This document shows positions 1 through 64,000 of a DNA stretch of 64,000 bases, piece after piece. The position numbers were made by a program, and so were the translations under genes. The stretch lies in the IMG/VR virus record IMGVR_UViG_3300025084_003379, positions 11,124-75,123 of that record; one strand, written 5' to 3'. Below the pieces are notes generated by a model. The model was given only the letters and a program-made list of their open reading frames with translations, did not search any database and was not told where the DNA came from. This stretch comes from a virus (Duplodnaviria; Caudoviricetes). Numbering within the stretch: the first letter of the stretch is position 1; every line of letters starts with the position of its first letter.

Positions 1-306
1 ATTACTGCGAGAGACGATTCAAAACTTATCTATGATTTTTTAATGCATAACGGTGTTGATGTTAATCCTGATTTTATCTTTGCAATTAATGATCCTTCGT
101 TAGGGTTTACTGGTTCTACTGCACAGAAGAAAAAAGATGCCTTTATGAAATTTGTGCAAATGGGATTTAGGAATTTTAAATTCTTTGATGATGATAAAGA
201 AAATATAAAAATTGCAAACAGTCTTAATAAAGATTTACCTGAGGTAAAAATGAAGGCGACTTTAATAAAACAAAAATGGATTCCAAACTTCAGCGACTTC
301 AAATAA
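1..306 (+). CDS. HAD-superfamily phosphatase-like protein, 5' truncated by window edge
   Basis: Frame 1 is open from base 1 (ITARDDSKLIYDFLMHNG...). The ITAR and FFDDDKENI segments resemble HAD motifs II and IV. The ORF track starts at the internal Met at 43. Confidence 0.6.
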   Translation: MTARDDSKLIYDFLMHNGVDVNPDFIFAINDPSLGFTGSTAQKKKDAFMKFVQMGFRNFKFFDDDKENIKIANSLNKDLPEVKMKATLIKQKWIPNFSDFK

Positions 307-749
307 AGCTAAAAGCATTTACTAATATTTTGTTAAGTATTAGAGATCTTTCGAATTCTTCTACTACTAAGGTTGGTTGCATGGCCTTAAAAAAAGACTT
401 TAGTAAAATAGCAAGCTTTGGGTATAATGGATCTTATAGTGGGGCTGGTACAAATAAAAATACTGGAACAGAAGAAGATTCTTTAACACCTGGTGAAAGT
501 GGATTTATTCATGCTGAGGTAAATATGATTGCCAAGTTTCAAGAATATGATCCACAAAATTACATAATACTCTTAACACTCTCCCCTTGTAAAATGTGCA
601 CTAAAATTTTAGTTAATGCTGGATTTAAGCATGTTTATTGGATACAAGACTACAGAGACATGTCTCATCTTAAAATATTTAGTGAATGTAATGTGACCTA
701 TGGTAAAATTTCTAACCTAGTAAATGACTACCACTCTATAAAGGACTGA
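276..749 (+). CDS. cd: dCMP deaminase
   Basis: Zn-binding HAEVN and SPCKMC motifs, plus the KVGC...GYNG segment typical of the dCMP deaminase family. Confidence 0.92.
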   Translation: MDSKLQRLQIKLKAFTNILLSIRDLSNSSTTKVGCMALKKDFSKIASFGYNGSYSGAGTNKNTGTEEDSLTPGESGFIHAEVNMIAKFQEYDPQNYIILLTLSPCKMCTKILVNAGFKHVYWIQDYRDMSHLKIFSECNVTYGKISNLVNDYHSIKD

Positions 750-765
750 ATATATACAAAAAATA
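746..765 (+). promoter_or_regulatory. Late-promoter-like element CTGAATATATACAAAAAATA (exact copy at 8524-8543)
   Basis: 20-bp exact repeat. Both copies overlap the upstream TGA stop and lie just before a start codon. Confidence 0.55.
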
Positions 766-775
766 GTACATACTT

Positions 776-1357
776 TTGGTCGTTGAAGCATTAACATTTA
801 AACTATCTCTTGATTTTTTTGTCTACTTAAAAAAGTACAAAATAGATGTGTCTAAAATCCGTGTAGGATTTTATGACCAAGTAAATCAAAAAACTGAATT
901 TACGGATTTTAACAGTATTGAAGAAATGGAATTATTCTATCAGAATAATTATGTCCCATTTGATCCTTGTTTTATAGGTGATATTGTTTCTATACAATTA
1001 TTCCTAGGAGCAAGTGAACTATATGAATTTACAACTGAATATAGAGCATCCGATTTAACAGGTAATTTTACATTGACTACCGGGTCTTCTTTTGATATTC
1101 AAAGAAATTCACAACGTTCAGTTCTCGTAGATAGACAAGTTTCATTTATTAACAAAGCAGTGAAAGAGTATAGAAAATATTGGGATGAAATTTATAGAAT
1201 ATATACATTAGGTATTTACTCACCGTGTTATGCAGTGCCTGGTTGGTCACAAGGGACATGGTATTTAAATCAATTAAGAGAGGTGTTTACATCAAGAAAA
1301 GATACTGATGAATTTCCTTATGATGATGCTACTATTATTAATGAACCACCTGAATAA
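776..1357 (+). CDS. Hypothetical protein (TTG start)
   Basis: 193-aa ORF fills the gap between the promoter-like motif and the fibre gene. No recognisable motif. Confidence 0.7.
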   Translation: MVVEALTFKLSLDFFVYLKKYKIDVSKIRVGFYDQVNQKTEFTDFNSIEEMELFYQNNYVPFDPCFIGDIVSIQLFLGASELYEFTTEYRASDLTGNFTLTTGSSFDIQRNSQRSVLVDRQVSFINKAVKEYRKYWDEIYRIYTLGIYSPCYAVPGWSQGTWYLNQLREVFTSRKDTDEFPYDDATIINEPPE

Positions 1358-1377
1358 ATAAAAAAAGATAAGATTAA

Positions 1378-4300
1378 ATGGCATTCAATCTAAAAGAATA
1401 CATCATCTACAGAACTGAGGTTCAAAGAGAACTTTTTAACGGAGAGGTAGATGAAAACTTCAAGGCAGTAGCAAACCCATGGGTAGATAACAGGTCTTAC
1501 GATACCGGGCATGTAGTATATCACCCAGTTGAAGTTGTTAGTGCTACTGGGACTCCGGAAGAAACCTTAACTTGGTGGAGAGCTAATAAAAGAACAACAC
1601 AAGGCTCGTTTGATACTAATGAATGGGATATCATCGGAGGTATAGGTACTGGTGATATAACAGTAAGTGGATCAAATGGGTATGGTAAAGTATTAGTTAA
1701 TTATACTGGCCCAACACCAGCCCTCGCAGCAGGTCTCGATTTTACATTAGCGTCTACAACTGATAATGATACTCTTAGATTAATAGCAGGCCCAGGTATT
1801 AGTTTTCAATATGACAATACAGTTAAGGCAATTAAGATAATAAATAATGGTAATGCAGGCGAGGTAAATCAAGGTTTAAATATAGGAATAGGTGGCCAAG
1901 ATTTATTTGCTGGGATGAGCGGCCAAGATTTAACATTCAGAGGGCTTAACGTAACTAATGTTACCGGTACTGGTGAAGTGTTAGAAATCCAATTGGATGC
2001 TGCAAACAATAACGTAGTTTATAATTTTGATGAAGGTGCTCTTGAATTACAGAATTTAAATAGTGGGCAGCCTCTTATTGATTATTTGGATGATGTTGCA
2101 ATAACTAATGTACAGAATGCTGATCTTTTACAATGGGATGGTAATAATTGGATAAACATTGCACCTAGTTCTGCTGGTCTAACTGGAGCACAAGGTACAC
2201 AAGGTACGCAAGGTATTCAAGGTATTCAAGGTTTACAAGGTATTCAAGGTTTACAAGGCGTTCAAGGTATTACAGGAACACAAGGTGTTCAAGGTATTCA
2301 AGGTATCCAAGGTATTACAGGCGCAGGTACACAAGGTATTCAAGGTATTCAAGGTATTCAAGGTATTACAGGTGCAGGAACTCAAGGTATTCAAGGTATC
2401 CAAGGTATTACAGGTGCAGGAACTCAAGGTATTACAGGTATTCAAGGTACACAAGGTATTCAAGGTGTAACAGGAGCCGATGGTACTTTTGGTGGTGCTA
2501 CTTTTGATTATCAATTTAATACAACATTAGTAGTTGACGATCCTGGATTTAGTTATGCTTCTTTAAATACAGCAAACCAAAGCCTAGCTACCATTATGTC
2601 TATAAATGATAATGGTGTTACTGGAACTGACATATCTACATTCTTAAACACAATAAAATCAAGTACTTCTATACCTAAAGGGCATGTTAGGATATCATCA
2701 AAGGCTGATTCAAATGAATTTATACTTTGGCAAATAACTGAAGTATATGACAGACCTTCTGCTCCAGGTACATGGTGGGAATTAGAAATAGTACCTGTTG
2801 CATTTACTGAAACTGCACCATTTACTATGGATGAAGACATATTAATATCATTTGTTGTAACAGGAGATAAAGGTGCGCAAGGAACTCAAGGAACACAAGG
2901 TATAATAGGTTCACAAGGTATAACAGGTTCCCAAGGTACTCAAGGTATTACTGGTGCAGGTACTCAAGGTATTCAAGGTATCCAAGGTATTACAGGAACT
3001 GGCGCGCAAGGCGCACAAGGTACATTTGGTACACAAGGTATTCAAGGTATAACAGGAGGTATTGGTTATTTAGGTAATTGGTATTTAAGAAATACAACAA
3101 CCGGTGTAGCTGATCCAACATCTGGTGAATTTATTGGAAATAGTACTACAAATTTTAGTAATGTTACTTTCTTTGAATTAAATACAACAGACTGGGGTAC
3201 GACAGGTTCTAATGGTATAAATAGAGGAGGATACTTGGAGTATGTTTGTCCTGGATCAATTATGCATATTGAAGATCCGGCAACCGGTGATGAATGGCAA
3301 TGGGAAGTAGATGCTAATGCCCTCTCTTCTTCTACAACATTTAGAGAATTAACTGTTACTTTTCTTGCTGGCCCAAGTGGTATTGGAACACTGGATCATG
3401 TATATGAAGTTAGATTTGATACCGCTGGATGTACAGGTGCACAAGGTATAACTGGTTTACAAGGTATACAAGGTATAGCAGGTAGCGTTTCGGCTCAAGG
3501 AACACAAGGTACACAAGGTATTACTGGAACTGGAACTCAGGGTATAACTGGTTTACAAGGTATACAAGGTATAGCAGGTAGCGTTTCGGCTCAAGGAACA
3601 CAAGGAACCCAAGGTATAACTGGAACTGGAACTCAGGGTATTCAAGGTATAATTGGTTTACAAGGTATACAAGGTATAGCAGGTAGTGTTTCGGCTCAAG
3701 GAACACAAGGAACTCAAGGTATAACTGGAACTGGAACTCAAGGTATTCAAGGTATCACTGGTTTGCAAGGAACTCAAGGTACACAAGGTATTGAAGGTAC
3801 AGGTACACAAGGCATTCAAGGTATCACTGGTATTCAAGGAACACAAGGAACACAAGGTATAACTGGTACCGGTATACAAGGTATAACTGGAACTCAAGGT
3901 ATAACTGGTTTACAAGGTATACAAGGTATAGCAGGTAGTGTTTCAGCACAAGGAACGCAAGGAACCCAAGGTATAACTGGAACTGGAACTCAAGGTATTC
4001 AAGGTATCACTGGTATTCAAGGAACACAAGGAACACAAGGTATAACTGGTACCGGTATACAAGGTATAACTGGTTTACAAGGTATCACTGGTTTACAAGG
4101 AACTCAAGGTACACAAGGTATTGAAGGTACAGGAACTCAAGGTATTCAAGGTATAACCGGTTTACAAGGAACACAAGGAACCCAAGGTATAACTGGAACT
4201 GGAATTCAAGGTATTCAAGGTATCACTGGTTTACAAGGAACACAAGGTATAACTGGTTTACAAGGTATTCAAGGTTTACAAGGAACTCAAGGTATTGAAG

Positions 4301-6315
4301 GCACAGGAACTCAAGGTACTCAAGGTATTCAAGGTATCACTGGTTTACAAGGAACTCAAGGTTTACAAGGTATTGAAGGTACTGGAACTCAAGGTATTCA
4401 AGGTATCACTGGTTTACAAGGAACACAAGGTATAACTGGTGATCAAGGAACACAAGGAACAACCGGCGCAGAAGGTGGGTGTTTTACTCCTACTGCGTTT
4501 TTTAATAATGGATTTTCATCTACTGTACAACAATATGTACAAGTTGATAACTCAACACCAACGCAGGTATTCATCGGTAATACTTCAGGTTGTCAGTTTA
4601 TTGGAGATAATGCATTAAATGAAAACGCTACGATTACTATACAAGATCCAGCTACACCAGCTAATAAGATGATACTTAGGGTTGACAGTAAAATTCCTGC
4701 GGCCCTTCAACCTTCTAATGGTATAATTTATAATATTACTATAATTAGTGGTGCTTTTCTTTTAGCTAATAATCCTAGCCCTGTTTATACTGTATGTACA
4801 TACCAGGCAGGTCCACTAATAGTTGGACCAGGTTGTGAACTAATAAATAGAGAGGTATTTACAATAGGTGGTACCGCTCCTGGGACATTCGCTGTTAATA
4901 ATGCAACTGCTAATTTAGTAACACAGGTGTTTATTAGTCCAACTTCTAGTAATAATCAAGCGGCAGTAGTAGGCTCAATACTTTCATTTTCCCAAAGTTC
5001 TGATGGTACTTATTCTAATCCTGATAATTATGAAGTAACTCTAGTGACAACACCGACAGGAAATTTAGTTTATACTGTTGTATGGGTTAGTGGACCTAAT
5101 CAAACTTTTAGTGGAGATGATGAAGTAGTTTATTGTGTTAGTCAGCCAGGTACTGCAGGAACACAAGGTATTCAAGGTATTCAAGGTACCCAAGGTATTC
5201 AAGGTATTCAAGGTGTAGGTGTAAATGGTGTAGATGGTGCAAATGCTTTAAGATGGATTTGTAATTCAACTTCCGGTGCAGGTGCACCTGCAAATAATGA
5301 TTTTAATATTTCTAATAATGACCCATCATTAGCATCACTTGTAAATATTTCAAAAACTGATGCTAATGCCTCTGTCGTTGATGGTTGGTTAGCAGGAATC
5401 TCTTCAGGTGATCAAATAGCTTTATATAAAGTAGATGATCCGTCACAATTCGGTATCTATTTAGTAAATGGTAATCCAACCTCCGGTACCAATTCCCTCT
5501 TAATCGCTCTTCAATATATTGCTGGTGACGGGCAATTTGCTGCAGGTGATACATATTCAATATCTTATAACATAACAGGAGTACAAGGTACTACTGGTAC
5601 ACAAGGTACACAAGGTATAACAGGAGGCAGCGGAACTTCAATTGCTCCTCAATTTGAAAGTTCTATAGTAGTAAGTGATGGTCTTCCTAATTACAATACT
5701 GCTGGATGGCAGGTAGGTGATGCGGCGGCTTCTAGTGGCGGATTGGCACTCCTAGGTGGTTGGTCTGATTCGATTTGGGCTAGGACGGTACAAGGAGGTT
5801 CTTACCCAGGCGGTATAGTAATTGGTGAAATAACATCTGTGGGAGCTCATGGGCCTACCAGGGCTGATCAAGCAAGACCTACAACCATGACCTGTGGTGT
5901 AGTACCAAATGAATCGGTTGTAGCTGGTAGTAAACAATACAATGTGTACTTCACTGTTTTTACAAATAATACAGGTGTTTCAAATACTGGTGATTTTCAT
6001 GTGAAAATGTGGACGTGGGAATGTGGTGATATAATTCCTCCATCAACCGGCGGAACCGGCGATGACATGATGGCCTTAACTGGCTTAGGGCCTGATGATG
6101 GTATAACATTCTCTAATGCTCAATTTACCGTCTTTGACGACCAAGATGTAAATGCTGGAAAATTCTTATGTGGCACAGCAAGCTTTAATATTAGTGTACC
6201 CGTTAATCCATCAACTACAAGGATTTTCTTGGGGTTTGCAGCTAGTAAAGGTGGAACTTTGGAGCTAGATGAAGTCAATATTACATATAAGGTATTTATC
6301 AGTGATCCATCATAA
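1378..6315 (+). CDS. Collagen-like (Gly-X-Gln) tail fibre/virion appendage protein with interspersed globular modules
   Basis: N-terminal fibre-anchor-like segment (RELFNGEVDENF), a short WVDNRSYDTGHVVYH segment resembling small aromatic carbohydrate-binding modules, five GXQ tracts, and Thr/Gly/Asn-rich beta modules. Confidence 0.8.
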   Translation: MAFNLKEYIIYRTEVQRELFNGEVDENFKAVANPWVDNRSYDTGHVVYHPVEVVSATGTPEETLTWWRANKRTTQGSFDTNEWDIIGGIGTGDITVSGSNGYGKVLVNYTGPTPALAAGLDFTLASTTDNDTLRLIAGPGISFQYDNTVKAIKIINNGNAGEVNQGLNIGIGGQDLFAGMSGQDLTFRGLNVTNVTGTGEVLEIQLDAANNNVVYNFDEGALELQNLNSGQPLIDYLDDVAITNVQNADLLQWDGNNWINIAPSSAGLTGAQGTQGTQGIQGIQGLQGIQGLQGVQGITGTQGVQGIQGIQGITGAGTQGIQGIQGIQGITGAGTQGIQGIQGITGAGTQGITGIQGTQGIQGVTGADGTFGGATFDYQFNTTLVVDDPGFSYASLNTANQSLATIMSINDNGVTGTDISTFLNTIKSSTSIPKGHVRISSKADSNEFILWQITEVYDRPSAPGTWWELEIVPVAFTETAPFTMDEDILISFVVTGDKGAQGTQGTQGIIGSQGITGSQGTQGITGAGTQGIQGIQGITGTGAQGAQGTFGTQGIQGITGGIGYLGNWYLRNTTTGVADPTSGEFIGNSTTNFSNVTFFELNTTDWGTTGSNGINRGGYLEYVCPGSIMHIEDPATGDEWQWEVDANALSSSTTFRELTVTFLAGPSGIGTLDHVYEVRFDTAGCTGAQGITGLQGIQGIAGSVSAQGTQGTQGITGTGTQGITGLQGIQGIAGSVSAQGTQGTQGITGTGTQGIQGIIGLQGIQGIAGSVSAQGTQGTQGITGTGTQGIQGITGLQGTQGTQGIEGTGTQGIQGITGIQGTQGTQGITGTGIQGITGTQGITGLQGIQGIAGSVSAQGTQGTQGITGTGTQGIQGITGIQGTQGTQGITGTGIQGITGLQGITGLQGTQGTQGIEGTGTQGIQGITGLQGTQGTQGITGTGIQGIQGITGLQGTQGITGLQGIQGLQGTQGIEGTGTQGTQGIQGITGLQGTQGLQGIEGTGTQGIQGITGLQGTQGITGDQGTQGTTGAEGGCFTPTAFFNNGFSSTVQQYVQVDNSTPTQVFIGNTSGCQFIGDNALNENATITIQDPATPANKMILRVDSKIPAALQPSNGIIYNITIISGAFLLANNPSPVYTVCTYQAGPLIVGPGCELINREVFTIGGTAPGTFAVNNATANLVTQVFISPTSSNNQAAVVGSILSFSQSSDGTYSNPDNYEVTLVTTPTGNLVYTVVWVSGPNQTFSGDDEVVYCVSQPGTAGTQGIQGIQGTQGIQGIQGVGVNGVDGANALRWICNSTSGAGAPANNDFNISNNDPSLASLVNISKTDANASVVDGWLAGISSGDQIALYKVDDPSQFGIYLVNGNPTSGTNSLLIALQYIAGDGQFAAGDTYSISYNITGVQGTTGTQGTQGITGGSGTSIAPQFESSIVVSDGLPNYNTAGWQVGDAAASSGGLALLGGWSDSIWARTVQGGSYPGGIVIGEITSVGAHGPTRADQARPTTMTCGVVPNESVVAGSKQYNVYFTVFTNNTGVSNTGDFHVKMWTWECGDIIPPSTGGTGDDMMALTGLGPDDGITFSNAQFTVFDDQDVNAGKFLCGTASFNISVPVNPSTTRIFLGFAASKGGTLELDEVNITYKVFISDPS
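2185..5622 (+). repeat. Gly-X-Gln coding repeats (tracts ~2185-2478, ~2872-3060, ~3436-4470, ~5158-5217, ~5578-5622)
   Basis: Tandem caaggt(att/aca/act/tta) units. A higher-order unit GITGLQGIQGIAGSVSAQGTQ starts at 3445, 3541, 3646 and 3898. Confidence 0.95.
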
Positions 6316-6374
6316 TATTTAAATTTAAAACAATTTTATTTTTTTATGTATAATAACTATAAAGGGATAATAGT

Positions 6375-6860
6375 ATGGAAAGTATAGAAGAAAAACTACA
6401 GTGGATTAAAGGTGATAAGATAGGGTCGGTAGAAGTTATTAAAACTACCGAGGATGGGTGGACTATATTTGAGAGTGGTGGAAGAATATCAACTAATCTA
6501 ATATCTGAATTTTTAGAACCTTTGGATGGAGATCCTTTAGATTTTAATTCACCTACACCAGCATCAATAAAAGCAGAGGTCTATAAAGAAAAATTGCCAC
6601 CACAAAAAGAAACCTCATCTCCAATAAGAACTCTTTTTGATAAGCAGAAAAAGAATGATAAAGTAAAACTGAATCTTACCTTTCCAATAAGTGTCCCTAA
6701 AAAGGCTATTTATGAAATTATTAGTTCATCATTTGATAGTGAAGAAGTAAACGAGGAACTAGAATCATTTATTAAAAATCAAATATCAGAAGATTTAATT
6801 TTGGATAGTCTTTTTGATAGTATTAAAGAATTAATTAAAACTAGATATAAAATTGACTAA
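6375..6860 (+). CDS. Hypothetical protein
   Basis: 161-aa ORF with A-rich leader. No motif recognised. Confidence 0.75.
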   Translation: MESIEEKLQWIKGDKIGSVEVIKTTEDGWTIFESGGRISTNLISEFLEPLDGDPLDFNSPTPASIKAEVYKEKLPPQKETSSPIRTLFDKQKKNDKVKLNLTFPISVPKKAIYEIISSSFDSEEVNEELESFIKNQISEDLILDSLFDSIKELIKTRYKID

Positions 6861-6896
6861 GCAATTTAAGGTATAATATATAATAAAATCAATCAC

Positions 6897-7271
6897 ATGA
6901 CACAAGCACCGAATAGAAGACAGAGAAGATTAGCGATGAAGTATCAAGGTATACTAAAGGCGAAAAGAAACTTACCTTTTAATGAATGGATGAAACTCAC
7001 AAAGGCATCTATTGATAAAGGTATAGAATTACATAAAGCTAACACTGATGCAGTAGAGAAGAAAATTACAGAACAGCTTGAGAGCATGGAAGAAAGTAAA
7101 ATTATAGCATGGAAAGAAGTTGGCTATAATGATAAAGAAATTGAAATGTTAAGAGAAGCTGATGCTATTTTAACTGTTAAAGATAAAGAATCATGGCATA
7201 CCGATAAAAAGGTAGCAAGAAAGCTAATGAAAGAAGCAAGAGAATCTTTAAATAATAGACTTAATGATTAA
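6897..7271 (+). CDS. Hypothetical basic helical protein
   Basis: 124-aa ORF with N-terminal NRRQRR, tightly packed with the next gene. Confidence 0.75.
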   Translation: MTQAPNRRQRRLAMKYQGILKAKRNLPFNEWMKLTKASIDKGIELHKANTDAVEKKITEQLESMEESKIIAWKEVGYNDKEIEMLREADAILTVKDKESWHTDKKVARKLMKEARESLNNRLND

Positions 7272-7593
7272 AATCGTTTTAGAACCTGCAAGGAATGGGG
7301 TTATTAAGAGAGTGATCGATGATAATCATGGCGGCGGTAAAGAACAGTGGACTTCAACAGATGTATATGAATCTAATGATGAAAGCCGTAATAAGTACGA
7401 ATATATTATGAAGTTCTTTTGGGAGCTATGCGAGGATCTAGGTTTAGAAGGCGGTAATAAATTTGAAAAAGAAGTACTCAGGTTAAAGACGGAATGGGGT
7501 ACTCATTATGAGCCTAATAAAAAAGAACTAGAAAGTAAAATAAGAGAGCTCCAAGCAGAGATCGATTTACTAACTGAATGGAAACAAACATAG
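7264..7593 (+). CDS. Hypothetical protein
   Basis: 109-aa ORF overlapping both neighbours, with a C-terminal coiled coil. Confidence 0.7.
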   Translation: MIKIVLEPARNGVIKRVIDDNHGGGKEQWTSTDVYESNDESRNKYEYIMKFFWELCEDLGLEGGNKFEKEVLRLKTEWGTHYEPNKKELESKIRELQAEIDLLTEWKQT

Positions 7594-7967
7594 AATTTAA
7601 TTTTATATACTCAAAGGATGCGGTAAGAGTAAAAACCTTTTTAGGTGCAGTTCCTAGAAATATTGAATGTATTAATTACATGGATATTTTTAACAAACTA
7701 ACCAAGAATGATTTTTATCAATTTGAACCGTCTGACGCTGTTGTATCGTCTTATCTTATGAAGCAGTTGCAAACTGTATTGGATAGAAATACTACTTCTT
7801 CAATTTTTTATGTACTTGGTAATCTTAATGAATCTACAGTAACAGGTATAAAGACATATGTAGAATCTTTAACCGATAGAGAATTAAAATACAACATATA
7901 TCATTCACCAGAAATTAATGTAAACGGTAGCGCAGATCTATTTGAGAACATTATAGAATTTGAATGA
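7578..7967 (+). CDS. Hypothetical protein
   Basis: 129-aa ORF with an ATGA overlap to the next gene. Confidence 0.7.
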   Translation: METNIEFNFIYSKDAVRVKTFLGAVPRNIECINYMDIFNKLTKNDFYQFEPSDAVVSSYLMKQLQTVLDRNTTSSIFYVLGNLNESTVTGIKTYVESLTDRELKYNIYHSPEINVNGSADLFENIIEFE

Positions 7968-8527
7968 AAGCCCATAGAATATTTACAAAAGGCCAAACTG
8001 TTTATTGTCTATTATCTTCTTTTAGTAGGCCTAATGTTTTATTACCTATAAAAGGTCTTATCATGGATACGCAGTGGGATCCTATTAATCCACAGTATCA
8101 AATTCGCATTATTAAAATGTATGATAATATGAAATATTTAAAATCCAATTTTTTTGATATGAATTTTAAATATGAGTTTGATAATAGAGCCAGAAAAATG
8201 CCACTTAAAAAAGAAGACTTCAAAAATGTAAAATCATTAGAAGATAGGTTTAATGAAAATGATAGGGAACGGTTTTATGTAATAGTAGAATCTGTTATGT
8301 GTAAAAAAACTAAAAATGATTTACAAGGTTTATTTGAAAAAGTTCAGTTTTATATAATATCAAAAAACCTAAAAGAAATAAGAGATATATCATCAAGGCC
8401 ATTTTTTAAAGGTTCTCTTTCAACTGATAGCTCACAGGAGTTTAATGCTAGATTTAAAAAAGGTTGGTTAGATAAATTCCAAAGAGGTGATATTGACATA
8501 GATAAGTATCTCAACAGCTTAAGCTGA
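7964..8527 (+). CDS. Hypothetical protein
   Basis: 187-aa ORF coupled by an ATGA overlap to the previous gene. Confidence 0.75.
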   Translation: MKAHRIFTKGQTVYCLLSSFSRPNVLLPIKGLIMDTQWDPINPQYQIRIIKMYDNMKYLKSNFFDMNFKYEFDNRARKMPLKKEDFKNVKSLEDRFNENDRERFYVIVESVMCKKTKNDLQGLFEKVQFYIISKNLKEIRDISSRPFFKGSLSTDSSQEFNARFKKGWLDKFQRGDIDIDKYLNSLS

Positions 8528-8555
8528 ATATATACAAAAAATAAGAGTTTAACTT

Positions 8556-10409
8556 ATGGGAGGTTTTAGTGATGCAGTAGGTAGTATAAATGATGCGATG
8601 TTTCCAACAAACCCTAATAAAAGCACTAGCTTAAAATTAGGTGCATTTGGTGGTGAATCTGCTGGTTTAGCTAAAGATATTACAGAAGGTGTATATAAAT
8701 CATTTTATCAAAATAAAGCAGAAGCCGATTCAATAGCAGTACCATCTGGTATGAAGGCGGAAATTCCTAGATCTATTTTTAATAAGTTTGCTTTATTTAA
8801 TTTTAGAGGAATGTATGGTGGTCTTACTGGTGGTGAAGTATTTAATGGTTACTTTGATGGCCCGACAATAGGTACAAGCCAAGATGGGAAGTCTAGTGAA
8901 ATAACAGCAACGGCAAATCCTGCTATGGGTGGTGATGCTTCTAAAAGAGTATCTATAGCAAAGTTAATTGAATACTTTAATACTAATTATCCTAAAATAG
9001 GTTATAGTGCTTCTGATTTTCTATATTGTAAATACTATAAAAAAATACCTGTTAATCATCTTGTTACATTAAGAAGATTCCCAACACCAGTAGAAGACAA
9101 TATATTTGACTTAGCAAAAACACCAGGTAGTAAAGATGGTAAAACGGTTAAGACTGATGAAGCTGTTGATGCTACTCAAGTTGCTGGAGTTACTGCTGTT
9201 ACTTACTTAGGAGAGAAGAGTGGTAATAAGCTAGAAGATATGTTAACTTTTTCTTATGGTCTTAGTTATAAAGAAGTTAAATCTGAAATGGAAAGTATAA
9301 GTAGTGGTGATGGTGGATATACACAGCAACCAATTTATACTAAAATGGGAAAGGGTGGTCAGGCTTTAGCTGATTCTCTTAAAGGTGTTAGCTCTAGGCA
9401 AAAATTTTCAAAGTCATTAAACGGTACATCTGATAAGCTAGGTACTACATATGCCAACTTTGTAATAGGACCAGTTAATGTTGTTAATAAAACAATGATT
9501 AGAGATACCGGTTTAAATTTTCAACAAGATATGAAACTTAATTTTGAGTATCAATTAAAATCTCTTAATTATGTTAATCCTAAAATTGCAATGATTGATA
9601 TAATGAGTAATATGTTAACTATGACTTATAATAATGGTCAATTCTTCGGAGGAGGTCAAAGATATTATGGTAGTGGTGGATATGTATCTAGTCAATTTGG
9701 TGACATAAATAAATTAAAACAAGGTGACTTTAGTGGTTATATAGGCAGTGTTGTTACTGATGTAGAAAAAGGTTTTAGTAATGTTTTTGGTGGAGGTACT
9801 GGTGAATTTAATTTACCTAATTCAATAGAAGGATTTAAAAAGGTTGGTAAAACGTTACTAGGGAATGTATTAGGTGGATTTTTAAGTTCTAATGTTGGTT
9901 CAGTTGGTGGAACACAGGCAACTAAAGCATTAATTAGTGCAGAGCCTACAGGTGATTGGCATGTTACTGTAGGTAATCCGTTAAATCCAATTGTAATGAT
10001 GGGGAATATGTATTGCGATAATTCAGTTATGACATTAGGCCAAGGGTTAGGTTATGATGATTTTCCAATGGAGGTAAAATTTGAAATAGATCTTAAACAT
10101 GGTAAGCCTAGAGATAAAGGAGATATAGAAAATATGTTTAATGCAGGTCGTGGTAGAATTTATGCATCGGCTGCAAGCGAAGAAGATGTACTTAATTTAG
10201 CCGGTATAGATAAAGCTACTTATGGCTCAGTTAAACCTAAAGGTGCTAACCTCCAAGATAATCAAAGTTCACGTTTTACTGGATCCGCTGCACCTGGCGA
10301 CGCAAAGAATAGCCAAATAAGCAATATTAAAAATAGCCCACAGAAAGTAGATCGTAGTGTAACTGCTGATTATATTTCTAGTGTGGTCAGTATGACTATA
10401 GATTCATAA
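8556..10409 (+). CDS. Putative baseplate/tail-tube initiator-type structural protein
   Basis: 617 aa, first gene of the baseplate cluster, beta-rich C-terminal half. Assignment is mainly positional. Confidence 0.45.
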   Translation: MGGFSDAVGSINDAMFPTNPNKSTSLKLGAFGGESAGLAKDITEGVYKSFYQNKAEADSIAVPSGMKAEIPRSIFNKFALFNFRGMYGGLTGGEVFNGYFDGPTIGTSQDGKSSEITATANPAMGGDASKRVSIAKLIEYFNTNYPKIGYSASDFLYCKYYKKIPVNHLVTLRRFPTPVEDNIFDLAKTPGSKDGKTVKTDEAVDATQVAGVTAVTYLGEKSGNKLEDMLTFSYGLSYKEVKSEMESISSGDGGYTQQPIYTKMGKGGQALADSLKGVSSRQKFSKSLNGTSDKLGTTYANFVIGPVNVVNKTMIRDTGLNFQQDMKLNFEYQLKSLNYVNPKIAMIDIMSNMLTMTYNNGQFFGGGQRYYGSGGYVSSQFGDINKLKQGDFSGYIGSVVTDVEKGFSNVFGGGTGEFNLPNSIEGFKKVGKTLLGNVLGGFLSSNVGSVGGTQATKALISAEPTGDWHVTVGNPLNPIVMMGNMYCDNSVMTLGQGLGYDDFPMEVKFEIDLKHGKPRDKGDIENMFNAGRGRIYASAASEEDVLNLAGIDKATYGSVKPKGANLQDNQSSRFTGSAAPGDAKNSQISNIKNSPQKVDRSVTADYISSVVSMTIDS

Positions 10410-10421
10410 AAAACTAATCAC

Positions 10422-10964
10422 ATGGATATAAAATCATTAGCATTAAAAAATAGATTAATAATAGATGAAACTGGTGAAGGATATTGGGACCTTACTGCAC
10501 CATCATTTATTTATGATTATGAATTAGGTGTAAAGGCTTTGCATTATGTGTTACCAGATCAGATAGGTCGCATTGACAAAATATCTGAAATTTATTATGG
10601 CAGTGGGGAATTCGTTGATGCATTATGTATTGTTAACAATATCTTTAATCCGTTTAGTGTTAACGAAGGTGATATATTATGGATTCCAAATTTAAGAGAT
10701 CCTAACTTAGTTTATAAAAGACCTAATCCTGCAAGTAGACCTAATGAAGTACAAGAAGCATATGTAGATACAGGAAGACAGAGTGAAAAAGATCAATCAA
10801 GAATTCAAAGATTAATTGAAAAAGCTAAACAGAGTCCTGCTGGCGTATCACAACCAATGCCGCCTAATATGCTACAGCCTGGCCAGGAATCAAAAACATA
10901 CGAAGGTGGTTCAATACAATTAGGTACGAATTTACCATCTAAGAAAACTACTCAGTCTAATTAA
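10422..10964 (+). CDS. Baseplate wedge protein, gp53/LysM-like
   Basis: GRIDKISEIYYGS...ALCIVNNIFNPFSVNEGDILWIP fits the gp53/tail-X LysM-type pattern. Confidence 0.7.
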   Translation: MDIKSLALKNRLIIDETGEGYWDLTAPSFIYDYELGVKALHYVLPDQIGRIDKISEIYYGSGEFVDALCIVNNIFNPFSVNEGDILWIPNLRDPNLVYKRPNPASRPNEVQEAYVDTGRQSEKDQSRIQRLIEKAKQSPAGVSQPMPPNMLQPGQESKTYEGGSIQLGTNLPSKKTTQSN

Positions 10965-10966
10965 TT

Positions 10967-12454
10967 ATGTCAACTGTAGAAAGAAACATATTAACTGTAA
11001 TAGAGCCGACGATAGAACTTGACGAGTTAGAAATAGTTGATCTTGAGAGCGGATCTGAAAACTCGGAAGGGCAAACGATGAAAGAAAAACCTTCTAAATT
11101 TTCATCTATTGTACCAACGATTGTAATTAATAGTTATACTGTACAAGGTGATCGTTTAAATACTTTTGAATTGAGGTCAGTTGGTTTTTATCCTACTTGT
11201 AGATTTACATTTACTGATAGAGATGGTTTATTTACCGCTAGATTTTTTCCTAAAGATGGTGATATCATTCAAGTGTATATAAGATCACAAGGTAATGAAG
11301 ATACATTTAAACCTATAAGAATTGATTTTACCGTTGAGGATATAAGACCTCTTGGTGGTGGTGGCGTTACAAACAAACCACCCGAACTTTTAGTTGAAGG
11401 AAGAATGCATGTTCCTAACCTATTTACAGAAAAAGTACAATTTCAAGATAATAATAGTTGGAATTCTTTACTGTCTATTGCAGAGGAATTAAAACTAGGG
11501 TATGCATCTAACGTAGAAGAAACAGCAGATCAACAGATTTGGACAAATCCATATGATACTTCACAAAGGTTTATACAAGACATAACTTCAAATGCTTATT
11601 TGAATGATGAATCTTTTTTTACTTCTTATATAGATCCTTACTACTATTTAACTTTTGTTGATGCTAATAAGTTTTTTGGACAAGAAGATGATATAGAAAC
11701 ATCTCAGCAATTTCAACAAAATGCAATAGACACAATAGGAAGTGGTGATGAAAATGAAAGTGATATGACATTTCCTAATATGTTAACAAATAATTTACAA
11801 ACACAAGGTAGTGCAAGATACATTGCAAATTATCAACAAGTTAACAAAAGTGGTAAAATTAGCAAAAATAACGGATATAAAAGATATACACAATATTGGG
11901 ATTTAAATGCAAAAGAATTTATAAGTGAATTTGTAGATCCTATAACAAATGATACACCAGGTATGATACCTGTAACTAAGGGTAGAACAATTAATGGTGA
12001 AGTAGAAGGCCCAAGGAATGAGCAGGTTAAATTTAAATTCTTAGGTACACAAGGTGATAATGTTCATGATAATTATTATTATGCATCTATACAAAATTTT
12101 CAAAATCTTGCAGAGATTAATAAGCTAGGAATGACCATAGAATTAGATACGGTTAATCCTGCTATTTTAAGATATAGTAGAATGTATTGTCTAATATATG
12201 AATACGGGCAAAATGTAAAAAGTGTATTAACTGCACCTAGTAATAATGAAGATGCACCAAATGATTCTGTCCGTAGGTCTGATATTGACGGTGATGACAA
12301 GAAAAGCCAAAATGGTATTATTAATGAATATCTTAGTGGGTTTTACGTTATTACTGGTTTAGAGTATTTTTTAATTAAAAATTCTCCAACCGGTGGTTCA
12401 GTATTAAAACAAAGAATACATTTACGTAGACGAGAGGTAACACCATCTACATAA
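10967..12454 (+). CDS. Putative baseplate hub protein (gp27-like)
   Basis: 495 aa, lies between the gp53-like and gp5-like genes. C-terminal LSGFYVITGLEY resembles hub proteins. Confidence 0.55.
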   Translation: MSTVERNILTVIEPTIELDELEIVDLESGSENSEGQTMKEKPSKFSSIVPTIVINSYTVQGDRLNTFELRSVGFYPTCRFTFTDRDGLFTARFFPKDGDIIQVYIRSQGNEDTFKPIRIDFTVEDIRPLGGGGVTNKPPELLVEGRMHVPNLFTEKVQFQDNNSWNSLLSIAEELKLGYASNVEETADQQIWTNPYDTSQRFIQDITSNAYLNDESFFTSYIDPYYYLTFVDANKFFGQEDDIETSQQFQQNAIDTIGSGDENESDMTFPNMLTNNLQTQGSARYIANYQQVNKSGKISKNNGYKRYTQYWDLNAKEFISEFVDPITNDTPGMIPVTKGRTINGEVEGPRNEQVKFKFLGTQGDNVHDNYYYASIQNFQNLAEINKLGMTIELDTVNPAILRYSRMYCLIYEYGQNVKSVLTAPSNNEDAPNDSVRRSDIDGDDKKSQNGIINEYLSGFYVITGLEYFLIKNSPTGGSVLKQRIHLRRREVTPST

Positions 12455-12481
12455 TGAATAAATAAAAAAACAAAATTATAA

Positions 12482-13825
12482 ATGGCAGATCCAGGCATTT
12501 GGAATCAAGAAATACCAGAAGACGTTACTAATTTGGCTGCAAATTTTCAGAAGTCATTCCCTAACAGTTATGATTTTGCTAAAACTTTTGTGCAGACACC
12601 ATCTTCGGTTGCAGGTGGTGGTAATGGTGTAACGAGTTTAGATGATCCTACTTATTTAGGGTTTAACCTTTTGTTTGATAGATCATCGGCTTTATTTAAC
12701 GGAGCATTGGTAGGTAGCCCTTCTATACCAGCGCCACAGGATCCTAATGATTTTAGCGGTGGTGATTCAAATTCAATGCTAACTGAATATAACGGATCTG
12801 CTGTAGGTTATTTAAATAGACAAGGTGAAACTACCTTAGCAACTTATCTGAAGGCGTTTTGCCAAGGGCTAAAGGAAATTGAATCTAAAAGACCTTATTA
12901 TTTTCAAACGATAGAAGGTTTACAGGAAGCATGGAATAAAACAGTTAATATGACACCGTATGGTGGAAGTGCAGAAGGTGAAGGTATACAAATAGGTATG
13001 TTAGAGGCTATAGATTTAAAAATGTCTGCTTTGTTTAATTTATATAAGTTAGCTTGTTATGATAATAAATACAGAAGAAATCGTATTCCTGTTAACTTAA
13101 TGTATTTTAATGTTGATATACAAATAGTAGAAATTAGAAAATTTAAAAGAGTAAGAAATTGGATTAGTTCATTAAACCCAAACTCACCTAATAATGAAAT
13201 GGATAAGTTTGTTAATGAAAATGCATCAATGATAACTTTAAGATTTACTGACTGTTTATGGGATCCTACTGTAAGTGGTACTACATTTGCTAATGTTTCT
13301 AATGATGGTAGTAATTCAATGGCGACGGCTGCAATGAAATGGTCTTATGCTAAAGTAGAAGTATTATCTCAATTTTCAGGATATGACTCATCTCTTAAAG
13401 ACACAGCAGAAACAAAGACACTAGGTGACCTTGCTAAAGGTATGGGTAAAAAGTTTTTAGATAAACAAATGGTTGGTGTTGAAAATTTAGTACAGAGAAA
13501 GGTATTTGGGGCATTACAAAATCTTAAGTTTGGTAATGCGTTTGGTTTAAGAAATGACATAATAAATACAATACAAAATCCACAAGGACTAGTTAGTTCT
13601 TTACAGGGTGCATTAGTACAAGAAGAAACTACACCAGGGTTTGACTCTAATATATCAGATAATATATTTGGAGATGATGCAAGTACAGTAGGTGGTTCTG
13701 GCCAAACACTTGAGACTAGTAATAATTTTGGTGATAGCCCAGAGCAAACACCCTTTAATGGTGGTACACTATTTTCACCACAGCCTTCTGGGCCACCTCT
13801 TAACTCAACTAACATATTTGAATAA
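12482..13825 (+). CDS. Putative baseplate/tail-tube-related structural protein
   Basis: 447 aa in the baseplate cluster, preceded by GAATAAATA. Assignment is positional. Confidence 0.45.
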   Translation: MADPGIWNQEIPEDVTNLAANFQKSFPNSYDFAKTFVQTPSSVAGGGNGVTSLDDPTYLGFNLLFDRSSALFNGALVGSPSIPAPQDPNDFSGGDSNSMLTEYNGSAVGYLNRQGETTLATYLKAFCQGLKEIESKRPYYFQTIEGLQEAWNKTVNMTPYGGSAEGEGIQIGMLEAIDLKMSALFNLYKLACYDNKYRRNRIPVNLMYFNVDIQIVEIRKFKRVRNWISSLNPNSPNNEMDKFVNENASMITLRFTDCLWDPTVSGTTFANVSNDGSNSMATAAMKWSYAKVEVLSQFSGYDSSLKDTAETKTLGDLAKGMGKKFLDKQMVGVENLVQRKVFGALQNLKFGNAFGLRNDIINTIQNPQGLVSSLQGALVQEETTPGFDSNISDNIFGDDASTVGGSGQTLETSNNFGDSPEQTPFNGGTLFSPQPSGPPLNSTNIFE

Positions 13826-13828
13826 TTT

Positions 13829-14725
13829 ATGGGGAAATTAACAACAAAGGATTTAAGAGACGATAATCTTAAGGGTACACAATGGATCGGTATTGTTGAA
13901 GATATTAATGATGATATATTTGAAGGGCGATGTAGAATTAGAGTCTTTGGTAAAATGGATCAAAGACAAGACCCAGAAGATCCAGCAAGTGCATTTGTTA
14001 TGCCAACTGCTTCTTTGCCTTGGGCTAGGCCATCTGTAGCATCTTCAGGTGGAAGTAACACTGGTAGTGGTACATTTTCAGTACCTAAACTAGGAACGAT
14101 TTTAAGAGTAAGTTTTGATAATGGTAATTATTATGCACCAGTATACCATGAGTCGCTATACCCTTCTGATGAGACTAAGGCGGAGATAGAGGCAGCTTAT
14201 CCTAATTCACACGTATTAATATATGACACTGCATTTGGTTTAACTGGTGAGTTAGAATCTGGTAGCCCTGATGTTACTAATGAAAGAGAAGGCGAACATA
14301 TTAAAGTTTTCTTTACGGAAGAAAAAGGTTTAATGATGGATTATACAACAACTGAAGGTCCAACTACAATAAATATAAAACCTGATAACTCAGTTGAAAT
14401 AATAAATGCAAACGGTGATTCTATTGTAATGTTAAATGATGGAAATATAACATTTACACACTCCGCCCAATTTACGATTAATAGTGGAGCTAATACTGAG
14501 ATCAATTGCGAGGACGCATTAATTAATTGTAAAAATATGGTTGTTAATCATGCATCATCAATTGAACTAGGGGAAGGCGCGAGTGAGCCATTAGTACTAG
14601 GTAATTTAATGACTACCTTATTTAACACACATACCCATGTTGGTAATCTAGGCGCACCAACTAGCCCACCTACAAAACCGATGACTCCTAATGAATTAAG
14701 TAAGAAACAGGTTAAATCATTGTAA
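13829..14725 (+). CDS. gp5: Baseplate central spike (gp5/VgrG-like OB fold + beta-helix), no lysozyme domain
   Basis: GIVEDIND...GRCRIRVFG...LPWARP OB-fold pattern, beta-repeat region, and terminal THTHVGNLGAPTSPP HxH spike-tip motif. Confidence 0.8.
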   Translation: MGKLTTKDLRDDNLKGTQWIGIVEDINDDIFEGRCRIRVFGKMDQRQDPEDPASAFVMPTASLPWARPSVASSGGSNTGSGTFSVPKLGTILRVSFDNGNYYAPVYHESLYPSDETKAEIEAAYPNSHVLIYDTAFGLTGELESGSPDVTNEREGEHIKVFFTEEKGLMMDYTTTEGPTTINIKPDNSVEIINANGDSIVMLNDGNITFTHSAQFTINSGANTEINCEDALINCKNMVVNHASSIELGEGASEPLVLGNLMTTLFNTHTHVGNLGAPTSPPTKPMTPNELSKKQVKSL

Positions 14726-14757
14726 ATATATAAATTAATAAATTAAACTAATAAACT

Positions 14758-15051
14758 ATGCCATTAACTAAGAGTATTTTAAATGACGAGCTGATTACTG
14801 CATTTTCTGATGCTATGTATAAGTTTCTTGAAATTTCATCTCAGCCTAATGGTAACGAAGGAAAGGATAAGTCAGTAGAAGCTATTAAAGAAGCATCAGA
14901 AACATTTGCAGCTAAAGCATCAACTTCTATAGATGCTTACATAAGATCAGGCTTGGTAACTACTGTCGTGGCTACTACTGTTGCTACAACAGGTACCGCA
15001 GTTGCTCAAGCAGGTGCCGGTGCAGGTTCAGGTACTGGCGCAATTACCTAA
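14758..15051 (+). CDS. Small Ala/Thr/Gly-rich protein in spike-tip position
   Basis: 97 aa directly after gp5. No PAAR motif; ends AQAGAGAGSGTGAIT. Confidence 0.55.
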   Translation: MPLTKSILNDELITAFSDAMYKFLEISSQPNGNEGKDKSVEAIKEASETFAAKASTSIDAYIRSGLVTTVVATTVATTGTAVAQAGAGAGSGTGAIT

Positions 15052-15136
15052 TGAAACTATTTACTAACTCATATGTATAACTAATATTAGATGTACAAAT
15101 ATATAATCTATAATAACACTCTTAATAAAAAAAATA

Positions 15137-16309
15137 ATGATTGAACAAGAAATCACCATCCAATTAAGCGATGATCCATTTGACACTAAAGTAATTAAAG
15201 TTAAAGTACCTAAAGGAACTAAATTAATGTGTACTGAAATGTATGCAGCCGATGCAATGTCAATGTATGATTTAGCAGACGATGAGGCTGAACGATTACA
15301 GAAATCTGAAGAATTACGAAATTACATTACTCAAGGTGAAATTTCATATATTAAGAAAGAAACACAATTAATAGATGGCGAGGAAGTTGAAGTAAAAACA
15401 GAAGCTCTTATTGATATATCCAGAAAAAATACAGCCATCTGTAATTTAATCAAGGAACCTAAAGAAGTAGTAGACCAACTAGAAATTGGTATGGTAATTG
15501 ACATTAAAGTCAAAGAGCATAAACAAGGTACATTATATGCATCAATTGGAGATGCATTGGATGAGGTTAAACGAAATGAAATTTATAATGCTATAGGAAA
15601 TAAGACGATCGGATTTACTGGTAAAGTAAAAGAATTAATTCACGGTGGGTATTGGGTAGAAGTTGGTGGAGTAGAATGTTTTATGCCTGGGTCATTAGGT
15701 GGTCTTAATAAATTACAGAATTTTGAAAAGTTAGTAGGTAAAGAATTAATAGTAATGCCAATAACATATTCAAACGAAAAGAAAACTATTGTAGTATCCC
15801 ATAGAGAATATTTAAGAACCATGATTCCTTCTGCGGTTGAAACTCTAAGAGAAGAAATTAAAGAACCTATTACTGGAATTGTTACTGGCGCTACTAAGTT
15901 TGGAATTTTTGCAGAGTTTAACGAATGTCTTACTGGATTAATACCTAAAAATGAATTGGATGAATCGACTTTAGGTTTATTTGATAATAGAAATATTAAA
16001 CCTGGTGACGAAATAAATTTCTGGGCAAAAGAAATAATATCAGATAGAAAAATTATCTTGAGTCAAGCTGGTCCTAAGATTGATTTATGGGATGGTGCCG
16101 ATGAAAAATACAAACCTATGATGGTTACCGAAGGTAAGGTTACTAAGGTTACTAAATATGGGGCGTTCGTCGAATTAGAAAAAGGGATAAGTGGACTTGT
16201 TCATAGAACTAAATTAAAGAACACTGAACTTAGTAAAGGTGATATTATAAATGTAAAGATTGGTAGTGTTAATGTTAGCGATCGCAAGATCACTATGAAC
16301 TTAGTATAA
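15137..16309 (+). CDS. rpsA: Ribosomal protein S1-like RNA-binding protein (about 4 S1 domains)
   Basis: S1 repeats GKVKELIHGGYWVEVGGVECFMPGS, GIVTGATKFGIFAEFNECLTGLIP and GKVTKVTKYGAFVELEKGISGLVH, plus IVVSHRE, match bS1 D2-D4. A degenerate D1 lies upstream. Confidence 0.85.
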   Translation: MIEQEITIQLSDDPFDTKVIKVKVPKGTKLMCTEMYAADAMSMYDLADDEAERLQKSEELRNYITQGEISYIKKETQLIDGEEVEVKTEALIDISRKNTAICNLIKEPKEVVDQLEIGMVIDIKVKEHKQGTLYASIGDALDEVKRNEIYNAIGNKTIGFTGKVKELIHGGYWVEVGGVECFMPGSLGGLNKLQNFEKLVGKELIVMPITYSNEKKTIVVSHREYLRTMIPSAVETLREEIKEPITGIVTGATKFGIFAEFNECLTGLIPKNELDESTLGLFDNRNIKPGDEINFWAKEIISDRKIILSQAGPKIDLWDGADEKYKPMMVTEGKVTKVTKYGAFVELEKGISGLVHRTKLKNTELSKGDIINVKIGSVNVSDRKITMNLV

Positions 16310-16315
16310 CCTTTA

Positions 16316-16346
16316 TCCTGGTTTGGAATATATAAACAAATCAGGA
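16316..16346 (+). promoter_or_regulatory. Hairpin (10 bp, one G.U) with GAATATATAAA in the loop; 3' arm covers CAGGA upstream of the start at 16352
   Basis: TCCTGGTTTG (16316-16325) pairs with CAAATCAGGA (16337-16346). Confidence 0.65.
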
Positions 16347-16351
16347 ACTAC

Positions 16352-17650
16352 ATGTATTCTAACGAACAACTTAATGCTATACATTCTTCAAAGATCGGAT
16401 TTGAATTTGAGTTTTTTTCAAATGAAAATTTAGATCTCACGAAGGATAGCTTATCACAAGCTCTTAATAAGAAAATCAGAATAGAGGAAAAGGCTCATAG
16501 TGACTTTACCCCAACCGAAGAAACTTTTAAATTAGAACCAGATAATTCTGGTGGTACCGGTATGATTGAATTGGTAACCGGCCCACTTCCATTTGTTGAA
16601 GCTAAATTAGTTATGGCTAAAGCTTTAAAATGGATTAGAGAAAATGGCTCTACTAATGAAAGATGCTCTATCCACATAAACCTTGCGTTTGATGGTAAAA
16701 AGCTAGGCCCTATTACAAATATGTCTAATTTAGATATAGGTAAATTTGTACTTAACTTTGATGAAAACAAAGTATATGAAGCCTTTCCAAACAGAAGAGA
16801 TTCTGTTTATGCAAAATCTATAAAGTTTATTGTACCTTTAAGTGGTATGACACAACCATCACCAGAAAAAAATCTTTGGAAAAACTATATGTTTGTCAAA
16901 GAAAAGTATTATGGTATTAATTTTAGTAAAGTACCTAAAGGTTATATTGAATTTAGATACTTAGGTGGAAAGGATTATGAAAATAGATATTCTACTATAC
17001 TCTCACTAACCGAACATTTTATTACTTCATTATATGAGACTTTAGTTAATCCTCAATATAGTGAATCTGACCTAAAAGTTTTAGATAAGATTTTAGAAAA
17101 GCATAAAACTGTTATTGAATCTTATAGAACATATTCTTCATTTAAAGAAAAGTTTCCAAATATTCATTTAATGATTGATCTAAAAACAGCAGATCAAATT
17201 GTAGAAATGTATTATCCTAAAATACGCGAAAAGATTTTTGATTTAATTACTAAGGCTGATATGAATGAAGGCTTTATTAATTATGACGCGGACACTGGAA
17301 GAATACAGATAAAGGATGCTAAATTAATGAGATGTTTTGAAATAAATGGAATTGATATAGTTGATTCTATAATTCAAGGCAATATTGTTAACTGTGATAT
17401 TTTTAGCTGCGATTTAAAAAATTCATCAATATTTGAATCTAACTTATTTGGGGCTACTGTTGCAGAAGATTCCAAGATAGAAGAATCTTATGTTAGTAGA
17501 AATGTAATATGTGAGGATAGTTATGTATTTGGCAAAAGAGGAGTTTTTAGTGGAGAAATGGTTGGAGGTATATTTAGACAAGGTAGAGCTACAAAGCTTG
17601 CTAGGTTTGGTGATAATACTGAGGTGATAGAAATAGAAAAAATTAAATAA
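16352..17650 (+). CDS. Putative amidoligase (COOH-NH2 ligase, Amidoligase_2-like) with C-terminal beta-helix-like repeats
   Basis: KIGFEFEF, FKLEPDNS, IELVTGP, CSIHINL, KYYGINF and YIEFRYLGG motifs in the order expected for phage amidoligases. Confidence 0.75.
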   Translation: MYSNEQLNAIHSSKIGFEFEFFSNENLDLTKDSLSQALNKKIRIEEKAHSDFTPTEETFKLEPDNSGGTGMIELVTGPLPFVEAKLVMAKALKWIRENGSTNERCSIHINLAFDGKKLGPITNMSNLDIGKFVLNFDENKVYEAFPNRRDSVYAKSIKFIVPLSGMTQPSPEKNLWKNYMFVKEKYYGINFSKVPKGYIEFRYLGGKDYENRYSTILSLTEHFITSLYETLVNPQYSESDLKVLDKILEKHKTVIESYRTYSSFKEKFPNIHLMIDLKTADQIVEMYYPKIREKIFDLITKADMNEGFINYDADTGRIQIKDAKLMRCFEINGIDIVDSIIQGNIVNCDIFSCDLKNSSIFESNLFGATVAEDSKIEESYVSRNVICEDSYVFGKRGVFSGEMVGGIFRQGRATKLARFGDNTEVIEIEKIK

Positions 17651-17654
17651 AGTT

Positions 17655-18509
17655 ATGGCTAGGAATAAAAGTTGGTGTAACCCAGACGCACAAGAATGTT
17701 TAGATGCACTCATAAAAGAAATTAATGATGATTTGACTGTTGCGTGCCAAATACCTTTTACTGTACCAAAAAAGGAATTGGCTCATATTATAAATAGGGC
17801 AAAGGATTATTTTTATAAAATATATGAAGATAGTGTTGAAGAGATGTTTATCGCTTTACCTAAATCTGCATGGTACGAAAAAGACTTTAGGCAAGGAATA
17901 AGTCATAATGATGGTGGAAATACTCTAACCGAAAATGATGTAAAAAATCCTAGAGGTGTTGTAAAAATGCCTAGTACTATTTGGGCAGTCAACGATGTAT
18001 TTCAGATTAATGGATTTTCAGGAGAAGATGGTGGCTTTGGTAGTCAATCATTTTCAGCAGGTGATGTAGACTTTTCATTAGATAAATTTATTTACTCTGA
18101 TGTGTACGGTGCAGGAATTGGATCAGAAGAACTTATGTATTATGTAATTAATGAAAAATTTATTGATAACGCAAGACAGGTATTACAACCACAAATATCA
18201 TATAACTACAATAGACTGACCAAGAAATTCAGATTTATGGGTAAGTTGCCAAATAAAGGTGCATGTATTTTTCAAGTATATAATACTATTCCTGATTGTG
18301 ATCTTTTCCAAGATGAAGCTTTTATAAGATATTGTATCGGTATGGCAAAAATTCAATTATCTAGAATATTAGGTACATTTCAATTTAACCTTCCAGGTAA
18401 TATTACCATTAATTATGATTTGATTTCAAGCGAAGGGCGAGAAGAGGTTGATTCGATAGTAGAAGAAATAAAAGGTGATGAAGGTGTTGACTATTTCTAC
18501 ACGGGGTAA
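17655..18509 (+). CDS. Neck protein (T4 gp13-like)
   Basis: YNYNRLTKKFRFMG and C-terminal LGTFQFNLPGNITINYDLISSEGREE pattern of gp13-like head-tail adaptors. Confidence 0.65.
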   Translation: MARNKSWCNPDAQECLDALIKEINDDLTVACQIPFTVPKKELAHIINRAKDYFYKIYEDSVEEMFIALPKSAWYEKDFRQGISHNDGGNTLTENDVKNPRGVVKMPSTIWAVNDVFQINGFSGEDGGFGSQSFSAGDVDFSLDKFIYSDVYGAGIGSEELMYYVINEKFIDNARQVLQPQISYNYNRLTKKFRFMGKLPNKGACIFQVYNTIPDCDLFQDEAFIRYCIGMAKIQLSRILGTFQFNLPGNITINYDLISSEGREEVDSIVEEIKGDEGVDYFYTG

Positions 18510-18538
18510 AATATAATCTAATACCCTCAAAAAATGTA

Positions 18539-18565
18539 GAGAATATATAATAAAATAATATTCTC
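18539..18565 (+). promoter_or_regulatory. Perfect 8-bp hairpin overlapping GAATATATAA and ending 1 nt before ATG 18567
   Basis: GAGAATAT (18539-18546) pairs with ATATTCTC (18558-18565). Confidence 0.55.
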
Positions 18566-18566
18566 A

Positions 18567-18932
18567 ATGATAAAGGAAATATACAGTAGAGACATAGATT
18601 CACCTAAGTATAATAATGATGTAATTGAAGTAACAGATCAATTGCAGCAACTTATTCTTAAAGTAGAGAATTGTTTATTTACTCGCAAGGGAGATGTTCT
18701 AGGTGCACCTAATATGGGATGTAACTTAGATGACCTTATCTTTTCGTTAGTATTAAATGAATCAGTTATTGCTCAGAGGATCAGTACACAGATTCAAACA
18801 TACTGTTCTAATAGCAGCAGCTCCCAATTTGGTGTTGATGTTAGAGTACAGTTTTATAGTACAGCAGAAAGAAATGGTTGCCTTGTAGATATTTACATAG
18901 ATGAGCGAAGAGTAATTGGTGCTTTGTTTTAA
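18567..18932 (+). CDS. gp25: Baseplate wedge gp25-like
   Basis: LFTRKGDVLGAPNMGCNLDDLIF matches the gp25/GPW pattern; gene precedes gp6. Confidence 0.8.
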   Translation: MIKEIYSRDIDSPKYNNDVIEVTDQLQQLILKVENCLFTRKGDVLGAPNMGCNLDDLIFSLVLNESVIAQRISTQIQTYCSNSSSSQFGVDVRVQFYSTAERNGCLVDIYIDERRVIGALF

Positions 18933-18950
18933 AATAAAATAAAATAGTTA

Positions 18951-20807
18951 ATGTCATTTTTTAGTAAAACCAGAATTAAAGCAACAGAGTTATTCTTTGA
19001 TGCATTTGAGTACCTACAAAGACAGTATGAACAAGCCGGTGAAGTATTTACACCTGCATCTCCATTTGGACAGATACTTACAGTTGTTTCTAACTTAGGT
19101 GAACTTATTTTATTTTATATTGAGGCTGTTGCTACCGAGCTTAATATAAGTAGAGCAAGAAACATTGAATCCATATATGGTTTATCTAGATTAACAGGGC
19201 ATGATCCAACTAGAGGAATATCAGCACAAGGTATATTAGGATTAAGACTTAATACATCAGCATCATCATTAGTGGAAGGTGATTATGTACAAATACAAAA
19301 TTACATTGCATTAGAGGTAGGTCAAAATAGTTTATCTTATTTTTTAAAATTTGATAGCGATTATATTAGATTAGAGAAAACTACAACTGCATTTGTAAAT
19401 GTAGAATTAATTCAAGGAGAAATTGAAGATCAAACTTTTACTGGAACTGGTGAAGCATTGCAAAGTTATAATTTAACTACAAAAGAACCTACTGATCAAT
19501 ATATGGTTAATGTAGTGGTTGATGGCAAGCTATGGAGAAATGTAGATTCACTATATGATATGAACAACGGAGATGAGGCTGCTTTAGTAAAGACAAGCGT
19601 TAATGGTGGGTTAACAGTATTTTTTGGAAATAATCAGTTTGGCCAACCACCTGCACTAGGATCAATTATTAGAGTTACTTATGTAAAGACTAGAGGTTCT
19701 GCTGGTAACATTGGTGGTAGTAATTTAGATATTAAATTTAAAGATCCTGCAACAGACGCACAAGGTAATGAAGTTGACTTGGATCAGGTATTGGCAATAA
19801 ATATTGTAAGAAATCCAATGTTTGGTTCTAATAGTGAAGATCCTGAGTTTACTAGGCTTATTGCGCCATATCAGAGTAATTCATTTGTTTTAGCTAATCC
19901 TAACAATTATATTTACTATTTAAGTAAATATGATTTCTTTTCTTTTGTAGATGCATATAATACTAAAAATGATCAATACTTAGATGATGATAATATTATA
20001 TACTTATTCTTAATACCAGATGTGGCAAAAAAGATAACAAGTGATTTGGATTATTTTAATGTTCCACAAGAAGAATTTTCGCTAAGCTTAGATGAGAAAG
20101 AAATGGTATATGAAATATTAAATGAAAGTGGGCGACAAGTTGTAACAGCTGAGGTTAGAATAAATGATCCTGTAATTAAAAAATATGCTCTTAATATTGT
20201 TTTAAGATATGTTGAAGGTTTTGATAAAGATGAGATTCATGCAGAGATAAGAGAAAATCTTAGTACATATTTTATAAGTGTAAATAGAAGAGATAGAATT
20301 CCGAGATCAGATTTAATTGCAATTATAGAAAATGTAGATGGTGTAGATTCTGTTAATGTATTTTTTATATCAGAAGAAAATGAAAAAGCAATCAGAGATG
20401 GTTTTTATGAAATACCTGTTTTTGGAACTGACCCAGTCACAGATCAAAAAGTTCTTATCGAAACTAACAAAATTACTTTGGGGCCTGATGAAGATCCTCA
20501 GTTAGGTTTAGATAGCTTTGGTGATGTTGTAATTGGACCAGAAGAATTAGCAATAATAAGAGGTGGTTGGGATGATAGGAACGGTACTTATTATGAAGAG
20601 ACCCCTAATAAAAATGCTATCAGTTCTTTAAACATATTCTTTAAAGGTACTATTCCAAATAACTTATATAATAAAACACAACAGGCTAAATTTAATAACT
20701 TAAAAAGAAATAGAGGTACTACAATAGCAACATCAAAAAATTCTAGAAGTACTAATACAGGTAGGTTAAAAGATAACCCAACGTTAAAAGCAATACAAGG
20801 AAATTAA
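18951..20807 (+). CDS. gp6: Baseplate wedge gp6/baseplate-J-like
   Basis: ELNISRARNIESIYGLSRLTG, VFFGNNQFGQPP and YVKTRGSAGN segments typical of gp6-like wedges. Confidence 0.8.
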   Translation: MSFFSKTRIKATELFFDAFEYLQRQYEQAGEVFTPASPFGQILTVVSNLGELILFYIEAVATELNISRARNIESIYGLSRLTGHDPTRGISAQGILGLRLNTSASSLVEGDYVQIQNYIALEVGQNSLSYFLKFDSDYIRLEKTTTAFVNVELIQGEIEDQTFTGTGEALQSYNLTTKEPTDQYMVNVVVDGKLWRNVDSLYDMNNGDEAALVKTSVNGGLTVFFGNNQFGQPPALGSIIRVTYVKTRGSAGNIGGSNLDIKFKDPATDAQGNEVDLDQVLAINIVRNPMFGSNSEDPEFTRLIAPYQSNSFVLANPNNYIYYLSKYDFFSFVDAYNTKNDQYLDDDNIIYLFLIPDVAKKITSDLDYFNVPQEEFSLSLDEKEMVYEILNESGRQVVTAEVRINDPVIKKYALNIVLRYVEGFDKDEIHAEIRENLSTYFISVNRRDRIPRSDLIAIIENVDGVDSVNVFFISEENEKAIRDGFYEIPVFGTDPVTDQKVLIETNKITLGPDEDPQLGLDSFGDVVIGPEELAIIRGGWDDRNGTYYEETPNKNAISSLNIFFKGTIPNNLYNKTQQAKFNNLKRNRGTTIATSKNSRSTNTGRLKDNPTLKAIQGN

Positions 20808-20808
20808 T

Positions 20809-21078
20809 ATGAATAAATTTACAGAAAGACGTACTGGTATGCCAAGTGTATATAAAGCTACATATGAAGAGGGGTGGGAATTAAAAAACCTAGGTAATGA
20901 TTATAATGAAAACTTAATGAGAAATTCTTTTTCTAATTATATGTTTAGAAATGAAAGACTTGGAATATTCTTAGATGAGTATTTAAAACCTATAATGACT
21001 TTCTGGATTAATAAAGTAAAGTATCTAAGAATATACTATAATTTTGGTGTACCTAAAGATTATCAAAAAATAAATTAA
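20809..21078 (+). CDS. Small baseplate-associated hypothetical protein
   Basis: 89-aa ORF separated by 1 nt from each flanking wedge gene. Confidence 0.65.
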   Translation: MNKFTERRTGMPSVYKATYEEGWELKNLGNDYNENLMRNSFSNYMFRNERLGIFLDEYLKPIMTFWINKVKYLRIYYNFGVPKDYQKIN

Positions 21079-21079
21079 G

Positions 21080-24000
21080 ATGGCTAATAATTGGCAATAT
21101 TTAAACTTCTTTGATAAGAATGGAAAATACTTAAACCTTGATTATGATAAAGATCAAGATAAGTGGACGGGAAATGTTTATTTGCCTGAAGTTTCTATTG
21201 GTTTATTTGAAGTTGGACAATTATTTATTTTACAAGAATTTATTAATTCGAATACTAATACAAAACAATTTGGATTTCCACATGGTCTTGAGGTTGCTAC
21301 TGGTACAACTGGATCAACTAATGGTATATGTAATTGGGTTGCTGAATGGGAAACATCAGATCCTACTGAGATATTCTTGTTTCAGTTTGATATGAATTTT
21401 GATACAGGTACTCAGACTTCGTTAGAGATAGAACCAGATGGACCACCTTTAAAAATAGTATCTGAAGTAGAGATACCGTTAGATAGCGATCCTAATTATA
21501 TAGTTAGTCCTGAAGGATTTTTAATCACTGATCAAATTACATCAGAGGCATTACAAATTAATGTTGCAATAAGATCTGAAGTAGAAAATACGTTTAAGAG
21601 GACTTTATTTATTAAAGATGATTGTACTGGTAACATTATAGCTGAAATATTATTTTGGGGAGAAACTGTTGGTGAGGATGAAAGGTTAAAGGTTATGACT
21701 CAAAATATGGGGTATAATATTTTAGAATCAGATAGTAGTGTATTTAGAGATACTAATATTAAAGAAATTCTACCTAACTTTGAAGAAGTAAATTTAAAGA
21801 GAAAGGAGATCATGTTAGAAGGTTCTAATATTTACCCTTTCATAGGTTCTTACAAAGGATTAGTTAATGCAATTAAATTCTTTGGTTATGATAAATTAGA
21901 TGTTAAAGAATTTTGGAGAAATGTTGATGCTAACTCTCCACAGTTCGGTAAATATATTATGAGTAATAGTATTGATATATTTAACCCAACGGTTCAATTA
22001 AATGACAAATCAATAACACTACCTAATAAAAGATTTAGAAAAACAAGTTTATTTAGTTTAGTTTATAGAATTAATAATATAGTACCTGATAAGTTTGATG
22101 AAGAGTCATTACCTATAACTGAAGAAAATTTTGATTTTACTATTGAAGAAATTTTAATAAAGTTATTTGGTTTAAAAAGAAAATTAGAAAGCGAATTTTT
22201 ACCTCTTAATGCTAGGATTAAAGATATCACAGGTGAGGCTGACTTTTTTGGTTTATTAGAAGTAGTTAATACAATAAGTAGAAATGATAAGAGAGAAATT
22301 GTAGCAGGTATAGATACTAACTTTAAACTTTCTACCGATGATTGTATTTACATGGAAGATCTTAGATCATTTAGCCAATTTTGTTTAGCATCGGAGGCTA
22401 TAGTTAACCAAGCTATAATAAATTATTGTAATGCATATATAGCACCACTTGCATCGGCTCAGAATATTGGTAGAAATTTAGTAGTTGGTCCTGTGTCAGG
22501 TTCTTATAATTATCCTCCGGCTCCAATTGGACCAGATCCTAATAGCCCTCTAGGTAATATACAAAATGGTAATGATTTTAAAGTTTCAGATTTAGCAGAT
22601 GCGTTTTTAGCTTATTTTACTAGGTATGCGCCAAAATTAAATAAGGTTGGTGCGTGGCCTGATGGTGAGTCTTCGTATTATTTACCTGACAAGCCGGATA
22701 TACCAGTTGGGGCAATGACTGTTTTAAAGAATGATTCATTTAAAAATATAACATGGGATAATGTAAACTCTACATGGAATCAATTAAACGATGCAAATAC
22801 ATTCTTTACATTTGACATTGATCCACAAGGAGTATTCGTAGGTGATGTATTTTCTGTTACTGATCCTGCTACAGGAACAGGCGCTAGTTACACTGCTGTA
22901 GTCGGTGATACTGATGTTGAGGTTAGGGATGCTCTCTATAACCAGTTAGCATTATTAAAGTCATCATTTACAGACCCTTGGTTATTTTGGGATATTAGTA
23001 AAGAAACTATTTCTACGGGTGAGGTGATTAGATTATTTGGGCAGAATGTCGATAGATTAAATGTTTCATGTCAATCTTCAGTAGGAAGTCAATTATTATT
23101 TAACCAATTACCAGGAGAAACTTTATTTACCTGGGATGGTATAGAAAGAGGTAATTTTGATGAAATAGAGTGGACCATATATAAAGATGCTACAGATGTT
23201 TCACCTTCTTACTACAAGAAAATAAGAGGTCCTATTGCACAGTATAATAATTTACCTATAATATTACCATACGTAGGAGTATATAGTGTAGAAATGAAGC
23301 TATATGACTTATACAATAATATATCGTCAAATGTTAAGACTGATTTTATTTGTGTAGAAAATAGAGAAGTTGAATACTCTGGTTGGTATCAAGCAAGGAA
23401 ATTAAATTATACTTGGTCAAGCGAAGGATCTTACGATTGGAACAATTATGGATCTTTATGGAATTTACCTATTACCCCTGATGTAACATGGGATCAAGAG
23501 ACTCCTAGCTTATATGCATCGTTAGATAGAGTAAATGCAATATTAAATAATTTTGGTTTAGGTACATCACCTGACTTTCAGTTATTAAATTTTCAAGATG
23601 ATGGTAAAGCTAGTTTTTCTAGCCCATATAGGTGGGAGAATTTAACCACCGGTGGTTGGAATGACACTTATCATTTATGGTGGGATATGACTAGTACTAC
23701 TGGTGATACACCTGCATTTTTTCAATTCCAAGAAGTTGTGCCTGAAACATATCTTAAAATAACTGATGTTAATGGTGAAACGGCCGAGCATTATTTTGAC
23801 TTATCAATTAACACATTGGCTGATGCAGCTGCTAGTTTAAATATTAGTACCAATAGAATTATTAATAAGTATGTTTATAATGTAGTTTATGACGCAAGTA
23901 GTAATCAAAAATTTATACAAGCCGTCTGTAGATATTTTGGGGTACATGGTGATTGGGTATATCTTGATATCGTATATGCTAACGGTGATAGAGTATGTCC

Positions 24001-24370
24001 GAGTACTGGAGTAACAGGTTCACCTTTTTCGACAGGTTCAACTGGCTGCCCGAGTTTGATTTATAGAAAAGGGTTAAGCAAAGCAAGCAACCCTACATGG
24101 AATACAGCTAAGTTTGTAAACAACGGTAAAACATTACCTAAAATGACTTGGTTAATGTTTGTTTATGATAAATGCAAGATTCCAGGTAAAACTAATCCTA
24201 GGTGGATTATTAAGAATACAACTAACTCAAACATAGCTGATATATATTTTGAGAGTAAATACTTAACATATCTGTTTAAGGAATCTGGTAAATACGAGAT
24301 TACCCTTGAACTTACAGATACGAATGGGAATAAATATAAAAAGGGAAGAAATATCCTAGTAATTAAATAA
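21080..24370 (+). CDS. Baseplate wedge gp7-like protein with PKD-like domains
   Basis: IGSYKGLVNAIKFFGY...VKEFW gp7/tail-I-like segment; PKD-like GVYSVEMKLYD and GKYEITLELTDTNG. Confidence 0.6.
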   Translation: MANNWQYLNFFDKNGKYLNLDYDKDQDKWTGNVYLPEVSIGLFEVGQLFILQEFINSNTNTKQFGFPHGLEVATGTTGSTNGICNWVAEWETSDPTEIFLFQFDMNFDTGTQTSLEIEPDGPPLKIVSEVEIPLDSDPNYIVSPEGFLITDQITSEALQINVAIRSEVENTFKRTLFIKDDCTGNIIAEILFWGETVGEDERLKVMTQNMGYNILESDSSVFRDTNIKEILPNFEEVNLKRKEIMLEGSNIYPFIGSYKGLVNAIKFFGYDKLDVKEFWRNVDANSPQFGKYIMSNSIDIFNPTVQLNDKSITLPNKRFRKTSLFSLVYRINNIVPDKFDEESLPITEENFDFTIEEILIKLFGLKRKLESEFLPLNARIKDITGEADFFGLLEVVNTISRNDKREIVAGIDTNFKLSTDDCIYMEDLRSFSQFCLASEAIVNQAIINYCNAYIAPLASAQNIGRNLVVGPVSGSYNYPPAPIGPDPNSPLGNIQNGNDFKVSDLADAFLAYFTRYAPKLNKVGAWPDGESSYYLPDKPDIPVGAMTVLKNDSFKNITWDNVNSTWNQLNDANTFFTFDIDPQGVFVGDVFSVTDPATGTGASYTAVVGDTDVEVRDALYNQLALLKSSFTDPWLFWDISKETISTGEVIRLFGQNVDRLNVSCQSSVGSQLLFNQLPGETLFTWDGIERGNFDEIEWTIYKDATDVSPSYYKKIRGPIAQYNNLPIILPYVGVYSVEMKLYDLYNNISSNVKTDFICVENREVEYSGWYQARKLNYTWSSEGSYDWNNYGSLWNLPITPDVTWDQETPSLYASLDRVNAILNNFGLGTSPDFQLLNFQDDGKASFSSPYRWENLTTGGWNDTYHLWWDMTSTTGDTPAFFQFQEVVPETYLKITDVNGETAEHYFDLSINTLADAAASLNISTNRIINKYVYNVVYDASSNQKFIQAVCRYFGVHGDWVYLDIVYANGDRVCPSTGVTGSPFSTGSTGCPSLIYRKGLSKASNPTWNTAKFVNNGKTLPKMTWLMFVYDKCKIPGKTNPRWIIKNTTNSNIADIYFESKYLTYLFKESGKYEITLELTDTNGNKYKKGRNILVIK

Positions 24371-24379
24371 AGAAAAGAA

Positions 24380-25030
24380 ATGGCAATTAGCGTAACAGAA
24401 ATTCTCGGAACAGATTCATTATCCGGATCCAGGTTAGTATTGAATGATAATTTCAATATAGTGACCAGTGAAATTAATGCAATGGAGGTTTATTTTAACC
24501 CTACTGCAGGTACTATTACCAATCTTAATGATCTGAAGACAGAGTCACTAAGGGTTGGTTTATCTACTGTATTATTAGATATTAATGCATCTACGTTTGA
24601 TGTATTAACTAATGTTAATATGACAGGTAATTTAAACTTAAATGGTGGAGGGTTATTTAGAAATGACATAGACCCACAAACATTAGATGATATTTTTGCA
24701 GGTGCAGTACCTTATAATATAGCAGTAGGTACAAGTACAGCTATACCACCATATACAACAGAGCGTGTTGGTAATAGTGATGTAGCAAACATTGTAACAC
24801 TTTCACTAAATGATGGTGCAATTGGTCAGGAAATCTTTTTTGTATATTCACAAGCACAAACTGGTACAGTAAGAATTACTGGAGCAGTTACACCACTTGT
24901 ATTAAGTGGGGGTAATACAAATATAGATTTAGCTGCACAGGGGCAGACTGTTCATTTACTATGTGTTGACGATGGAACCGGAAACGGAGTATGGTTTATT
25001 GTAGGGGGTGATGCATATACATTATCATAA
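24380..25030 (+). CDS. Virion structural protein/short fibre
   Basis: N-terminal ISVTEILGTDSLSGSRLVLNDNF anchor-like motif, shared with 35767. Confidence 0.6.
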   Translation: MAISVTEILGTDSLSGSRLVLNDNFNIVTSEINAMEVYFNPTAGTITNLNDLKTESLRVGLSTVLLDINASTFDVLTNVNMTGNLNLNGGGLFRNDIDPQTLDDIFAGAVPYNIAVGTSTAIPPYTTERVGNSDVANIVTLSLNDGAIGQEIFFVYSQAQTGTVRITGAVTPLVLSGGNTNIDLAAQGQTVHLLCVDDGTGNGVWFIVGGDAYTLS

Positions 25031-25053
25031 TAATTAAAAAGAAAAAGTAATAC

Positions 25054-27168
25054 ATGGCAACTACGCCTTTAATTAAAACACCGCAAGCTGATGGGGGTAC
25101 ATTTTATACCTTCTCTTCCTCTGCGAGAGATTTGTCTAAGACACTCAATAATGATGAGCTCAAACTGGTCTTTTCTAAGTTTGTGCTTTTAAATATTCCT
25201 GACTTTGATAAGCTAGACCCAAACACATTTAGTAATTACGAAAACTATATGCAGTTTGATACCATTGATGGTATGATTCTTAGTGGTGGATTAAAAGGTG
25301 ATCCTAATGTTAATTTTACAGAAAGTCTTCAGAATTACGCGCTGAACTTAGAAGAATTAATTATTAGTGATGCTTCTTATGATAATACAATACAGAGATC
25401 TGTTGCCGAAAGAGTATTTTTTAAATGGATGAAAGAGACTGGTGCAATGCGATTTCGTGCTGCTACTAATCTTGAAAAAAATCCTGGAGTTTCAAGGCCT
25501 TTGTTTGTTGAAGAAGATGAGATTAAAACAGGAGCAAGGCAATATAGAAAGGTTGTACAATATGTAGGCGATATTGATATTGTTAATAATGTAGATAAAG
25601 CAGGTGAAGCTTATACAGAACTTTATATTAATGTACCAACTGAAGTAGGTGGAACACCAACTATTTTATTTGATTCTATATCTGATGCAAACTATCAACC
25701 AAGTTTAAGAATACAGGGTAAAGACGAATTTATCTTAGGGCGTAATGCTAGTACAATACAACCACAAGGATTAAGCATAAATGCATTTTATGATTATGAT
25801 CAACCTTTGCTAGGTTTAAACTCAGGTGGGTATACGGATTCTAATGCAAATTGGATGAATGAACCTACGCCGCCAACATCATTAGATTCTTATTTTACCG
25901 AGCCTATAACATTCACATCACCAATCAGTGTTGATATACAAAAATATCCTAGTGATTATAATAATCCCGTTGGATTTAATGGCTCTGCTTATGTTAGGTC
26001 TCAGTTAGATGGTATTTCTGTAGATTTTACACCTAACGATTATGAGCAGATTATAACAGATCCAACAATTGCAACAATACCTCAATTTAATGGAACTGAT
26101 TTAGCAAGTACATTTGAATTTAATGCGGTATTGGTTTATTACGATTTAGTAGACACTAGTAACACAGCAAATACTGTTACTAACCTTTACGGTATTTTAT
26201 TAGTAGATAACATAACACCTACAACTGATGGTGGTTATATCCAAAGATACCCAAAATATAAACCTAATAAAGTTACAGGACAGAATGGAAACAGTTATGG
26301 ATTTAAAATCAATTTACGATTTGATGCTTCACCAGGAACGGCCGGTATCGATACAATTGTCAATGACTATAATACATTTTCAATGCAGCTCTTCAGTGAA
26401 GCGACTGCACAACTTCAAGAATCAGCAAAAATATTTCAGACCCAACAATTAGAAATTTCTGAACTGGATCAAAAAGTACAGTCATTAGAAAATCAGATAA
26501 CAAATGTTTCTGATGTTACTTCATTACAAGCACAACTTAACAGTATACAAAGACAATTGGATAATGCCAATCTTGCTTTTGCTAATGATACTGTTCTGCT
26601 TGATTTAATAGCTAAGAACTCTGATGAAATCCAAGGATTGGCAAATGGAAATGTTCCTATTACATTACAATATAACACTAATGTAATTAGACAAGGCACA
26701 GGAATAAATGTAGATACCAATACACCAAACCTTATAACCATTTCATTAGCAAACCAAGAATATAATTTGATGGTTCCCTTTGACAAAGATCAATTAGAAA
26801 TTACTACATCTAATCCTCTTAATTTAAACCAAGCGACACCGCAAGTATTTTCAGACCTTAGGATTTATACAAATATGCTAAGATTAGATACTGTTAATGA
26901 AGCAGGTGGAGATTTAAATGTTTATATAGATGATACTGACATACAATGGTCAACGGGACAAACTTTAAGATTGGTATTTAATAATAATCTAAATATAGGT
27001 TCAAGAAATATCAGAGTTTGGACAGATGCACAAAGTAGATTAAATACTGGTTCATTTGGAGTTTCTATGGGTGTTATAACAAATATAGATATATCACAAA
27101 AACCTATCATAGAATTTATATGCACAGAACAAGGCATCTTAAATTTTGTGTATGACGTAATTAAATAA
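25054..27168 (+). CDS. Virion structural protein with central coiled coil
   Basis: 704 aa in the structural cluster, with a heptad stretch (LQESAKIFQTQQLEISELDQKVQSLENQI). Confidence 0.6.
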   Translation: MATTPLIKTPQADGGTFYTFSSSARDLSKTLNNDELKLVFSKFVLLNIPDFDKLDPNTFSNYENYMQFDTIDGMILSGGLKGDPNVNFTESLQNYALNLEELIISDASYDNTIQRSVAERVFFKWMKETGAMRFRAATNLEKNPGVSRPLFVEEDEIKTGARQYRKVVQYVGDIDIVNNVDKAGEAYTELYINVPTEVGGTPTILFDSISDANYQPSLRIQGKDEFILGRNASTIQPQGLSINAFYDYDQPLLGLNSGGYTDSNANWMNEPTPPTSLDSYFTEPITFTSPISVDIQKYPSDYNNPVGFNGSAYVRSQLDGISVDFTPNDYEQIITDPTIATIPQFNGTDLASTFEFNAVLVYYDLVDTSNTANTVTNLYGILLVDNITPTTDGGYIQRYPKYKPNKVTGQNGNSYGFKINLRFDASPGTAGIDTIVNDYNTFSMQLFSEATAQLQESAKIFQTQQLEISELDQKVQSLENQITNVSDVTSLQAQLNSIQRQLDNANLAFANDTVLLDLIAKNSDEIQGLANGNVPITLQYNTNVIRQGTGINVDTNTPNLITISLANQEYNLMVPFDKDQLEITTSNPLNLNQATPQVFSDLRIYTNMLRLDTVNEAGGDLNVYIDDTDIQWSTGQTLRLVFNNNLNIGSRNIRVWTDAQSRLNTGSFGVSMGVITNIDISQKPIIEFICTEQGILNFVYDVIK

Positions 27169-27190
27169 ATAATAAAAGAAAGCATAACTA

Positions 27191-30100
27191 ATGGCTGAAA
27201 ATAATTCAATATCAACACTTTTACCTGAGCTTCTAAGGTTATTTAATAATTCTTTAGAGAGTTTTGAAAAGGTTAATCAGGCCATAACTTCAAGTAATGA
27301 ATCTGTTACAATTAATATTCAAAATGATAACGGTACAAATTCTAGAGTTACTATTCCAAGTTTTGGCTTTCTTAAAAATTCAATAGATAGATTAGATAAT
27401 AATCTTAATACAATTACAAATGTAAATGGATCAAATAGTTCTATAAGGTTATCTGATGGTACATTTAGAAAGTTAGTATTGGCACAGTTACCTGTTGAGG
27501 CTAGTGATTTATCTAGCATTAATACAGTAGAGAGATTTAATGTAAAGCCTAATTGGTTTTTTGAAGAATTAATAAATCCTCTATTATATGTATCTTTTGA
27601 TTTAACTGGCCAAGTACCTATTGATACTGAAAGAGCAATCATAAGAAGATACATACTTAATACTAACACGCAATCTAAGATTAATTATTTTAATAGTAAT
27701 TATGAAGGGCGATCAGATATAAATTACACTACTTTTTTACAACAAATCGTAGAAAGAAATATATCATATGTATTAGATGAAGCAGTTGTTGATTTACCGC
27801 CTAGGTCCAAAAGATATACTGGTAATTTTAGTGTACTTAGAATATCGGATGCTACTGTTACGGAAGAAGTAAATGGTGTTACTGTAGTATCACAAAAAAA
27901 GCAATATAAATTAAATAAGATTTTTTATACTGACTCTGAGGCAAATTTTGGTGATACTATTCAGCTAGCAGTTGGTGATAGTCTTGAAGTAATTAGCGAT
28001 CCTATTAGTACAAGATATAAAGTTACTAAATTAGATTCTAGCACAAATACAGTTATCTTAGAATTAGTTGAAGGATCTGATCCTGTTTTAATTGGTTCTG
28101 ATATGCTAAAAATCGCATCATCAGTAGAAGACAATGTACAAGTAGATGTTACTGTAGGATTTAATGAAAGATGTGTTACTTTTGTAAAACCAATAGATCC
28201 TAATTCTAAAATACCTTCAGTAAATTGGTCACCAGGTAGTTCGTTTTATACAAATACACTTACTACTATTAATGCAGCCGGCTCTAGTCAAACATTAGCA
28301 GAATATTATCAGCAGAGTGCAATTGATTTTGGATCAATGTTACTTTCTTTTGCGGATGATAAAATCCCAACAACAAGAGAAGGAATTAAGCCTAATTCAC
28401 CTACAATAAATACTGAAGATTTTGGTGTTAAATTAATTAATGCACAAGTAAGCGATTCACCTGCTATAATTGAACTTACTGATTTAAATAATCAAAAGAA
28501 TACTATTGAGTCTACCTTAAAGGAACTCGATGTGGCGATTCAGCAAAGTAGAACTAAAATACAAACCACTAATTATTCTACTGAAGTAGAAAGAGATGCT
28601 GACAAGAATGCATTACAAGGTTTAATTACAGAAAGATCTTCTCAGGCTGAATTATACTCATCTGTTGTAAAAGAGATAGATGCAAAAGCGAAAGATAATT
28701 CTGTATCAAGCATTGCACCTAAATATAGAGTAAGAGGTTTTTGGTCAATGCCATTAGAAAAATCTACCCCAGCAACAGGGCCACAGTCTATTGTTAAATT
28801 TAAAATAAGATATCGTTATTTATCTAATGACGGTGTGGCAAATCCTGTTAATCAATTTGAATTTCAAGACGGTTCAGGTACATCACAAGGCGCGTTTTCA
28901 AATTATTCAATAATAGAAAGTACACTAAGACCTAGGGTTAAAAATTCTTTAACTGGTGTTTATCAATGGGTACCTATTGACTCCGATAATGCAGAGTCAG
29001 TAAATATTAATCAACTAGATATACCTATAAGAAAAGGTGAACAGGTTGAAGTACAAGTTAAATCTATAAGTGAGGCTGGATGGCCATCTAACCCATTAGA
29101 GAGTGATTGGTCAATCGCTGCTATAATTCCATTTCCTGCAGATCTTAGCTCTGATAATGCTACTGAAGCAATCATAAACCAAAATCAACAAGACTTAGCA
29201 AAAGTTTCTTTAGAACAAGATTTAAATGAACTGGGTATACAAGAACATTTAAGTAGTTCATTTACTGCTAATGAAACATATTATGCACATTCATCTCCGG
29301 TTATTGCATCTGGGTTTTTATCTGAGAATCAGACGCCTATTGATTTATTTACTAAGTTAACGGAAATGCAAAATCAGTTAGATTTGTTTTCTGAGATTTT
29401 ACAATCTGCACAAGGTGAATTACAAACTACTTTGGTAGATGATCAAGGTAATGTTACAAATCTTAATAGAAATGCAACAACAAGTATTTTTGCTGGATTT
29501 TATTCACAAGAGGTCGCTAACTTAGATGATCCTAGAGGTGCAATTATATCAAAAACTTTCTTTATTAATATTGCAAACACTGCACAAACTGGACTAAGAT
29601 TAATAGCTAGGATTGCAGGTAATAGAACTAGAATGGTTAAGCAATCTGAAAATCCGCCAATAAGCCCATATCTCACTAATGCAGATGTTACTAATGGCGC
29701 TACCATTTTGCCTGCAACATATTCATGGCTAGATAATAGTTCAATAAACCAAAGCTCAGGTATTAATACATACACGGCTGATGATGCTGATTATAATACA
29801 ATTAGAAAATATGATTTAACCCCAATCTTATTAACTAACCCGGCTACGAGTAATTCATGGAGATTTGGGCAGGATGTTTCTATTGCACCATATCAATCAG
29901 CACAAAATAAAAACCAATTCTTATATAGTAGATTTAGTGATGTTTCATCAGAAGATAACTTTTATAGTTATAGAAACCCTGATGGTGACTTTATTGTAAA
30001 CCTAGACCAAGCAGAAAATTTTTATGGTAGAAATGCATCTTCAAATACAGCTTTAGCAACTGACTTTTTCTGGGGAGGTGGATTTGATGCAACAGGAGCA

Positions 30101-31084
30101 CCTTTTACTACTAGCGGTTATGTAGCAGGTAATGATGATGTAATTGATGTACATACTGAACACCCATATGTTAAAAGTTATGCTGCATTTAGATCAAATT
30201 ATATTTTACAAACAGGTGATACCTTAGGTGGTGTTAATGCAACTTTACCGGAAGTGCAGGTAGGTGCTATTGATTGTACTAGTGCATCTGCAACATCTGG
30301 TGCAGGAACCGCTAATGTTTTATTTAGACAATCAAAGTTTATACCTTTGCAATCAGATGAAAGCTATGGTAAACAACAATCAATATATTTAAATGAAAAT
30401 GCAGTAGATCTTATTGCATTAGGTTTAACTGAACCTGTTACTTTTAATGATGCTAATAATACATCACTAGCCGCTAGCCCATCATTAGTAGCCGTACCTA
30501 ATTTATCTAATGCTACATTAAATCCAGATCTTACTAATGGTGGTGATGGGTATGAAAGAAATGTAAAAACTGCATTTGATAGTTTTGACCAATATTTATT
30601 AGGTAAGCAATCATGTGGTTCTTATTTATTTGTATCGACCGATACCCATCAAAATATTCAAGTAGATGGAGACTCGGTTCAATCTGAAGAGGTTGTACAA
30701 TTTGGTCAGCAAAATTCTATTAATATACCTTTAGTATTTCAGTATAGAATGACAGACTATTTTGGTACAGGAGCTGGTTCATCTGGAGGTATAGGTAATA
30801 TTGCAGGTGATTCTACTGGAGCTACTGTAAACGTAACATACACCAAGAAGCTTGGTTTCGATTTATACCCTAATAATCAAAGTGTATTCCAGTATGACAT
30901 TGAGGTTTTTGCTAAATACAGATCGGATAATTTAAATATAGATGTATTCCCATCGCAGACAGTAACTAAAGGATTAAACGATTTAGAAAAAGTAGTAGCA
31001 GGATTAAACCCTTCAGTAAATCAAACAAGAGTTTCTAGGATACAACTTGCTAATGTTAACGGTGGTGCTGGACCAATAGGTTAA
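27191..31084 (+). CDS. Large virion structural protein
   Basis: 1297 aa, beta-rich with a coiled-coil segment, preceded by AAATAAATAA. Confidence 0.6.
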   Translation: MAENNSISTLLPELLRLFNNSLESFEKVNQAITSSNESVTINIQNDNGTNSRVTIPSFGFLKNSIDRLDNNLNTITNVNGSNSSIRLSDGTFRKLVLAQLPVEASDLSSINTVERFNVKPNWFFEELINPLLYVSFDLTGQVPIDTERAIIRRYILNTNTQSKINYFNSNYEGRSDINYTTFLQQIVERNISYVLDEAVVDLPPRSKRYTGNFSVLRISDATVTEEVNGVTVVSQKKQYKLNKIFYTDSEANFGDTIQLAVGDSLEVISDPISTRYKVTKLDSSTNTVILELVEGSDPVLIGSDMLKIASSVEDNVQVDVTVGFNERCVTFVKPIDPNSKIPSVNWSPGSSFYTNTLTTINAAGSSQTLAEYYQQSAIDFGSMLLSFADDKIPTTREGIKPNSPTINTEDFGVKLINAQVSDSPAIIELTDLNNQKNTIESTLKELDVAIQQSRTKIQTTNYSTEVERDADKNALQGLITERSSQAELYSSVVKEIDAKAKDNSVSSIAPKYRVRGFWSMPLEKSTPATGPQSIVKFKIRYRYLSNDGVANPVNQFEFQDGSGTSQGAFSNYSIIESTLRPRVKNSLTGVYQWVPIDSDNAESVNINQLDIPIRKGEQVEVQVKSISEAGWPSNPLESDWSIAAIIPFPADLSSDNATEAIINQNQQDLAKVSLEQDLNELGIQEHLSSSFTANETYYAHSSPVIASGFLSENQTPIDLFTKLTEMQNQLDLFSEILQSAQGELQTTLVDDQGNVTNLNRNATTSIFAGFYSQEVANLDDPRGAIISKTFFINIANTAQTGLRLIARIAGNRTRMVKQSENPPISPYLTNADVTNGATILPATYSWLDNSSINQSSGINTYTADDADYNTIRKYDLTPILLTNPATSNSWRFGQDVSIAPYQSAQNKNQFLYSRFSDVSSEDNFYSYRNPDGDFIVNLDQAENFYGRNASSNTALATDFFWGGGFDATGAPFTTSGYVAGNDDVIDVHTEHPYVKSYAAFRSNYILQTGDTLGGVNATLPEVQVGAIDCTSASATSGAGTANVLFRQSKFIPLQSDESYGKQQSIYLNENAVDLIALGLTEPVTFNDANNTSLAASPSLVAVPNLSNATLNPDLTNGGDGYERNVKTAFDSFDQYLLGKQSCGSYLFVSTDTHQNIQVDGDSVQSEEVVQFGQQNSINIPLVFQYRMTDYFGTGAGSSGGIGNIAGDSTGATVNVTYTKKLGFDLYPNNQSVFQYDIEVFAKYRSDNLNIDVFPSQTVTKGLNDLEKVVAGLNPSVNQTRVSRIQLANVNGGAGPIG

Positions 31085-31101
31085 TAACATTCTTAATTTA
31101 T

Positions 31102-31146
31102 TTTATCTTTATCTTTGGTGAATAAATAAAAAAAGAGAAAGATAAA
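31102..31146 (+). promoter_or_regulatory. 15-bp hairpin (1 mismatch) with GAATAAATA in the loop; 3' arm includes the A of ATG 31146
   Basis: TTTATCTTTATCTTT (31102-31116) pairs with AAAGAGAAAGATAAA (31132-31146). Confidence 0.65.
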
Positions 31147-34100
31147 TGGCTGAAAAACTTTTAGACAAGGCTTCTTATGGTATAATTAGAACAAATCCTA
31201 AATTAACAGGTAATGTTAAGATAGTTAGTAATGGTGATAACATATACTTAGAATCTTTTAGTGCAAATACTCAGCTAGCTTCATCTACATTTAAAGCGTT
31301 TAAAGTAAGTGGTGATGATACTTATGATAGAGATGTTTTTAAATTTTTTCAAGGTGGTAAATTTCCAAAAGACTTAGCATATGAAGTATTTCAAGAATTT
31401 CAAGATATATCAGTTCTTTCACAATACCAAAACCAGTATGAAATGTTTTATTCTGCTGGTACAAGGTCAGTTGCCTCAGAAGCATATTCTGAAAACTTAG
31501 GGATGTTATCACCGCTTTGGTTAAATGAACAGATTCCTAATAATTTTGTAATATTTAGAATAGACAACCCAGCAGCGGTAAACAATATAAATGAATCTTT
31601 AGAAAATACTAATTATTTAGACGCACAAACATCTACTGCATTTACAAAAAATGTTCTTGAGAATTGCACTGCAATCAAAACATTTGATTTAAGCAGTAAT
31701 AGTTTATTGGGTTCCTATATAAGAAACTACAGAAACCAAGAATCTTTTCCAGAAACACCTTTAAATATTTCATGGAGAAATGACGAACCTTTACAGTGGG
31801 CAGGTATTAATTATGCAAAGGGCGGATTTACAGCAAATGGTAGTTTTGCATATAATGATTTAATAACAAAGGATGCTACAATAATACAAAATGAGTCCTT
31901 CTTTACTGAAGGATTTCAGAGAAACGGTGTACTATTGGCTAACTTAGTAAATTTAGAATTTTTGTTTTCTGATGCAGATGCTCCTGATTATTCTATTAAT
32001 CGCTATTTTGGTTTATATGTAAACGAAATAGAAGAAGGGTTGTTTGATATATCAGGTGAAGGTTTTTATAAAAATACAGAAAAAACTCAGTTACCTAAAA
32101 TTAAAACAATAACTGAAGTATCCGAGCAACTTAATACACCGTTTGAAATGACAAACACTAACGGTATGCTTATTTATTTAGATCCTGCCAAAACTACAAC
32201 TATTACAGGGTTACCTACACCACAGAGGGTGAATGAAGTAGAATCAATATTTTATATTAAGGATAAGAATAATAGTTTCCATACAGTTAAAAAAGGCTCG
32301 TTATGGGGTAATAACGAAATAAGAATTTTTGACACTAAAATTGACATTTCAGTTCTTGCTGGATTTAAATACCCTGATACCTATGCTAATGCACAAATCT
32401 TACCACAGCAGGGTAAAGCCACATGTAAGTTTGATATATTAGATGAATTAACTGATGGGTTTAGAATTACCTTTTATGATGGTATTAATGAAGTAGGCCA
32501 AATAGGTGCTAGTTCAATAGAGGTACCTGAACCAGGCAAGAGTAAGTTTCAATTTTTTAATCCTAACGGTACACCCGAAGAAATTGCTAAAGCTATTACA
32601 TCTGCTATCAATATTGGTATACCTCTAGAATCTAGATTTTTTGAAGCTTCTTATAACAACGGTACTGTTTTTGTTCAATCAAGATTTGCTGGAGATAGAT
32701 TTAATAGACTAAGCTTTAAGATGGATTTTGTAGATTATCCATTAATGGTAAACTCAATTTTAACATATCCTTTATCGTCAGTAGCAGAAGACACTAAAAA
32801 CTTTGTAGGAGGAAATGATGTAAAAGGATCTTTACTTAAAGTTACAAACGGTGATCAGAATAGATTCATAAAAGGTAATTGGATACAATCTAAAGATGGG
32901 TTTGCTCAAATTGGTGATTGGGTACCTTATCTGGATAATCCTATAAGAAACAAAGTTGGTAAAATTATAGGCTATGAAGGTGTAGACGAAAATGTAATAA
33001 TAACACTTAATGACGATCAAATAAATATTACCCGCAGTGGTCAGGTTGCACTATATTCTGATTATAGATCATCGTTCGGTAGATTTTCAATATTTCCTAT
33101 TAAAGATTTTGATTATGATTTTTATAGTACTATGTATAGTAAATTAGGTGAACTTAATTTCGAGTTTATGAATTATAATCAAACAAGTGATGATGGTGTT
33201 TATACTAACGTTAGTGCTAACCCGGAAATTAGAGCATTTTATGATGATGGTGGTTTTGCTAGGTTAATAGGATTGTTAAAAGACGCATCACCTGACGAAA
33301 CTTTTGATACTGTTATAAAATCCGAATACGATAGGCTTGAGGAAAATTACCTAATACAACAAGCAACAGCTTCTAGGATCATTCCTTACATAAATAAATG
33401 GTCTTGGGTAAATGATGGTAAAAATGTTAGAAATTTACCGTATAGCTTGAATGTCAATGAGGCATTTGGCCAAAATAATTTTGCACCATCTAAATGGGAA
33501 GTAGGCCAAATAGCACAAGGGTTTACTCATGAGTGGTATTACTTATGTGAATTTCCTGAATATTTTGGTAATGAAGCAATTAAGAGCTCTTGGAGTTATA
33601 TTGATTATGCACCATCTGATACTATTGAAGCTAATCCTATAACAGGAGCTGTTTATACACCAGGTACTTTTCAAAAAGTTAATAAAGATTATTTTAATGA
33701 TTATTTTATTATTGATAAATTTGTTACGGGTGGAGTTATTAATTTAATAGATAGACAACTTAGATATGGTAGATTTAGCGGTGGGGATGAAAAGAATTTT
33801 TCAGAAGCCTTTTTAAGAGGTGTTAGAGTTATAGCAAAATCAAAAGCTAATCCTAAAGATAAACCTAACTTTAATGCTAGGTCATTAAAATATCTCACTG
33901 ATGGTAGTTTTAATGATTATAGATTTTCTGTAATGCTTATACCTAACGCACCAGATAAACCTACTACACAAATAAAATTTGTAAAAAATGAAAAGTGGAA
34001 GACTGTTGTAATGATGATCTTTTTAACTTTAGATAATGCATGTTTTAATAACGGTGAACAAATTATTGATAGAACTGCGTTATATTCTTTAAGAAATGAA

Positions 34101-35759
34101 TATGTAACACAAAGCACACCTCCGCTAACTAATGAATGTAAACCTGAAATAGATGCAGTAACAAATGAATATATTTATACAAAGGGTTTTTTAAATGGGG
34201 CCATTGCTTTAAATGCTGCGCAGTTTGAACCTAGTATTAATGCATATCTTATAAAAGGTATTCCTGATATAAATGGTAATGCTACTAGATTTTTAACTGA
34301 CATTAGGAGAGGTAGCGATGGTTTATTTAACACGATACAATTTACAATAGGAGTAGACCAATTTCAAATAAGTGATATAGTAAGAGTAGTATCTAACACT
34401 GAATTTTATGCATCTACTCTAACAAAAAATGGCGTGCAGTATTTCCCTGGTGGTGGTATACCAACAACATCATCTTTAGTACAAACTTCATATACTACTC
34501 TTGGTGGTGGGTTTGATGCTTATTCTACTAGATTAACCGATGTTGGTTCTGCTACACTTTTTAATAATGTTAATTTAGGAGATCCATCTATAATTTATGA
34601 AACTATTGATAAAGACGGTAATCGTATATTGGATTCTGATGGAAACATTGCACAAACGTTTGCTATTGAATTAAGGTCACAAGAGGATATTTTAAAATCT
34701 GTTTATATTGGGGCATTACCTGATCCTGCTAAACCTACTGTATTTAACTTAACGGATATTATTGGTTATGGTCTTTCGCTACAAACAAAACCTAGGATAA
34801 CCCCAATAGGAAGGCATGCAGGTTATTATCAACCAACTGCGCTAGATATTTTATATTTTAGAGACCCTTATCTTAATGTTGATTTTAGTCCACCTATACC
34901 AGAAGATGCTATATATAAAGAGAAAGTATTAGAACTATGTAGATATACAAACACTCAATTTAATTCTAGTGATGTTAGTAACTTTGGGCAAATAAAGAAT
35001 TTATTTTATCATAAAGTTAATGAAGAAGATCCGTCTACTGTATTAGAGCTTTCTATTGACAGTGCATTCTTAAGTTTATACCCTTTAATTAATGAAGTAG
35101 GAATTGCTAACAGAAACTTTTACGCATTTGCGTCGAACTGGGAGCCGTCTTACTTTAGGAAGAGTATAGATAAATCTCAAGTAGAATCTGTTATTGGTAC
35201 CAGAGCAATGACAGAAAAGAAATCATTTTTTGGTTCTAAATATTTAAAAGTACCTGAGCAAATTGAGTTAGAAACATTTGAATACTCACCATTCGTAAAA
35301 GGTGCTATAAACCAGCCTTCATTAATAGAAGGTACATTTATGACTAGTGAAAATGATACATCAATTAAATTTTTTAATTTTATACAGAAAAGATTAATTG
35401 AATTTTTATTTAACCCTATTAAAGAACAGTTTGTAAAATACATAAAGCCTGAATTTAGTTTCGGTAATTTAGATACTATTGACGATGATGTAATAAGATA
35501 TATTACTCAAAATATACTACAATTATATAAAGTAGGTAATATAGATTTTTATGTAAAAAGCACAAGGGATAACAGCCCTATTGATTATTCTACTGCATCA
35601 TTAACAAACGTAGAAAAGTCCGCTGCTGGATTAAGTATAAACACAGCGGTTGGGTCAAGATTAATAAATAATAATCCATTTGATCTTAGCCTAATATATA
35701 ACAAAAGGACAGGTTTTACTGAATCGTTTGGATTTAGTGTTACTATAGTTAAAAAATAA
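31146..35759 (+). CDS. Large virion structural protein
   Basis: 1537-aa ORF in the structural cluster. No catalytic motif recognised. Confidence 0.6.
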   Translation: MAEKLLDKASYGIIRTNPKLTGNVKIVSNGDNIYLESFSANTQLASSTFKAFKVSGDDTYDRDVFKFFQGGKFPKDLAYEVFQEFQDISVLSQYQNQYEMFYSAGTRSVASEAYSENLGMLSPLWLNEQIPNNFVIFRIDNPAAVNNINESLENTNYLDAQTSTAFTKNVLENCTAIKTFDLSSNSLLGSYIRNYRNQESFPETPLNISWRNDEPLQWAGINYAKGGFTANGSFAYNDLITKDATIIQNESFFTEGFQRNGVLLANLVNLEFLFSDADAPDYSINRYFGLYVNEIEEGLFDISGEGFYKNTEKTQLPKIKTITEVSEQLNTPFEMTNTNGMLIYLDPAKTTTITGLPTPQRVNEVESIFYIKDKNNSFHTVKKGSLWGNNEIRIFDTKIDISVLAGFKYPDTYANAQILPQQGKATCKFDILDELTDGFRITFYDGINEVGQIGASSIEVPEPGKSKFQFFNPNGTPEEIAKAITSAINIGIPLESRFFEASYNNGTVFVQSRFAGDRFNRLSFKMDFVDYPLMVNSILTYPLSSVAEDTKNFVGGNDVKGSLLKVTNGDQNRFIKGNWIQSKDGFAQIGDWVPYLDNPIRNKVGKIIGYEGVDENVIITLNDDQINITRSGQVALYSDYRSSFGRFSIFPIKDFDYDFYSTMYSKLGELNFEFMNYNQTSDDGVYTNVSANPEIRAFYDDGGFARLIGLLKDASPDETFDTVIKSEYDRLEENYLIQQATASRIIPYINKWSWVNDGKNVRNLPYSLNVNEAFGQNNFAPSKWEVGQIAQGFTHEWYYLCEFPEYFGNEAIKSSWSYIDYAPSDTIEANPITGAVYTPGTFQKVNKDYFNDYFIIDKFVTGGVINLIDRQLRYGRFSGGDEKNFSEAFLRGVRVIAKSKANPKDKPNFNARSLKYLTDGSFNDYRFSVMLIPNAPDKPTTQIKFVKNEKWKTVVMMIFLTLDNACFNNGEQIIDRTALYSLRNEYVTQSTPPLTNECKPEIDAVTNEYIYTKGFLNGAIALNAAQFEPSINAYLIKGIPDINGNATRFLTDIRRGSDGLFNTIQFTIGVDQFQISDIVRVVSNTEFYASTLTKNGVQYFPGGGIPTTSSLVQTSYTTLGGGFDAYSTRLTDVGSATLFNNVNLGDPSIIYETIDKDGNRILDSDGNIAQTFAIELRSQEDILKSVYIGALPDPAKPTVFNLTDIIGYGLSLQTKPRITPIGRHAGYYQPTALDILYFRDPYLNVDFSPPIPEDAIYKEKVLELCRYTNTQFNSSDVSNFGQIKNLFYHKVNEEDPSTVLELSIDSAFLSLYPLINEVGIANRNFYAFASNWEPSYFRKSIDKSQVESVIGTRAMTEKKSFFGSKYLKVPEQIELETFEYSPFVKGAINQPSLIEGTFMTSENDTSIKFFNFIQKRLIEFLFNPIKEQFVKYIKPEFSFGNLDTIDDDVIRYITQNILQLYKVGNIDFYVKSTRDNSPIDYSTASLTNVEKSAAGLSINTAVGSRLINNNPFDLSLIYNKRTGFTESFGFSVTIVKK

Positions 35760-35766
35760 GAATACG

Positions 35767-38700
35767 ATGGCAATTACCATACAAGAAATATTAGCCTCAG
35801 ATACTATTTCTCAATTCGTTGATAAAGTAAATTTTAATTTTGATCAACTTATTTTAAATGGAGGAGGGGCACCTGGTCCATTTGGGCCACAAGGTTTACC
35901 TGGTCCTATTGGTGGGCGTGGTGAAAGAGGAACTGAATGGTATCAAGACCTTACAGTTAGCCCAGGAACTGATCCTAATACGATTATTGTTTCACCTAAT
36001 TTATTAGATAATGATTTTTACTTACAAGCCAATGGTCAAGTATGGGAATATGATGGCGTTAATTGGGGCATTACAAATACTAACTTAACTGGTCCACAAG
36101 GACCTGCTGGTGTATCCATTGGATGGGATTCATTTGGTAATAATCCACTAGGTACTTATGTACAAGCATATCAAAATGCTTTGTACCCTGCAATAATTGG
36201 TGGTACATCAGGTGCTACATCAGGAAATGGTGGATTATCATCGGTAGTAATAGGTGCTATTTCACCGACCGATATTGCTTTTGGTCAAGCTGGGTTTAAT
36301 GCCAAGTTTAATTTAAGTACTGATATGGCTGGTAATGTTGATACTACGGTAATGTCAATGTTAGTACATCAACAAGATAGTGGTGTAAGCGCAATCAAGT
36401 TCATGGGTGGTGAAACTGGTATAGGTGACAACTTTGAACAAGACGATCCAACTTTATTAGCAGGAATTCAATTAGCGCCAGATGATTCATTACTTCTAAC
36501 TACAAGAAAAACTGCTACTGCTCCAGGAAGTATTACTGACACTTACGGTATAAAATTAAACGCATCAGAACGAGGATTAAATCTGAGAGCTGGTTTGTCG
36601 ATTGATTTAACAACAGGTGTTAAAGGTGGTGGTACTAGTATCGGTGGTGGAATTGAAACATCGGATTTAAATATTGAATTGAACACAATGGCAGGTGGTA
36701 ACGGTGCTAAATTAAATTTTGTTAGTATTGGGGCAGGTGCTGCTAATCGAATACAGAGTGGTGGTAATATTTTGTTACCAGGTGCGATTTCAGGAATTTA
36801 TGATGGTATTACTTTAATAGAGTCGAGTATAATCCAAGTCGATGCAACTGAATTTATATTATTACGATCTAATCTAAATGCAACAATTAAGAGTGAGGGT
36901 GCATTAATTAGATTAATAGGCGATGACGGCGCATATCTTAATGGTGGTGGTGCCGGAGGGGTAGTAATTGGAAATGATTATGATGGTGTAAATACAACCG
37001 GCGCATTAATTTCTACGCTAACTAATGATCAATTAGGTGTAACAATAGCAGCAGGTTATGGAGCTGTATATAATCCATTGTCTACATACCAAACCGCAAA
37101 GGCTATTAACTTGGTTACCGATAGTAGTAGTGGTATGGGCGCAGGTAATATAAATCTTAATGCATTAAATCCTGGCTTAGGAGGTGGTATTGATATAGAT
37201 TCTGGTGCAAATGGATCTGGGTACTTATCTCTTCGTAGCAAAGGACAAGATTTATCATTATCAACAGGACCTGATTCTGGAGGACTTGGTGGTAATATTA
37301 AAATATCAGTAGATACAGGAACTGCAGTAGAACCAACCCCAGTTATAACTATAGCTTCTACTAGCTCTAGTGGTCTAGTACCTAAAACAGCATACTTTGG
37401 CTATCCTAGCTATATAAGCAATAATTTTGATAAACCTGCTATAGTAATTAGTGCATCTGATGGGCCTACGGGTGGTAGTGGTTCTAATAATCCTACAATA
37501 AGATTAGGTCTTTTAGGTGCTGAAGTAGGCACAGGTTCTGACCCATGGAAGCGATTCCCAGGTGGTGCAATGATAAAAGGTCCTTATGCGCCGGTTTCTA
37601 CCGTCGGTCCTGCAATAAACATTGAACAAGAACCTGAGAGTGTATTACATATAAATGGTGGTACTACTGCAAGCGGTGCTTATGCTGGAGGAGTATGGAT
37701 ATACTCACCAGACAACGCATCTGCCACGATGCCAAATCTCCCATTCCCGAACATAGCTCCTATGAAGTCATCTGTAAGAATATGGGGTACTGCTGATACA
37801 GTAAGCACTAGAATTAGTAACGCAGGAGAGACTAGTAGTGGTGTAACTATTGGTTTAAACCAAGACGAATTTGGTGCATCTGCTAACAAAGGTGGAAATA
37901 ATGTAAGCGGTACAACTCATTTATATGGTATTGGTTATAATAGAGGAAACTTTAATTCGACAGGAGGTACTGGAAGCGCACTCGTTGCAGGGCTTACTCT
38001 TAACCAAGGCTTAACTCTAACAAAGACTTCAGCTTTCCAGAACTGGCCGCAAAGCCCGGTACCTGACGGTCCTTATGGTGGTGTTAATGTAGGAGATCAA
38101 TATAGACATAGACAAACGTTTAAGGTTTGGGGTGATTATGTAGGAGATCATTATATCTCCAAGTTTGGTGGTGCATATAGCGGCCCTACTATCCAAGAAC
38201 AGACATTTATGAGTGGCTCACAGGGGTGGTCAAGTACTGTTGACTTATACCAAAATGCAGATATTCAACCTAGTGTAGCTGCATGGACTACCGCTGGTCT
38301 AACGCCTAAGATTCCAGTTGGCTTTCAATATAGATATCAATGGATGAGGGTTGGTAGAGTTGTAACAGGTAGTGGTTTGATTAGATTTATAACTAATCGA
38401 TCACCTTTAGCACCGAACGGTGAATCAAGTACTTCAAATACATCTATAGATCTTTATCCTTATTGGAGTTCTCTTTTTAGTACAAGTGATTATAGTTCAT
38501 TAAGTGGATCCACTAGCCCAGCTGGATTGGATTTACCTATCGCAAATGTATTCATAGGACCGATACCTCTTCCTATGCAAGTAAGTGGTGCAGGTAATTC
38601 TACGGATAGCAGCCTAGTAACAGGTACTCTGTATGGAGCTGTAAGTAACGTTAATATATCAGGTATTGCTACCGGTCTCATCAATAGTGATGGCCATGGT

Positions 38701-39105
38701 GGTCCACGAGGTGGTGGTCAAGCTATTAAAAATGCAATTAACCAATCAGGTGGTGGTTTCAGTACTAATGGTACAGGAACTAGTTACGGTAAATTACCTT
38801 GGATGGCTACAAATATTACTGTCGGTAGCACAGTTCCAGTCGCGCAAACATCAGGTGAAGTACAGGGTGGATCTCAAACTGACCCAGCAGCAGCACATGA
38901 TACTAATGGAAGTGGTACTCATATGTGGATTAACCTTCATTCAAACCCAGCTAATACTAGACTAGTAGTTGATACTGATGGTAATAATGGAACAGCATTA
39001 GGCCCAATTAACAATAATGCACCATCAGCCCCTGAAGGAAGTAGAAATGCCATATATCAATCTTATCATAGATTTACGTTTACATATGAAATAGCTAACC
39101 CTTAA
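35767..39105 (+). CDS. Gly-rich tail fibre protein with short Gly-Pro-X collagen segments
   Basis: Anchor motif ITIQEILASDTISQFVDKVNFNF, then GAPGPFGPQGLPGPIGGRGERG and a long Gly/Ser/Thr-rich beta region. Confidence 0.7.
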   Translation: MAITIQEILASDTISQFVDKVNFNFDQLILNGGGAPGPFGPQGLPGPIGGRGERGTEWYQDLTVSPGTDPNTIIVSPNLLDNDFYLQANGQVWEYDGVNWGITNTNLTGPQGPAGVSIGWDSFGNNPLGTYVQAYQNALYPAIIGGTSGATSGNGGLSSVVIGAISPTDIAFGQAGFNAKFNLSTDMAGNVDTTVMSMLVHQQDSGVSAIKFMGGETGIGDNFEQDDPTLLAGIQLAPDDSLLLTTRKTATAPGSITDTYGIKLNASERGLNLRAGLSIDLTTGVKGGGTSIGGGIETSDLNIELNTMAGGNGAKLNFVSIGAGAANRIQSGGNILLPGAISGIYDGITLIESSIIQVDATEFILLRSNLNATIKSEGALIRLIGDDGAYLNGGGAGGVVIGNDYDGVNTTGALISTLTNDQLGVTIAAGYGAVYNPLSTYQTAKAINLVTDSSSGMGAGNINLNALNPGLGGGIDIDSGANGSGYLSLRSKGQDLSLSTGPDSGGLGGNIKISVDTGTAVEPTPVITIASTSSSGLVPKTAYFGYPSYISNNFDKPAIVISASDGPTGGSGSNNPTIRLGLLGAEVGTGSDPWKRFPGGAMIKGPYAPVSTVGPAINIEQEPESVLHINGGTTASGAYAGGVWIYSPDNASATMPNLPFPNIAPMKSSVRIWGTADTVSTRISNAGETSSGVTIGLNQDEFGASANKGGNNVSGTTHLYGIGYNRGNFNSTGGTGSALVAGLTLNQGLTLTKTSAFQNWPQSPVPDGPYGGVNVGDQYRHRQTFKVWGDYVGDHYISKFGGAYSGPTIQEQTFMSGSQGWSSTVDLYQNADIQPSVAAWTTAGLTPKIPVGFQYRYQWMRVGRVVTGSGLIRFITNRSPLAPNGESSTSNTSIDLYPYWSSLFSTSDYSSLSGSTSPAGLDLPIANVFIGPIPLPMQVSGAGNSTDSSLVTGTLYGAVSNVNISGIATGLINSDGHGGPRGGGQAIKNAINQSGGGFSTNGTGTSYGKLPWMATNITVGSTVPVAQTSGEVQGGSQTDPAAAHDTNGSGTHMWINLHSNPANTRLVVDTDGNNGTALGPINNNAPSAPEGSRNAIYQSYHRFTFTYEIANP

Positions 39106-39117
39106 TATTAATTAAAA

Positions 39118-39360
39118 ATGACAAAGAAAGAAACTAAAGAATTAATAAATTTTGTAGATAGATATAAGGAAATAGAAACTTCGATCGATCTAATGCAAAA
39201 AAGTATCCAAAGTCTAGCAGAGAAAAGAGATAATCTTTTTGATGAATTAGAGGACATGAAAACTAATGAAAAAAAGTTTATGGATAAATTAATAAAGAAA
39301 TATGGAGAGAGTGAAGTTACTCCTTATAAATTATTACAAGTATACGAAAACAGCATATGA
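39118..39360 (+). CDS. Small coiled-coil protein
   Basis: 80 aa with an ATGA overlap to the next gene. Confidence 0.65.
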   Translation: MTKKETKELINFVDRYKEIETSIDLMQKSIQSLAEKRDNLFDELEDMKTNEKKFMDKLIKKYGESEVTPYKLLQVYENSI

Positions 39361-40139
39361 TAATATTAAGAAATATATTAGCTATAATAACTGACCCTAA
39401 AAATACAAGGATGTTTTTATTAGGTGGTATTGTAGTGTTATGTATTTTGCTGTTAAGACAGTGCCAAGCTACTGATGATGCAAAGAATGAAGTTTACCGA
39501 GTTGAAAATAATTGGAAAGCATCACTAGACACAATTGAAAATTATATTGATGCTAACGGTAATGCGGTAGCTGAGATAATGGCTTTAAATTTATCGATAG
39601 AAGAAATTGAAAATGAATTAGAATTTGAAAAAGGAAAACCGCCAATAACTATAATTAAAACCGAGACTGTTATTAAAGAGGTTATTGTAGAAGTACCTGT
39701 GTTTATACTCGATACTGTTATAAATACGGTGATTGGTGATTTTAATTCAGCTTTAACATTTTCAGATAAAAAAGAATGGGGTAAAAGTTCTAGAACGATT
39801 GATGCTATAATACCTTATGAAACTTCCGATAGTCTTATATCGTTTGGTAATGCTAGTATAGGACTAGAACAAAATATATTTTTAACTGCATCATTAATTA
39901 AAGATACTAAATCAAAAGAATTATTTGTAAATCTTTTAACCGATTATCCTGGAACTACATTTAATAGTGCTGAAGGAATATTAATTGACCAAAAGAGTAA
40001 AGCGTTTAAAAGTTTACAATATGAAAATAGAAAAACATTAGGCTTAGGTTTACAGTTAGGTGTTGGTTTAAGCGGTGAGCAGATAAGCCCATATGTAGGC
40101 ATTGGTTTAAATTATACACCAAAGTTTTTACAATGGTAA
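39357..40139 (+). CDS. Membrane-anchored protein, candidate spanin-like/lysis accessory
   Basis: Hydrophobic N-terminal helix ending LLLRQC, coiled region, and C-terminal alternating beta-hairpin LGLGLQLGVG...PYVGIGLNY...W. Confidence 0.45.
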   Translation: MIILRNILAIITDPKNTRMFLLGGIVVLCILLLRQCQATDDAKNEVYRVENNWKASLDTIENYIDANGNAVAEIMALNLSIEEIENELEFEKGKPPITIIKTETVIKEVIVEVPVFILDTVINTVIGDFNSALTFSDKKEWGKSSRTIDAIIPYETSDSLISFGNASIGLEQNIFLTASLIKDTKSKELFVNLLTDYPGTTFNSAEGILIDQKSKAFKSLQYENRKTLGLGLQLGVGLSGEQISPYVGIGLNYTPKFLQW

Positions 40140-40152
40140 ATAAATAAAAGGA

Positions 40153-41532
40153 ATGGAATCATCTAAATTTATACAATTATCCGACGGTATTTTATTAGAG
40201 TACATATACACTAGTCAAACTAACCCAACGGAACTTAATACATCCATTTATCCTATAGAGATAATGAGAGATGGTCATACTGATGGTAGCTATCTTTTTA
40301 ATACTGATAGTGTATCTGCAGAGATGGGTAACTATCGTGACATTTCAGCAGCAGCGATTAATAAAAATAAAACACAATATGCATATTTAGATACTGATAT
40401 TGGTGTACCTTATAATGACTTTGATCCTGAGTTAACTGATAGTGCAAATTTACTACAGACATTTAACCCACAGCAAAATATAGCATATGATAAAATAAGA
40501 GTACATTTTGTTGCAGGGTTTACTTTTACAGGCTATGACGGAATAATATTTGAAACGCTAGTTCCTAGAAGAGATGGTACTTTACTTAATTTATCTTCTA
40601 TAAATTTCTTAAAGACTGATACGCCTGTATTTAATCCAGATCCAGTTTTAATTAATGATAATCTTTATGCTACATACATAGAATGGAGAATACCTTCATT
40701 ATTCTTTATGAATAACAGTTTCAGTAATACTGTACCTAACGGTTTAGGATATCGTTTAACTGAAGGGCAAGGATTTCTTAGTACACCTACCATTACATTT
40801 AAAGCTACTGGTATTTATGAAACGGTTGTTGATAACGGTTATAACTATTATAATGTAGAGGAAATAAATGCAGTAAGTTTACCTAGTAGAGATATTTATG
40901 ATAATCTATATGCAAGTGTTGTAGAGGCAGATGGTGGAGATTATTTTGAATTATCTGGTGAAGTAACAGGTTCTACTTTTTCTAATTTTATTGCTCAGTT
41001 AAATTCATCAGGTGGTGACTATGTAGTATTTCATGAAATTAATGTAAGTGAACAAATAAATACTTCATTTGTTAAAACTAGTACTCAGGTATTTACACAA
41101 ACTACTAATTTTGATAATCCTATTTTATTTAGGCCTATTATTTTAAACAGTGCTATTGCTACATCTTTTTCAATTAATTACTTATTAAGATTATACAATA
41201 GAGCAGATAATACACAGATTTTAAAATCAGCAAAACTAACTTCGTTTGATGTTAAAAAATATGGTAGACGATTAATGAAAATTAATTTAGGTGTAGTTCC
41301 TACTGTTGCTAATGTATATAACCAATTGGCTAATGATGATGGTTCAAATATTATTGTTAATAATGGAGGTGTTGGAAATAACCCAGGACAGACATCTACT
41401 GAAATAGTTGAACAATTAGTTATAAAAAATAAGTATGTTACTACTTTTAGAGATAGGATAAACGTAAAGGCTGCAATTTCACCAGCTAAAATACAAACAA
41501 TAACAGATACAGAAGATGGCAGTACAAACTAA
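40153..41532 (+). CDS. Virion structural protein
   Basis: 459-aa beta-rich ORF preceded by AAATAAATAA. Confidence 0.55.
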   Translation: MESSKFIQLSDGILLEYIYTSQTNPTELNTSIYPIEIMRDGHTDGSYLFNTDSVSAEMGNYRDISAAAINKNKTQYAYLDTDIGVPYNDFDPELTDSANLLQTFNPQQNIAYDKIRVHFVAGFTFTGYDGIIFETLVPRRDGTLLNLSSINFLKTDTPVFNPDPVLINDNLYATYIEWRIPSLFFMNNSFSNTVPNGLGYRLTEGQGFLSTPTITFKATGIYETVVDNGYNYYNVEEINAVSLPSRDIYDNLYASVVEADGGDYFELSGEVTGSTFSNFIAQLNSSGGDYVVFHEINVSEQINTSFVKTSTQVFTQTTNFDNPILFRPIILNSAIATSFSINYLLRLYNRADNTQILKSAKLTSFDVKKYGRRLMKINLGVVPTVANVYNQLANDDGSNIIVNNGGVGNNPGQTSTEIVEQLVIKNKYVTTFRDRINVKAAISPAKIQTITDTEDGSTN

Positions 41533-42451
41533 CGAGACAGTTACAGCTAACCAAGCTGAATACTTTAAAAGATTTACATCTCTTAATCCTACAGCAGAAC
41601 CGTTACCACAAGGCGATGGGCAAATAAGAATTTCACCATTTGATGATTATGTAATTTTTACAATATTTGATGAGACTGGTGAAAATGGTGACTTAGCAGA
41701 TTCCCCGATTGATTTGAGTAATGTTGGTACTCTTACTTTGGTTTTTGTTGGTGAAAACGATGAAATACGAATTCCTAATTGGACACAAGTTGAAAATGTA
41801 GACTTGGCGCAAGGTCAAGTTTTATTTAGAATAGACAAAGAAAATTCAAAAAAGATATTATCATTAGATAATAAAAACTTTTACATATCGACTAGAATGG
41901 AAGATGAATTTGGTATTAGTGATGAAAGTGTTTTATACACTGGTACGTTTTTAGGTTTAACTGATGCAGCACAAGAAAGACTAACAACAAAAATGAATGC
42001 ACAATCATTACTGTATTCTGAAGAGCTATCTAGATTACAGAGTGAAATAGATGAATTGAACACTACATTAGGGCAAAGAGATCAAACAATATCAGAAATG
42101 CTAGCAACATTAAATCTATTAGAGCAATCAAATATTTCATTAAGTGATGAAAACGCTTTACTATATGAACAACTAGGCCAAGCACAGTCAGATATAATAG
42201 CAGCAGAGGCAGCAGCTGCGCAATCATCAGTAACCTCTATTAAATCTCGAATAATACAACAAGCAGGTATAGATGAAATAGTGAACAACGCTGCTTCTAA
42301 TATTAATGATACTTCTTATTGGGAAAACGCATCTGCTTTGAATGAAGAGTTCAATACAGCAAGTAATCCTGTCACCAGCGATGGTTTACAGGGAACACAG
42401 GGAACAACAGGAGGGTCGGGCGTTTTCGACGTTGGCGATCTTCTCTTTTAA
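41516..42451 (+). CDS. Structural protein with beta domain plus coiled coil
   Basis: 311 aa with heptads after residue ~150 and a stray GLQGTQGTTG collagen remnant near the C-terminus. Confidence 0.55.
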   Translation: MAVQTNETVTANQAEYFKRFTSLNPTAEPLPQGDGQIRISPFDDYVIFTIFDETGENGDLADSPIDLSNVGTLTLVFVGENDEIRIPNWTQVENVDLAQGQVLFRIDKENSKKILSLDNKNFYISTRMEDEFGISDESVLYTGTFLGLTDAAQERLTTKMNAQSLLYSEELSRLQSEIDELNTTLGQRDQTISEMLATLNLLEQSNISLSDENALLYEQLGQAQSDIIAAEAAAAQSSVTSIKSRIIQQAGIDEIVNNAASNINDTSYWENASALNEEFNTASNPVTSDGLQGTQGTTGGSGVFDVGDLLF

Positions 42452-42486
42452 GTTTCTTAGAAGATCTCGTATAAAAATAAAATAAT

Positions 42487-43041
42487 ATGTTACTAAGCGC
42501 AAGAAATAATCAGTTTAAATTTGAATTCCCTAGAAATTTTATTCCAAAGGAAATTGCAGATAAGTATAAATCATATTTAAATCGCATGCCAGGTTCAATG
42601 ATTAAAGAACCTATAGACTTTTTTAATTACGGTATACAAGCAATGAATTTACCAGGACCTAGCTTTGACCCAGTATCGCAAAATGACTTTCCAGGTAATA
42701 CCAGAAAATTTAGAACTAGTTTACCTAAACAAGAACTTTTTGATAAATCGCTAACCGTTACAATGCAAGCCTTTGATGGTTGGATTAATTATTGGATGGC
42801 TGTTGATGTTTTTGATTATTATTATAAGCAGAGCGGTAAAACTCCATTTGTACCTGAAGGTGTTGGTTTACAGATGATTGATGGTGAAGGGCAAATATTT
42901 GTAACTGTTCAATTAAAAGATATGATAATGACCGGTGTTAGTGCGTTAGATTTAAACTTCTCAAGTAACACAATTGAATTTCAAACATTTGATATTGAAT
43001 TTAGCTACAACGTTTTAGAAACTATAGTTAACTTAACTTAA
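42487..43041 (+). CDS. Tail-tube-fold protein (gp3 terminator/gp19-like)
   Basis: IQAMNLPGPSF...LTVTMQAFDGWINYW...VSALDLNFS...TFDIEFSY follows the tube-fold pattern. Confidence 0.6.
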   Translation: MLLSARNNQFKFEFPRNFIPKEIADKYKSYLNRMPGSMIKEPIDFFNYGIQAMNLPGPSFDPVSQNDFPGNTRKFRTSLPKQELFDKSLTVTMQAFDGWINYWMAVDVFDYYYKQSGKTPFVPEGVGLQMIDGEGQIFVTVQLKDMIMTGVSALDLNFSSNTIEFQTFDIEFSYNVLETIVNLT

Positions 43042-43063
43042 TATATAAACAAATAGAAAAGCA

Positions 43064-43420
43064 ATGAAAACATTTAAAGACTATCTTACAGAATCAACAG
43101 ATGATTCAGTTAATATACAAAATTTACTAAATGAATCTCACGATTTAACTGAGGAGCAAGAAACTGCTATAGATAACGCAGTAGACAGAATTATGGAAGA
43201 ACATAATAACGGAAAAGATTTAGAAGTTATTATGGAAGAAATAATTAATGAAGGTATATTAGGATCTGTTTTAGGTGGTCTTACTGGTTTTGCTTTAGGT
43301 AAAACAGTAGGAAAGGCCATTGCAAAGGTACTCGGTATTCAAAAAGGAGCCTTGTACGATTTATTAACTAGTCGATTAATTGGTGCTGCATTAGGCGCAG
43401 TATTAGGTAAACGCATTTAA
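43064..43420 (+). CDS. Putative internal head protein: capsid-targeting-like leader + acidic pro-region + glycine-zipper C-terminus
   Basis: MKTFKDYLTE is in register with the T4 IP leader MKTYQEFIAE. The last 55 aa are hydrophobic with GxxxG repeats. Confidence 0.6.
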   Translation: MKTFKDYLTESTDDSVNIQNLLNESHDLTEEQETAIDNAVDRIMEEHNNGKDLEVIMEEIINEGILGSVLGGLTGFALGKTVGKAIAKVLGIQKGALYDLLTSRLIGAALGAVLGKRI

Positions 43421-43430
43421 TTCAATATAA

Positions 43431-44099
43431 TTGATTTACTCAGGTATAGATTTTTCTCTTAATAGTCCAGGTGCATGTACACAGGACCATAAAGGCAAAT
43501 ACACATTTATTACATTCTTTAATTATGGTAATAGGGTGTGGGATGAAAAGGGTAGAAAAATACCTAAATCATTCTCGGTTCATAAAGAATTAATGGATAA
43601 TAAAACAATATTAGGATTCCCTTATTATAGACAAGTTAAAGATAAAGACTTTTTACTTAGGGAACGAGAAAAACTCACAGATGGCCAAAACATAGCCGAC
43701 TTAATTTCAAATATTTTAATAACATTATATGGCACAGAAGATCATAGAGTTGCTTTAGAAGGATTCTCTTATGGATCAAAAGGTAATTCTTTTATTGACA
43801 TAGTTCAATATAATACCTTTTTAAGAAACGAAATTGTAAACTCTTGGGGTGTAGAAAATATTTCAATTTATCAACCATCACATGTTAAAAAATTAGCAGG
43901 TAAAGGTAATGCAAATAAACATTACATGGTAAAGGCATTTCAAGACGATGTTTTTAATGATAGTGATTTAAGGAAAACTAAATTGTGGAAATGGACTCAA
44001 GGTAAAGACTTTACAGAAAAGATCCCTAAACCAATAGATGACCTTGTAGATGCGTACTTTATATTAAACGCGAATAAGAAAAAGGAAAGTGAACAGTAA
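43431..44099 (+). CDS. ruvC: RuvC-like Holliday junction resolvase
   Basis: GIDFSLNSPG, VALEGFSYGS, PSHVKKLAG-KGNANK and DDLVDAYFI catalytic motifs. TTG start. Confidence 0.8.
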   Translation: MIYSGIDFSLNSPGACTQDHKGKYTFITFFNYGNRVWDEKGRKIPKSFSVHKELMDNKTILGFPYYRQVKDKDFLLREREKLTDGQNIADLISNILITLYGTEDHRVALEGFSYGSKGNSFIDIVQYNTFLRNEIVNSWGVENISIYQPSHVKKLAGKGNANKHYMVKAFQDDVFNDSDLRKTKLWKWTQGKDFTEKIPKPIDDLVDAYFILNANKKKESEQ

Positions 44100-44212
44100 A
44101 ATACTTTATACCTTAAAACCACAATATACTTAAATGCTAGTAATTAGATACTTCTCTTTCTTTAATTAGGTATATTTTATATATAGAGTTTAGAATTTAG
44201 TTTCAGAAAATT

Positions 44213-44479
44213 ATGATAAAGGCAATAAAAAATAGAATATTTCTTAAAAAAGATGAACAACCAGAAAAAATTGGGAGCATCTATGTACCAAAATCTGAAG
44301 GCCAGTATGCACCACCATATTCAGGTGTTATATTATCTGTTGGTGAAGATATAGAAGATTCGGATTATAAAATAGGAATGACGGTATTATTTCATGACTT
44401 AGCAGGTACTGAATTTACTTACAACGGTGAAAAGATATTTAGTATTAGAGATTCCGATGTAACTGCTATTATAGAATAA
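44213..44479 (+). CDS. groES: GroES-like co-chaperonin
   Basis: IKAIKNRIFLK...IGSIYVP...GVILSVG...KIGMTVLF...AGTEF...DSDVTAII is the Cpn10 pattern. Confidence 0.88.
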   Translation: MIKAIKNRIFLKKDEQPEKIGSIYVPKSEGQYAPPYSGVILSVGEDIEDSDYKIGMTVLFHDLAGTEFTYNGEKIFSIRDSDVTAIIE

Positions 44480-44483
44480 TTTT

Positions 44484-44669
44484 TTTCTGTTTAGTGTGAA
44501 ACTAAATAGAGATATGAATATATAAATAACAAAGGAACTGATTATTCAGTGACTTATAAACAGGCATATAACAAGGCAAAGTATATTGGCAATTCCCGGG
44601 CAAGTTAAATAGGCAGCGCTGCGTTATATCCATTAATTAATAACAAAGTAAAATAAAAAGGCAATTAAA
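44484..44669 (+). promoter_or_regulatory. gp32 leader: hairpin 44486-44510, GAATATATAA 44516-44525, phased GGCA repeats, GCAGCGCTGC palindrome
   Basis: Read directly from the intergenic sequence; see findings. Confidence 0.5.
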
Positions 44670-45602
44670 ATGGCAAATGAATTCGACATTTTCAGTGTAA
44701 GCGTCAAGGACCTTGACACTGGAGACAGACCTGCACCAAGCAGCGATCTGTACACACCAAAACCCGATCAGGGACAAGACGGTACTTACCGTTCACTAAT
44801 TAGGTTTCTTCCTAATGTAAAAAATCCACGTAAACCTTTCGTTCGTAAATATGTCTATTGGTTAGAAGATAGAGATGGCAACGGATTTTACGCAGACTCA
44901 CCTTCAACTGTTGGAGATAAATGTCCGGTACAGGATATGTTCTTTAAACTTAGAAACTCAGAATCTGCTGTAGATAAAAAGATGTCAGAAGGGCTTAAGC
45001 GTAGAGAAGTATTTTATGCATTGGTTCAAATCGTAAAGGATCCACAGAACAGAGATCTTGAAGGCCAAATTAAAGTAATGAAATTTGGTTACAAGATTAA
45101 GGCTAAGATTGATGAGGAATTAAATCCTCAGTTTGATGAACCAACTCAAGTATTCGATCCGTTTGAAGGAAAGAATTTTGAATTAGTAATTTCAAAGAAA
45201 GGTGGTTATCCTAATTATGATTCTAGTAAATTCCAAGGTAGCCGAACTGCAATGGCAATCGGCGGAGAATCAGTAACAACTGATGATGCTGGTAGAACTG
45301 CAATTCTTGGTTACATTAAGGATGCACCTGAATTAGGCAACTTTGATTATCGTCCATGGACCGATGAGCAGAGAAATAAGGTAATGGGTGTACTATCTCA
45401 ATTTAGTAATCCTGGTTCCTCTATTGATACTGTAACTCGTAAACAGGCTGCACCGTCTCCTGCAAAATCTGAAAAGGCAGCGGCGTCAGTAACTGAAACG
45501 GCTGTTGCAGGATCTGCTTCCCCGGCGGCAACAGAAACAAAATCAGAAGATTCTTCTAAAGGAGATGATTTTGATGATTTCATTAATGGTTTAGATCTTT
45601 AA
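44670..45602 (+). CDS. gp32: T4 gp32-like single-stranded DNA-binding protein
   Basis: GTYRSLIRFLP, CPVQD, KFGYKIKAKI, FDPFEGKNF, NYDSSKF and an acidic tail DDFDDFINGLDL. Confidence 0.9.
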   Translation: MANEFDIFSVSVKDLDTGDRPAPSSDLYTPKPDQGQDGTYRSLIRFLPNVKNPRKPFVRKYVYWLEDRDGNGFYADSPSTVGDKCPVQDMFFKLRNSESAVDKKMSEGLKRREVFYALVQIVKDPQNRDLEGQIKVMKFGYKIKAKIDEELNPQFDEPTQVFDPFEGKNFELVISKKGGYPNYDSSKFQGSRTAMAIGGESVTTDDAGRTAILGYIKDAPELGNFDYRPWTDEQRNKVMGVLSQFSNPGSSIDTVTRKQAAPSPAKSEKAAASVTETAVAGSASPAATETKSEDSSKGDDFDDFINGLDL

Positions 45603-45606
45603 TGAT

Positions 45607-46680
45607 ATGGCAACAGAAGTATTAATATCTTCTGATATGAAAGCTCGGATCATCGATAAGGTGGTCCGAGTTCTTCATACTAACCATTCTCACCCTGAGA
45701 AAAGAAGAATATTAGAAAGTAAGGAAAGATTAAATTTTGCATGTCCTTATTGTGGAGACTCCACAGATTCGGTAAGAAAGAAGAGAGGTAATCTTTATTG
45801 GAATAATTTACAATATCATTGCTATAATTGTTCAGCACACGAAAGTTTAGACGTCTTCCTAAAAGACCACAATGAAAACTTCGAAGGTGAAGAAAGAATC
45901 AATGTAATTAATTTCATTAAAGAAAACCGTAAAAACTTTTCACTAGGTGAAACTTTAGAGTTTCATTTATTTGAAATGGCAAATAATTTATCATTAACAT
46001 TTGATGAGATTGCATTAGGTTTTAATGTCTATCCAATAAACTCATTAACATATAGAGCATATCCTTATTTAAAAAGTAGATTACTTCATCATAAAACCGA
46101 AAAGTTCGGTTATGATCCAAGACGAAAGGAACTGTATGTATTTAACCTTACACCTAAAGGAAAGATTGTTGGTTTTCAAGTAAGAGCGTTGGATGACAAT
46201 AGTGGTCCTAAATATAAAACGTGGAATATTGAAAGAATATATGATAGGCTTAAAAAACCTTTAAAAGTTTCAGAAGAAGAATTAGATTCTCTTAATAAAA
46301 TATCAATGATATTCGGTATACTTACTACAGATTTAAGTAGGCAGTTTACTGTATTTGAAGGTCCTATAGATTCATTCTTTATGTCTAATACAATTGGTCT
46401 TACTGGTGTTAAAAAACAAATACTAGATTTTGATGAAATTCCAACTGTTAGATATTTCTTTGATAATGATATTGAAGGAAAGACTAAAATGATACAAAAA
46501 CTAAAAAGAGGTAATACTGTTTTTATGTGGGATAAGTTTTTAAAGGATTTTAGAATACCTTCTAAAAAGGTAAAAGATTTAAATGATCTAGTTAAATATG
46601 AATATAAACATAGGACTGGGTGTTTAAACGAGTTGGATAAATATTTTACAAACAACCATTTAGATCTCATATTCATATGA
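45607..46680 (+). CDS. gp61: DNA primase (T4 gp61-like)
   Basis: Zn finger CPYCGDS...HCYNC; TOPRIM VFEGPIDS, FFDND, KDLND. Confidence 0.88.
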   Translation: MATEVLISSDMKARIIDKVVRVLHTNHSHPEKRRILESKERLNFACPYCGDSTDSVRKKRGNLYWNNLQYHCYNCSAHESLDVFLKDHNENFEGEERINVINFIKENRKNFSLGETLEFHLFEMANNLSLTFDEIALGFNVYPINSLTYRAYPYLKSRLLHHKTEKFGYDPRRKELYVFNLTPKGKIVGFQVRALDDNSGPKYKTWNIERIYDRLKKPLKVSEEELDSLNKISMIFGILTTDLSRQFTVFEGPIDSFFMSNTIGLTGVKKQILDFDEIPTVRYFFDNDIEGKTKMIQKLKRGNTVFMWDKFLKDFRIPSKKVKDLNDLVKYEYKHRTGCLNELDKYFTNNHLDLIFI

Positions 46681-46892
46681 TAAAAAATTATAGTAATTTT
46701 GTGACAGAACAGTTTGATGATTTTTATGATGATTTAGAAACTTCTAAGAAAAAACTTAAATTATTTACTAAGTTTAAAAAAATTGAAGCAGAAGAAGTAA
46801 AAACTAGTTTTTCTTTACCTCAGCCTAAAAAGAAGTTTCAACCAAAGATTAAAAATTATAAAAAGATTAATAATAATAAAGGAATATTTTAA
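46677..46892 (+). CDS. Small protein with capsid-targeting-like leader
   Basis: MIKNYSNFVTE leader, acidic then Lys-rich, overlapping both neighbours. Confidence 0.55.
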   Translation: MIKNYSNFVTEQFDDFYDDLETSKKKLKLFTKFKKIEAEEVKTSFSLPQPKKKFQPKIKNYKKINNNKGIF

Positions 46893-47341
46893 TGGCATTT
46901 GACGATACACAAATAAAAGAAGCTAATGAGCAGTTGGAAGGTAGATTAACATCAGATAGAAATGATTGGAAATCAAAGATTAAAGATCTTGTTTCTAAGC
47001 TTAAAAATATGAATGAGCTGGCCGAGTGCCAAGTAAGAATGTTATCATATCGACAAATACTATTAGATAAAGTAACTGATTTTAAAACTACCATATATAA
47101 AAGGAACGCTACTTGGGATAGGTATTATAAACAACAGTACCGAGAATATTCAATTAACTATGATGTTAAGTTAACTAACGGTGAAAAGAATCAATTTATA
47201 AAAGCAGATCTTTCATCTCTTAGGCAACAAATTGATATGTTACAATCTCATATAGATTATTATTATGAGTGTATTAAAACATTAGATAATATGGCGTTTG
47301 CTATAAGAAACAGAATTAATCTGGATGATAAGGAATTTTAA
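46892..47341 (+). CDS. uvsY: UvsY-like recombination mediator
   Basis: 149-aa all-helical protein immediately before uvsW, ending IKTLDNMAFAIRNRI as in UvsY-type proteins. Confidence 0.65.
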   Translation: MAFDDTQIKEANEQLEGRLTSDRNDWKSKIKDLVSKLKNMNELAECQVRMLSYRQILLDKVTDFKTTIYKRNATWDRYYKQQYREYSINYDVKLTNGEKNQFIKADLSSLRQQIDMLQSHIDYYYECIKTLDNMAFAIRNRINLDDKEF

Positions 47342-48843
47342 TGGAACTATCTCTGTCGGAAAATAAAAAGTTTTTAGTAATTGATTCATGCACCGAATTG
47401 GAATATGAGCAATTAAAATCTAGTCTTACTAAGAAAATAGAAGGTTGGAGATTTCACCCTCTAGTAAAGAAAAAGGTATGGGATGGTAATATTTCATTTA
47501 TCAAAAGAAATAAAATTCCGGCAGGGTTATGGAAAGAAGTAATTGATATATGTAAAGAATATGATTATCAATTTACATTAAACGGTATAACTGATATTTT
47601 TGATACTTCTATAGATGAAGAAATATTTAGATCTTGGGTAGATGAGTTTTTTGCTACATCTGAAATTAAGCCTAGAGATTATCAAATTGATGCAGCGATA
47701 AAGATTTTAAAGTATAGACGGTGTTTGGCTGAATTAGCAACATCTGCAGGTAAAACTTTAATTTCATTTATGGTGGTTGCTTATATGATGGAACAGTTAG
47801 GTAAAAAGAAAATCTTAATGATAGTACCTAATGTAAGTTTAGTTGTTCAAGCAAGCGGAGACTTTGAAGAATACAATAAAGGCAGGGTACCTATTAAGAT
47901 TCAACAAATTTATGCAGGCGTAAAATTACGAAAGAGTTCTAATGTTGTTATAGGTACTTACCAATCATTAACTAAAAAGGACGAGGAATACTTTAGCCAA
48001 TTTGATGCAGTCTTTGTAGATGAAACTCATAAAGCAAAAGCAAATTCAATTCAAAAGATAATGGATAAATGCTGGCATTGTGACTACAGATTTGGTTTGA
48101 GCGGTACTATTCCTAAAAGAGGAACTGTAAATAGACTAAGCTTAATGTCGGCAATGGGCCCATTAGTAACTCAAGTAAAAGCTGCTCACTTACAAGAAGA
48201 AGGTCATATTGCAAAATGTAAAGTATTGCAAATCCACATGGAATATGCAACCGATGCTCAAAAAGAAGCATTTTCATCATTATCTAAAAACCCATATGAT
48301 AGACAAAAGCTATTTAGTTTAGAACAGAACTTTATTAATGAAAGCGAAAAGAGGTTAGATTTCGTTTGTCAAGTAATTAAAAAGTCTACATCTAATTCAC
48401 TAGTGCTATTTCATAAAATAGCTTATGGTGAAAAGATATACCAAAAACTTCGAGCAATAACAGATAAGAAAGTTTATTATGTAGACGGTTCTGTTAAATC
48501 TGATTTTAGAGAAGAGTTCAAAAAAAGAATGGAAAAAAATGATGATGTTATTATTGTAGCTTCGTATGGTACATTCTCAACCGGTATATCTATTAAAAAT
48601 ATACACAACATATTTTTTACTGAATCATTTAAATCCGAAGTGATCATTAGACAATCAATCGGTAGAGGATTAAGAAAGCACTCATCTAAAGACGTTGTAA
48701 AAATATATGATTTTATTGATGATTTCCGTTATAAAGTAGATGATCATGACTGGGTAAATTACATATACAGACATGGTATGGAAAGAAGAAAAATTTACAA
48801 AGAGGAAAAGTTTCCATTTGAGGTGCAAAATGTTAGATACTAA
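47341..48843 (+). CDS. uvsW: UvsW-like SF2 DNA helicase
   Basis: PRDYQ, LATSAGKT, VFVDETH, GLSGT, SYGTFSTGISI and QSIGRGLR helicase motifs. Confidence 0.93.
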   Translation: MELSLSENKKFLVIDSCTELEYEQLKSSLTKKIEGWRFHPLVKKKVWDGNISFIKRNKIPAGLWKEVIDICKEYDYQFTLNGITDIFDTSIDEEIFRSWVDEFFATSEIKPRDYQIDAAIKILKYRRCLAELATSAGKTLISFMVVAYMMEQLGKKKILMIVPNVSLVVQASGDFEEYNKGRVPIKIQQIYAGVKLRKSSNVVIGTYQSLTKKDEEYFSQFDAVFVDETHKAKANSIQKIMDKCWHCDYRFGLSGTIPKRGTVNRLSLMSAMGPLVTQVKAAHLQEEGHIAKCKVLQIHMEYATDAQKEAFSSLSKNPYDRQKLFSLEQNFINESEKRLDFVCQVIKKSTSNSLVLFHKIAYGEKIYQKLRAITDKKVYYVDGSVKSDFREEFKKRMEKNDDVIIVASYGTFSTGISIKNIHNIFFTESFKSEVIIRQSIGRGLRKHSSKDVVKIYDFIDDFRYKVDDHDWVNYIYRHGMERRKIYKEEKFPFEVQNVRY

Positions 48844-48906
48844 TATAGAATATCTTTCTTATGAGAGATGGATATATAAAAAAAGAATCAAAAAAAGATA
48901 ATTATA

Positions 48907-50454
48907 ATGAAACCAATCAAAAAGTTTTCAATGATGACAAAGGCCGAAGGTTCAATTAATGAATCGGCAGATGTTAATCACGATGCAGTAATGGATCTTG
49001 TTAAAAAACTCGGTTACGAAAGCGTTGACGAATTAAAGAAAGAAAAAAATCTTCTAACTAAATTAGAAGGTTTATTAAAGGATTTTACTCCTAAACAAGA
49101 TATCTCTGAAGATGAGCTTGAAGAAGATAGAGCCGAAGATATAGCTGATGAAGTTAAAAAGAAAGGCGAACCTAAATCATTAGAAGGTGAAGAAGGTGAA
49201 AAGGAAGAAGATAAAGAAACTGGTGCATCTGGTGAAGTCGCTGAAACTGATGAAGTTGAAGAAGATACCGCGAAAGATATCGAAGATGAAGTATTAGCTA
49301 AAGGCGAACCTAAAGATATAGAAGATAAAGCAGGTGATAAGGTATCTGACGATCCTGAAATTACTGCTGATGTTCCTGCTGAAGCTGATGAAGTTAAAGA
49401 TGAAGATGGTGTTGATGTTGCTGCTGAAGAAGAAGAAACACCAGCTGCTACTAGAAGAATTATGGCCTTTGAAGATTTTATTAAAGAAAAAGAAGTTACC
49501 GTAAATAAGAATGTTAAATATCACGATGATGATGAAGAACCTGAAGACTATGCTGTTCCTATAGCAGCGTCTAAAGAGCCTCTTTCTGAAGATGAAGAAT
49601 CTAAAGGTATGGAAGATGAAAAAGAAGGTGATGAGCTAGAAGATAAAGGTGATAAGAAAGTTGATTCTGAGGATGACAAAGAAAAAGCTGATCATTATAA
49701 AGGAGCTGTTAAATCTGATGACTCTGAAATTGATGCATTAAAGAAAGATGTTGAATATGATGAAGATGAAGAAAAGAAAGATGAATCAAGAATCATGTCT
49801 TTTTCAAACTTTGTAACTGAAGCTTATGTAGAAGAGGAAGATGAAGAAGTAGAAGAAGCTGAAGATACTGAAGAAGATGAATCAGTAGAAGAAGGTGTTG
49901 GTGAAGTAATTACTAAAGTTGAAGGTGATGAAATTGCTGATGAAGTTGCTGGTGATGATGGTCTTGCTATTCCTGCAGAGAAAGGTGACGGTTCTGAAAC
50001 CGCTGCTGGTATTGCTGGAGATATAATGGATATGGGTAAGGTAAAAGAACAACCTGAATCAAAAGGTGAAGAATTAGTTACTAAAGATCAAAATATTACA
50101 ACTGAAGTAAAGGGTGAAGCTGATGATCTTAAGGATGCTACTGAAGTTCCTGCAGAAATGGGCGATGGTTCTGAATCTGCCGCAGGTATTGCTGGAGACA
50201 TAATGAATATGGGTAAGGTAAAAGTACAACCTGAATCAAAAGGCGAAGCATTAGTTGGAGAAGCTAAGATTAATGAAAAGGATATTACTTCTGCTGATGA
50301 ATTTAAAGAATATGCAATGGCAATTCTAAAAGATGCATTCGGAGATGACTTTGATGAAACTAAGGCAACTGAAACTGCTGAAGGATTACTTAAGAAGTAT
50401 GGTGAAGATTATGGAGCAATGGTTGGAGCTTTACAATCTACGATGGGATCATAA
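48907..50454 (+). CDS. Very acidic internal-head/scaffold-like polyprotein with repeated targeting-like motifs
   Basis: D/E-rich. Motifs KPIKKFSM, RIMAFEDFIKE, RIMSFSNFVTE, INES and INEK. Internal 36-aa duplication. Confidence 0.55.
   Translation: MKPIKKFSMMTKAEGSINESADVNHDAVMDLVKKLGYESVDELKKEKNLLTKLEGLLKDFTPKQDISEDELEEDRAEDIADEVKKKGEPKSLEGEEGEKEEDKETGASGEVAETDEVEEDTAKDIEDEVLAKGEPKDIEDKAGDKVSDDPEITADVPAEADEVKDEDGVDVAAEEEETPAATRRIMAFEDFIKEKEVTVNKNVKYHDDDEEPEDYAVPIAASKEPLSEDEESKGMEDEKEGDELEDKGDKKVDSEDDKEKADHYKGAVKSDDSEIDALKKDVEYDEDEEKKDESRIMSFSNFVTEAYVEEEDEEVEEAEDTEEDESVEEGVGEVITKVEGDEIADEVAGDDGLAIPAEKGDGSETAAGIAGDIMDMGKVKEQPESKGEELVTKDQNITTEVKGEADDLKDATEVPAEMGDGSESAAGIAGDIMNMGKVKVQPESKGEALVGEAKINEKDITSADEFKEYAMAILKDAFGDDFDETKATETAEGLLKKYGEDYGAMVGALQSTMGS
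49972..50256 (+). repeat. Imperfect 108-bp in-frame duplication (49972-50079 / 50149-50256)
   Basis: PAEKGDGSETAAGIAGDIMDMGKVKEQPESKGEELV vs PAEMGDGSESAAGIAGDIMNMGKVKVQPESKGEALV. Confidence 0.9.
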
Positions 50455-50472
50455 TAAATTAAAACTAAAGAT

Positions 50473-50811
50473 ATGAGTAATATAAAAAAGTTTGCAGATT
50501 TTGTAAATGAATCTTTAAATGAAAGGTTTACTTTCGCCGATGCAGTAGATACTGCTGGTGAAGATGTAAAGAAAAATGAAAAAGGTATTGCTACTGTTCT
50601 TAAAGCTCTTAAGGCCAGAAAAGCTGATGATATCATGATAATGACAGATACTACCGAAGATGAAGGTTCTGATTTATTTGATGTTATTGGAGGAATGAAA
50701 TCTCTTCCTATAGATTCTACTATTTATGATAAAGCATATCACGGCAAATATAAAGGTAAGAATGTAGTTGTATTTGACGATGGTGAAGATCTTTTTGCAT
50801 ATACAAAATAA
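50473..50811 (+). CDS. Putative internal head protein
   Basis: Leader MSNIKKFADFVNESLNE. Confidence 0.6.
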   Translation: MSNIKKFADFVNESLNERFTFADAVDTAGEDVKKNEKGIATVLKALKARKADDIMIMTDTTEDEGSDLFDVIGGMKSLPIDSTIYDKAYHGKYKGKNVVVFDDGEDLFAYTK

Positions 50812-50818
50812 TTAAAAC

Positions 50819-51205
50819 ATGAAACATATTAAATTATTTGAACAATTTCTATTAGAATCCGATTTAGATAAATTTTATAATAGTAAGATCAAGAATCCTA
50901 AAAGTGGTAGAGAAGTTACCGTAAAGACAATATTAGGAGATCCTGACAATCCTTTATATAAAAAGGTAAAGGCAAAGGAAGATCAACTAAAAGGTGGATC
51001 TGATGATAATTCCGAAGAAATTAAAAAGTTGGAGGATGAGATCAAGGAAATGGATGATCGCATAGAAATGATTAGAATGGATATAGCTGAGATTGAAGAT
51101 GAAGATCCTGATGATTATAGAATTCAAGAATTGGAAGAAGAAGAAGGTGGCTTGCTTGCTGATATTGAAATGGCTAAAGAGAAATTGGCTAAACTTAAAA
51201 AATAA
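50819..51205 (+). CDS. Putative internal head protein with acidic coiled coil
   Basis: Leader MKHIKLFEQFLLES, then KIKNPKSGREV and an acidic coil. Confidence 0.6.
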   Translation: MKHIKLFEQFLLESDLDKFYNSKIKNPKSGREVTVKTILGDPDNPLYKKVKAKEDQLKGGSDDNSEEIKKLEDEIKEMDDRIEMIRMDIAEIEDEDPDDYRIQELEEEEGGLLADIEMAKEKLAKLKK

Positions 51206-51207
51206 CC

Positions 51208-52479
51208 ATGAAACATATAAAATTATTCGAGGAATGGCTGACTGACAAAGGTCAGCCATTTCTTTTTGAAGGTGGCGCCGCTGGTCACATGGCTCATCCA
51301 TTTGATGATAAGGATTTAACCTTTGGTGATTTTAAGGCAATGATAGATGCTGGTCTTAGAGGTGAATTAAACTTTGAAGAAGAGGCTACCGAAAAGACTG
51401 ATGGTCAAAATGCATTTGCTACTATTCAAGATGGCGAAGTTAAATTTGCAAGAAACAAAACAGAGTTAAAGAATCCAATGACTCTTTCTGAATTTAAGAA
51501 TAAATTTGAAGGTCATCCTAGTAAATTAGTACAAGATACTTTTCAATTTGCTGCACAAGATTTGGCTAGATTATTAATGAACCTTTCTCCAGCTGACCAG
51601 GAAAAATATTTTAAGAATGGAAAAGACTTTATGAACATGGAGTTAATCTATTCACAAAACCCTAATGTTATTCATTATGATACAGATGTTATTCAATTTC
51701 ATGGTATAAAAGAAACGGATGGAAATGGTAATATTACAGGTACTAATAATAAACCTGCAAAAGAAATCGCAGATATACTTAAAAAGGTTGAATCTGATAT
51801 TGGTAAAACATTTAAAATAATTCCACCTAAGGCTATTAAATTACAAAAAGATTTAGATTTTACTGCAAATAAGAAAAGATTTATTAATCAAGTTAATGCT
51901 TTAGAAAAAAGATATGGTTTAACTGATAGTGATGAGGTTTCTAAATATCATGAAATGTGGTGGAGAGAATTAATTAATAAACAATTTCCTTCACTATCAC
52001 AAGATGTAAAAGAAGGTTTACTTAAGCGATGGGCATACGGAGATAAGAAGAGCTTAAACATGAGATCTCTCGCCAAACAAACTGGACCTAAAGAAGCTGC
52101 GTTAGTTAAAAAGTTTGATAAAGAAGATGTTGCTAAAAAATATAAAGAAAACATTAGACCTTTTGAAGATCTGTTCTTGGAACTAGGTTCAGTGATTTTA
52201 AAAAATGCGTCTGACTTTTTAGCTGCTAATCCATCTGATGAAGCCCAAAGATTAAGAACACAAATACAAACAGCAGGGAGTAAGATTAAAAAGACTGGTG
52301 GCGCTGACCAAGTAAGAAAGGTAGAGGCTGAGTTAGCAAGGCTCGATAGAATTGGTGGAATAGAATCTATATTTCCAACTGAAGGTATAGTATTTAAATA
52401 TAAAGGAAAAATTTACAAACTAACTGGAACCTTTGCTGCAATTAATCAACTATTAGGTATCATTAAGTTCGGTAGATAA
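51208..52479 (+). CDS. ATP-dependent ligase/nucleotidyltransferase-fold protein (KxDG) with targeting-like leader
   Basis: MKHIKLFEEW leader; EGGAAGHMAHPFD; EKTDGQN at 51391-51411; late EGIVF motif. Recalled as resembling the DUF6267-type proteins of T4-like phages (unverified). Confidence 0.6.
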   Translation: MKHIKLFEEWLTDKGQPFLFEGGAAGHMAHPFDDKDLTFGDFKAMIDAGLRGELNFEEEATEKTDGQNAFATIQDGEVKFARNKTELKNPMTLSEFKNKFEGHPSKLVQDTFQFAAQDLARLLMNLSPADQEKYFKNGKDFMNMELIYSQNPNVIHYDTDVIQFHGIKETDGNGNITGTNNKPAKEIADILKKVESDIGKTFKIIPPKAIKLQKDLDFTANKKRFINQVNALEKRYGLTDSDEVSKYHEMWWRELINKQFPSLSQDVKEGLLKRWAYGDKKSLNMRSLAKQTGPKEAALVKKFDKEDVAKKYKENIRPFEDLFLELGSVILKNASDFLAANPSDEAQRLRTQIQTAGSKIKKTGGADQVRKVEAELARLDRIGGIESIFPTEGIVFKYKGKIYKLTGTFAAINQLLGIIKFGR

Positions 52480-52566
52480 AATAGTATATAGGCCTATATA
52501 GATCACCTGTATTAAGAGTTAGCATTTGTGATATTTGTATATACTCTGAAGATAATAGAGTAAGAT

Positions 52567-52596
52567 AAGGGGTAGGTATTATGCTATCCTTTTTTT
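52567..52596 (+). terminator. Probable intrinsic terminator
   Basis: AAGGGGTAG-gtattatg-CTATCCTT stem (G.U pairs) followed by a T run. Confidence 0.55.
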
Positions 52597-52647
52597 ATAT
52601 AGCTATTAAACTAAAGAATATATAAATTGACAATATAAAATAAGCAA

Positions 52648-55458
52648 ATGAAAGAGTTAACTCAGATTTATAAAGATGCAGGGCAACAATTAATAGAAGA
52701 TCTTTTTAAGGATTATCTTGTAGTTTCAGAAAAACTATCAGGTTCTTCATTTTCATTTAAAAAAGGCGGTGAAGGAATTACTTTTTATAAAGGTGGAAAT
52801 CAAAAGCCTATTAACTTAATTGATAGGACTATAATGGTTTATTATGAAAAGCCTATTAATTTTATAAAATCTGTAACTAACAAAAATCTTTCTTCTATTC
52901 CTGAAAATTGGAAGTTCTGTTTTCAATATTTTGTAAATACTAATCCTGGTATTATTACTTATGATAAGCTACCTAAAAACAATTTAGTACTTACTCATAT
53001 TAAAGTAATGACACCAGCTGGCAAAGTTACAAAGGTTATAGAAGATCCTAGAGTAATTAGAGACTGGGCAAACGCATTAGGTGTTACTCCATTACTTCCA
53101 TTATTTAAAGGTTACTTAACAGAAGATCAAAAGAAAAAGATTAAAGAATTTTTAGAAACACCAAAAGAAGATCATGCTGAGATTTTTAGTACTAATTCAT
53201 TTGCTGAATATTTACTTAGAATTCTAAATCCTAATATTCAATCAACTACTTTACAAAATGATCTTAAGAAGCCTATAGAATCTATTGTATTTAAATTTTA
53301 TAAATCTGGTACTAAACAAGTTATTGCTGCTAAGTTAATAGATCCTTATACAATTAATTTAATGAAAGAAAAGGAGCCTATAGATATGAGGAAGACTCCT
53401 GCTGATATTAATGAAATTATTTTGTTGGATCTTTTAGCATTTATAGAAGAAAGAGGAATTAAGAAGCATGAGATTTTAGGGGATAGTGAAGATATGAGAT
53501 ACATAGAATTAGTTTCAAACATATTTAATGACTATGTAACCAAAAGAGGAAAAGATATTGCAAAGATTGATATTGAAAAAGCTGAGTTTGCTAAAGGTAA
53601 AGAATTTGATTTAAATGTAGAATTAATACCAAGCCAAAGAACTAAAGATATCCTTAATAGTAATCCTAAGCTAAAAGACTTATTTAAAATAATGTTAGGC
53701 TCTTTAAAAAAGAAAAGAAAGAATGCCGGTAATATTATGACACCATCAGTTATTGAAGATTTTAATAAAATGGTAAATAAAGTAACCGATGTAATTCAAA
53801 CAAAGGATGATGGCAAATTTAAAACTTTTGATGATTACTTAAAAATTAAATCAACTAATGAATCTCTTTTACCTAATGCTGAAGAATTATTAATTGAAGA
53901 TAAAGTATTGGATTATAATAATTTTATTAACCTAGCAAAGGTTGATGTTTTAAATGAAGCAAAGAAACAGCCTAACGTAAAAGAAAGACAGGCTAATTGG
54001 TTAAAGCATTATGAAAAAACTTTCCCACAAACAAGAAGAGATTCTGCAGGTCCTAAATATAGCCCAGAATATGTAAGAGCTAATTTTGGAGCAAATGATG
54101 GTACTGCCGAAGAAAACATTCAGAAATATTTAAAAGCTTTAAAAGTCCCTACATCCGCATATAAGATAGAGGGCTTTCCTAGCGGGCATTACCATAAAGA
54201 TGTTGCCAAAACCTTTTCTGGTCAATTTCATACTTATAAAATAACATTAAAGGCTAATAAACAAATATTAGGACAAGACTTTAAAAGAGGAGATACTATT
54301 TTTCTAACCAATCGTTATAAAGTAAGTGCAAAGACAGGCGAAGCAGCAGTAATAAAAGGAAAAGATTTAACTCCTGATGCAATGGATCTTGCAAGTACTA
54401 CCTATAAAACAGGAGTAGCGGTTGTTACTAAAGTAAATCAGTTTATAGATAACACATCTTACCCTGACAATTATAAACAATTCATTAAAGATTCTATGCA
54501 AGTAGTATTAAAAAATAAAGTTGGCACCTTTTCAGATTTTGAAGTCTATGCTTCTAGTGGAACTCCTATAGTATATAAAGTTGGTGCTTCTTTCTTTGAT
54601 GGAATAGATCAAGTTTCTGTAGCTAATTTTTCTAATGACTTTGGTGAAGTGTTAGGGGCATTAATGATGTTTAATATAATTAAAGATACGGGAGAAGGAT
54701 TAGCATATCCTAAGAATTCAAATGAAGCATTAGTTGATTTTGAATTTGATCAATATAAAGTTTCTTCTAAGGCAGGAGGCGGAGGTACACCGAGTGGATC
54801 TTCAATAATGAAAATGATTGATAATGCTAAAAGAAATGATGGCCTTATGTTAGATGTAGATCAAACAACATTTTATGAAGATGTAGTTAAGGTATGGCTA
54901 AACCCATATGAATTAAATAGAAATTCAACAACATATAATAAAGTGATGAATTTAGCTGCTGATGTACTAGGACCTAACCAAGGATCAGGCTATTCATATG
55001 TTTTACAGCAAGCTAACCTAAATCAAAAATCTGTAACAAGAGAAGCCTTAATTAAATTTTTAGATGAATTATTTAAAGAAGATCAAAATAAATTTAAATC
55101 ATTTATAAAAACACTATCAGAAAAAACTGGAGCATGGAGAGGTAAAATTGATTCGACCAAATATGCAAAAGAATATGAGGAGAGAATGGAAAAAAATGAT
55201 TCTAACAGAGTAGGGATGATTTTCTATCCTATTATGGTAGAAACTGCAAATGCATTAAATGAAAAATATTCTGATGTACTAACTCAGCTTACACAAAAAG
55301 TAACTGATGTTAAACAGGTATATTTAGATACTAAAGTTAAAGCAGGTGCTTTCATATTTAAAACTAAAAAGTTTAGTAGTGCTAACTTTAAGTTTCAACA
55401 AAAAGGTATGGTGTGGAATCCTTTTTCATCTATGATGGGAATCAAAATGGTAAAGTAA
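52648..55458 (+). CDS. Two-part polyprotein: ligase-like N-terminal half and PD-(D/E)xK-like nuclease-fold C-terminal half
   Basis: VSEKLSGS (KxDG variant) and ESIVFKF motifs; internal KTFDDYL..STNES and VLNEA; C-terminal NDFGEVLG...LVDFEFDQYKVSSKAG. Confidence 0.5.
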   Translation: MKELTQIYKDAGQQLIEDLFKDYLVVSEKLSGSSFSFKKGGEGITFYKGGNQKPINLIDRTIMVYYEKPINFIKSVTNKNLSSIPENWKFCFQYFVNTNPGIITYDKLPKNNLVLTHIKVMTPAGKVTKVIEDPRVIRDWANALGVTPLLPLFKGYLTEDQKKKIKEFLETPKEDHAEIFSTNSFAEYLLRILNPNIQSTTLQNDLKKPIESIVFKFYKSGTKQVIAAKLIDPYTINLMKEKEPIDMRKTPADINEIILLDLLAFIEERGIKKHEILGDSEDMRYIELVSNIFNDYVTKRGKDIAKIDIEKAEFAKGKEFDLNVELIPSQRTKDILNSNPKLKDLFKIMLGSLKKKRKNAGNIMTPSVIEDFNKMVNKVTDVIQTKDDGKFKTFDDYLKIKSTNESLLPNAEELLIEDKVLDYNNFINLAKVDVLNEAKKQPNVKERQANWLKHYEKTFPQTRRDSAGPKYSPEYVRANFGANDGTAEENIQKYLKALKVPTSAYKIEGFPSGHYHKDVAKTFSGQFHTYKITLKANKQILGQDFKRGDTIFLTNRYKVSAKTGEAAVIKGKDLTPDAMDLASTTYKTGVAVVTKVNQFIDNTSYPDNYKQFIKDSMQVVLKNKVGTFSDFEVYASSGTPIVYKVGASFFDGIDQVSVANFSNDFGEVLGALMMFNIIKDTGEGLAYPKNSNEALVDFEFDQYKVSSKAGGGGTPSGSSIMKMIDNAKRNDGLMLDVDQTTFYEDVVKVWLNPYELNRNSTTYNKVMNLAADVLGPNQGSGYSYVLQQANLNQKSVTREALIKFLDELFKEDQNKFKSFIKTLSEKTGAWRGKIDSTKYAKEYEERMEKNDSNRVGMIFYPIMVETANALNEKYSDVLTQLTQKVTDVKQVYLDTKVKAGAFIFKTKKFSSANFKFQQKGMVWNPFSSMMGIKMVK

Positions 55459-55469
55459 ATATATAAGGT

Positions 55470-56588
55470 ATGGATAACATAAATGATTTAAATGATTTCT
55501 TAAATGAAAGGAGAGTAACTGTTAAGAGAAGGTACACTGAGGCTCACCCAGCTAAAAATGTATCTACTGCTGCTAGAGTTCGTTCTGCTATTTTAGATGC
55601 TGTTGCTGATGGTCATTTAACTGAAGAGGAGGTTAATAATATCTTATCTGAAATAAAGGCTCACAAAAGATGGCTTAAAAGAAATGTAGGATTATTTAAT
55701 ATTAGTGAAGATGAAACTGGGATTAAGAGATATTCATTATCTCCTTATGGTCATAGAGTAAGAACTGCAACCGCTCCAATTAATGAAGCTTTAAAAGTTC
55801 CTCATAAAGAACAAGGTAAGAAAAAGGTTAATATGTTTGTTGGTAGATTCCAACCTTTTACATTAGGTCATGTTAAAGTATTTGAAAAAATGTATAAAGA
55901 AAATGGAAAGCCTGTAGTTGTATTTTTAGTTAGAGGAAAAAACAACGATCCTGAGAAAAGGCCGTTTGATGAAGAAATGCAACAAGCAATGTTTGCTAAG
56001 ATGGCAAAACAATATCCATTTTTAGAAACTGCTATTGTAGTTCCTAATGGTGCAATTGATACAATGTTTGCAGCAGCAAGACCTGCTTATGAACCTGTGA
56101 TGTGGGGATATGGGACGGATAGAAAAAAATCATACGGTGCAATGATTGACAAACAATCATACCGAGATCAATTAGGAGTAGATCCTGATTTTAAGGGTTT
56201 TGAGATTTTTAGAACTGATGATAACATTTCAGCATCTAAAGTTCGTAATGCGTTAAAGATAGATGATGAAAAGACTTTTAAGAAAATGACTCCTAAAAGT
56301 ATACATAGTTTTTATAAGCCATTACAAAATATATTAGAACCAATAAAAGAAATTAAAAATAACAACATGAAAAATTTAAAATCACTGAATAACTTTACTG
56401 TTGAAGAATCAAAGATCAATGAAGAGTATATTGAGCTTATGCCTGGAATGGAAGAAGGCTTAGAACAAATAGTAGAAGGTTGGATAGAATGGAAAAGTGG
56501 ACCTGCAACAGAAAAGAGTGATATTGCTCCAGCAAGAAAAGAATTATTAAACTTTTGTACAACTTATTTAAAAAAGAATATTAAATAA
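55470..56588 (+). CDS. Cytidylyltransferase-family (HxGH-type) nucleotidyltransferase flanked by extra modules
   Basis: FVGRFQPFTLGH (55836-55871) and ISASKVR (56226-56246). Leader NDFLNE; internal in-frame MKNLKSLNNFTVEES at 56367. Confidence 0.75.
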   Translation: MDNINDLNDFLNERRVTVKRRYTEAHPAKNVSTAARVRSAILDAVADGHLTEEEVNNILSEIKAHKRWLKRNVGLFNISEDETGIKRYSLSPYGHRVRTATAPINEALKVPHKEQGKKKVNMFVGRFQPFTLGHVKVFEKMYKENGKPVVVFLVRGKNNDPEKRPFDEEMQQAMFAKMAKQYPFLETAIVVPNGAIDTMFAAARPAYEPVMWGYGTDRKKSYGAMIDKQSYRDQLGVDPDFKGFEIFRTDDNISASKVRNALKIDDEKTFKKMTPKSIHSFYKPLQNILEPIKEIKNNNMKNLKSLNNFTVEESKINEEYIELMPGMEEGLEQIVEGWIEWKSGPATEKSDIAPARKELLNFCTTYLKKNIK

Positions 56589-56815
56589 TGTCTAAAGACG
56601 TAAATGAAAATGAAGCAGGAACCGTTGGCTTAAATCCTAACATGGATGTACAGGGTATGGGGGCTGTTGAGCTTCCAGGTGATCCTGGATCGGCAAATTC
56701 TTTTGCTACACAAAAGGTTGGTAGTGGAGATGATCCTGAAGGAAAAAAGAAGAAAAAGAAGAAAGTATTACTTTTATCGTTTGATAAGTTTATGGATCTT
56801 CTTCAAGTAAAATAA
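56588..56815 (+). CDS. Small hypothetical protein
   Basis: 75 aa with a TAATG overlap. Contains VNENE, a Lys run and C-terminal LLSFDKFM. Confidence 0.6.
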   Translation: MSKDVNENEAGTVGLNPNMDVQGMGAVELPGDPGSANSFATQKVGSGDDPEGKKKKKKKVLLLSFDKFMDLLQVK

Positions 56816-56825
56816 ATAATGTATA

Positions 56826-59117
56826 ATGCCAGTACTAGCAAAAGATCAATTAAAACTATTATTTGAAGCAGGTGATTTAATCACTCAGACTACGCTATAT
56901 GATTTTATTGATGCATCATATAACCCTACACTAGTAGGTGGAACTGATATACAATTAGTTAAAGTCAGTACTGCTGCTGGTGATACTATAACTATTAATA
57001 GCTTAGGTGGCGGAGGAGGTGATACTGTTACTGCAGGTTCAGGTATTAAATTAACACCAGTTGGATCTGATGAAGAAATATCGATTAATTTAGATAATAC
57101 ACAAACAAACCTTATTGTAGATGGAAATAATAAATTAACATTTGCAGGTTTACATATTAAGGATGAAGGTACTGATATAGGTACATATAAAACTATTAAC
57201 TTTGTCGGTGCTGATGTATTAGCTCAAGATAGTGGTACACCAGGTACTGTAAATGTCTTTATACCAGTACCAACATTTGCTTCTCATTTTAACACAACTG
57301 ATGGTAGTACAAACGGAACAGTTTCAGAAGGTGGTTTTACAAGAAGTGCATCAATAAGAATAAGCAATCCCCAGGATGAAGGTACCGGTACCCCATTTAA
57401 AACTGGCGGTTGGGCTGGTACTAATCACCCTGCATTTAATAGTAAAGATCCATCAACACCCGTGCCAATTACATTTACGACAAGCGGTCAGGTAACAGGC
57501 TTTAGTGATTCTAATATCGGTAATGCTAATATAAATGTTATTGTATATGATGCTGATGGTGTTACTGAGTTAGAAAATTTTACTACAAATACTATATTTG
57601 CAGCAGGTTCATATAACTCACCTTCAAATAGAATACTTGTTAATATAACTAATTTTCAAAATGATGCTAATAGAAAAAAAGCAGATGTTCAAATAACAGT
57701 AAACATTGGTGATATTTTTACGTTTGCCGGTAGGAGCGGTGGAAGGTTTCATGTTAAGTGTACTATGACTACTGATTCAACTACTGATAGTGGTGCTTCA
57801 TATTCTTACACTCAACCGGAGGTTTTCTGGGATGCTAATAATGACGGTGCTTATCCATCAACACCACAGATCAATGGTAGTGTTACTATCATAGAATCTA
57901 CTTCACTTCCATCTATAATTACAAAATATTTAAGCGGTGTTGAATATTATGATCTTAATTCACGATTTGAAATAAATGTTAACTCTATTGATAAACTTAA
58001 CAGTAACACACAAGGACAAGGTGGTGCTTCTAATTATAATTTATTAGTTGAAGGTACAGATTATGGCTTAACTCCTGTACAAGAACCTGCATGGGATAAC
58101 ACAAGTTGGCCTAGTGGATTTAGTTTAACAGGTTGGACAAATGATTATGATGCAAGTAATATAAGTATCGATTACGATGAATGGGATATTACTACATCTA
58201 ATTGGAGATTTAGAAATACTGATGCTACAATAAAATCAAAAGCATATGACCCTTGGCTAGATTCAGGGTTTGTAAATTCTAATCCATCTGAGATATTAAT
58301 AGATACTTATGGTGTAACAAGTGATAAATTAACTGAAAGATTTGATGATGAGGCACAGCGATTAACAAGAAGTTTAGGTTCTTATCAACCAATAGTTTCT
58401 TCTTCTGTATTAGCCCCATCAGGTTTAACAAACCAAACAACATCGACTATATCAACTGGCCCGTTCTGCCAGTCTGCTGTTGTAGGAGGTACTTTAGTTA
58501 GGCCTGATAAATTTTACGCGGATGACGGTAATTCTCCACTACCATCAACAGTAATATCTAATTTAACTGGCTTTGCTCCAGTAGGGGGTGGTGGTAATCC
58601 TGATTATAATACAGCAGCTTATGGAGTAACTTCTACTTATCATAGATTATTTGAAGTATCATCAGACCCCCCACCAGGCGACGACAACCGTAATAGACCA
58701 TTTAGTGCATTTGAATTAACCTTTTCAGGAGATTTTGGGACTAGCCCTGATGCACTCACTGCATTAAGTAGTAATAAGATGTTAATATATGTTAGGCCGT
58801 TAGGTACTTCTGGTAGTACCAGTAATATTGGATATAATGCAATACCATATTCTGTCCATGGCCAGCCATTTTTCGGTCTTACACAAGACCCACCTACTTC
58901 GGTTGATGCTCCTGATAACAGCGCTCAAATAAGAACAACAATAGCAACACCAACCCCAAATGTTATAGACTGTTCCTTTGGTTCGATACCAGCACCAATT
59001 GATGGTTTTTATATTGAGGTTCATTTAATTGATGAAGAAATTAAACTAGGTGGTATATCAGCAAAAATAATATTTAGCAATGGGTCACCTACATCAGAGT
59101 CTGGTGGATCTGTGTAA
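56826..59117 (+). CDS. Tail fibre/appendage protein; C-terminal ~600 aa paralogous to 59156
   Basis: N-terminal LKLLFEAGDLITQTTLYDFIDAS anchor-like motif, IKDEGTDIGTYKTINFVG fibre motif, and collinear motifs shared with 59156. Confidence 0.65.
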   Translation: MPVLAKDQLKLLFEAGDLITQTTLYDFIDASYNPTLVGGTDIQLVKVSTAAGDTITINSLGGGGGDTVTAGSGIKLTPVGSDEEISINLDNTQTNLIVDGNNKLTFAGLHIKDEGTDIGTYKTINFVGADVLAQDSGTPGTVNVFIPVPTFASHFNTTDGSTNGTVSEGGFTRSASIRISNPQDEGTGTPFKTGGWAGTNHPAFNSKDPSTPVPITFTTSGQVTGFSDSNIGNANINVIVYDADGVTELENFTTNTIFAAGSYNSPSNRILVNITNFQNDANRKKADVQITVNIGDIFTFAGRSGGRFHVKCTMTTDSTTDSGASYSYTQPEVFWDANNDGAYPSTPQINGSVTIIESTSLPSIITKYLSGVEYYDLNSRFEINVNSIDKLNSNTQGQGGASNYNLLVEGTDYGLTPVQEPAWDNTSWPSGFSLTGWTNDYDASNISIDYDEWDITTSNWRFRNTDATIKSKAYDPWLDSGFVNSNPSEILIDTYGVTSDKLTERFDDEAQRLTRSLGSYQPIVSSSVLAPSGLTNQTTSTISTGPFCQSAVVGGTLVRPDKFYADDGNSPLPSTVISNLTGFAPVGGGGNPDYNTAAYGVTSTYHRLFEVSSDPPPGDDNRNRPFSAFELTFSGDFGTSPDALTALSSNKMLIYVRPLGTSGSTSNIGYNAIPYSVHGQPFFGLTQDPPTSVDAPDNSAQIRTTIATPTPNVIDCSFGSIPAPIDGFYIEVHLIDEEIKLGGISAKIIFSNGSPTSESGGSV

Positions 59118-59155
59118 AATATAAAATTGAATAAATATAAAAAGAAACTAATCAA

Positions 59156-62100
59156 ATGGCAGGATTTTCTATAAATGAAGTTAATAAGCTAACCTTTAAA
59201 GTACAGGCAGGTGGTGTCATTGATGCATCTGCAGGTAAACGATGGTATGAATCAACTTTAGCATTCGAGCCTAATGTTAAGGCAACCGAAAGAATATTAA
59301 CACAATATCAATCTATTCCTCCTGCTGCTACAGTTTCTGCTGCACAAAGCGCGGCAGCAGCAAACCCAACTATTATTCAAGATGATAGTAATCCAAGTAA
59401 TGCAATAAGATTAACACAAGTATATAATTTAAATAATTCTACATTTGTAGCTTATAATACTTATAATGATCCTACTTCTGGTTTTAGGAGAGATTGGATT
59501 TTGCCTGCATCTCGACCACAAGCGTCAGGACAACCTTCAGATGGGTATAAGATTACCTTATGGAGTGGTGATCCTGCGGGTGCACCAGGTAGTTTTGCGC
59601 AAGTATATCCAACACTAGGCCAAGGGTCTCAGCCTGAATATGTAGGTTGGGTATTTAATTATGATCAAGGATTACTTTTTATATCTGATTACTTACAAAC
59701 TTTAATTGCTGATCCAAATTATGCATTTCTATTTCCGGATGGTTTTAATTTCTATATAACTGGTTTTAGATATATCGGTACATCTGGAGGTGGTGGTGGT
59801 TCTGCGATAGAAATAGAAGATAGTGGTACATCCGTAACTACTGATGTTAAAAAAATAGATTTTACAGGAACTGGTGTAACTGTTACAGGTTCAGGTGCTG
59901 GTAATGAAAATATTGAAGTAGCTATTACTTCAGGTAGTGGTCCACAAGGTACACAAGGAACTCAAGGTATAACTGGTTTACAAGGAACGCAAGGTATTAC
60001 TGGAGCACAAGGAACAGGAACTCAAGGTATTCAAGGTATCACTGGTTTACAAGGAACTCAAGGTTTACAAGGTACTGAAGGTACAGGAATACAAGGTATT
60101 CAAGGTATCACTGGTATTCAAGGAACTCAAGGTACACAAGGTATTGAAGGTTCAGGTACACAAGGTATTCAAGGTATTCAAGGTATCACTGGTATTCAAG
60201 GAACCCAAGGTTTACAAGGTACTGAAGGTACGGGAACACAAGGTATTCAAGGTATCACTGGTTTACAAGGAACTCAAGGTACTCAAGGTATTACTGGATC
60301 ACAGGGTACAGGAACTCAAGGTATTCAAGGTATCACTGGTTTACAAGGAACTCAAGGTACTCAAGGTATAACTGGATCACAGGGTACAGGAACTCAAGGT
60401 ATTCAAGGTATCACTGGTTTACAAGGAACTCAAGGTTTACAAGGTACTGAAGGTACAGGAACACAAGGTATTCAAGGTATCACTGGTTTACAAGGAACTC
60501 AAGGTTTACAAGGTACTGAAGGTACAGGAATACAAGGTATTCAAGGTATCACTGGTTTACAAGGAACTCAAGGTTTACAAGGTATTCAAGGTATCATCGG
60601 TTCACAAGGAACCCAAGGTATCACTGGAACTGGTTTACAAGGAACTCAAGGTACACAAGGTATTGAAGGTATAGGAACTCAAGGTATTCAAGGTATCACT
60701 GGTTTACAAGGAACTCAAGGTATATCAGGCACAGGATCTGCTATTACTGTGGCAAACTCTGTAGATGATGGAAGTTCTCCTACCTTTTTATCAGGTACAT
60801 ATTCAAAATTTAATTTTGTTGATGGTGATGATAATGGGACAGTGTTTGCAATAGAAGATTTTAATGACAACACACAAGTAAATGTATTCTTCCCTGCCCC
60901 ACCTCCTCCAGTATATCCTAATTATTTTAATAGAAATGTAGCAACTGGAGCTGTGAGTGCAACGGTTGCCGAAGATAATAATCCACAGAGTGAAAGAATT
61001 GCAATACCTAATCAACCATTTGCTGGTGTGAGAGATGGCGGTAATTTTGCAGATGGGGGTTGGTCTAATAGCAATACATTAAGAAGTGTATATCGCCAAT
61101 CAACTGATGAAGCTATATTATTTGGAACTGGTAATACAGCAGCACCAGTTAAAGTAAGAGGTTTTGGTGGAATTGCTGGAAACGGTGATAGTGAGATTGT
61201 TGTACAAGTATTTGACGGTGATGGAACAACAGTTATGGATTCACATACAATAACTGATATTACAGGTAATGGTACTTTTGTAAGTACGAGTGGTGATATT
61301 GTTATTACAATAGCAGATTATAATACTATCATTAATCCTTATAATCCACAAGATGTATATGAAGCAAGTATAAAAGTTGAAACAATAATGGGTGCAACTA
61401 ACGTAGCACCTGGGGTAGCTGCAGGTATATTTAATAATGCTACACAACCTAGAGATGGTGGTAAATTTACAGTACAGCTTGATATGACAGCTGATACTAG
61501 TGGTGTGGCAGTAGATCCACCTTCCCCAGATTTGCCAACTTCATTTAGTTATACGGTGTTTGCCGATGGTAACCCAAATACACCTAACTTATCTGGAACT
61601 ATTGTAAATAATCCAGTAGTAACATCAGCATCTACCAAAAACATAAGTGGTATAACTTATTATACAAATGGTACAAATATACAAGTAGGTGTAGATGGTA
61701 TTAACTTATTAAATGGAAATAGCATAAATGCAAATAATATTTTATTAAGATTATATGATTGGTCAGCATTAACATTAACCTTATCAGATACTTCATATAA
61801 TACAGCAAACGGTACCTTAACTACTAATGTTGGTGTTGATAATGATTGGGATGGTACTGATATAGACTATCTTAGTAATACTAATTCATTTACTATCGGT
61901 GGCTCACCTTATAGATTTAGATCTACTGGTGGTGAAGCTGATGTTAGAGTTAATGACCCATGGTCTGGAAATGTAGGTCCTGCTACATCTGGTGATAGAA
62001 AACTTTTGATTGATGTAAATTCACAAACTTCTACTAATACATTTGAATATTTTAATGCTGAAAATCAAAGGTTATTTAGAGATTCTACCGGTACTACATA

Positions 62101-62836
62101 TTCAGGCTGGAATAGTGGATTATCATTATTAGATCCTGCACAGCCACCAAATACTAGATCTGCTTCAACAGTAGAGAATTTATGTTATGTTGGAGGTCAA
62201 GGTATTGCTGCATCTGATTTTTATGCTGATACAGGTAACTTCCCAGATCCTAGTACCGTTATATCTACTGACTTAAGTAACTATGAACCTAGTGGTAATC
62301 CTAATTACAATGCAATGGGTAATACTCCAATATTCCACAGACTATTTGGAACTAGTTGTGTAGATTTTGATTTAGTATTTAGCGGAGATTCTGGTGTAAG
62401 TGCAAACTTTACAGATGCATTAATAAATAATGAAATGAAAATTTATGTATTTCCTGTAGGCTCTAACCCTAATCCGGCATTAGGCATTGATCCAAACACA
62501 GGTAGTAATTATACATTCTTACCAACATACCAGGATGGTGCACCAGGTACTGCATACCCAACGAACAATGGTCAATATGCTCTATCATTACATGGTGGGT
62601 TCCTTAGTGGTGCGTGGAGCGCCGGCGGTTGGATACCACCTGGTACTATACCTATAGCATATACAGGTTTGGATACTATTCAAACAAGAATGATGAAATC
62701 AACATCTTCCGGTAACACTGGTAAGTTTACCTTCGGTAATTCTTCTAATGTTGCTGTTGGTGGATTTTATGTAGAAATACAATTAATAGACCGTACAATA
62801 AAACTTGATCAGATACAATACATATTTGTATCTTAA
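59156..62836 (+). CDS. Collagen-like (Gly-X-Gln) fibre protein
   Basis: N-domain paralogous to 63075, ~260-aa GXQ tract, C-domain paralogous to 56826. Confidence 0.8.
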   Translation: MAGFSINEVNKLTFKVQAGGVIDASAGKRWYESTLAFEPNVKATERILTQYQSIPPAATVSAAQSAAAANPTIIQDDSNPSNAIRLTQVYNLNNSTFVAYNTYNDPTSGFRRDWILPASRPQASGQPSDGYKITLWSGDPAGAPGSFAQVYPTLGQGSQPEYVGWVFNYDQGLLFISDYLQTLIADPNYAFLFPDGFNFYITGFRYIGTSGGGGGSAIEIEDSGTSVTTDVKKIDFTGTGVTVTGSGAGNENIEVAITSGSGPQGTQGTQGITGLQGTQGITGAQGTGTQGIQGITGLQGTQGLQGTEGTGIQGIQGITGIQGTQGTQGIEGSGTQGIQGIQGITGIQGTQGLQGTEGTGTQGIQGITGLQGTQGTQGITGSQGTGTQGIQGITGLQGTQGTQGITGSQGTGTQGIQGITGLQGTQGLQGTEGTGTQGIQGITGLQGTQGLQGTEGTGIQGIQGITGLQGTQGLQGIQGIIGSQGTQGITGTGLQGTQGTQGIEGIGTQGIQGITGLQGTQGISGTGSAITVANSVDDGSSPTFLSGTYSKFNFVDGDDNGTVFAIEDFNDNTQVNVFFPAPPPPVYPNYFNRNVATGAVSATVAEDNNPQSERIAIPNQPFAGVRDGGNFADGGWSNSNTLRSVYRQSTDEAILFGTGNTAAPVKVRGFGGIAGNGDSEIVVQVFDGDGTTVMDSHTITDITGNGTFVSTSGDIVITIADYNTIINPYNPQDVYEASIKVETIMGATNVAPGVAAGIFNNATQPRDGGKFTVQLDMTADTSGVAVDPPSPDLPTSFSYTVFADGNPNTPNLSGTIVNNPVVTSASTKNISGITYYTNGTNIQVGVDGINLLNGNSINANNILLRLYDWSALTLTLSDTSYNTANGTLTTNVGVDNDWDGTDIDYLSNTNSFTIGGSPYRFRSTGGEADVRVNDPWSGNVGPATSGDRKLLIDVNSQTSTNTFEYFNAENQRLFRDSTGTTYSGWNSGLSLLDPAQPPNTRSASTVENLCYVGGQGIAASDFYADTGNFPDPSTVISTDLSNYEPSGNPNYNAMGNTPIFHRLFGTSCVDFDLVFSGDSGVSANFTDALINNEMKIYVFPVGSNPNPALGIDPNTGSNYTFLPTYQDGAPGTAYPTNNGQYALSLHGGFLSGAWSAGGWIPPGTIPIAYTGLDTIQTRMMKSTSSGNTGKFTFGNSSNVAVGGFYVEIQLIDRTIKLDQIQYIFVS
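59939..60730 (+). repeat. Gly-X-Gln coding repeat tract
   Basis: Recurrent unit [23 protein letters not shown], built from caaggt repeats. Confidence 0.95.
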
Positions 62837-62855
62837 ATAAATAATACAATAACCG

Positions 62856-63062
62856 ATGAAAAGTAAATTTGAACATAAATTAGTATTAAAGATAAATAAA
62901 GACTCTCAAGTATGTAACTTGTCTATACAAACATCCGAAGATAAAGTAGAGGTGTTTAAAATTAGTAAAAGAGATTTATCACATTTAGTAGCACAATATT
63001 TAGAGTATGATTCCAATATGGAAGAGGCAGATGATTTGATAGTAATCAAAACGGAAAAATAA
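62856..63062 (+). CDS. Small hypothetical protein
   Basis: 68 aa, preceded by AAATAAATAA. Confidence 0.55.
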   Translation: MKSKFEHKLVLKINKDSQVCNLSIQTSEDKVEVFKISKRDLSHLVAQYLEYDSNMEEADDLIVIKTEK

Positions 63063-63074
63063 AAAAAGCATCCA

Positions 63075-64000
63075 ATGGGATTTAGCAATCAAGACGTAAG
63101 AAAATTAGTATTTAAAGTACAGGCTGGTAATGTTATCGATGCAGATACAAATTTTTACTGGTATCAATCCAATTTGGAAAATACACCTACTGTTAAAACC
63201 GGTAGGCTTATTGACCAAACTGATTGGAATGTAATACTTGCTAATCAACCGTCTACATCAGATCAAGGTCAAGCTGGATCTTTATTAGTGTTAACTAATC
63301 CTGGTAACCCTCTTGATGGTTATGTAGGAAATGAATGGGGTACTAGTACTGGCTTTTCACCAAATGACTCACCTATAACAAATAGAACTGCTACGAGAAT
63401 GACTTTGGTAGTAGGTTCTAACCCTAATACTTATTATGCATTAAATACATATAATACACCATCCTCTGGTAGAAAAGATATGTGGATTGGTCCAGCAAGT
63501 ATACCAACCCCAAGCGGTGCAAAAAATGATAAATATGAAATTGAGTTATGGAGTGGTGATCCTACTACAGCATCGGCGGTAAAGGTTGATAAATCAATTT
63601 CCGAAGGTACTCCCGGTAATGTTGCCGGTTGGGTATTTAATTATGATCAAGGATTATTATTAGTATCTGATGATTTAATTAATGCTGTTGGTAGTACTGG
63701 GGGTAATGCTACATATCCTGATGGTACAGATTTTTATATTAGAGGATGGCGATATATTGGTGCAACTGGCGGTGGTGGTGGTGCTCAAGGTATTCAAGGA
63801 GCCCAAGGTATAACTGGTGCTCAAGGTATTCAAGGTATAACTGGTTTACAAGGTACACAAGGTATTCAAGGTATTCAAGGTATAGAAGGGTCTGGTGCAC
63901 AAGGTATTCAAGGTATCACTGGTTTACAAGGAACTCAAGGTTTACAAGGTACTGAAGGTACAGGAACACAAGGTATTCAAGGTATCACTGGTTTACAAGG
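63075..64000 (+). CDS. Third collagen-like fibre, 3' truncated by window edge (absent from ORF track)
   Basis: Hand translation from ATG 63075 ([23 protein letters not shown]...[11 protein letters not shown]...YIRGWRYIG) stays open to the window end. GXQ tract from ~63781. Confidence 0.88.

Follow-up and report, generated by a model that had tools for sequence, protein, structure and literature searches.

The short N-terminal leader shared by seven open reading frames (ORFs) between positions 43064 and 56815 of the 64,000-nucleotide stretch analysed here (the window) is fairly likely to be a T4-type tag that directs proteins to the capsid, provides a protease site, and mimics a repeat of the phage scaffold. 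The proteins bearing it, which include two enzymes, probably go into the virus particle, because the leader closely resembles both the head tag that T4 clips off and the clade's own scaffold repeat unit. The window lies in a 75-kb contig, a fragment covering about 25% of the genome of an uncultured, T4-related marine jumbo phage of ~300 kb, and no head gene was found on this contig, neither an S77 protease nor a gp23-type capsid gene. The flagged genes adjoin replication genes, away from the head module, with gp32-, primase-, UvsY- and UvsW-like genes on one side and fibres on the other. Megablast of positions 47341-52479 against phage records returned no match, and searches of PHROGs and Pfam gave nothing significant for the genes at 46677, 48907, 50473, 50819, 51208, 52648, and 56588.

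Recurrence and form of the leader

The leader has the consensus M-K-x-[IF]-K-x-[FY]-x-x-[FYW]-[LIV]-x-E. A strict regular expression, [FY]xx[FYW][LIVM]x[ED], starting within the first 12 residues, matched six of the 68 ORFs of the contig against 0.24 expected, and shuffles of whole proteins or of the N-terminal 19 residues alone each averaged 0.24 and never exceeded 3. An initial sequence-only reading had described nine genes with T4 capsid-targeting-like motifs that structural and replication genes lack. All coordinates listed there translate as given, the recurrence is well above chance, and five of the six strict matches fall inside the flagged stretch, which also holds one looser leader and one longer, IPI-like leader. 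No N-terminal strict match was found in the tail, baseplate, fibre or replication ORFs of the window, in agreement with that reading. The figure of nine genes, however, holds for seven solid cases, while 52648 is weak and 56588 carries a related but different copy at its C-terminus. Upstream of the window, the minus strand at G000 6719-7467 carries one strict leader, MIPKFNNYLNE, and one imperfect leader, MKKVPLFEDFIP, that lacks the Glu.

The leaders at the seven ORF starts are 10, 11, 13, 13, 13, 13, and 19 residues long and end in LTE, VTE, INE, VNE, LLE, or LNE, the exception being 51208, which ends in LTD with FLFE eight residues on. The acceptance of Val makes this end motif wider than the T4 rule [LI]-x-E, and the residue following the leader Glu is variable. 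In the closest complete relative, LR756500.1 (462 kb), the strict leader occurs on 27 of 679 ORFs against 2.9 expected, 24 of the 27 share one exact register, and the leader-like starts fall on more than 15 families of unrelated proteins and on a further family of 10 paralogues. The 45 carriers of the loose motif fell into 35 BLAST clusters and are mostly unrelated. The leaders differ from each other at synonymous sites, which indicates that selection acts on the peptide; these silent-position differences also rule out a DNA-level repeat as the source of the shared start.

It is very unlikely that the shared start has no signalling role and is a duplication relic, a recombination junction of module shuffling, or an effect of codon or translation-start preferences in a genome rich in A and T. 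Such genomes do favour Lys, Ile, Phe, and Tyr near starts, and modules are swapped at the motif in the C-half of 52648 relative to LR756500.1 and in the inserts after the internal junction of 55470. Against this stand the shuffles of the N-terminal 19 residues, the silent-site differences among leaders, the unrelated mature parts, and the strong purifying selection on the peptide with its boundary at the Glu.

Small leader genes and the T4 capsid targeting sequence

The conservation boundary is seen in the 118-aa gene at 43064..43420 (plus strand), whose 10-residue leader is MKTFKDYLTE (43064-43093). Among 45 distinct orthologues, residues 1-10 are nearly invariant and residues 11-20 variable, with an entropy of 0.23 bits over residues 1-10 versus 1.17 bits over residues 11-30, the drop coming right after the Glu. 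Two conserved h-N-E islands (43124-43135 and 43241-43252) and then a Gly-zipper C-terminal peptide follow downstream of the leader. Three further small plus-strand genes were detected by the strict expression: a 71-aa gene (46677..46892) with the 11-residue leader MIKNYSNFVTE (46677-46709), which is kept across dozens of orthologues with varied flanks, and genes of 112 aa (50473..50811) and 128 aa (50819..51205) with the 13-residue leaders MSNIKKFADFVNE (50473-50511) and MKHIKLFEQFLLE (50819-50857), both of which are missing in some close relatives. The set of leader genes varies among relatives whose helicase is 85-98% identical.

The T4 capsid targeting sequence (CTS) is reportedly the subject of a 1996 study by Mullaney and Black. 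In the T4 record, ipII and ipIII begin with MKTYQEFIAE, ipI begins with MKTFKEF and its leader ends in ITE, and gp23 is cut at FLTE; applied to 61 T4 ORFs (50 kb), the strict expression matches ipII and ipIII only. The CTS of IPI, IPII, IPIII, and Alt is removed by the prohead protease gp21 (PMC9026906, PMC3012670). Like the T4 CTS, the leader is an N-terminal tag of 10-19 residues with an M-K start, spaced aromatics, and an [LIV]-x-E end, it is carried by unrelated proteins from putative cargo loci that vary between close relatives, and its lineage, judging from contigs assigned to the clade, probably encodes a protease of the S77 family along with a gp23-type capsid. In length and layout, the 43064 leader resembles that of ipIII, with five of 10 residues identical, and its first five residues match ipI, while the leader of 48907 resembles that of ipI. 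This comparative evidence backs the proposed likeness to T4 capsid targeting, namely a portable N-terminal tag of the CTS type. The bearer here, unlike T4, is a distant, uncultured jumbo phage, most leaders have 13 residues, and a ligase-like protein and an HxGH nucleotidyltransferase are among the putative cargo, whereas the T4 cargo consists of small basic proteins. Further differences from T4 are that conserved copies also occur inside proteins and at a C-terminus, and that the scaffold is fused to the protease and built of repeats with the same core.

The propeptides of the ejection proteins of phiKZ, 201phi2-1, and SPN3US offer a second comparison, since these phages are likewise giant, have a gp21-related protease with cleavage after Glu, and package many proteins, enzymes among them (PMC5694885, PMC10052503). 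Their propeptides, however, are mostly longer than 100 residues with the cut motif [AS]-x-E, and a short shared leader is not described for them (PMC5694885, PMC10052503). The cargo-loading peptides of encapsulins are similar by analogy only, as short portable peptides docking varied enzymes in an HK97-fold shell, but they are C-terminal, bind the shell, stay uncleaved, and have no sequence likeness to the leader.

Protease, scaffold and capsid in the clade

Contigs assigned to the same clade carry a portal gene, a gene in which an S77 (gp21-type) protease is joined to a scaffold, a gp23-type capsid gene, and then a leader-bearing gene. An S77 domain above the Pfam cut-off and fused to ~400 further residues was found in all five capsid-bearing contigs assigned to the clade and in LR756500.1, whose gene order matches that of the contig and which carries the same portal-protease-capsid head module. 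The protease is putatively linked to this phage via clade-assigned contigs and a relative ~55% identical. Four of the five capsid contigs begin inside a collagen-like fibre gene resembling the terminal gene of the contig, and the fifth has an internal match. The G+C content is alike, and some of these contigs share their sample of origin with helicase-bearing sister contigs.

The scaffold extension consists of 9-12 in-phase tandem repeats of 14 residues with the core Y-x-[EDN]-[YH]-[LVI]-A-E (47 distinct proteins). This core is the leader motif, and one such protein has eight strict matches versus 0.14 in shuffles. When a PSSM was built from the scaffold repeats alone, N-termini made up seven of the 20 best proteome matches and 14 of the 60 best, versus a background of 3.8%. 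The repeat favours Tyr, Tyr, and Ala at places where the leaders have Phe and a variable residue, so that the mimicry is limited to the core. The capsid propeptide has invariant LINE, IIEE, and LNE sites, among them ones of the [LI]-N-E form, and the gene directly 3' of the capsid gene encodes a Lys/Ala-rich protein with the leader start MKRVKSYNEFIAE. The reading of the leader as a T4-type tag thus gains a matching gp21-type protease in the clade, a copied scaffold repeat, and a fit to the capsid propeptide sites. A complex prediction pairing the scaffold repeat region with residues 1-45 of the leader protein encoded next to the capsid gene, run with no controls, scored 0.00 and is uninformative either way.

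From these likenesses, we infer that the tagged proteins would bind the scaffold, be packaged, be cleaved at the Glu, be present in virions, and be injected. The leader may fold as a short amphipathic helix imitating one 14-residue unit of the scaffold fused to the S77 protease, and through this mimicry the tagged proteins would co-assemble with the scaffolding core inside the prohead. The protease would then cut after the Glu of h-x-E, a rule that also fits the scaffold repeats and the capsid propeptide, and the cut would free mature cargo, which would remain in the head alongside the DNA and probably pass into the host upon infection. The resemblance of the tag to the scaffold repeat supplies a testable answer to how a CTS is recognised, and it suggests a portable tag to load foreign proteins into large capsids. 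If the reading is true, the head cargo of an uncultured jumbo phage could be read from its sequence, and the tag would mark fast-evolving candidate first-strike proteins in abundant marine phages.

The leader could instead be a docking helix for another hub, such as a replisome or clamp partner, that brings repair enzymes to nucleic acid and is unrelated to the head. The genes do lie between the gp32-, primase-, UvsY-, and UvsW-like genes and the fibres, the acidic tail of the SSB ends with F-D-D-F-I, and some ligases bear N-terminal clamp-binding boxes. This explanation is quite improbable, however. It does not account for an N-terminal register that is fixed and closes with Glu, for the abrupt end of conservation, or for the leader's fit to the scaffold repeats and to sites in the capsid propeptide; nor does it account for a leader gene lying beside the capsid gene or for the copied capsid N-arm in 56588. 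Moreover, in G007 the C-termini of the polymerase and of the gp55-like protein end in ..IYT.. motifs, unlike the leader.

Enzyme-like carriers

The gene at 51208..52479 (plus strand) encodes a 423-aa RNA-ligase-like nucleotidyltransferase (K-x-D-G) with the 13-residue leader MKHIKLFEEWLTD (51208-51246), which ends in Asp, and a second h-x-E site, FLFE, at the domain start (51259-51270). In T4, Asp in place of the leader-end Glu permits targeting and blocks cutting (PMC9026906). In the AF2 model of 51208, pLDDT stays under 50 over residues 1-26, where residues 7-13 form a short helix, and the remainder is confident; among 1857 homologues, the conserved domain begins at residue 17-18. The leader is missing in many homologues and forms a low-confidence detached segment in the model. 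Motif I, E-K-x-D-G, is invariant in 17 aligned homologues. The best Foldseek matches, Trl1 and T4 Rnl1, are weak (E ~2e-3, TM ~0.2), and no Pfam, PHROG or PDB sequence match was obtained for 51208; the PDB sequence search gave nothing useful for 52648 either.

The second enzyme (55470..56588, plus strand) is a 372-aa HxGH cytidylyltransferase-like protein (Pfam PF01467) with a loose 13-residue leader, ..LNDFLNE (55470-55508), and every orthologue retains ..F-[ILV]-x-E|K at the N-terminus. Further inside the protein, a leader-like junction (56367-56408) ends in E|S, and the inserts that come after it vary in length. Between the two enzyme genes, a 936-aa plus-strand protein (52648..55458) has two parts, a ligase-like N-half and a variable C-half, with a weak internal leader-like junction (53815-53865) at which F-K-T-F-x-D-Y-[LI] is kept in orthologues, including that of LR756500.1, with no conserved Glu. 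In LR756500.1, the C-half of the orthologue is an HxGH nucleotidyltransferase instead. The sequence-only reading had held that internal motif copies let one ORF release several modules. This is plausible for 48907 and for 55470, judging from the conserved copies and the junction, but the case for 52648 as a polyprotein is weak. The internal copies in 48907 and 55470 could equally be fusion scars.

Two of the tagged proteins are enzymes and could work in the cytoplasm. If the tag acts as read here, head cargo would extend beyond small inhibitors to enzymes. Tentatively, the leader might be a stand-alone version of the 14-residue scaffold repeat, allowing any protein that acquires it to co-polymerise with the protease-scaffold core and to be released by the same cut, and giving a plug-in, fast-changing arsenal that includes a pre-packaged RNA-repair pair delivered with the DNA. 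If so, this pair, the ligase-like protein and the HxGH nucleotidyltransferase, might for example undo tRNA- or RNA-cleaving host defences before phage gene expression.

The acidic repetitive protein

The plus-strand gene at 48907..50454 encodes a very acidic, repetitive protein of 515 aa with a 19-residue leader ending in INE (48907-48963), which matches the T4 IPI leader in length and layout. The two internal copies reported earlier are present, RIMAFEDFIKE (49456-49488) and RIMSFSNFVTE (49789-49821), and both are conserved in ~45 orthologues of 409-665 aa, so that three motif copies are separated by length-variable filler. The Met preceding the internal copies is not conserved and is Lys or Arg in some orthologues, which rules out internal translation starts there.

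The three copies could, by analogy with T4 gp22, gp67, and gp68, be sites at which a core protein is cut repeatedly and so degraded. On this account, the tag would target the prohead core, but some carriers would be assembly parts that are chopped and expelled, not delivered cargo. The main candidate is 48907, extremely acidic and repetitive with three conserved copies amid length-variable filler; like the three T4 proteins, it is acidic with several h-x-E sites, the putative counterparts of those at which they are cut to small peptides (PMC5694885). The T4 gp67 has a comparable acidic tract, the N-terminus of T4 gp22 also resembles a CTS, and the clade's scaffold is built of the same motif. 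Nevertheless, 48907 shows no sequence similarity to these proteins, is much longer, and lies far outside the head module, and the mature parts of the other carriers (the ligase-like protein, the HxGH enzyme, the Gly-zipper peptide) are folded with no further internal sites, so that such an assembly role for some carriers is rather unlikely.

A copy of the capsid arm and upstream motifs

The last gene of the flagged stretch (56588..56815, plus strand) encodes a 75-aa protein that bears a leader-related aromatic helix at its C-terminus. In residues 5-50 it copies the N-arm and the predicted cut site of the major capsid protein of the clade, and beyond them follow a poly-Lys run and then the conserved helix (LLSFDKFM), which has no h-x-E end. 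A search for longer homologues of this 75-aa ORF did not reach capsid proteins. Longer orthologues have an extra N-terminal DUF3008 domain, and the orthologue in LR756500.1 terminates in a full leader-like motif.

A promoter-like motif, [GTA]AATATATA[AC], occurs 13-32 nt upstream of 43064, 52648, 55470, and several baseplate genes, and also of gp32. The promoter-like motifs hint that these genes are expressed together with virion genes, but they are too ambiguous to serve as evidence. A further motif, GAATAAATA, stands upstream of large structural genes.

Leader motif at the N-termini of unrelated genes

A sequence-only reading of the window had described peptides resembling the T4 capsid targeting sequence (CTS) in nine ORFs, starting at 43064, 46677, 48907, 50473, 50819, 51208, 52648, 55470, and 56588, and translation at each position returned the peptide that it had reported. 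The motif, a short N-terminal leader with spaced aromatics, is commoner than chance: a strict pattern ([FY]xx[FYW][LIVM]x[ED], starting within the first 12 residues) matched 6 of the 68 contig ORFs, compared with a shuffle mean of 0.24 (maximum 3), and the result was the same when whole proteins were shuffled and when shuffling was confined to the first 19 residues, which keeps the Lys/Ile/Phe-rich N-terminal make-up. Five of the six ORFs lie in the flagged stretch, and the tail, baseplate, fibre, and replication ORFs gave zero N-terminal strict matches, in agreement with the claim that structural and replication genes lack the motif. The sixth is on the minus strand upstream of the window and adjoins an imperfect copy without the Glu. 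The leader of the nucleotidyltransferase gene (55470) is looser than the strict pattern, while the 19-residue start of 48907, ending in INE, parallels the 19-residue T4 IPI leader, which ends in ITE. In LR756500.1, the closest complete relative, the strict motif starts 27 of 679 ORFs (2.9 expected, maximum 9), with the first aromatic at residue 7 in 24 of the 27.

The T4 record gives MKTYQEFIAE, the leader cited in the earlier reading, as the start of both ipII and ipIII, and these were the only N-terminal strict matches among 61 ORFs of a 50-kb T4 segment; ipI starts with MKTFKEF and has its cut site behind ITE, and that of gp23 is at FLTE. According to reviews, the first 10 residues of IPIII are enough for packaging, with cutting controlled by residues 8 and 10 (PMC9026906). 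The CTS is an established concept, and leaders resembling it are known from T-even relatives; our literature search found no paper on such leaders in marine jumbo phages and none that connects them with a scaffold repeat. For the predicted gene products of this phage, packaging, cleavage, and ejection are proposals.

The leader might instead be a relic or a compositional effect, a reading contradicted by the N-terminal-confined shuffles and by three further observations. When the first 16 residues were removed, 45 loose-motif carriers from two genomes fell into 35 BLAST clusters, one of them a ten-member paralogue family; the leader-like carriers outside it are unrelated singletons, more than 15 in number. 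Synonymous codons differ among the window leaders, and in 45 distinct orthologues of 43064 residues 1–10 are almost invariant (0.23 bits) whereas residues 11–30 are variable (1.17 bits). Two more conserved h-N-E islands and a conserved Gly-zipper C-terminus follow in these orthologues. Leader genes have been gained, lost, and replaced among relatives with helicases 85–98% identical while the leader itself was retained, as has been reported for the polymorphic loci that encode the internal proteins in T-even phages (PMC3012670, PMC9026906). LR756500.1 also contains about ten paralogues of 540–650 aa (e.g., at 182153, 184734, 223125, and 249717) with an internal GGASRLFK-[YH]-F-I-K-E-Y. They are dispersed over the genome, with one copy separating the capsid gene from the tail genes, and are possibly mobile and endonuclease-like.

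Head module and scaffold repeats

No head genes were found in the 75-kb contig. In LR756500.1, an S77 (gp21-type) protease domain adjoins the gp23-type capsid gene, and 80 loci were fetched with its capsid protein as query. Five capsid-bearing contigs were searched for S77, and all five contained the domain above the Pfam cut-off. In four of these the contig start falls within a homologue of the collagen-like fibre gene at window 59156, and the window's contig itself terminates in a gene of this kind; the fifth has an internal match. Some share samples with helicase-bearing sister contigs, and their G+C is alike. Because of the fibre-gene match, shared samples, similar G+C, and the LR756500.1 gene order, the capsid-bearing contigs were assigned to the window phage's clade, an assignment that is not proof for this very genome. 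On these contigs the portal gene is followed by the gene for a roughly 600-aa protease (phrog_207), the capsid gene, and the gene for a Lys/Ala-rich protein of 324–392 aa that starts with a leader whose core is one residue off the T4 Y-Q-E-F-I-A-E. LINE, IIEE, and LNE sites are invariant at the capsid N-terminus; the LNE site is located upstream of the T4 gp23 cut position.

Behind its S77 domain, the protease protein carries nine in-phase 14-residue repeats, with 9–12 per protein across 47 distinct S77-fused proteins (e.g., L143:6079-7881 in sister contig G007), in a scaffold-like region. The heptad core of the consensus, K-S-I-x-Y-S-E-Y-[LV]-A-E-N-[LV]-D, is the leader pattern, with eight strict matches in one protein versus 0.14 in shuffles. 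When three proteome sets (177,673 positions) were scanned with a matrix built from the scaffold repeats only, N-termini supplied 7 of the 20 best matches and 14 of the best 60, compared with 3.8% of all positions. The likeness is limited to the core: Phe and a variable residue in the leaders take the place of the Tyr and Ala favoured in the repeats. In the simplest reading, the leader helix would enter the scaffold core as an additional repeat unit and be freed by the same cut after Glu.

If the leader were a docking helix for a replisome hub, the genomic neighbourhood and the tail of the gp32-like SSB would make sense, but the fixed register and Glu boundary, the scaffold and capsid matches, and the polymerase and gp55-like tails would not. 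The acidic SSB tail (window 44670–45602) contains F-D-D-F-I-N-G-L-D-L, a superficial likeness to the leader core, and in G007 both the polymerase and the gp55-like protein have C-terminal ..IYT.. motifs that might serve for clamp binding.

Leader-bearing genes

Incorporation into the core could also mean that some carriers are degraded core parts rather than delivered cargo. The internal motif copies had been proposed to let one ORF release several modules, which is plausible for 48907 and 55470 and doubtful for 52648. In 48907, both copies are conserved in about 45 orthologues of 409–665 aa, and in 55470 a leader-like junction ends in E|S before variable-length inserts. The junction motif of 52648 is conserved, and LR756500.1 has a different C-terminal module from that point, but no conserved Glu was found there among orthologues. 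Fusion scars and multi-site degradation of a core protein are both live alternatives to module release. Internal translation starts at the 48907 copies were ruled out, the preceding Met being Lys/Arg in some orthologues.

The 51208 family (window 51208–52479) has 1857 homologues, and its conserved domain begins at query residue 17–18; E-K-x-D-G is invariant in 17 aligned homologues. The AF2 model (pLDDT 85.7) is confident outside residues 1–26, where a short helix at 7–13 is the sole element; the modelled leader is therefore an appendage outside the fold. The best fold matches, Trl1 and T4 Rnl1 ligases, are weak. Most homologues are the C-terminal domain of 500–2000-aa fusions with an HxGH nucleotidyltransferase, the type to which the cytidylyltransferase-like 55470 belongs, and stand-alone homologues occur with and without a leader. 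In many long fusions the N-terminus is a helix related to the leader, M-N-x-L-[ST]-x-[FWY]-L-V-E-x-I-L-x-E, and I-N-E-S stands directly ahead of the ligase-like domain. Since the 51208 leader ends in Asp, followed by FLFE, it bears on this gene that Asp at position 10 of the T4 CTS allows targeting and blocks cutting (PMC9026906).

In the 75-aa product of 56588 (window 56588–56815), residues 5–50 show homology to the clade capsid protein at its predicted cut site and N-arm. Its poly-Lys run and C-terminal aromatic helix are conserved, and the LR756500.1 orthologue ends in a full leader-like motif. Capsid homology and this leader-like end tie one more putative island gene to head assembly. The family is widespread in marine data; orthologues of 121–138 aa have an extra N-terminal DUF3008 (PF11450) domain, so the window copy is the short form.

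Source phage and neighbourhood signals

The long ORFs of the window (G+C about 32%) are all on the plus strand, and PHROG scans identified gp5-, gp25-, and gp6-like baseplate genes, a tail tube, collagen-like fibres, and a T4-style replication/recombination set (RuvC-like, GroES-like, gp32-like SSB, primase, UvsY-like, and UvsW-like helicase). CheckV rated the 75-kb viral contig, of which the window is 64 kb, 25% complete, which makes it part of a jumbo phage genome of roughly 300 kb; sister contigs of 62–84 kb were rated 23–32% complete. Clade contigs break within collagen-like fibre genes (window 63075–63998 and the ends of G005–G008, with G007 at both ends), and the complete genome is likely to be close to 300 kb and to contain several collagen-repeat fibre genes. 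The nearest complete record, LR756500.1, is a 462-kb uncultured phage with a 55% identical SSB and the same gene order, and the helicase is 85–100% identical in 80 IMG/VR contigs. The group is called marine because Tara Oceans data yielded some of the 56588 orthologues. Two small ORFs that precede the window (contig 2052–2480 and 5755–6288) have signal-peptide-like starts ending in ..A-Q, as in secreted proteins of Bacteroidota, a hint of a host in that phylum.

Two promoter-like motifs keep a constant spacing to the start codons that follow them: GAATAAATA(A/T)AAA, 26–27 nt ahead of large structural genes (window 1352, 12456, 31120, and 59129), and [GT]AATATATAA, 25–32 nt ahead of baseplate genes, 43064, and 52648 (window 16326, 18541, 43039, and 52616).
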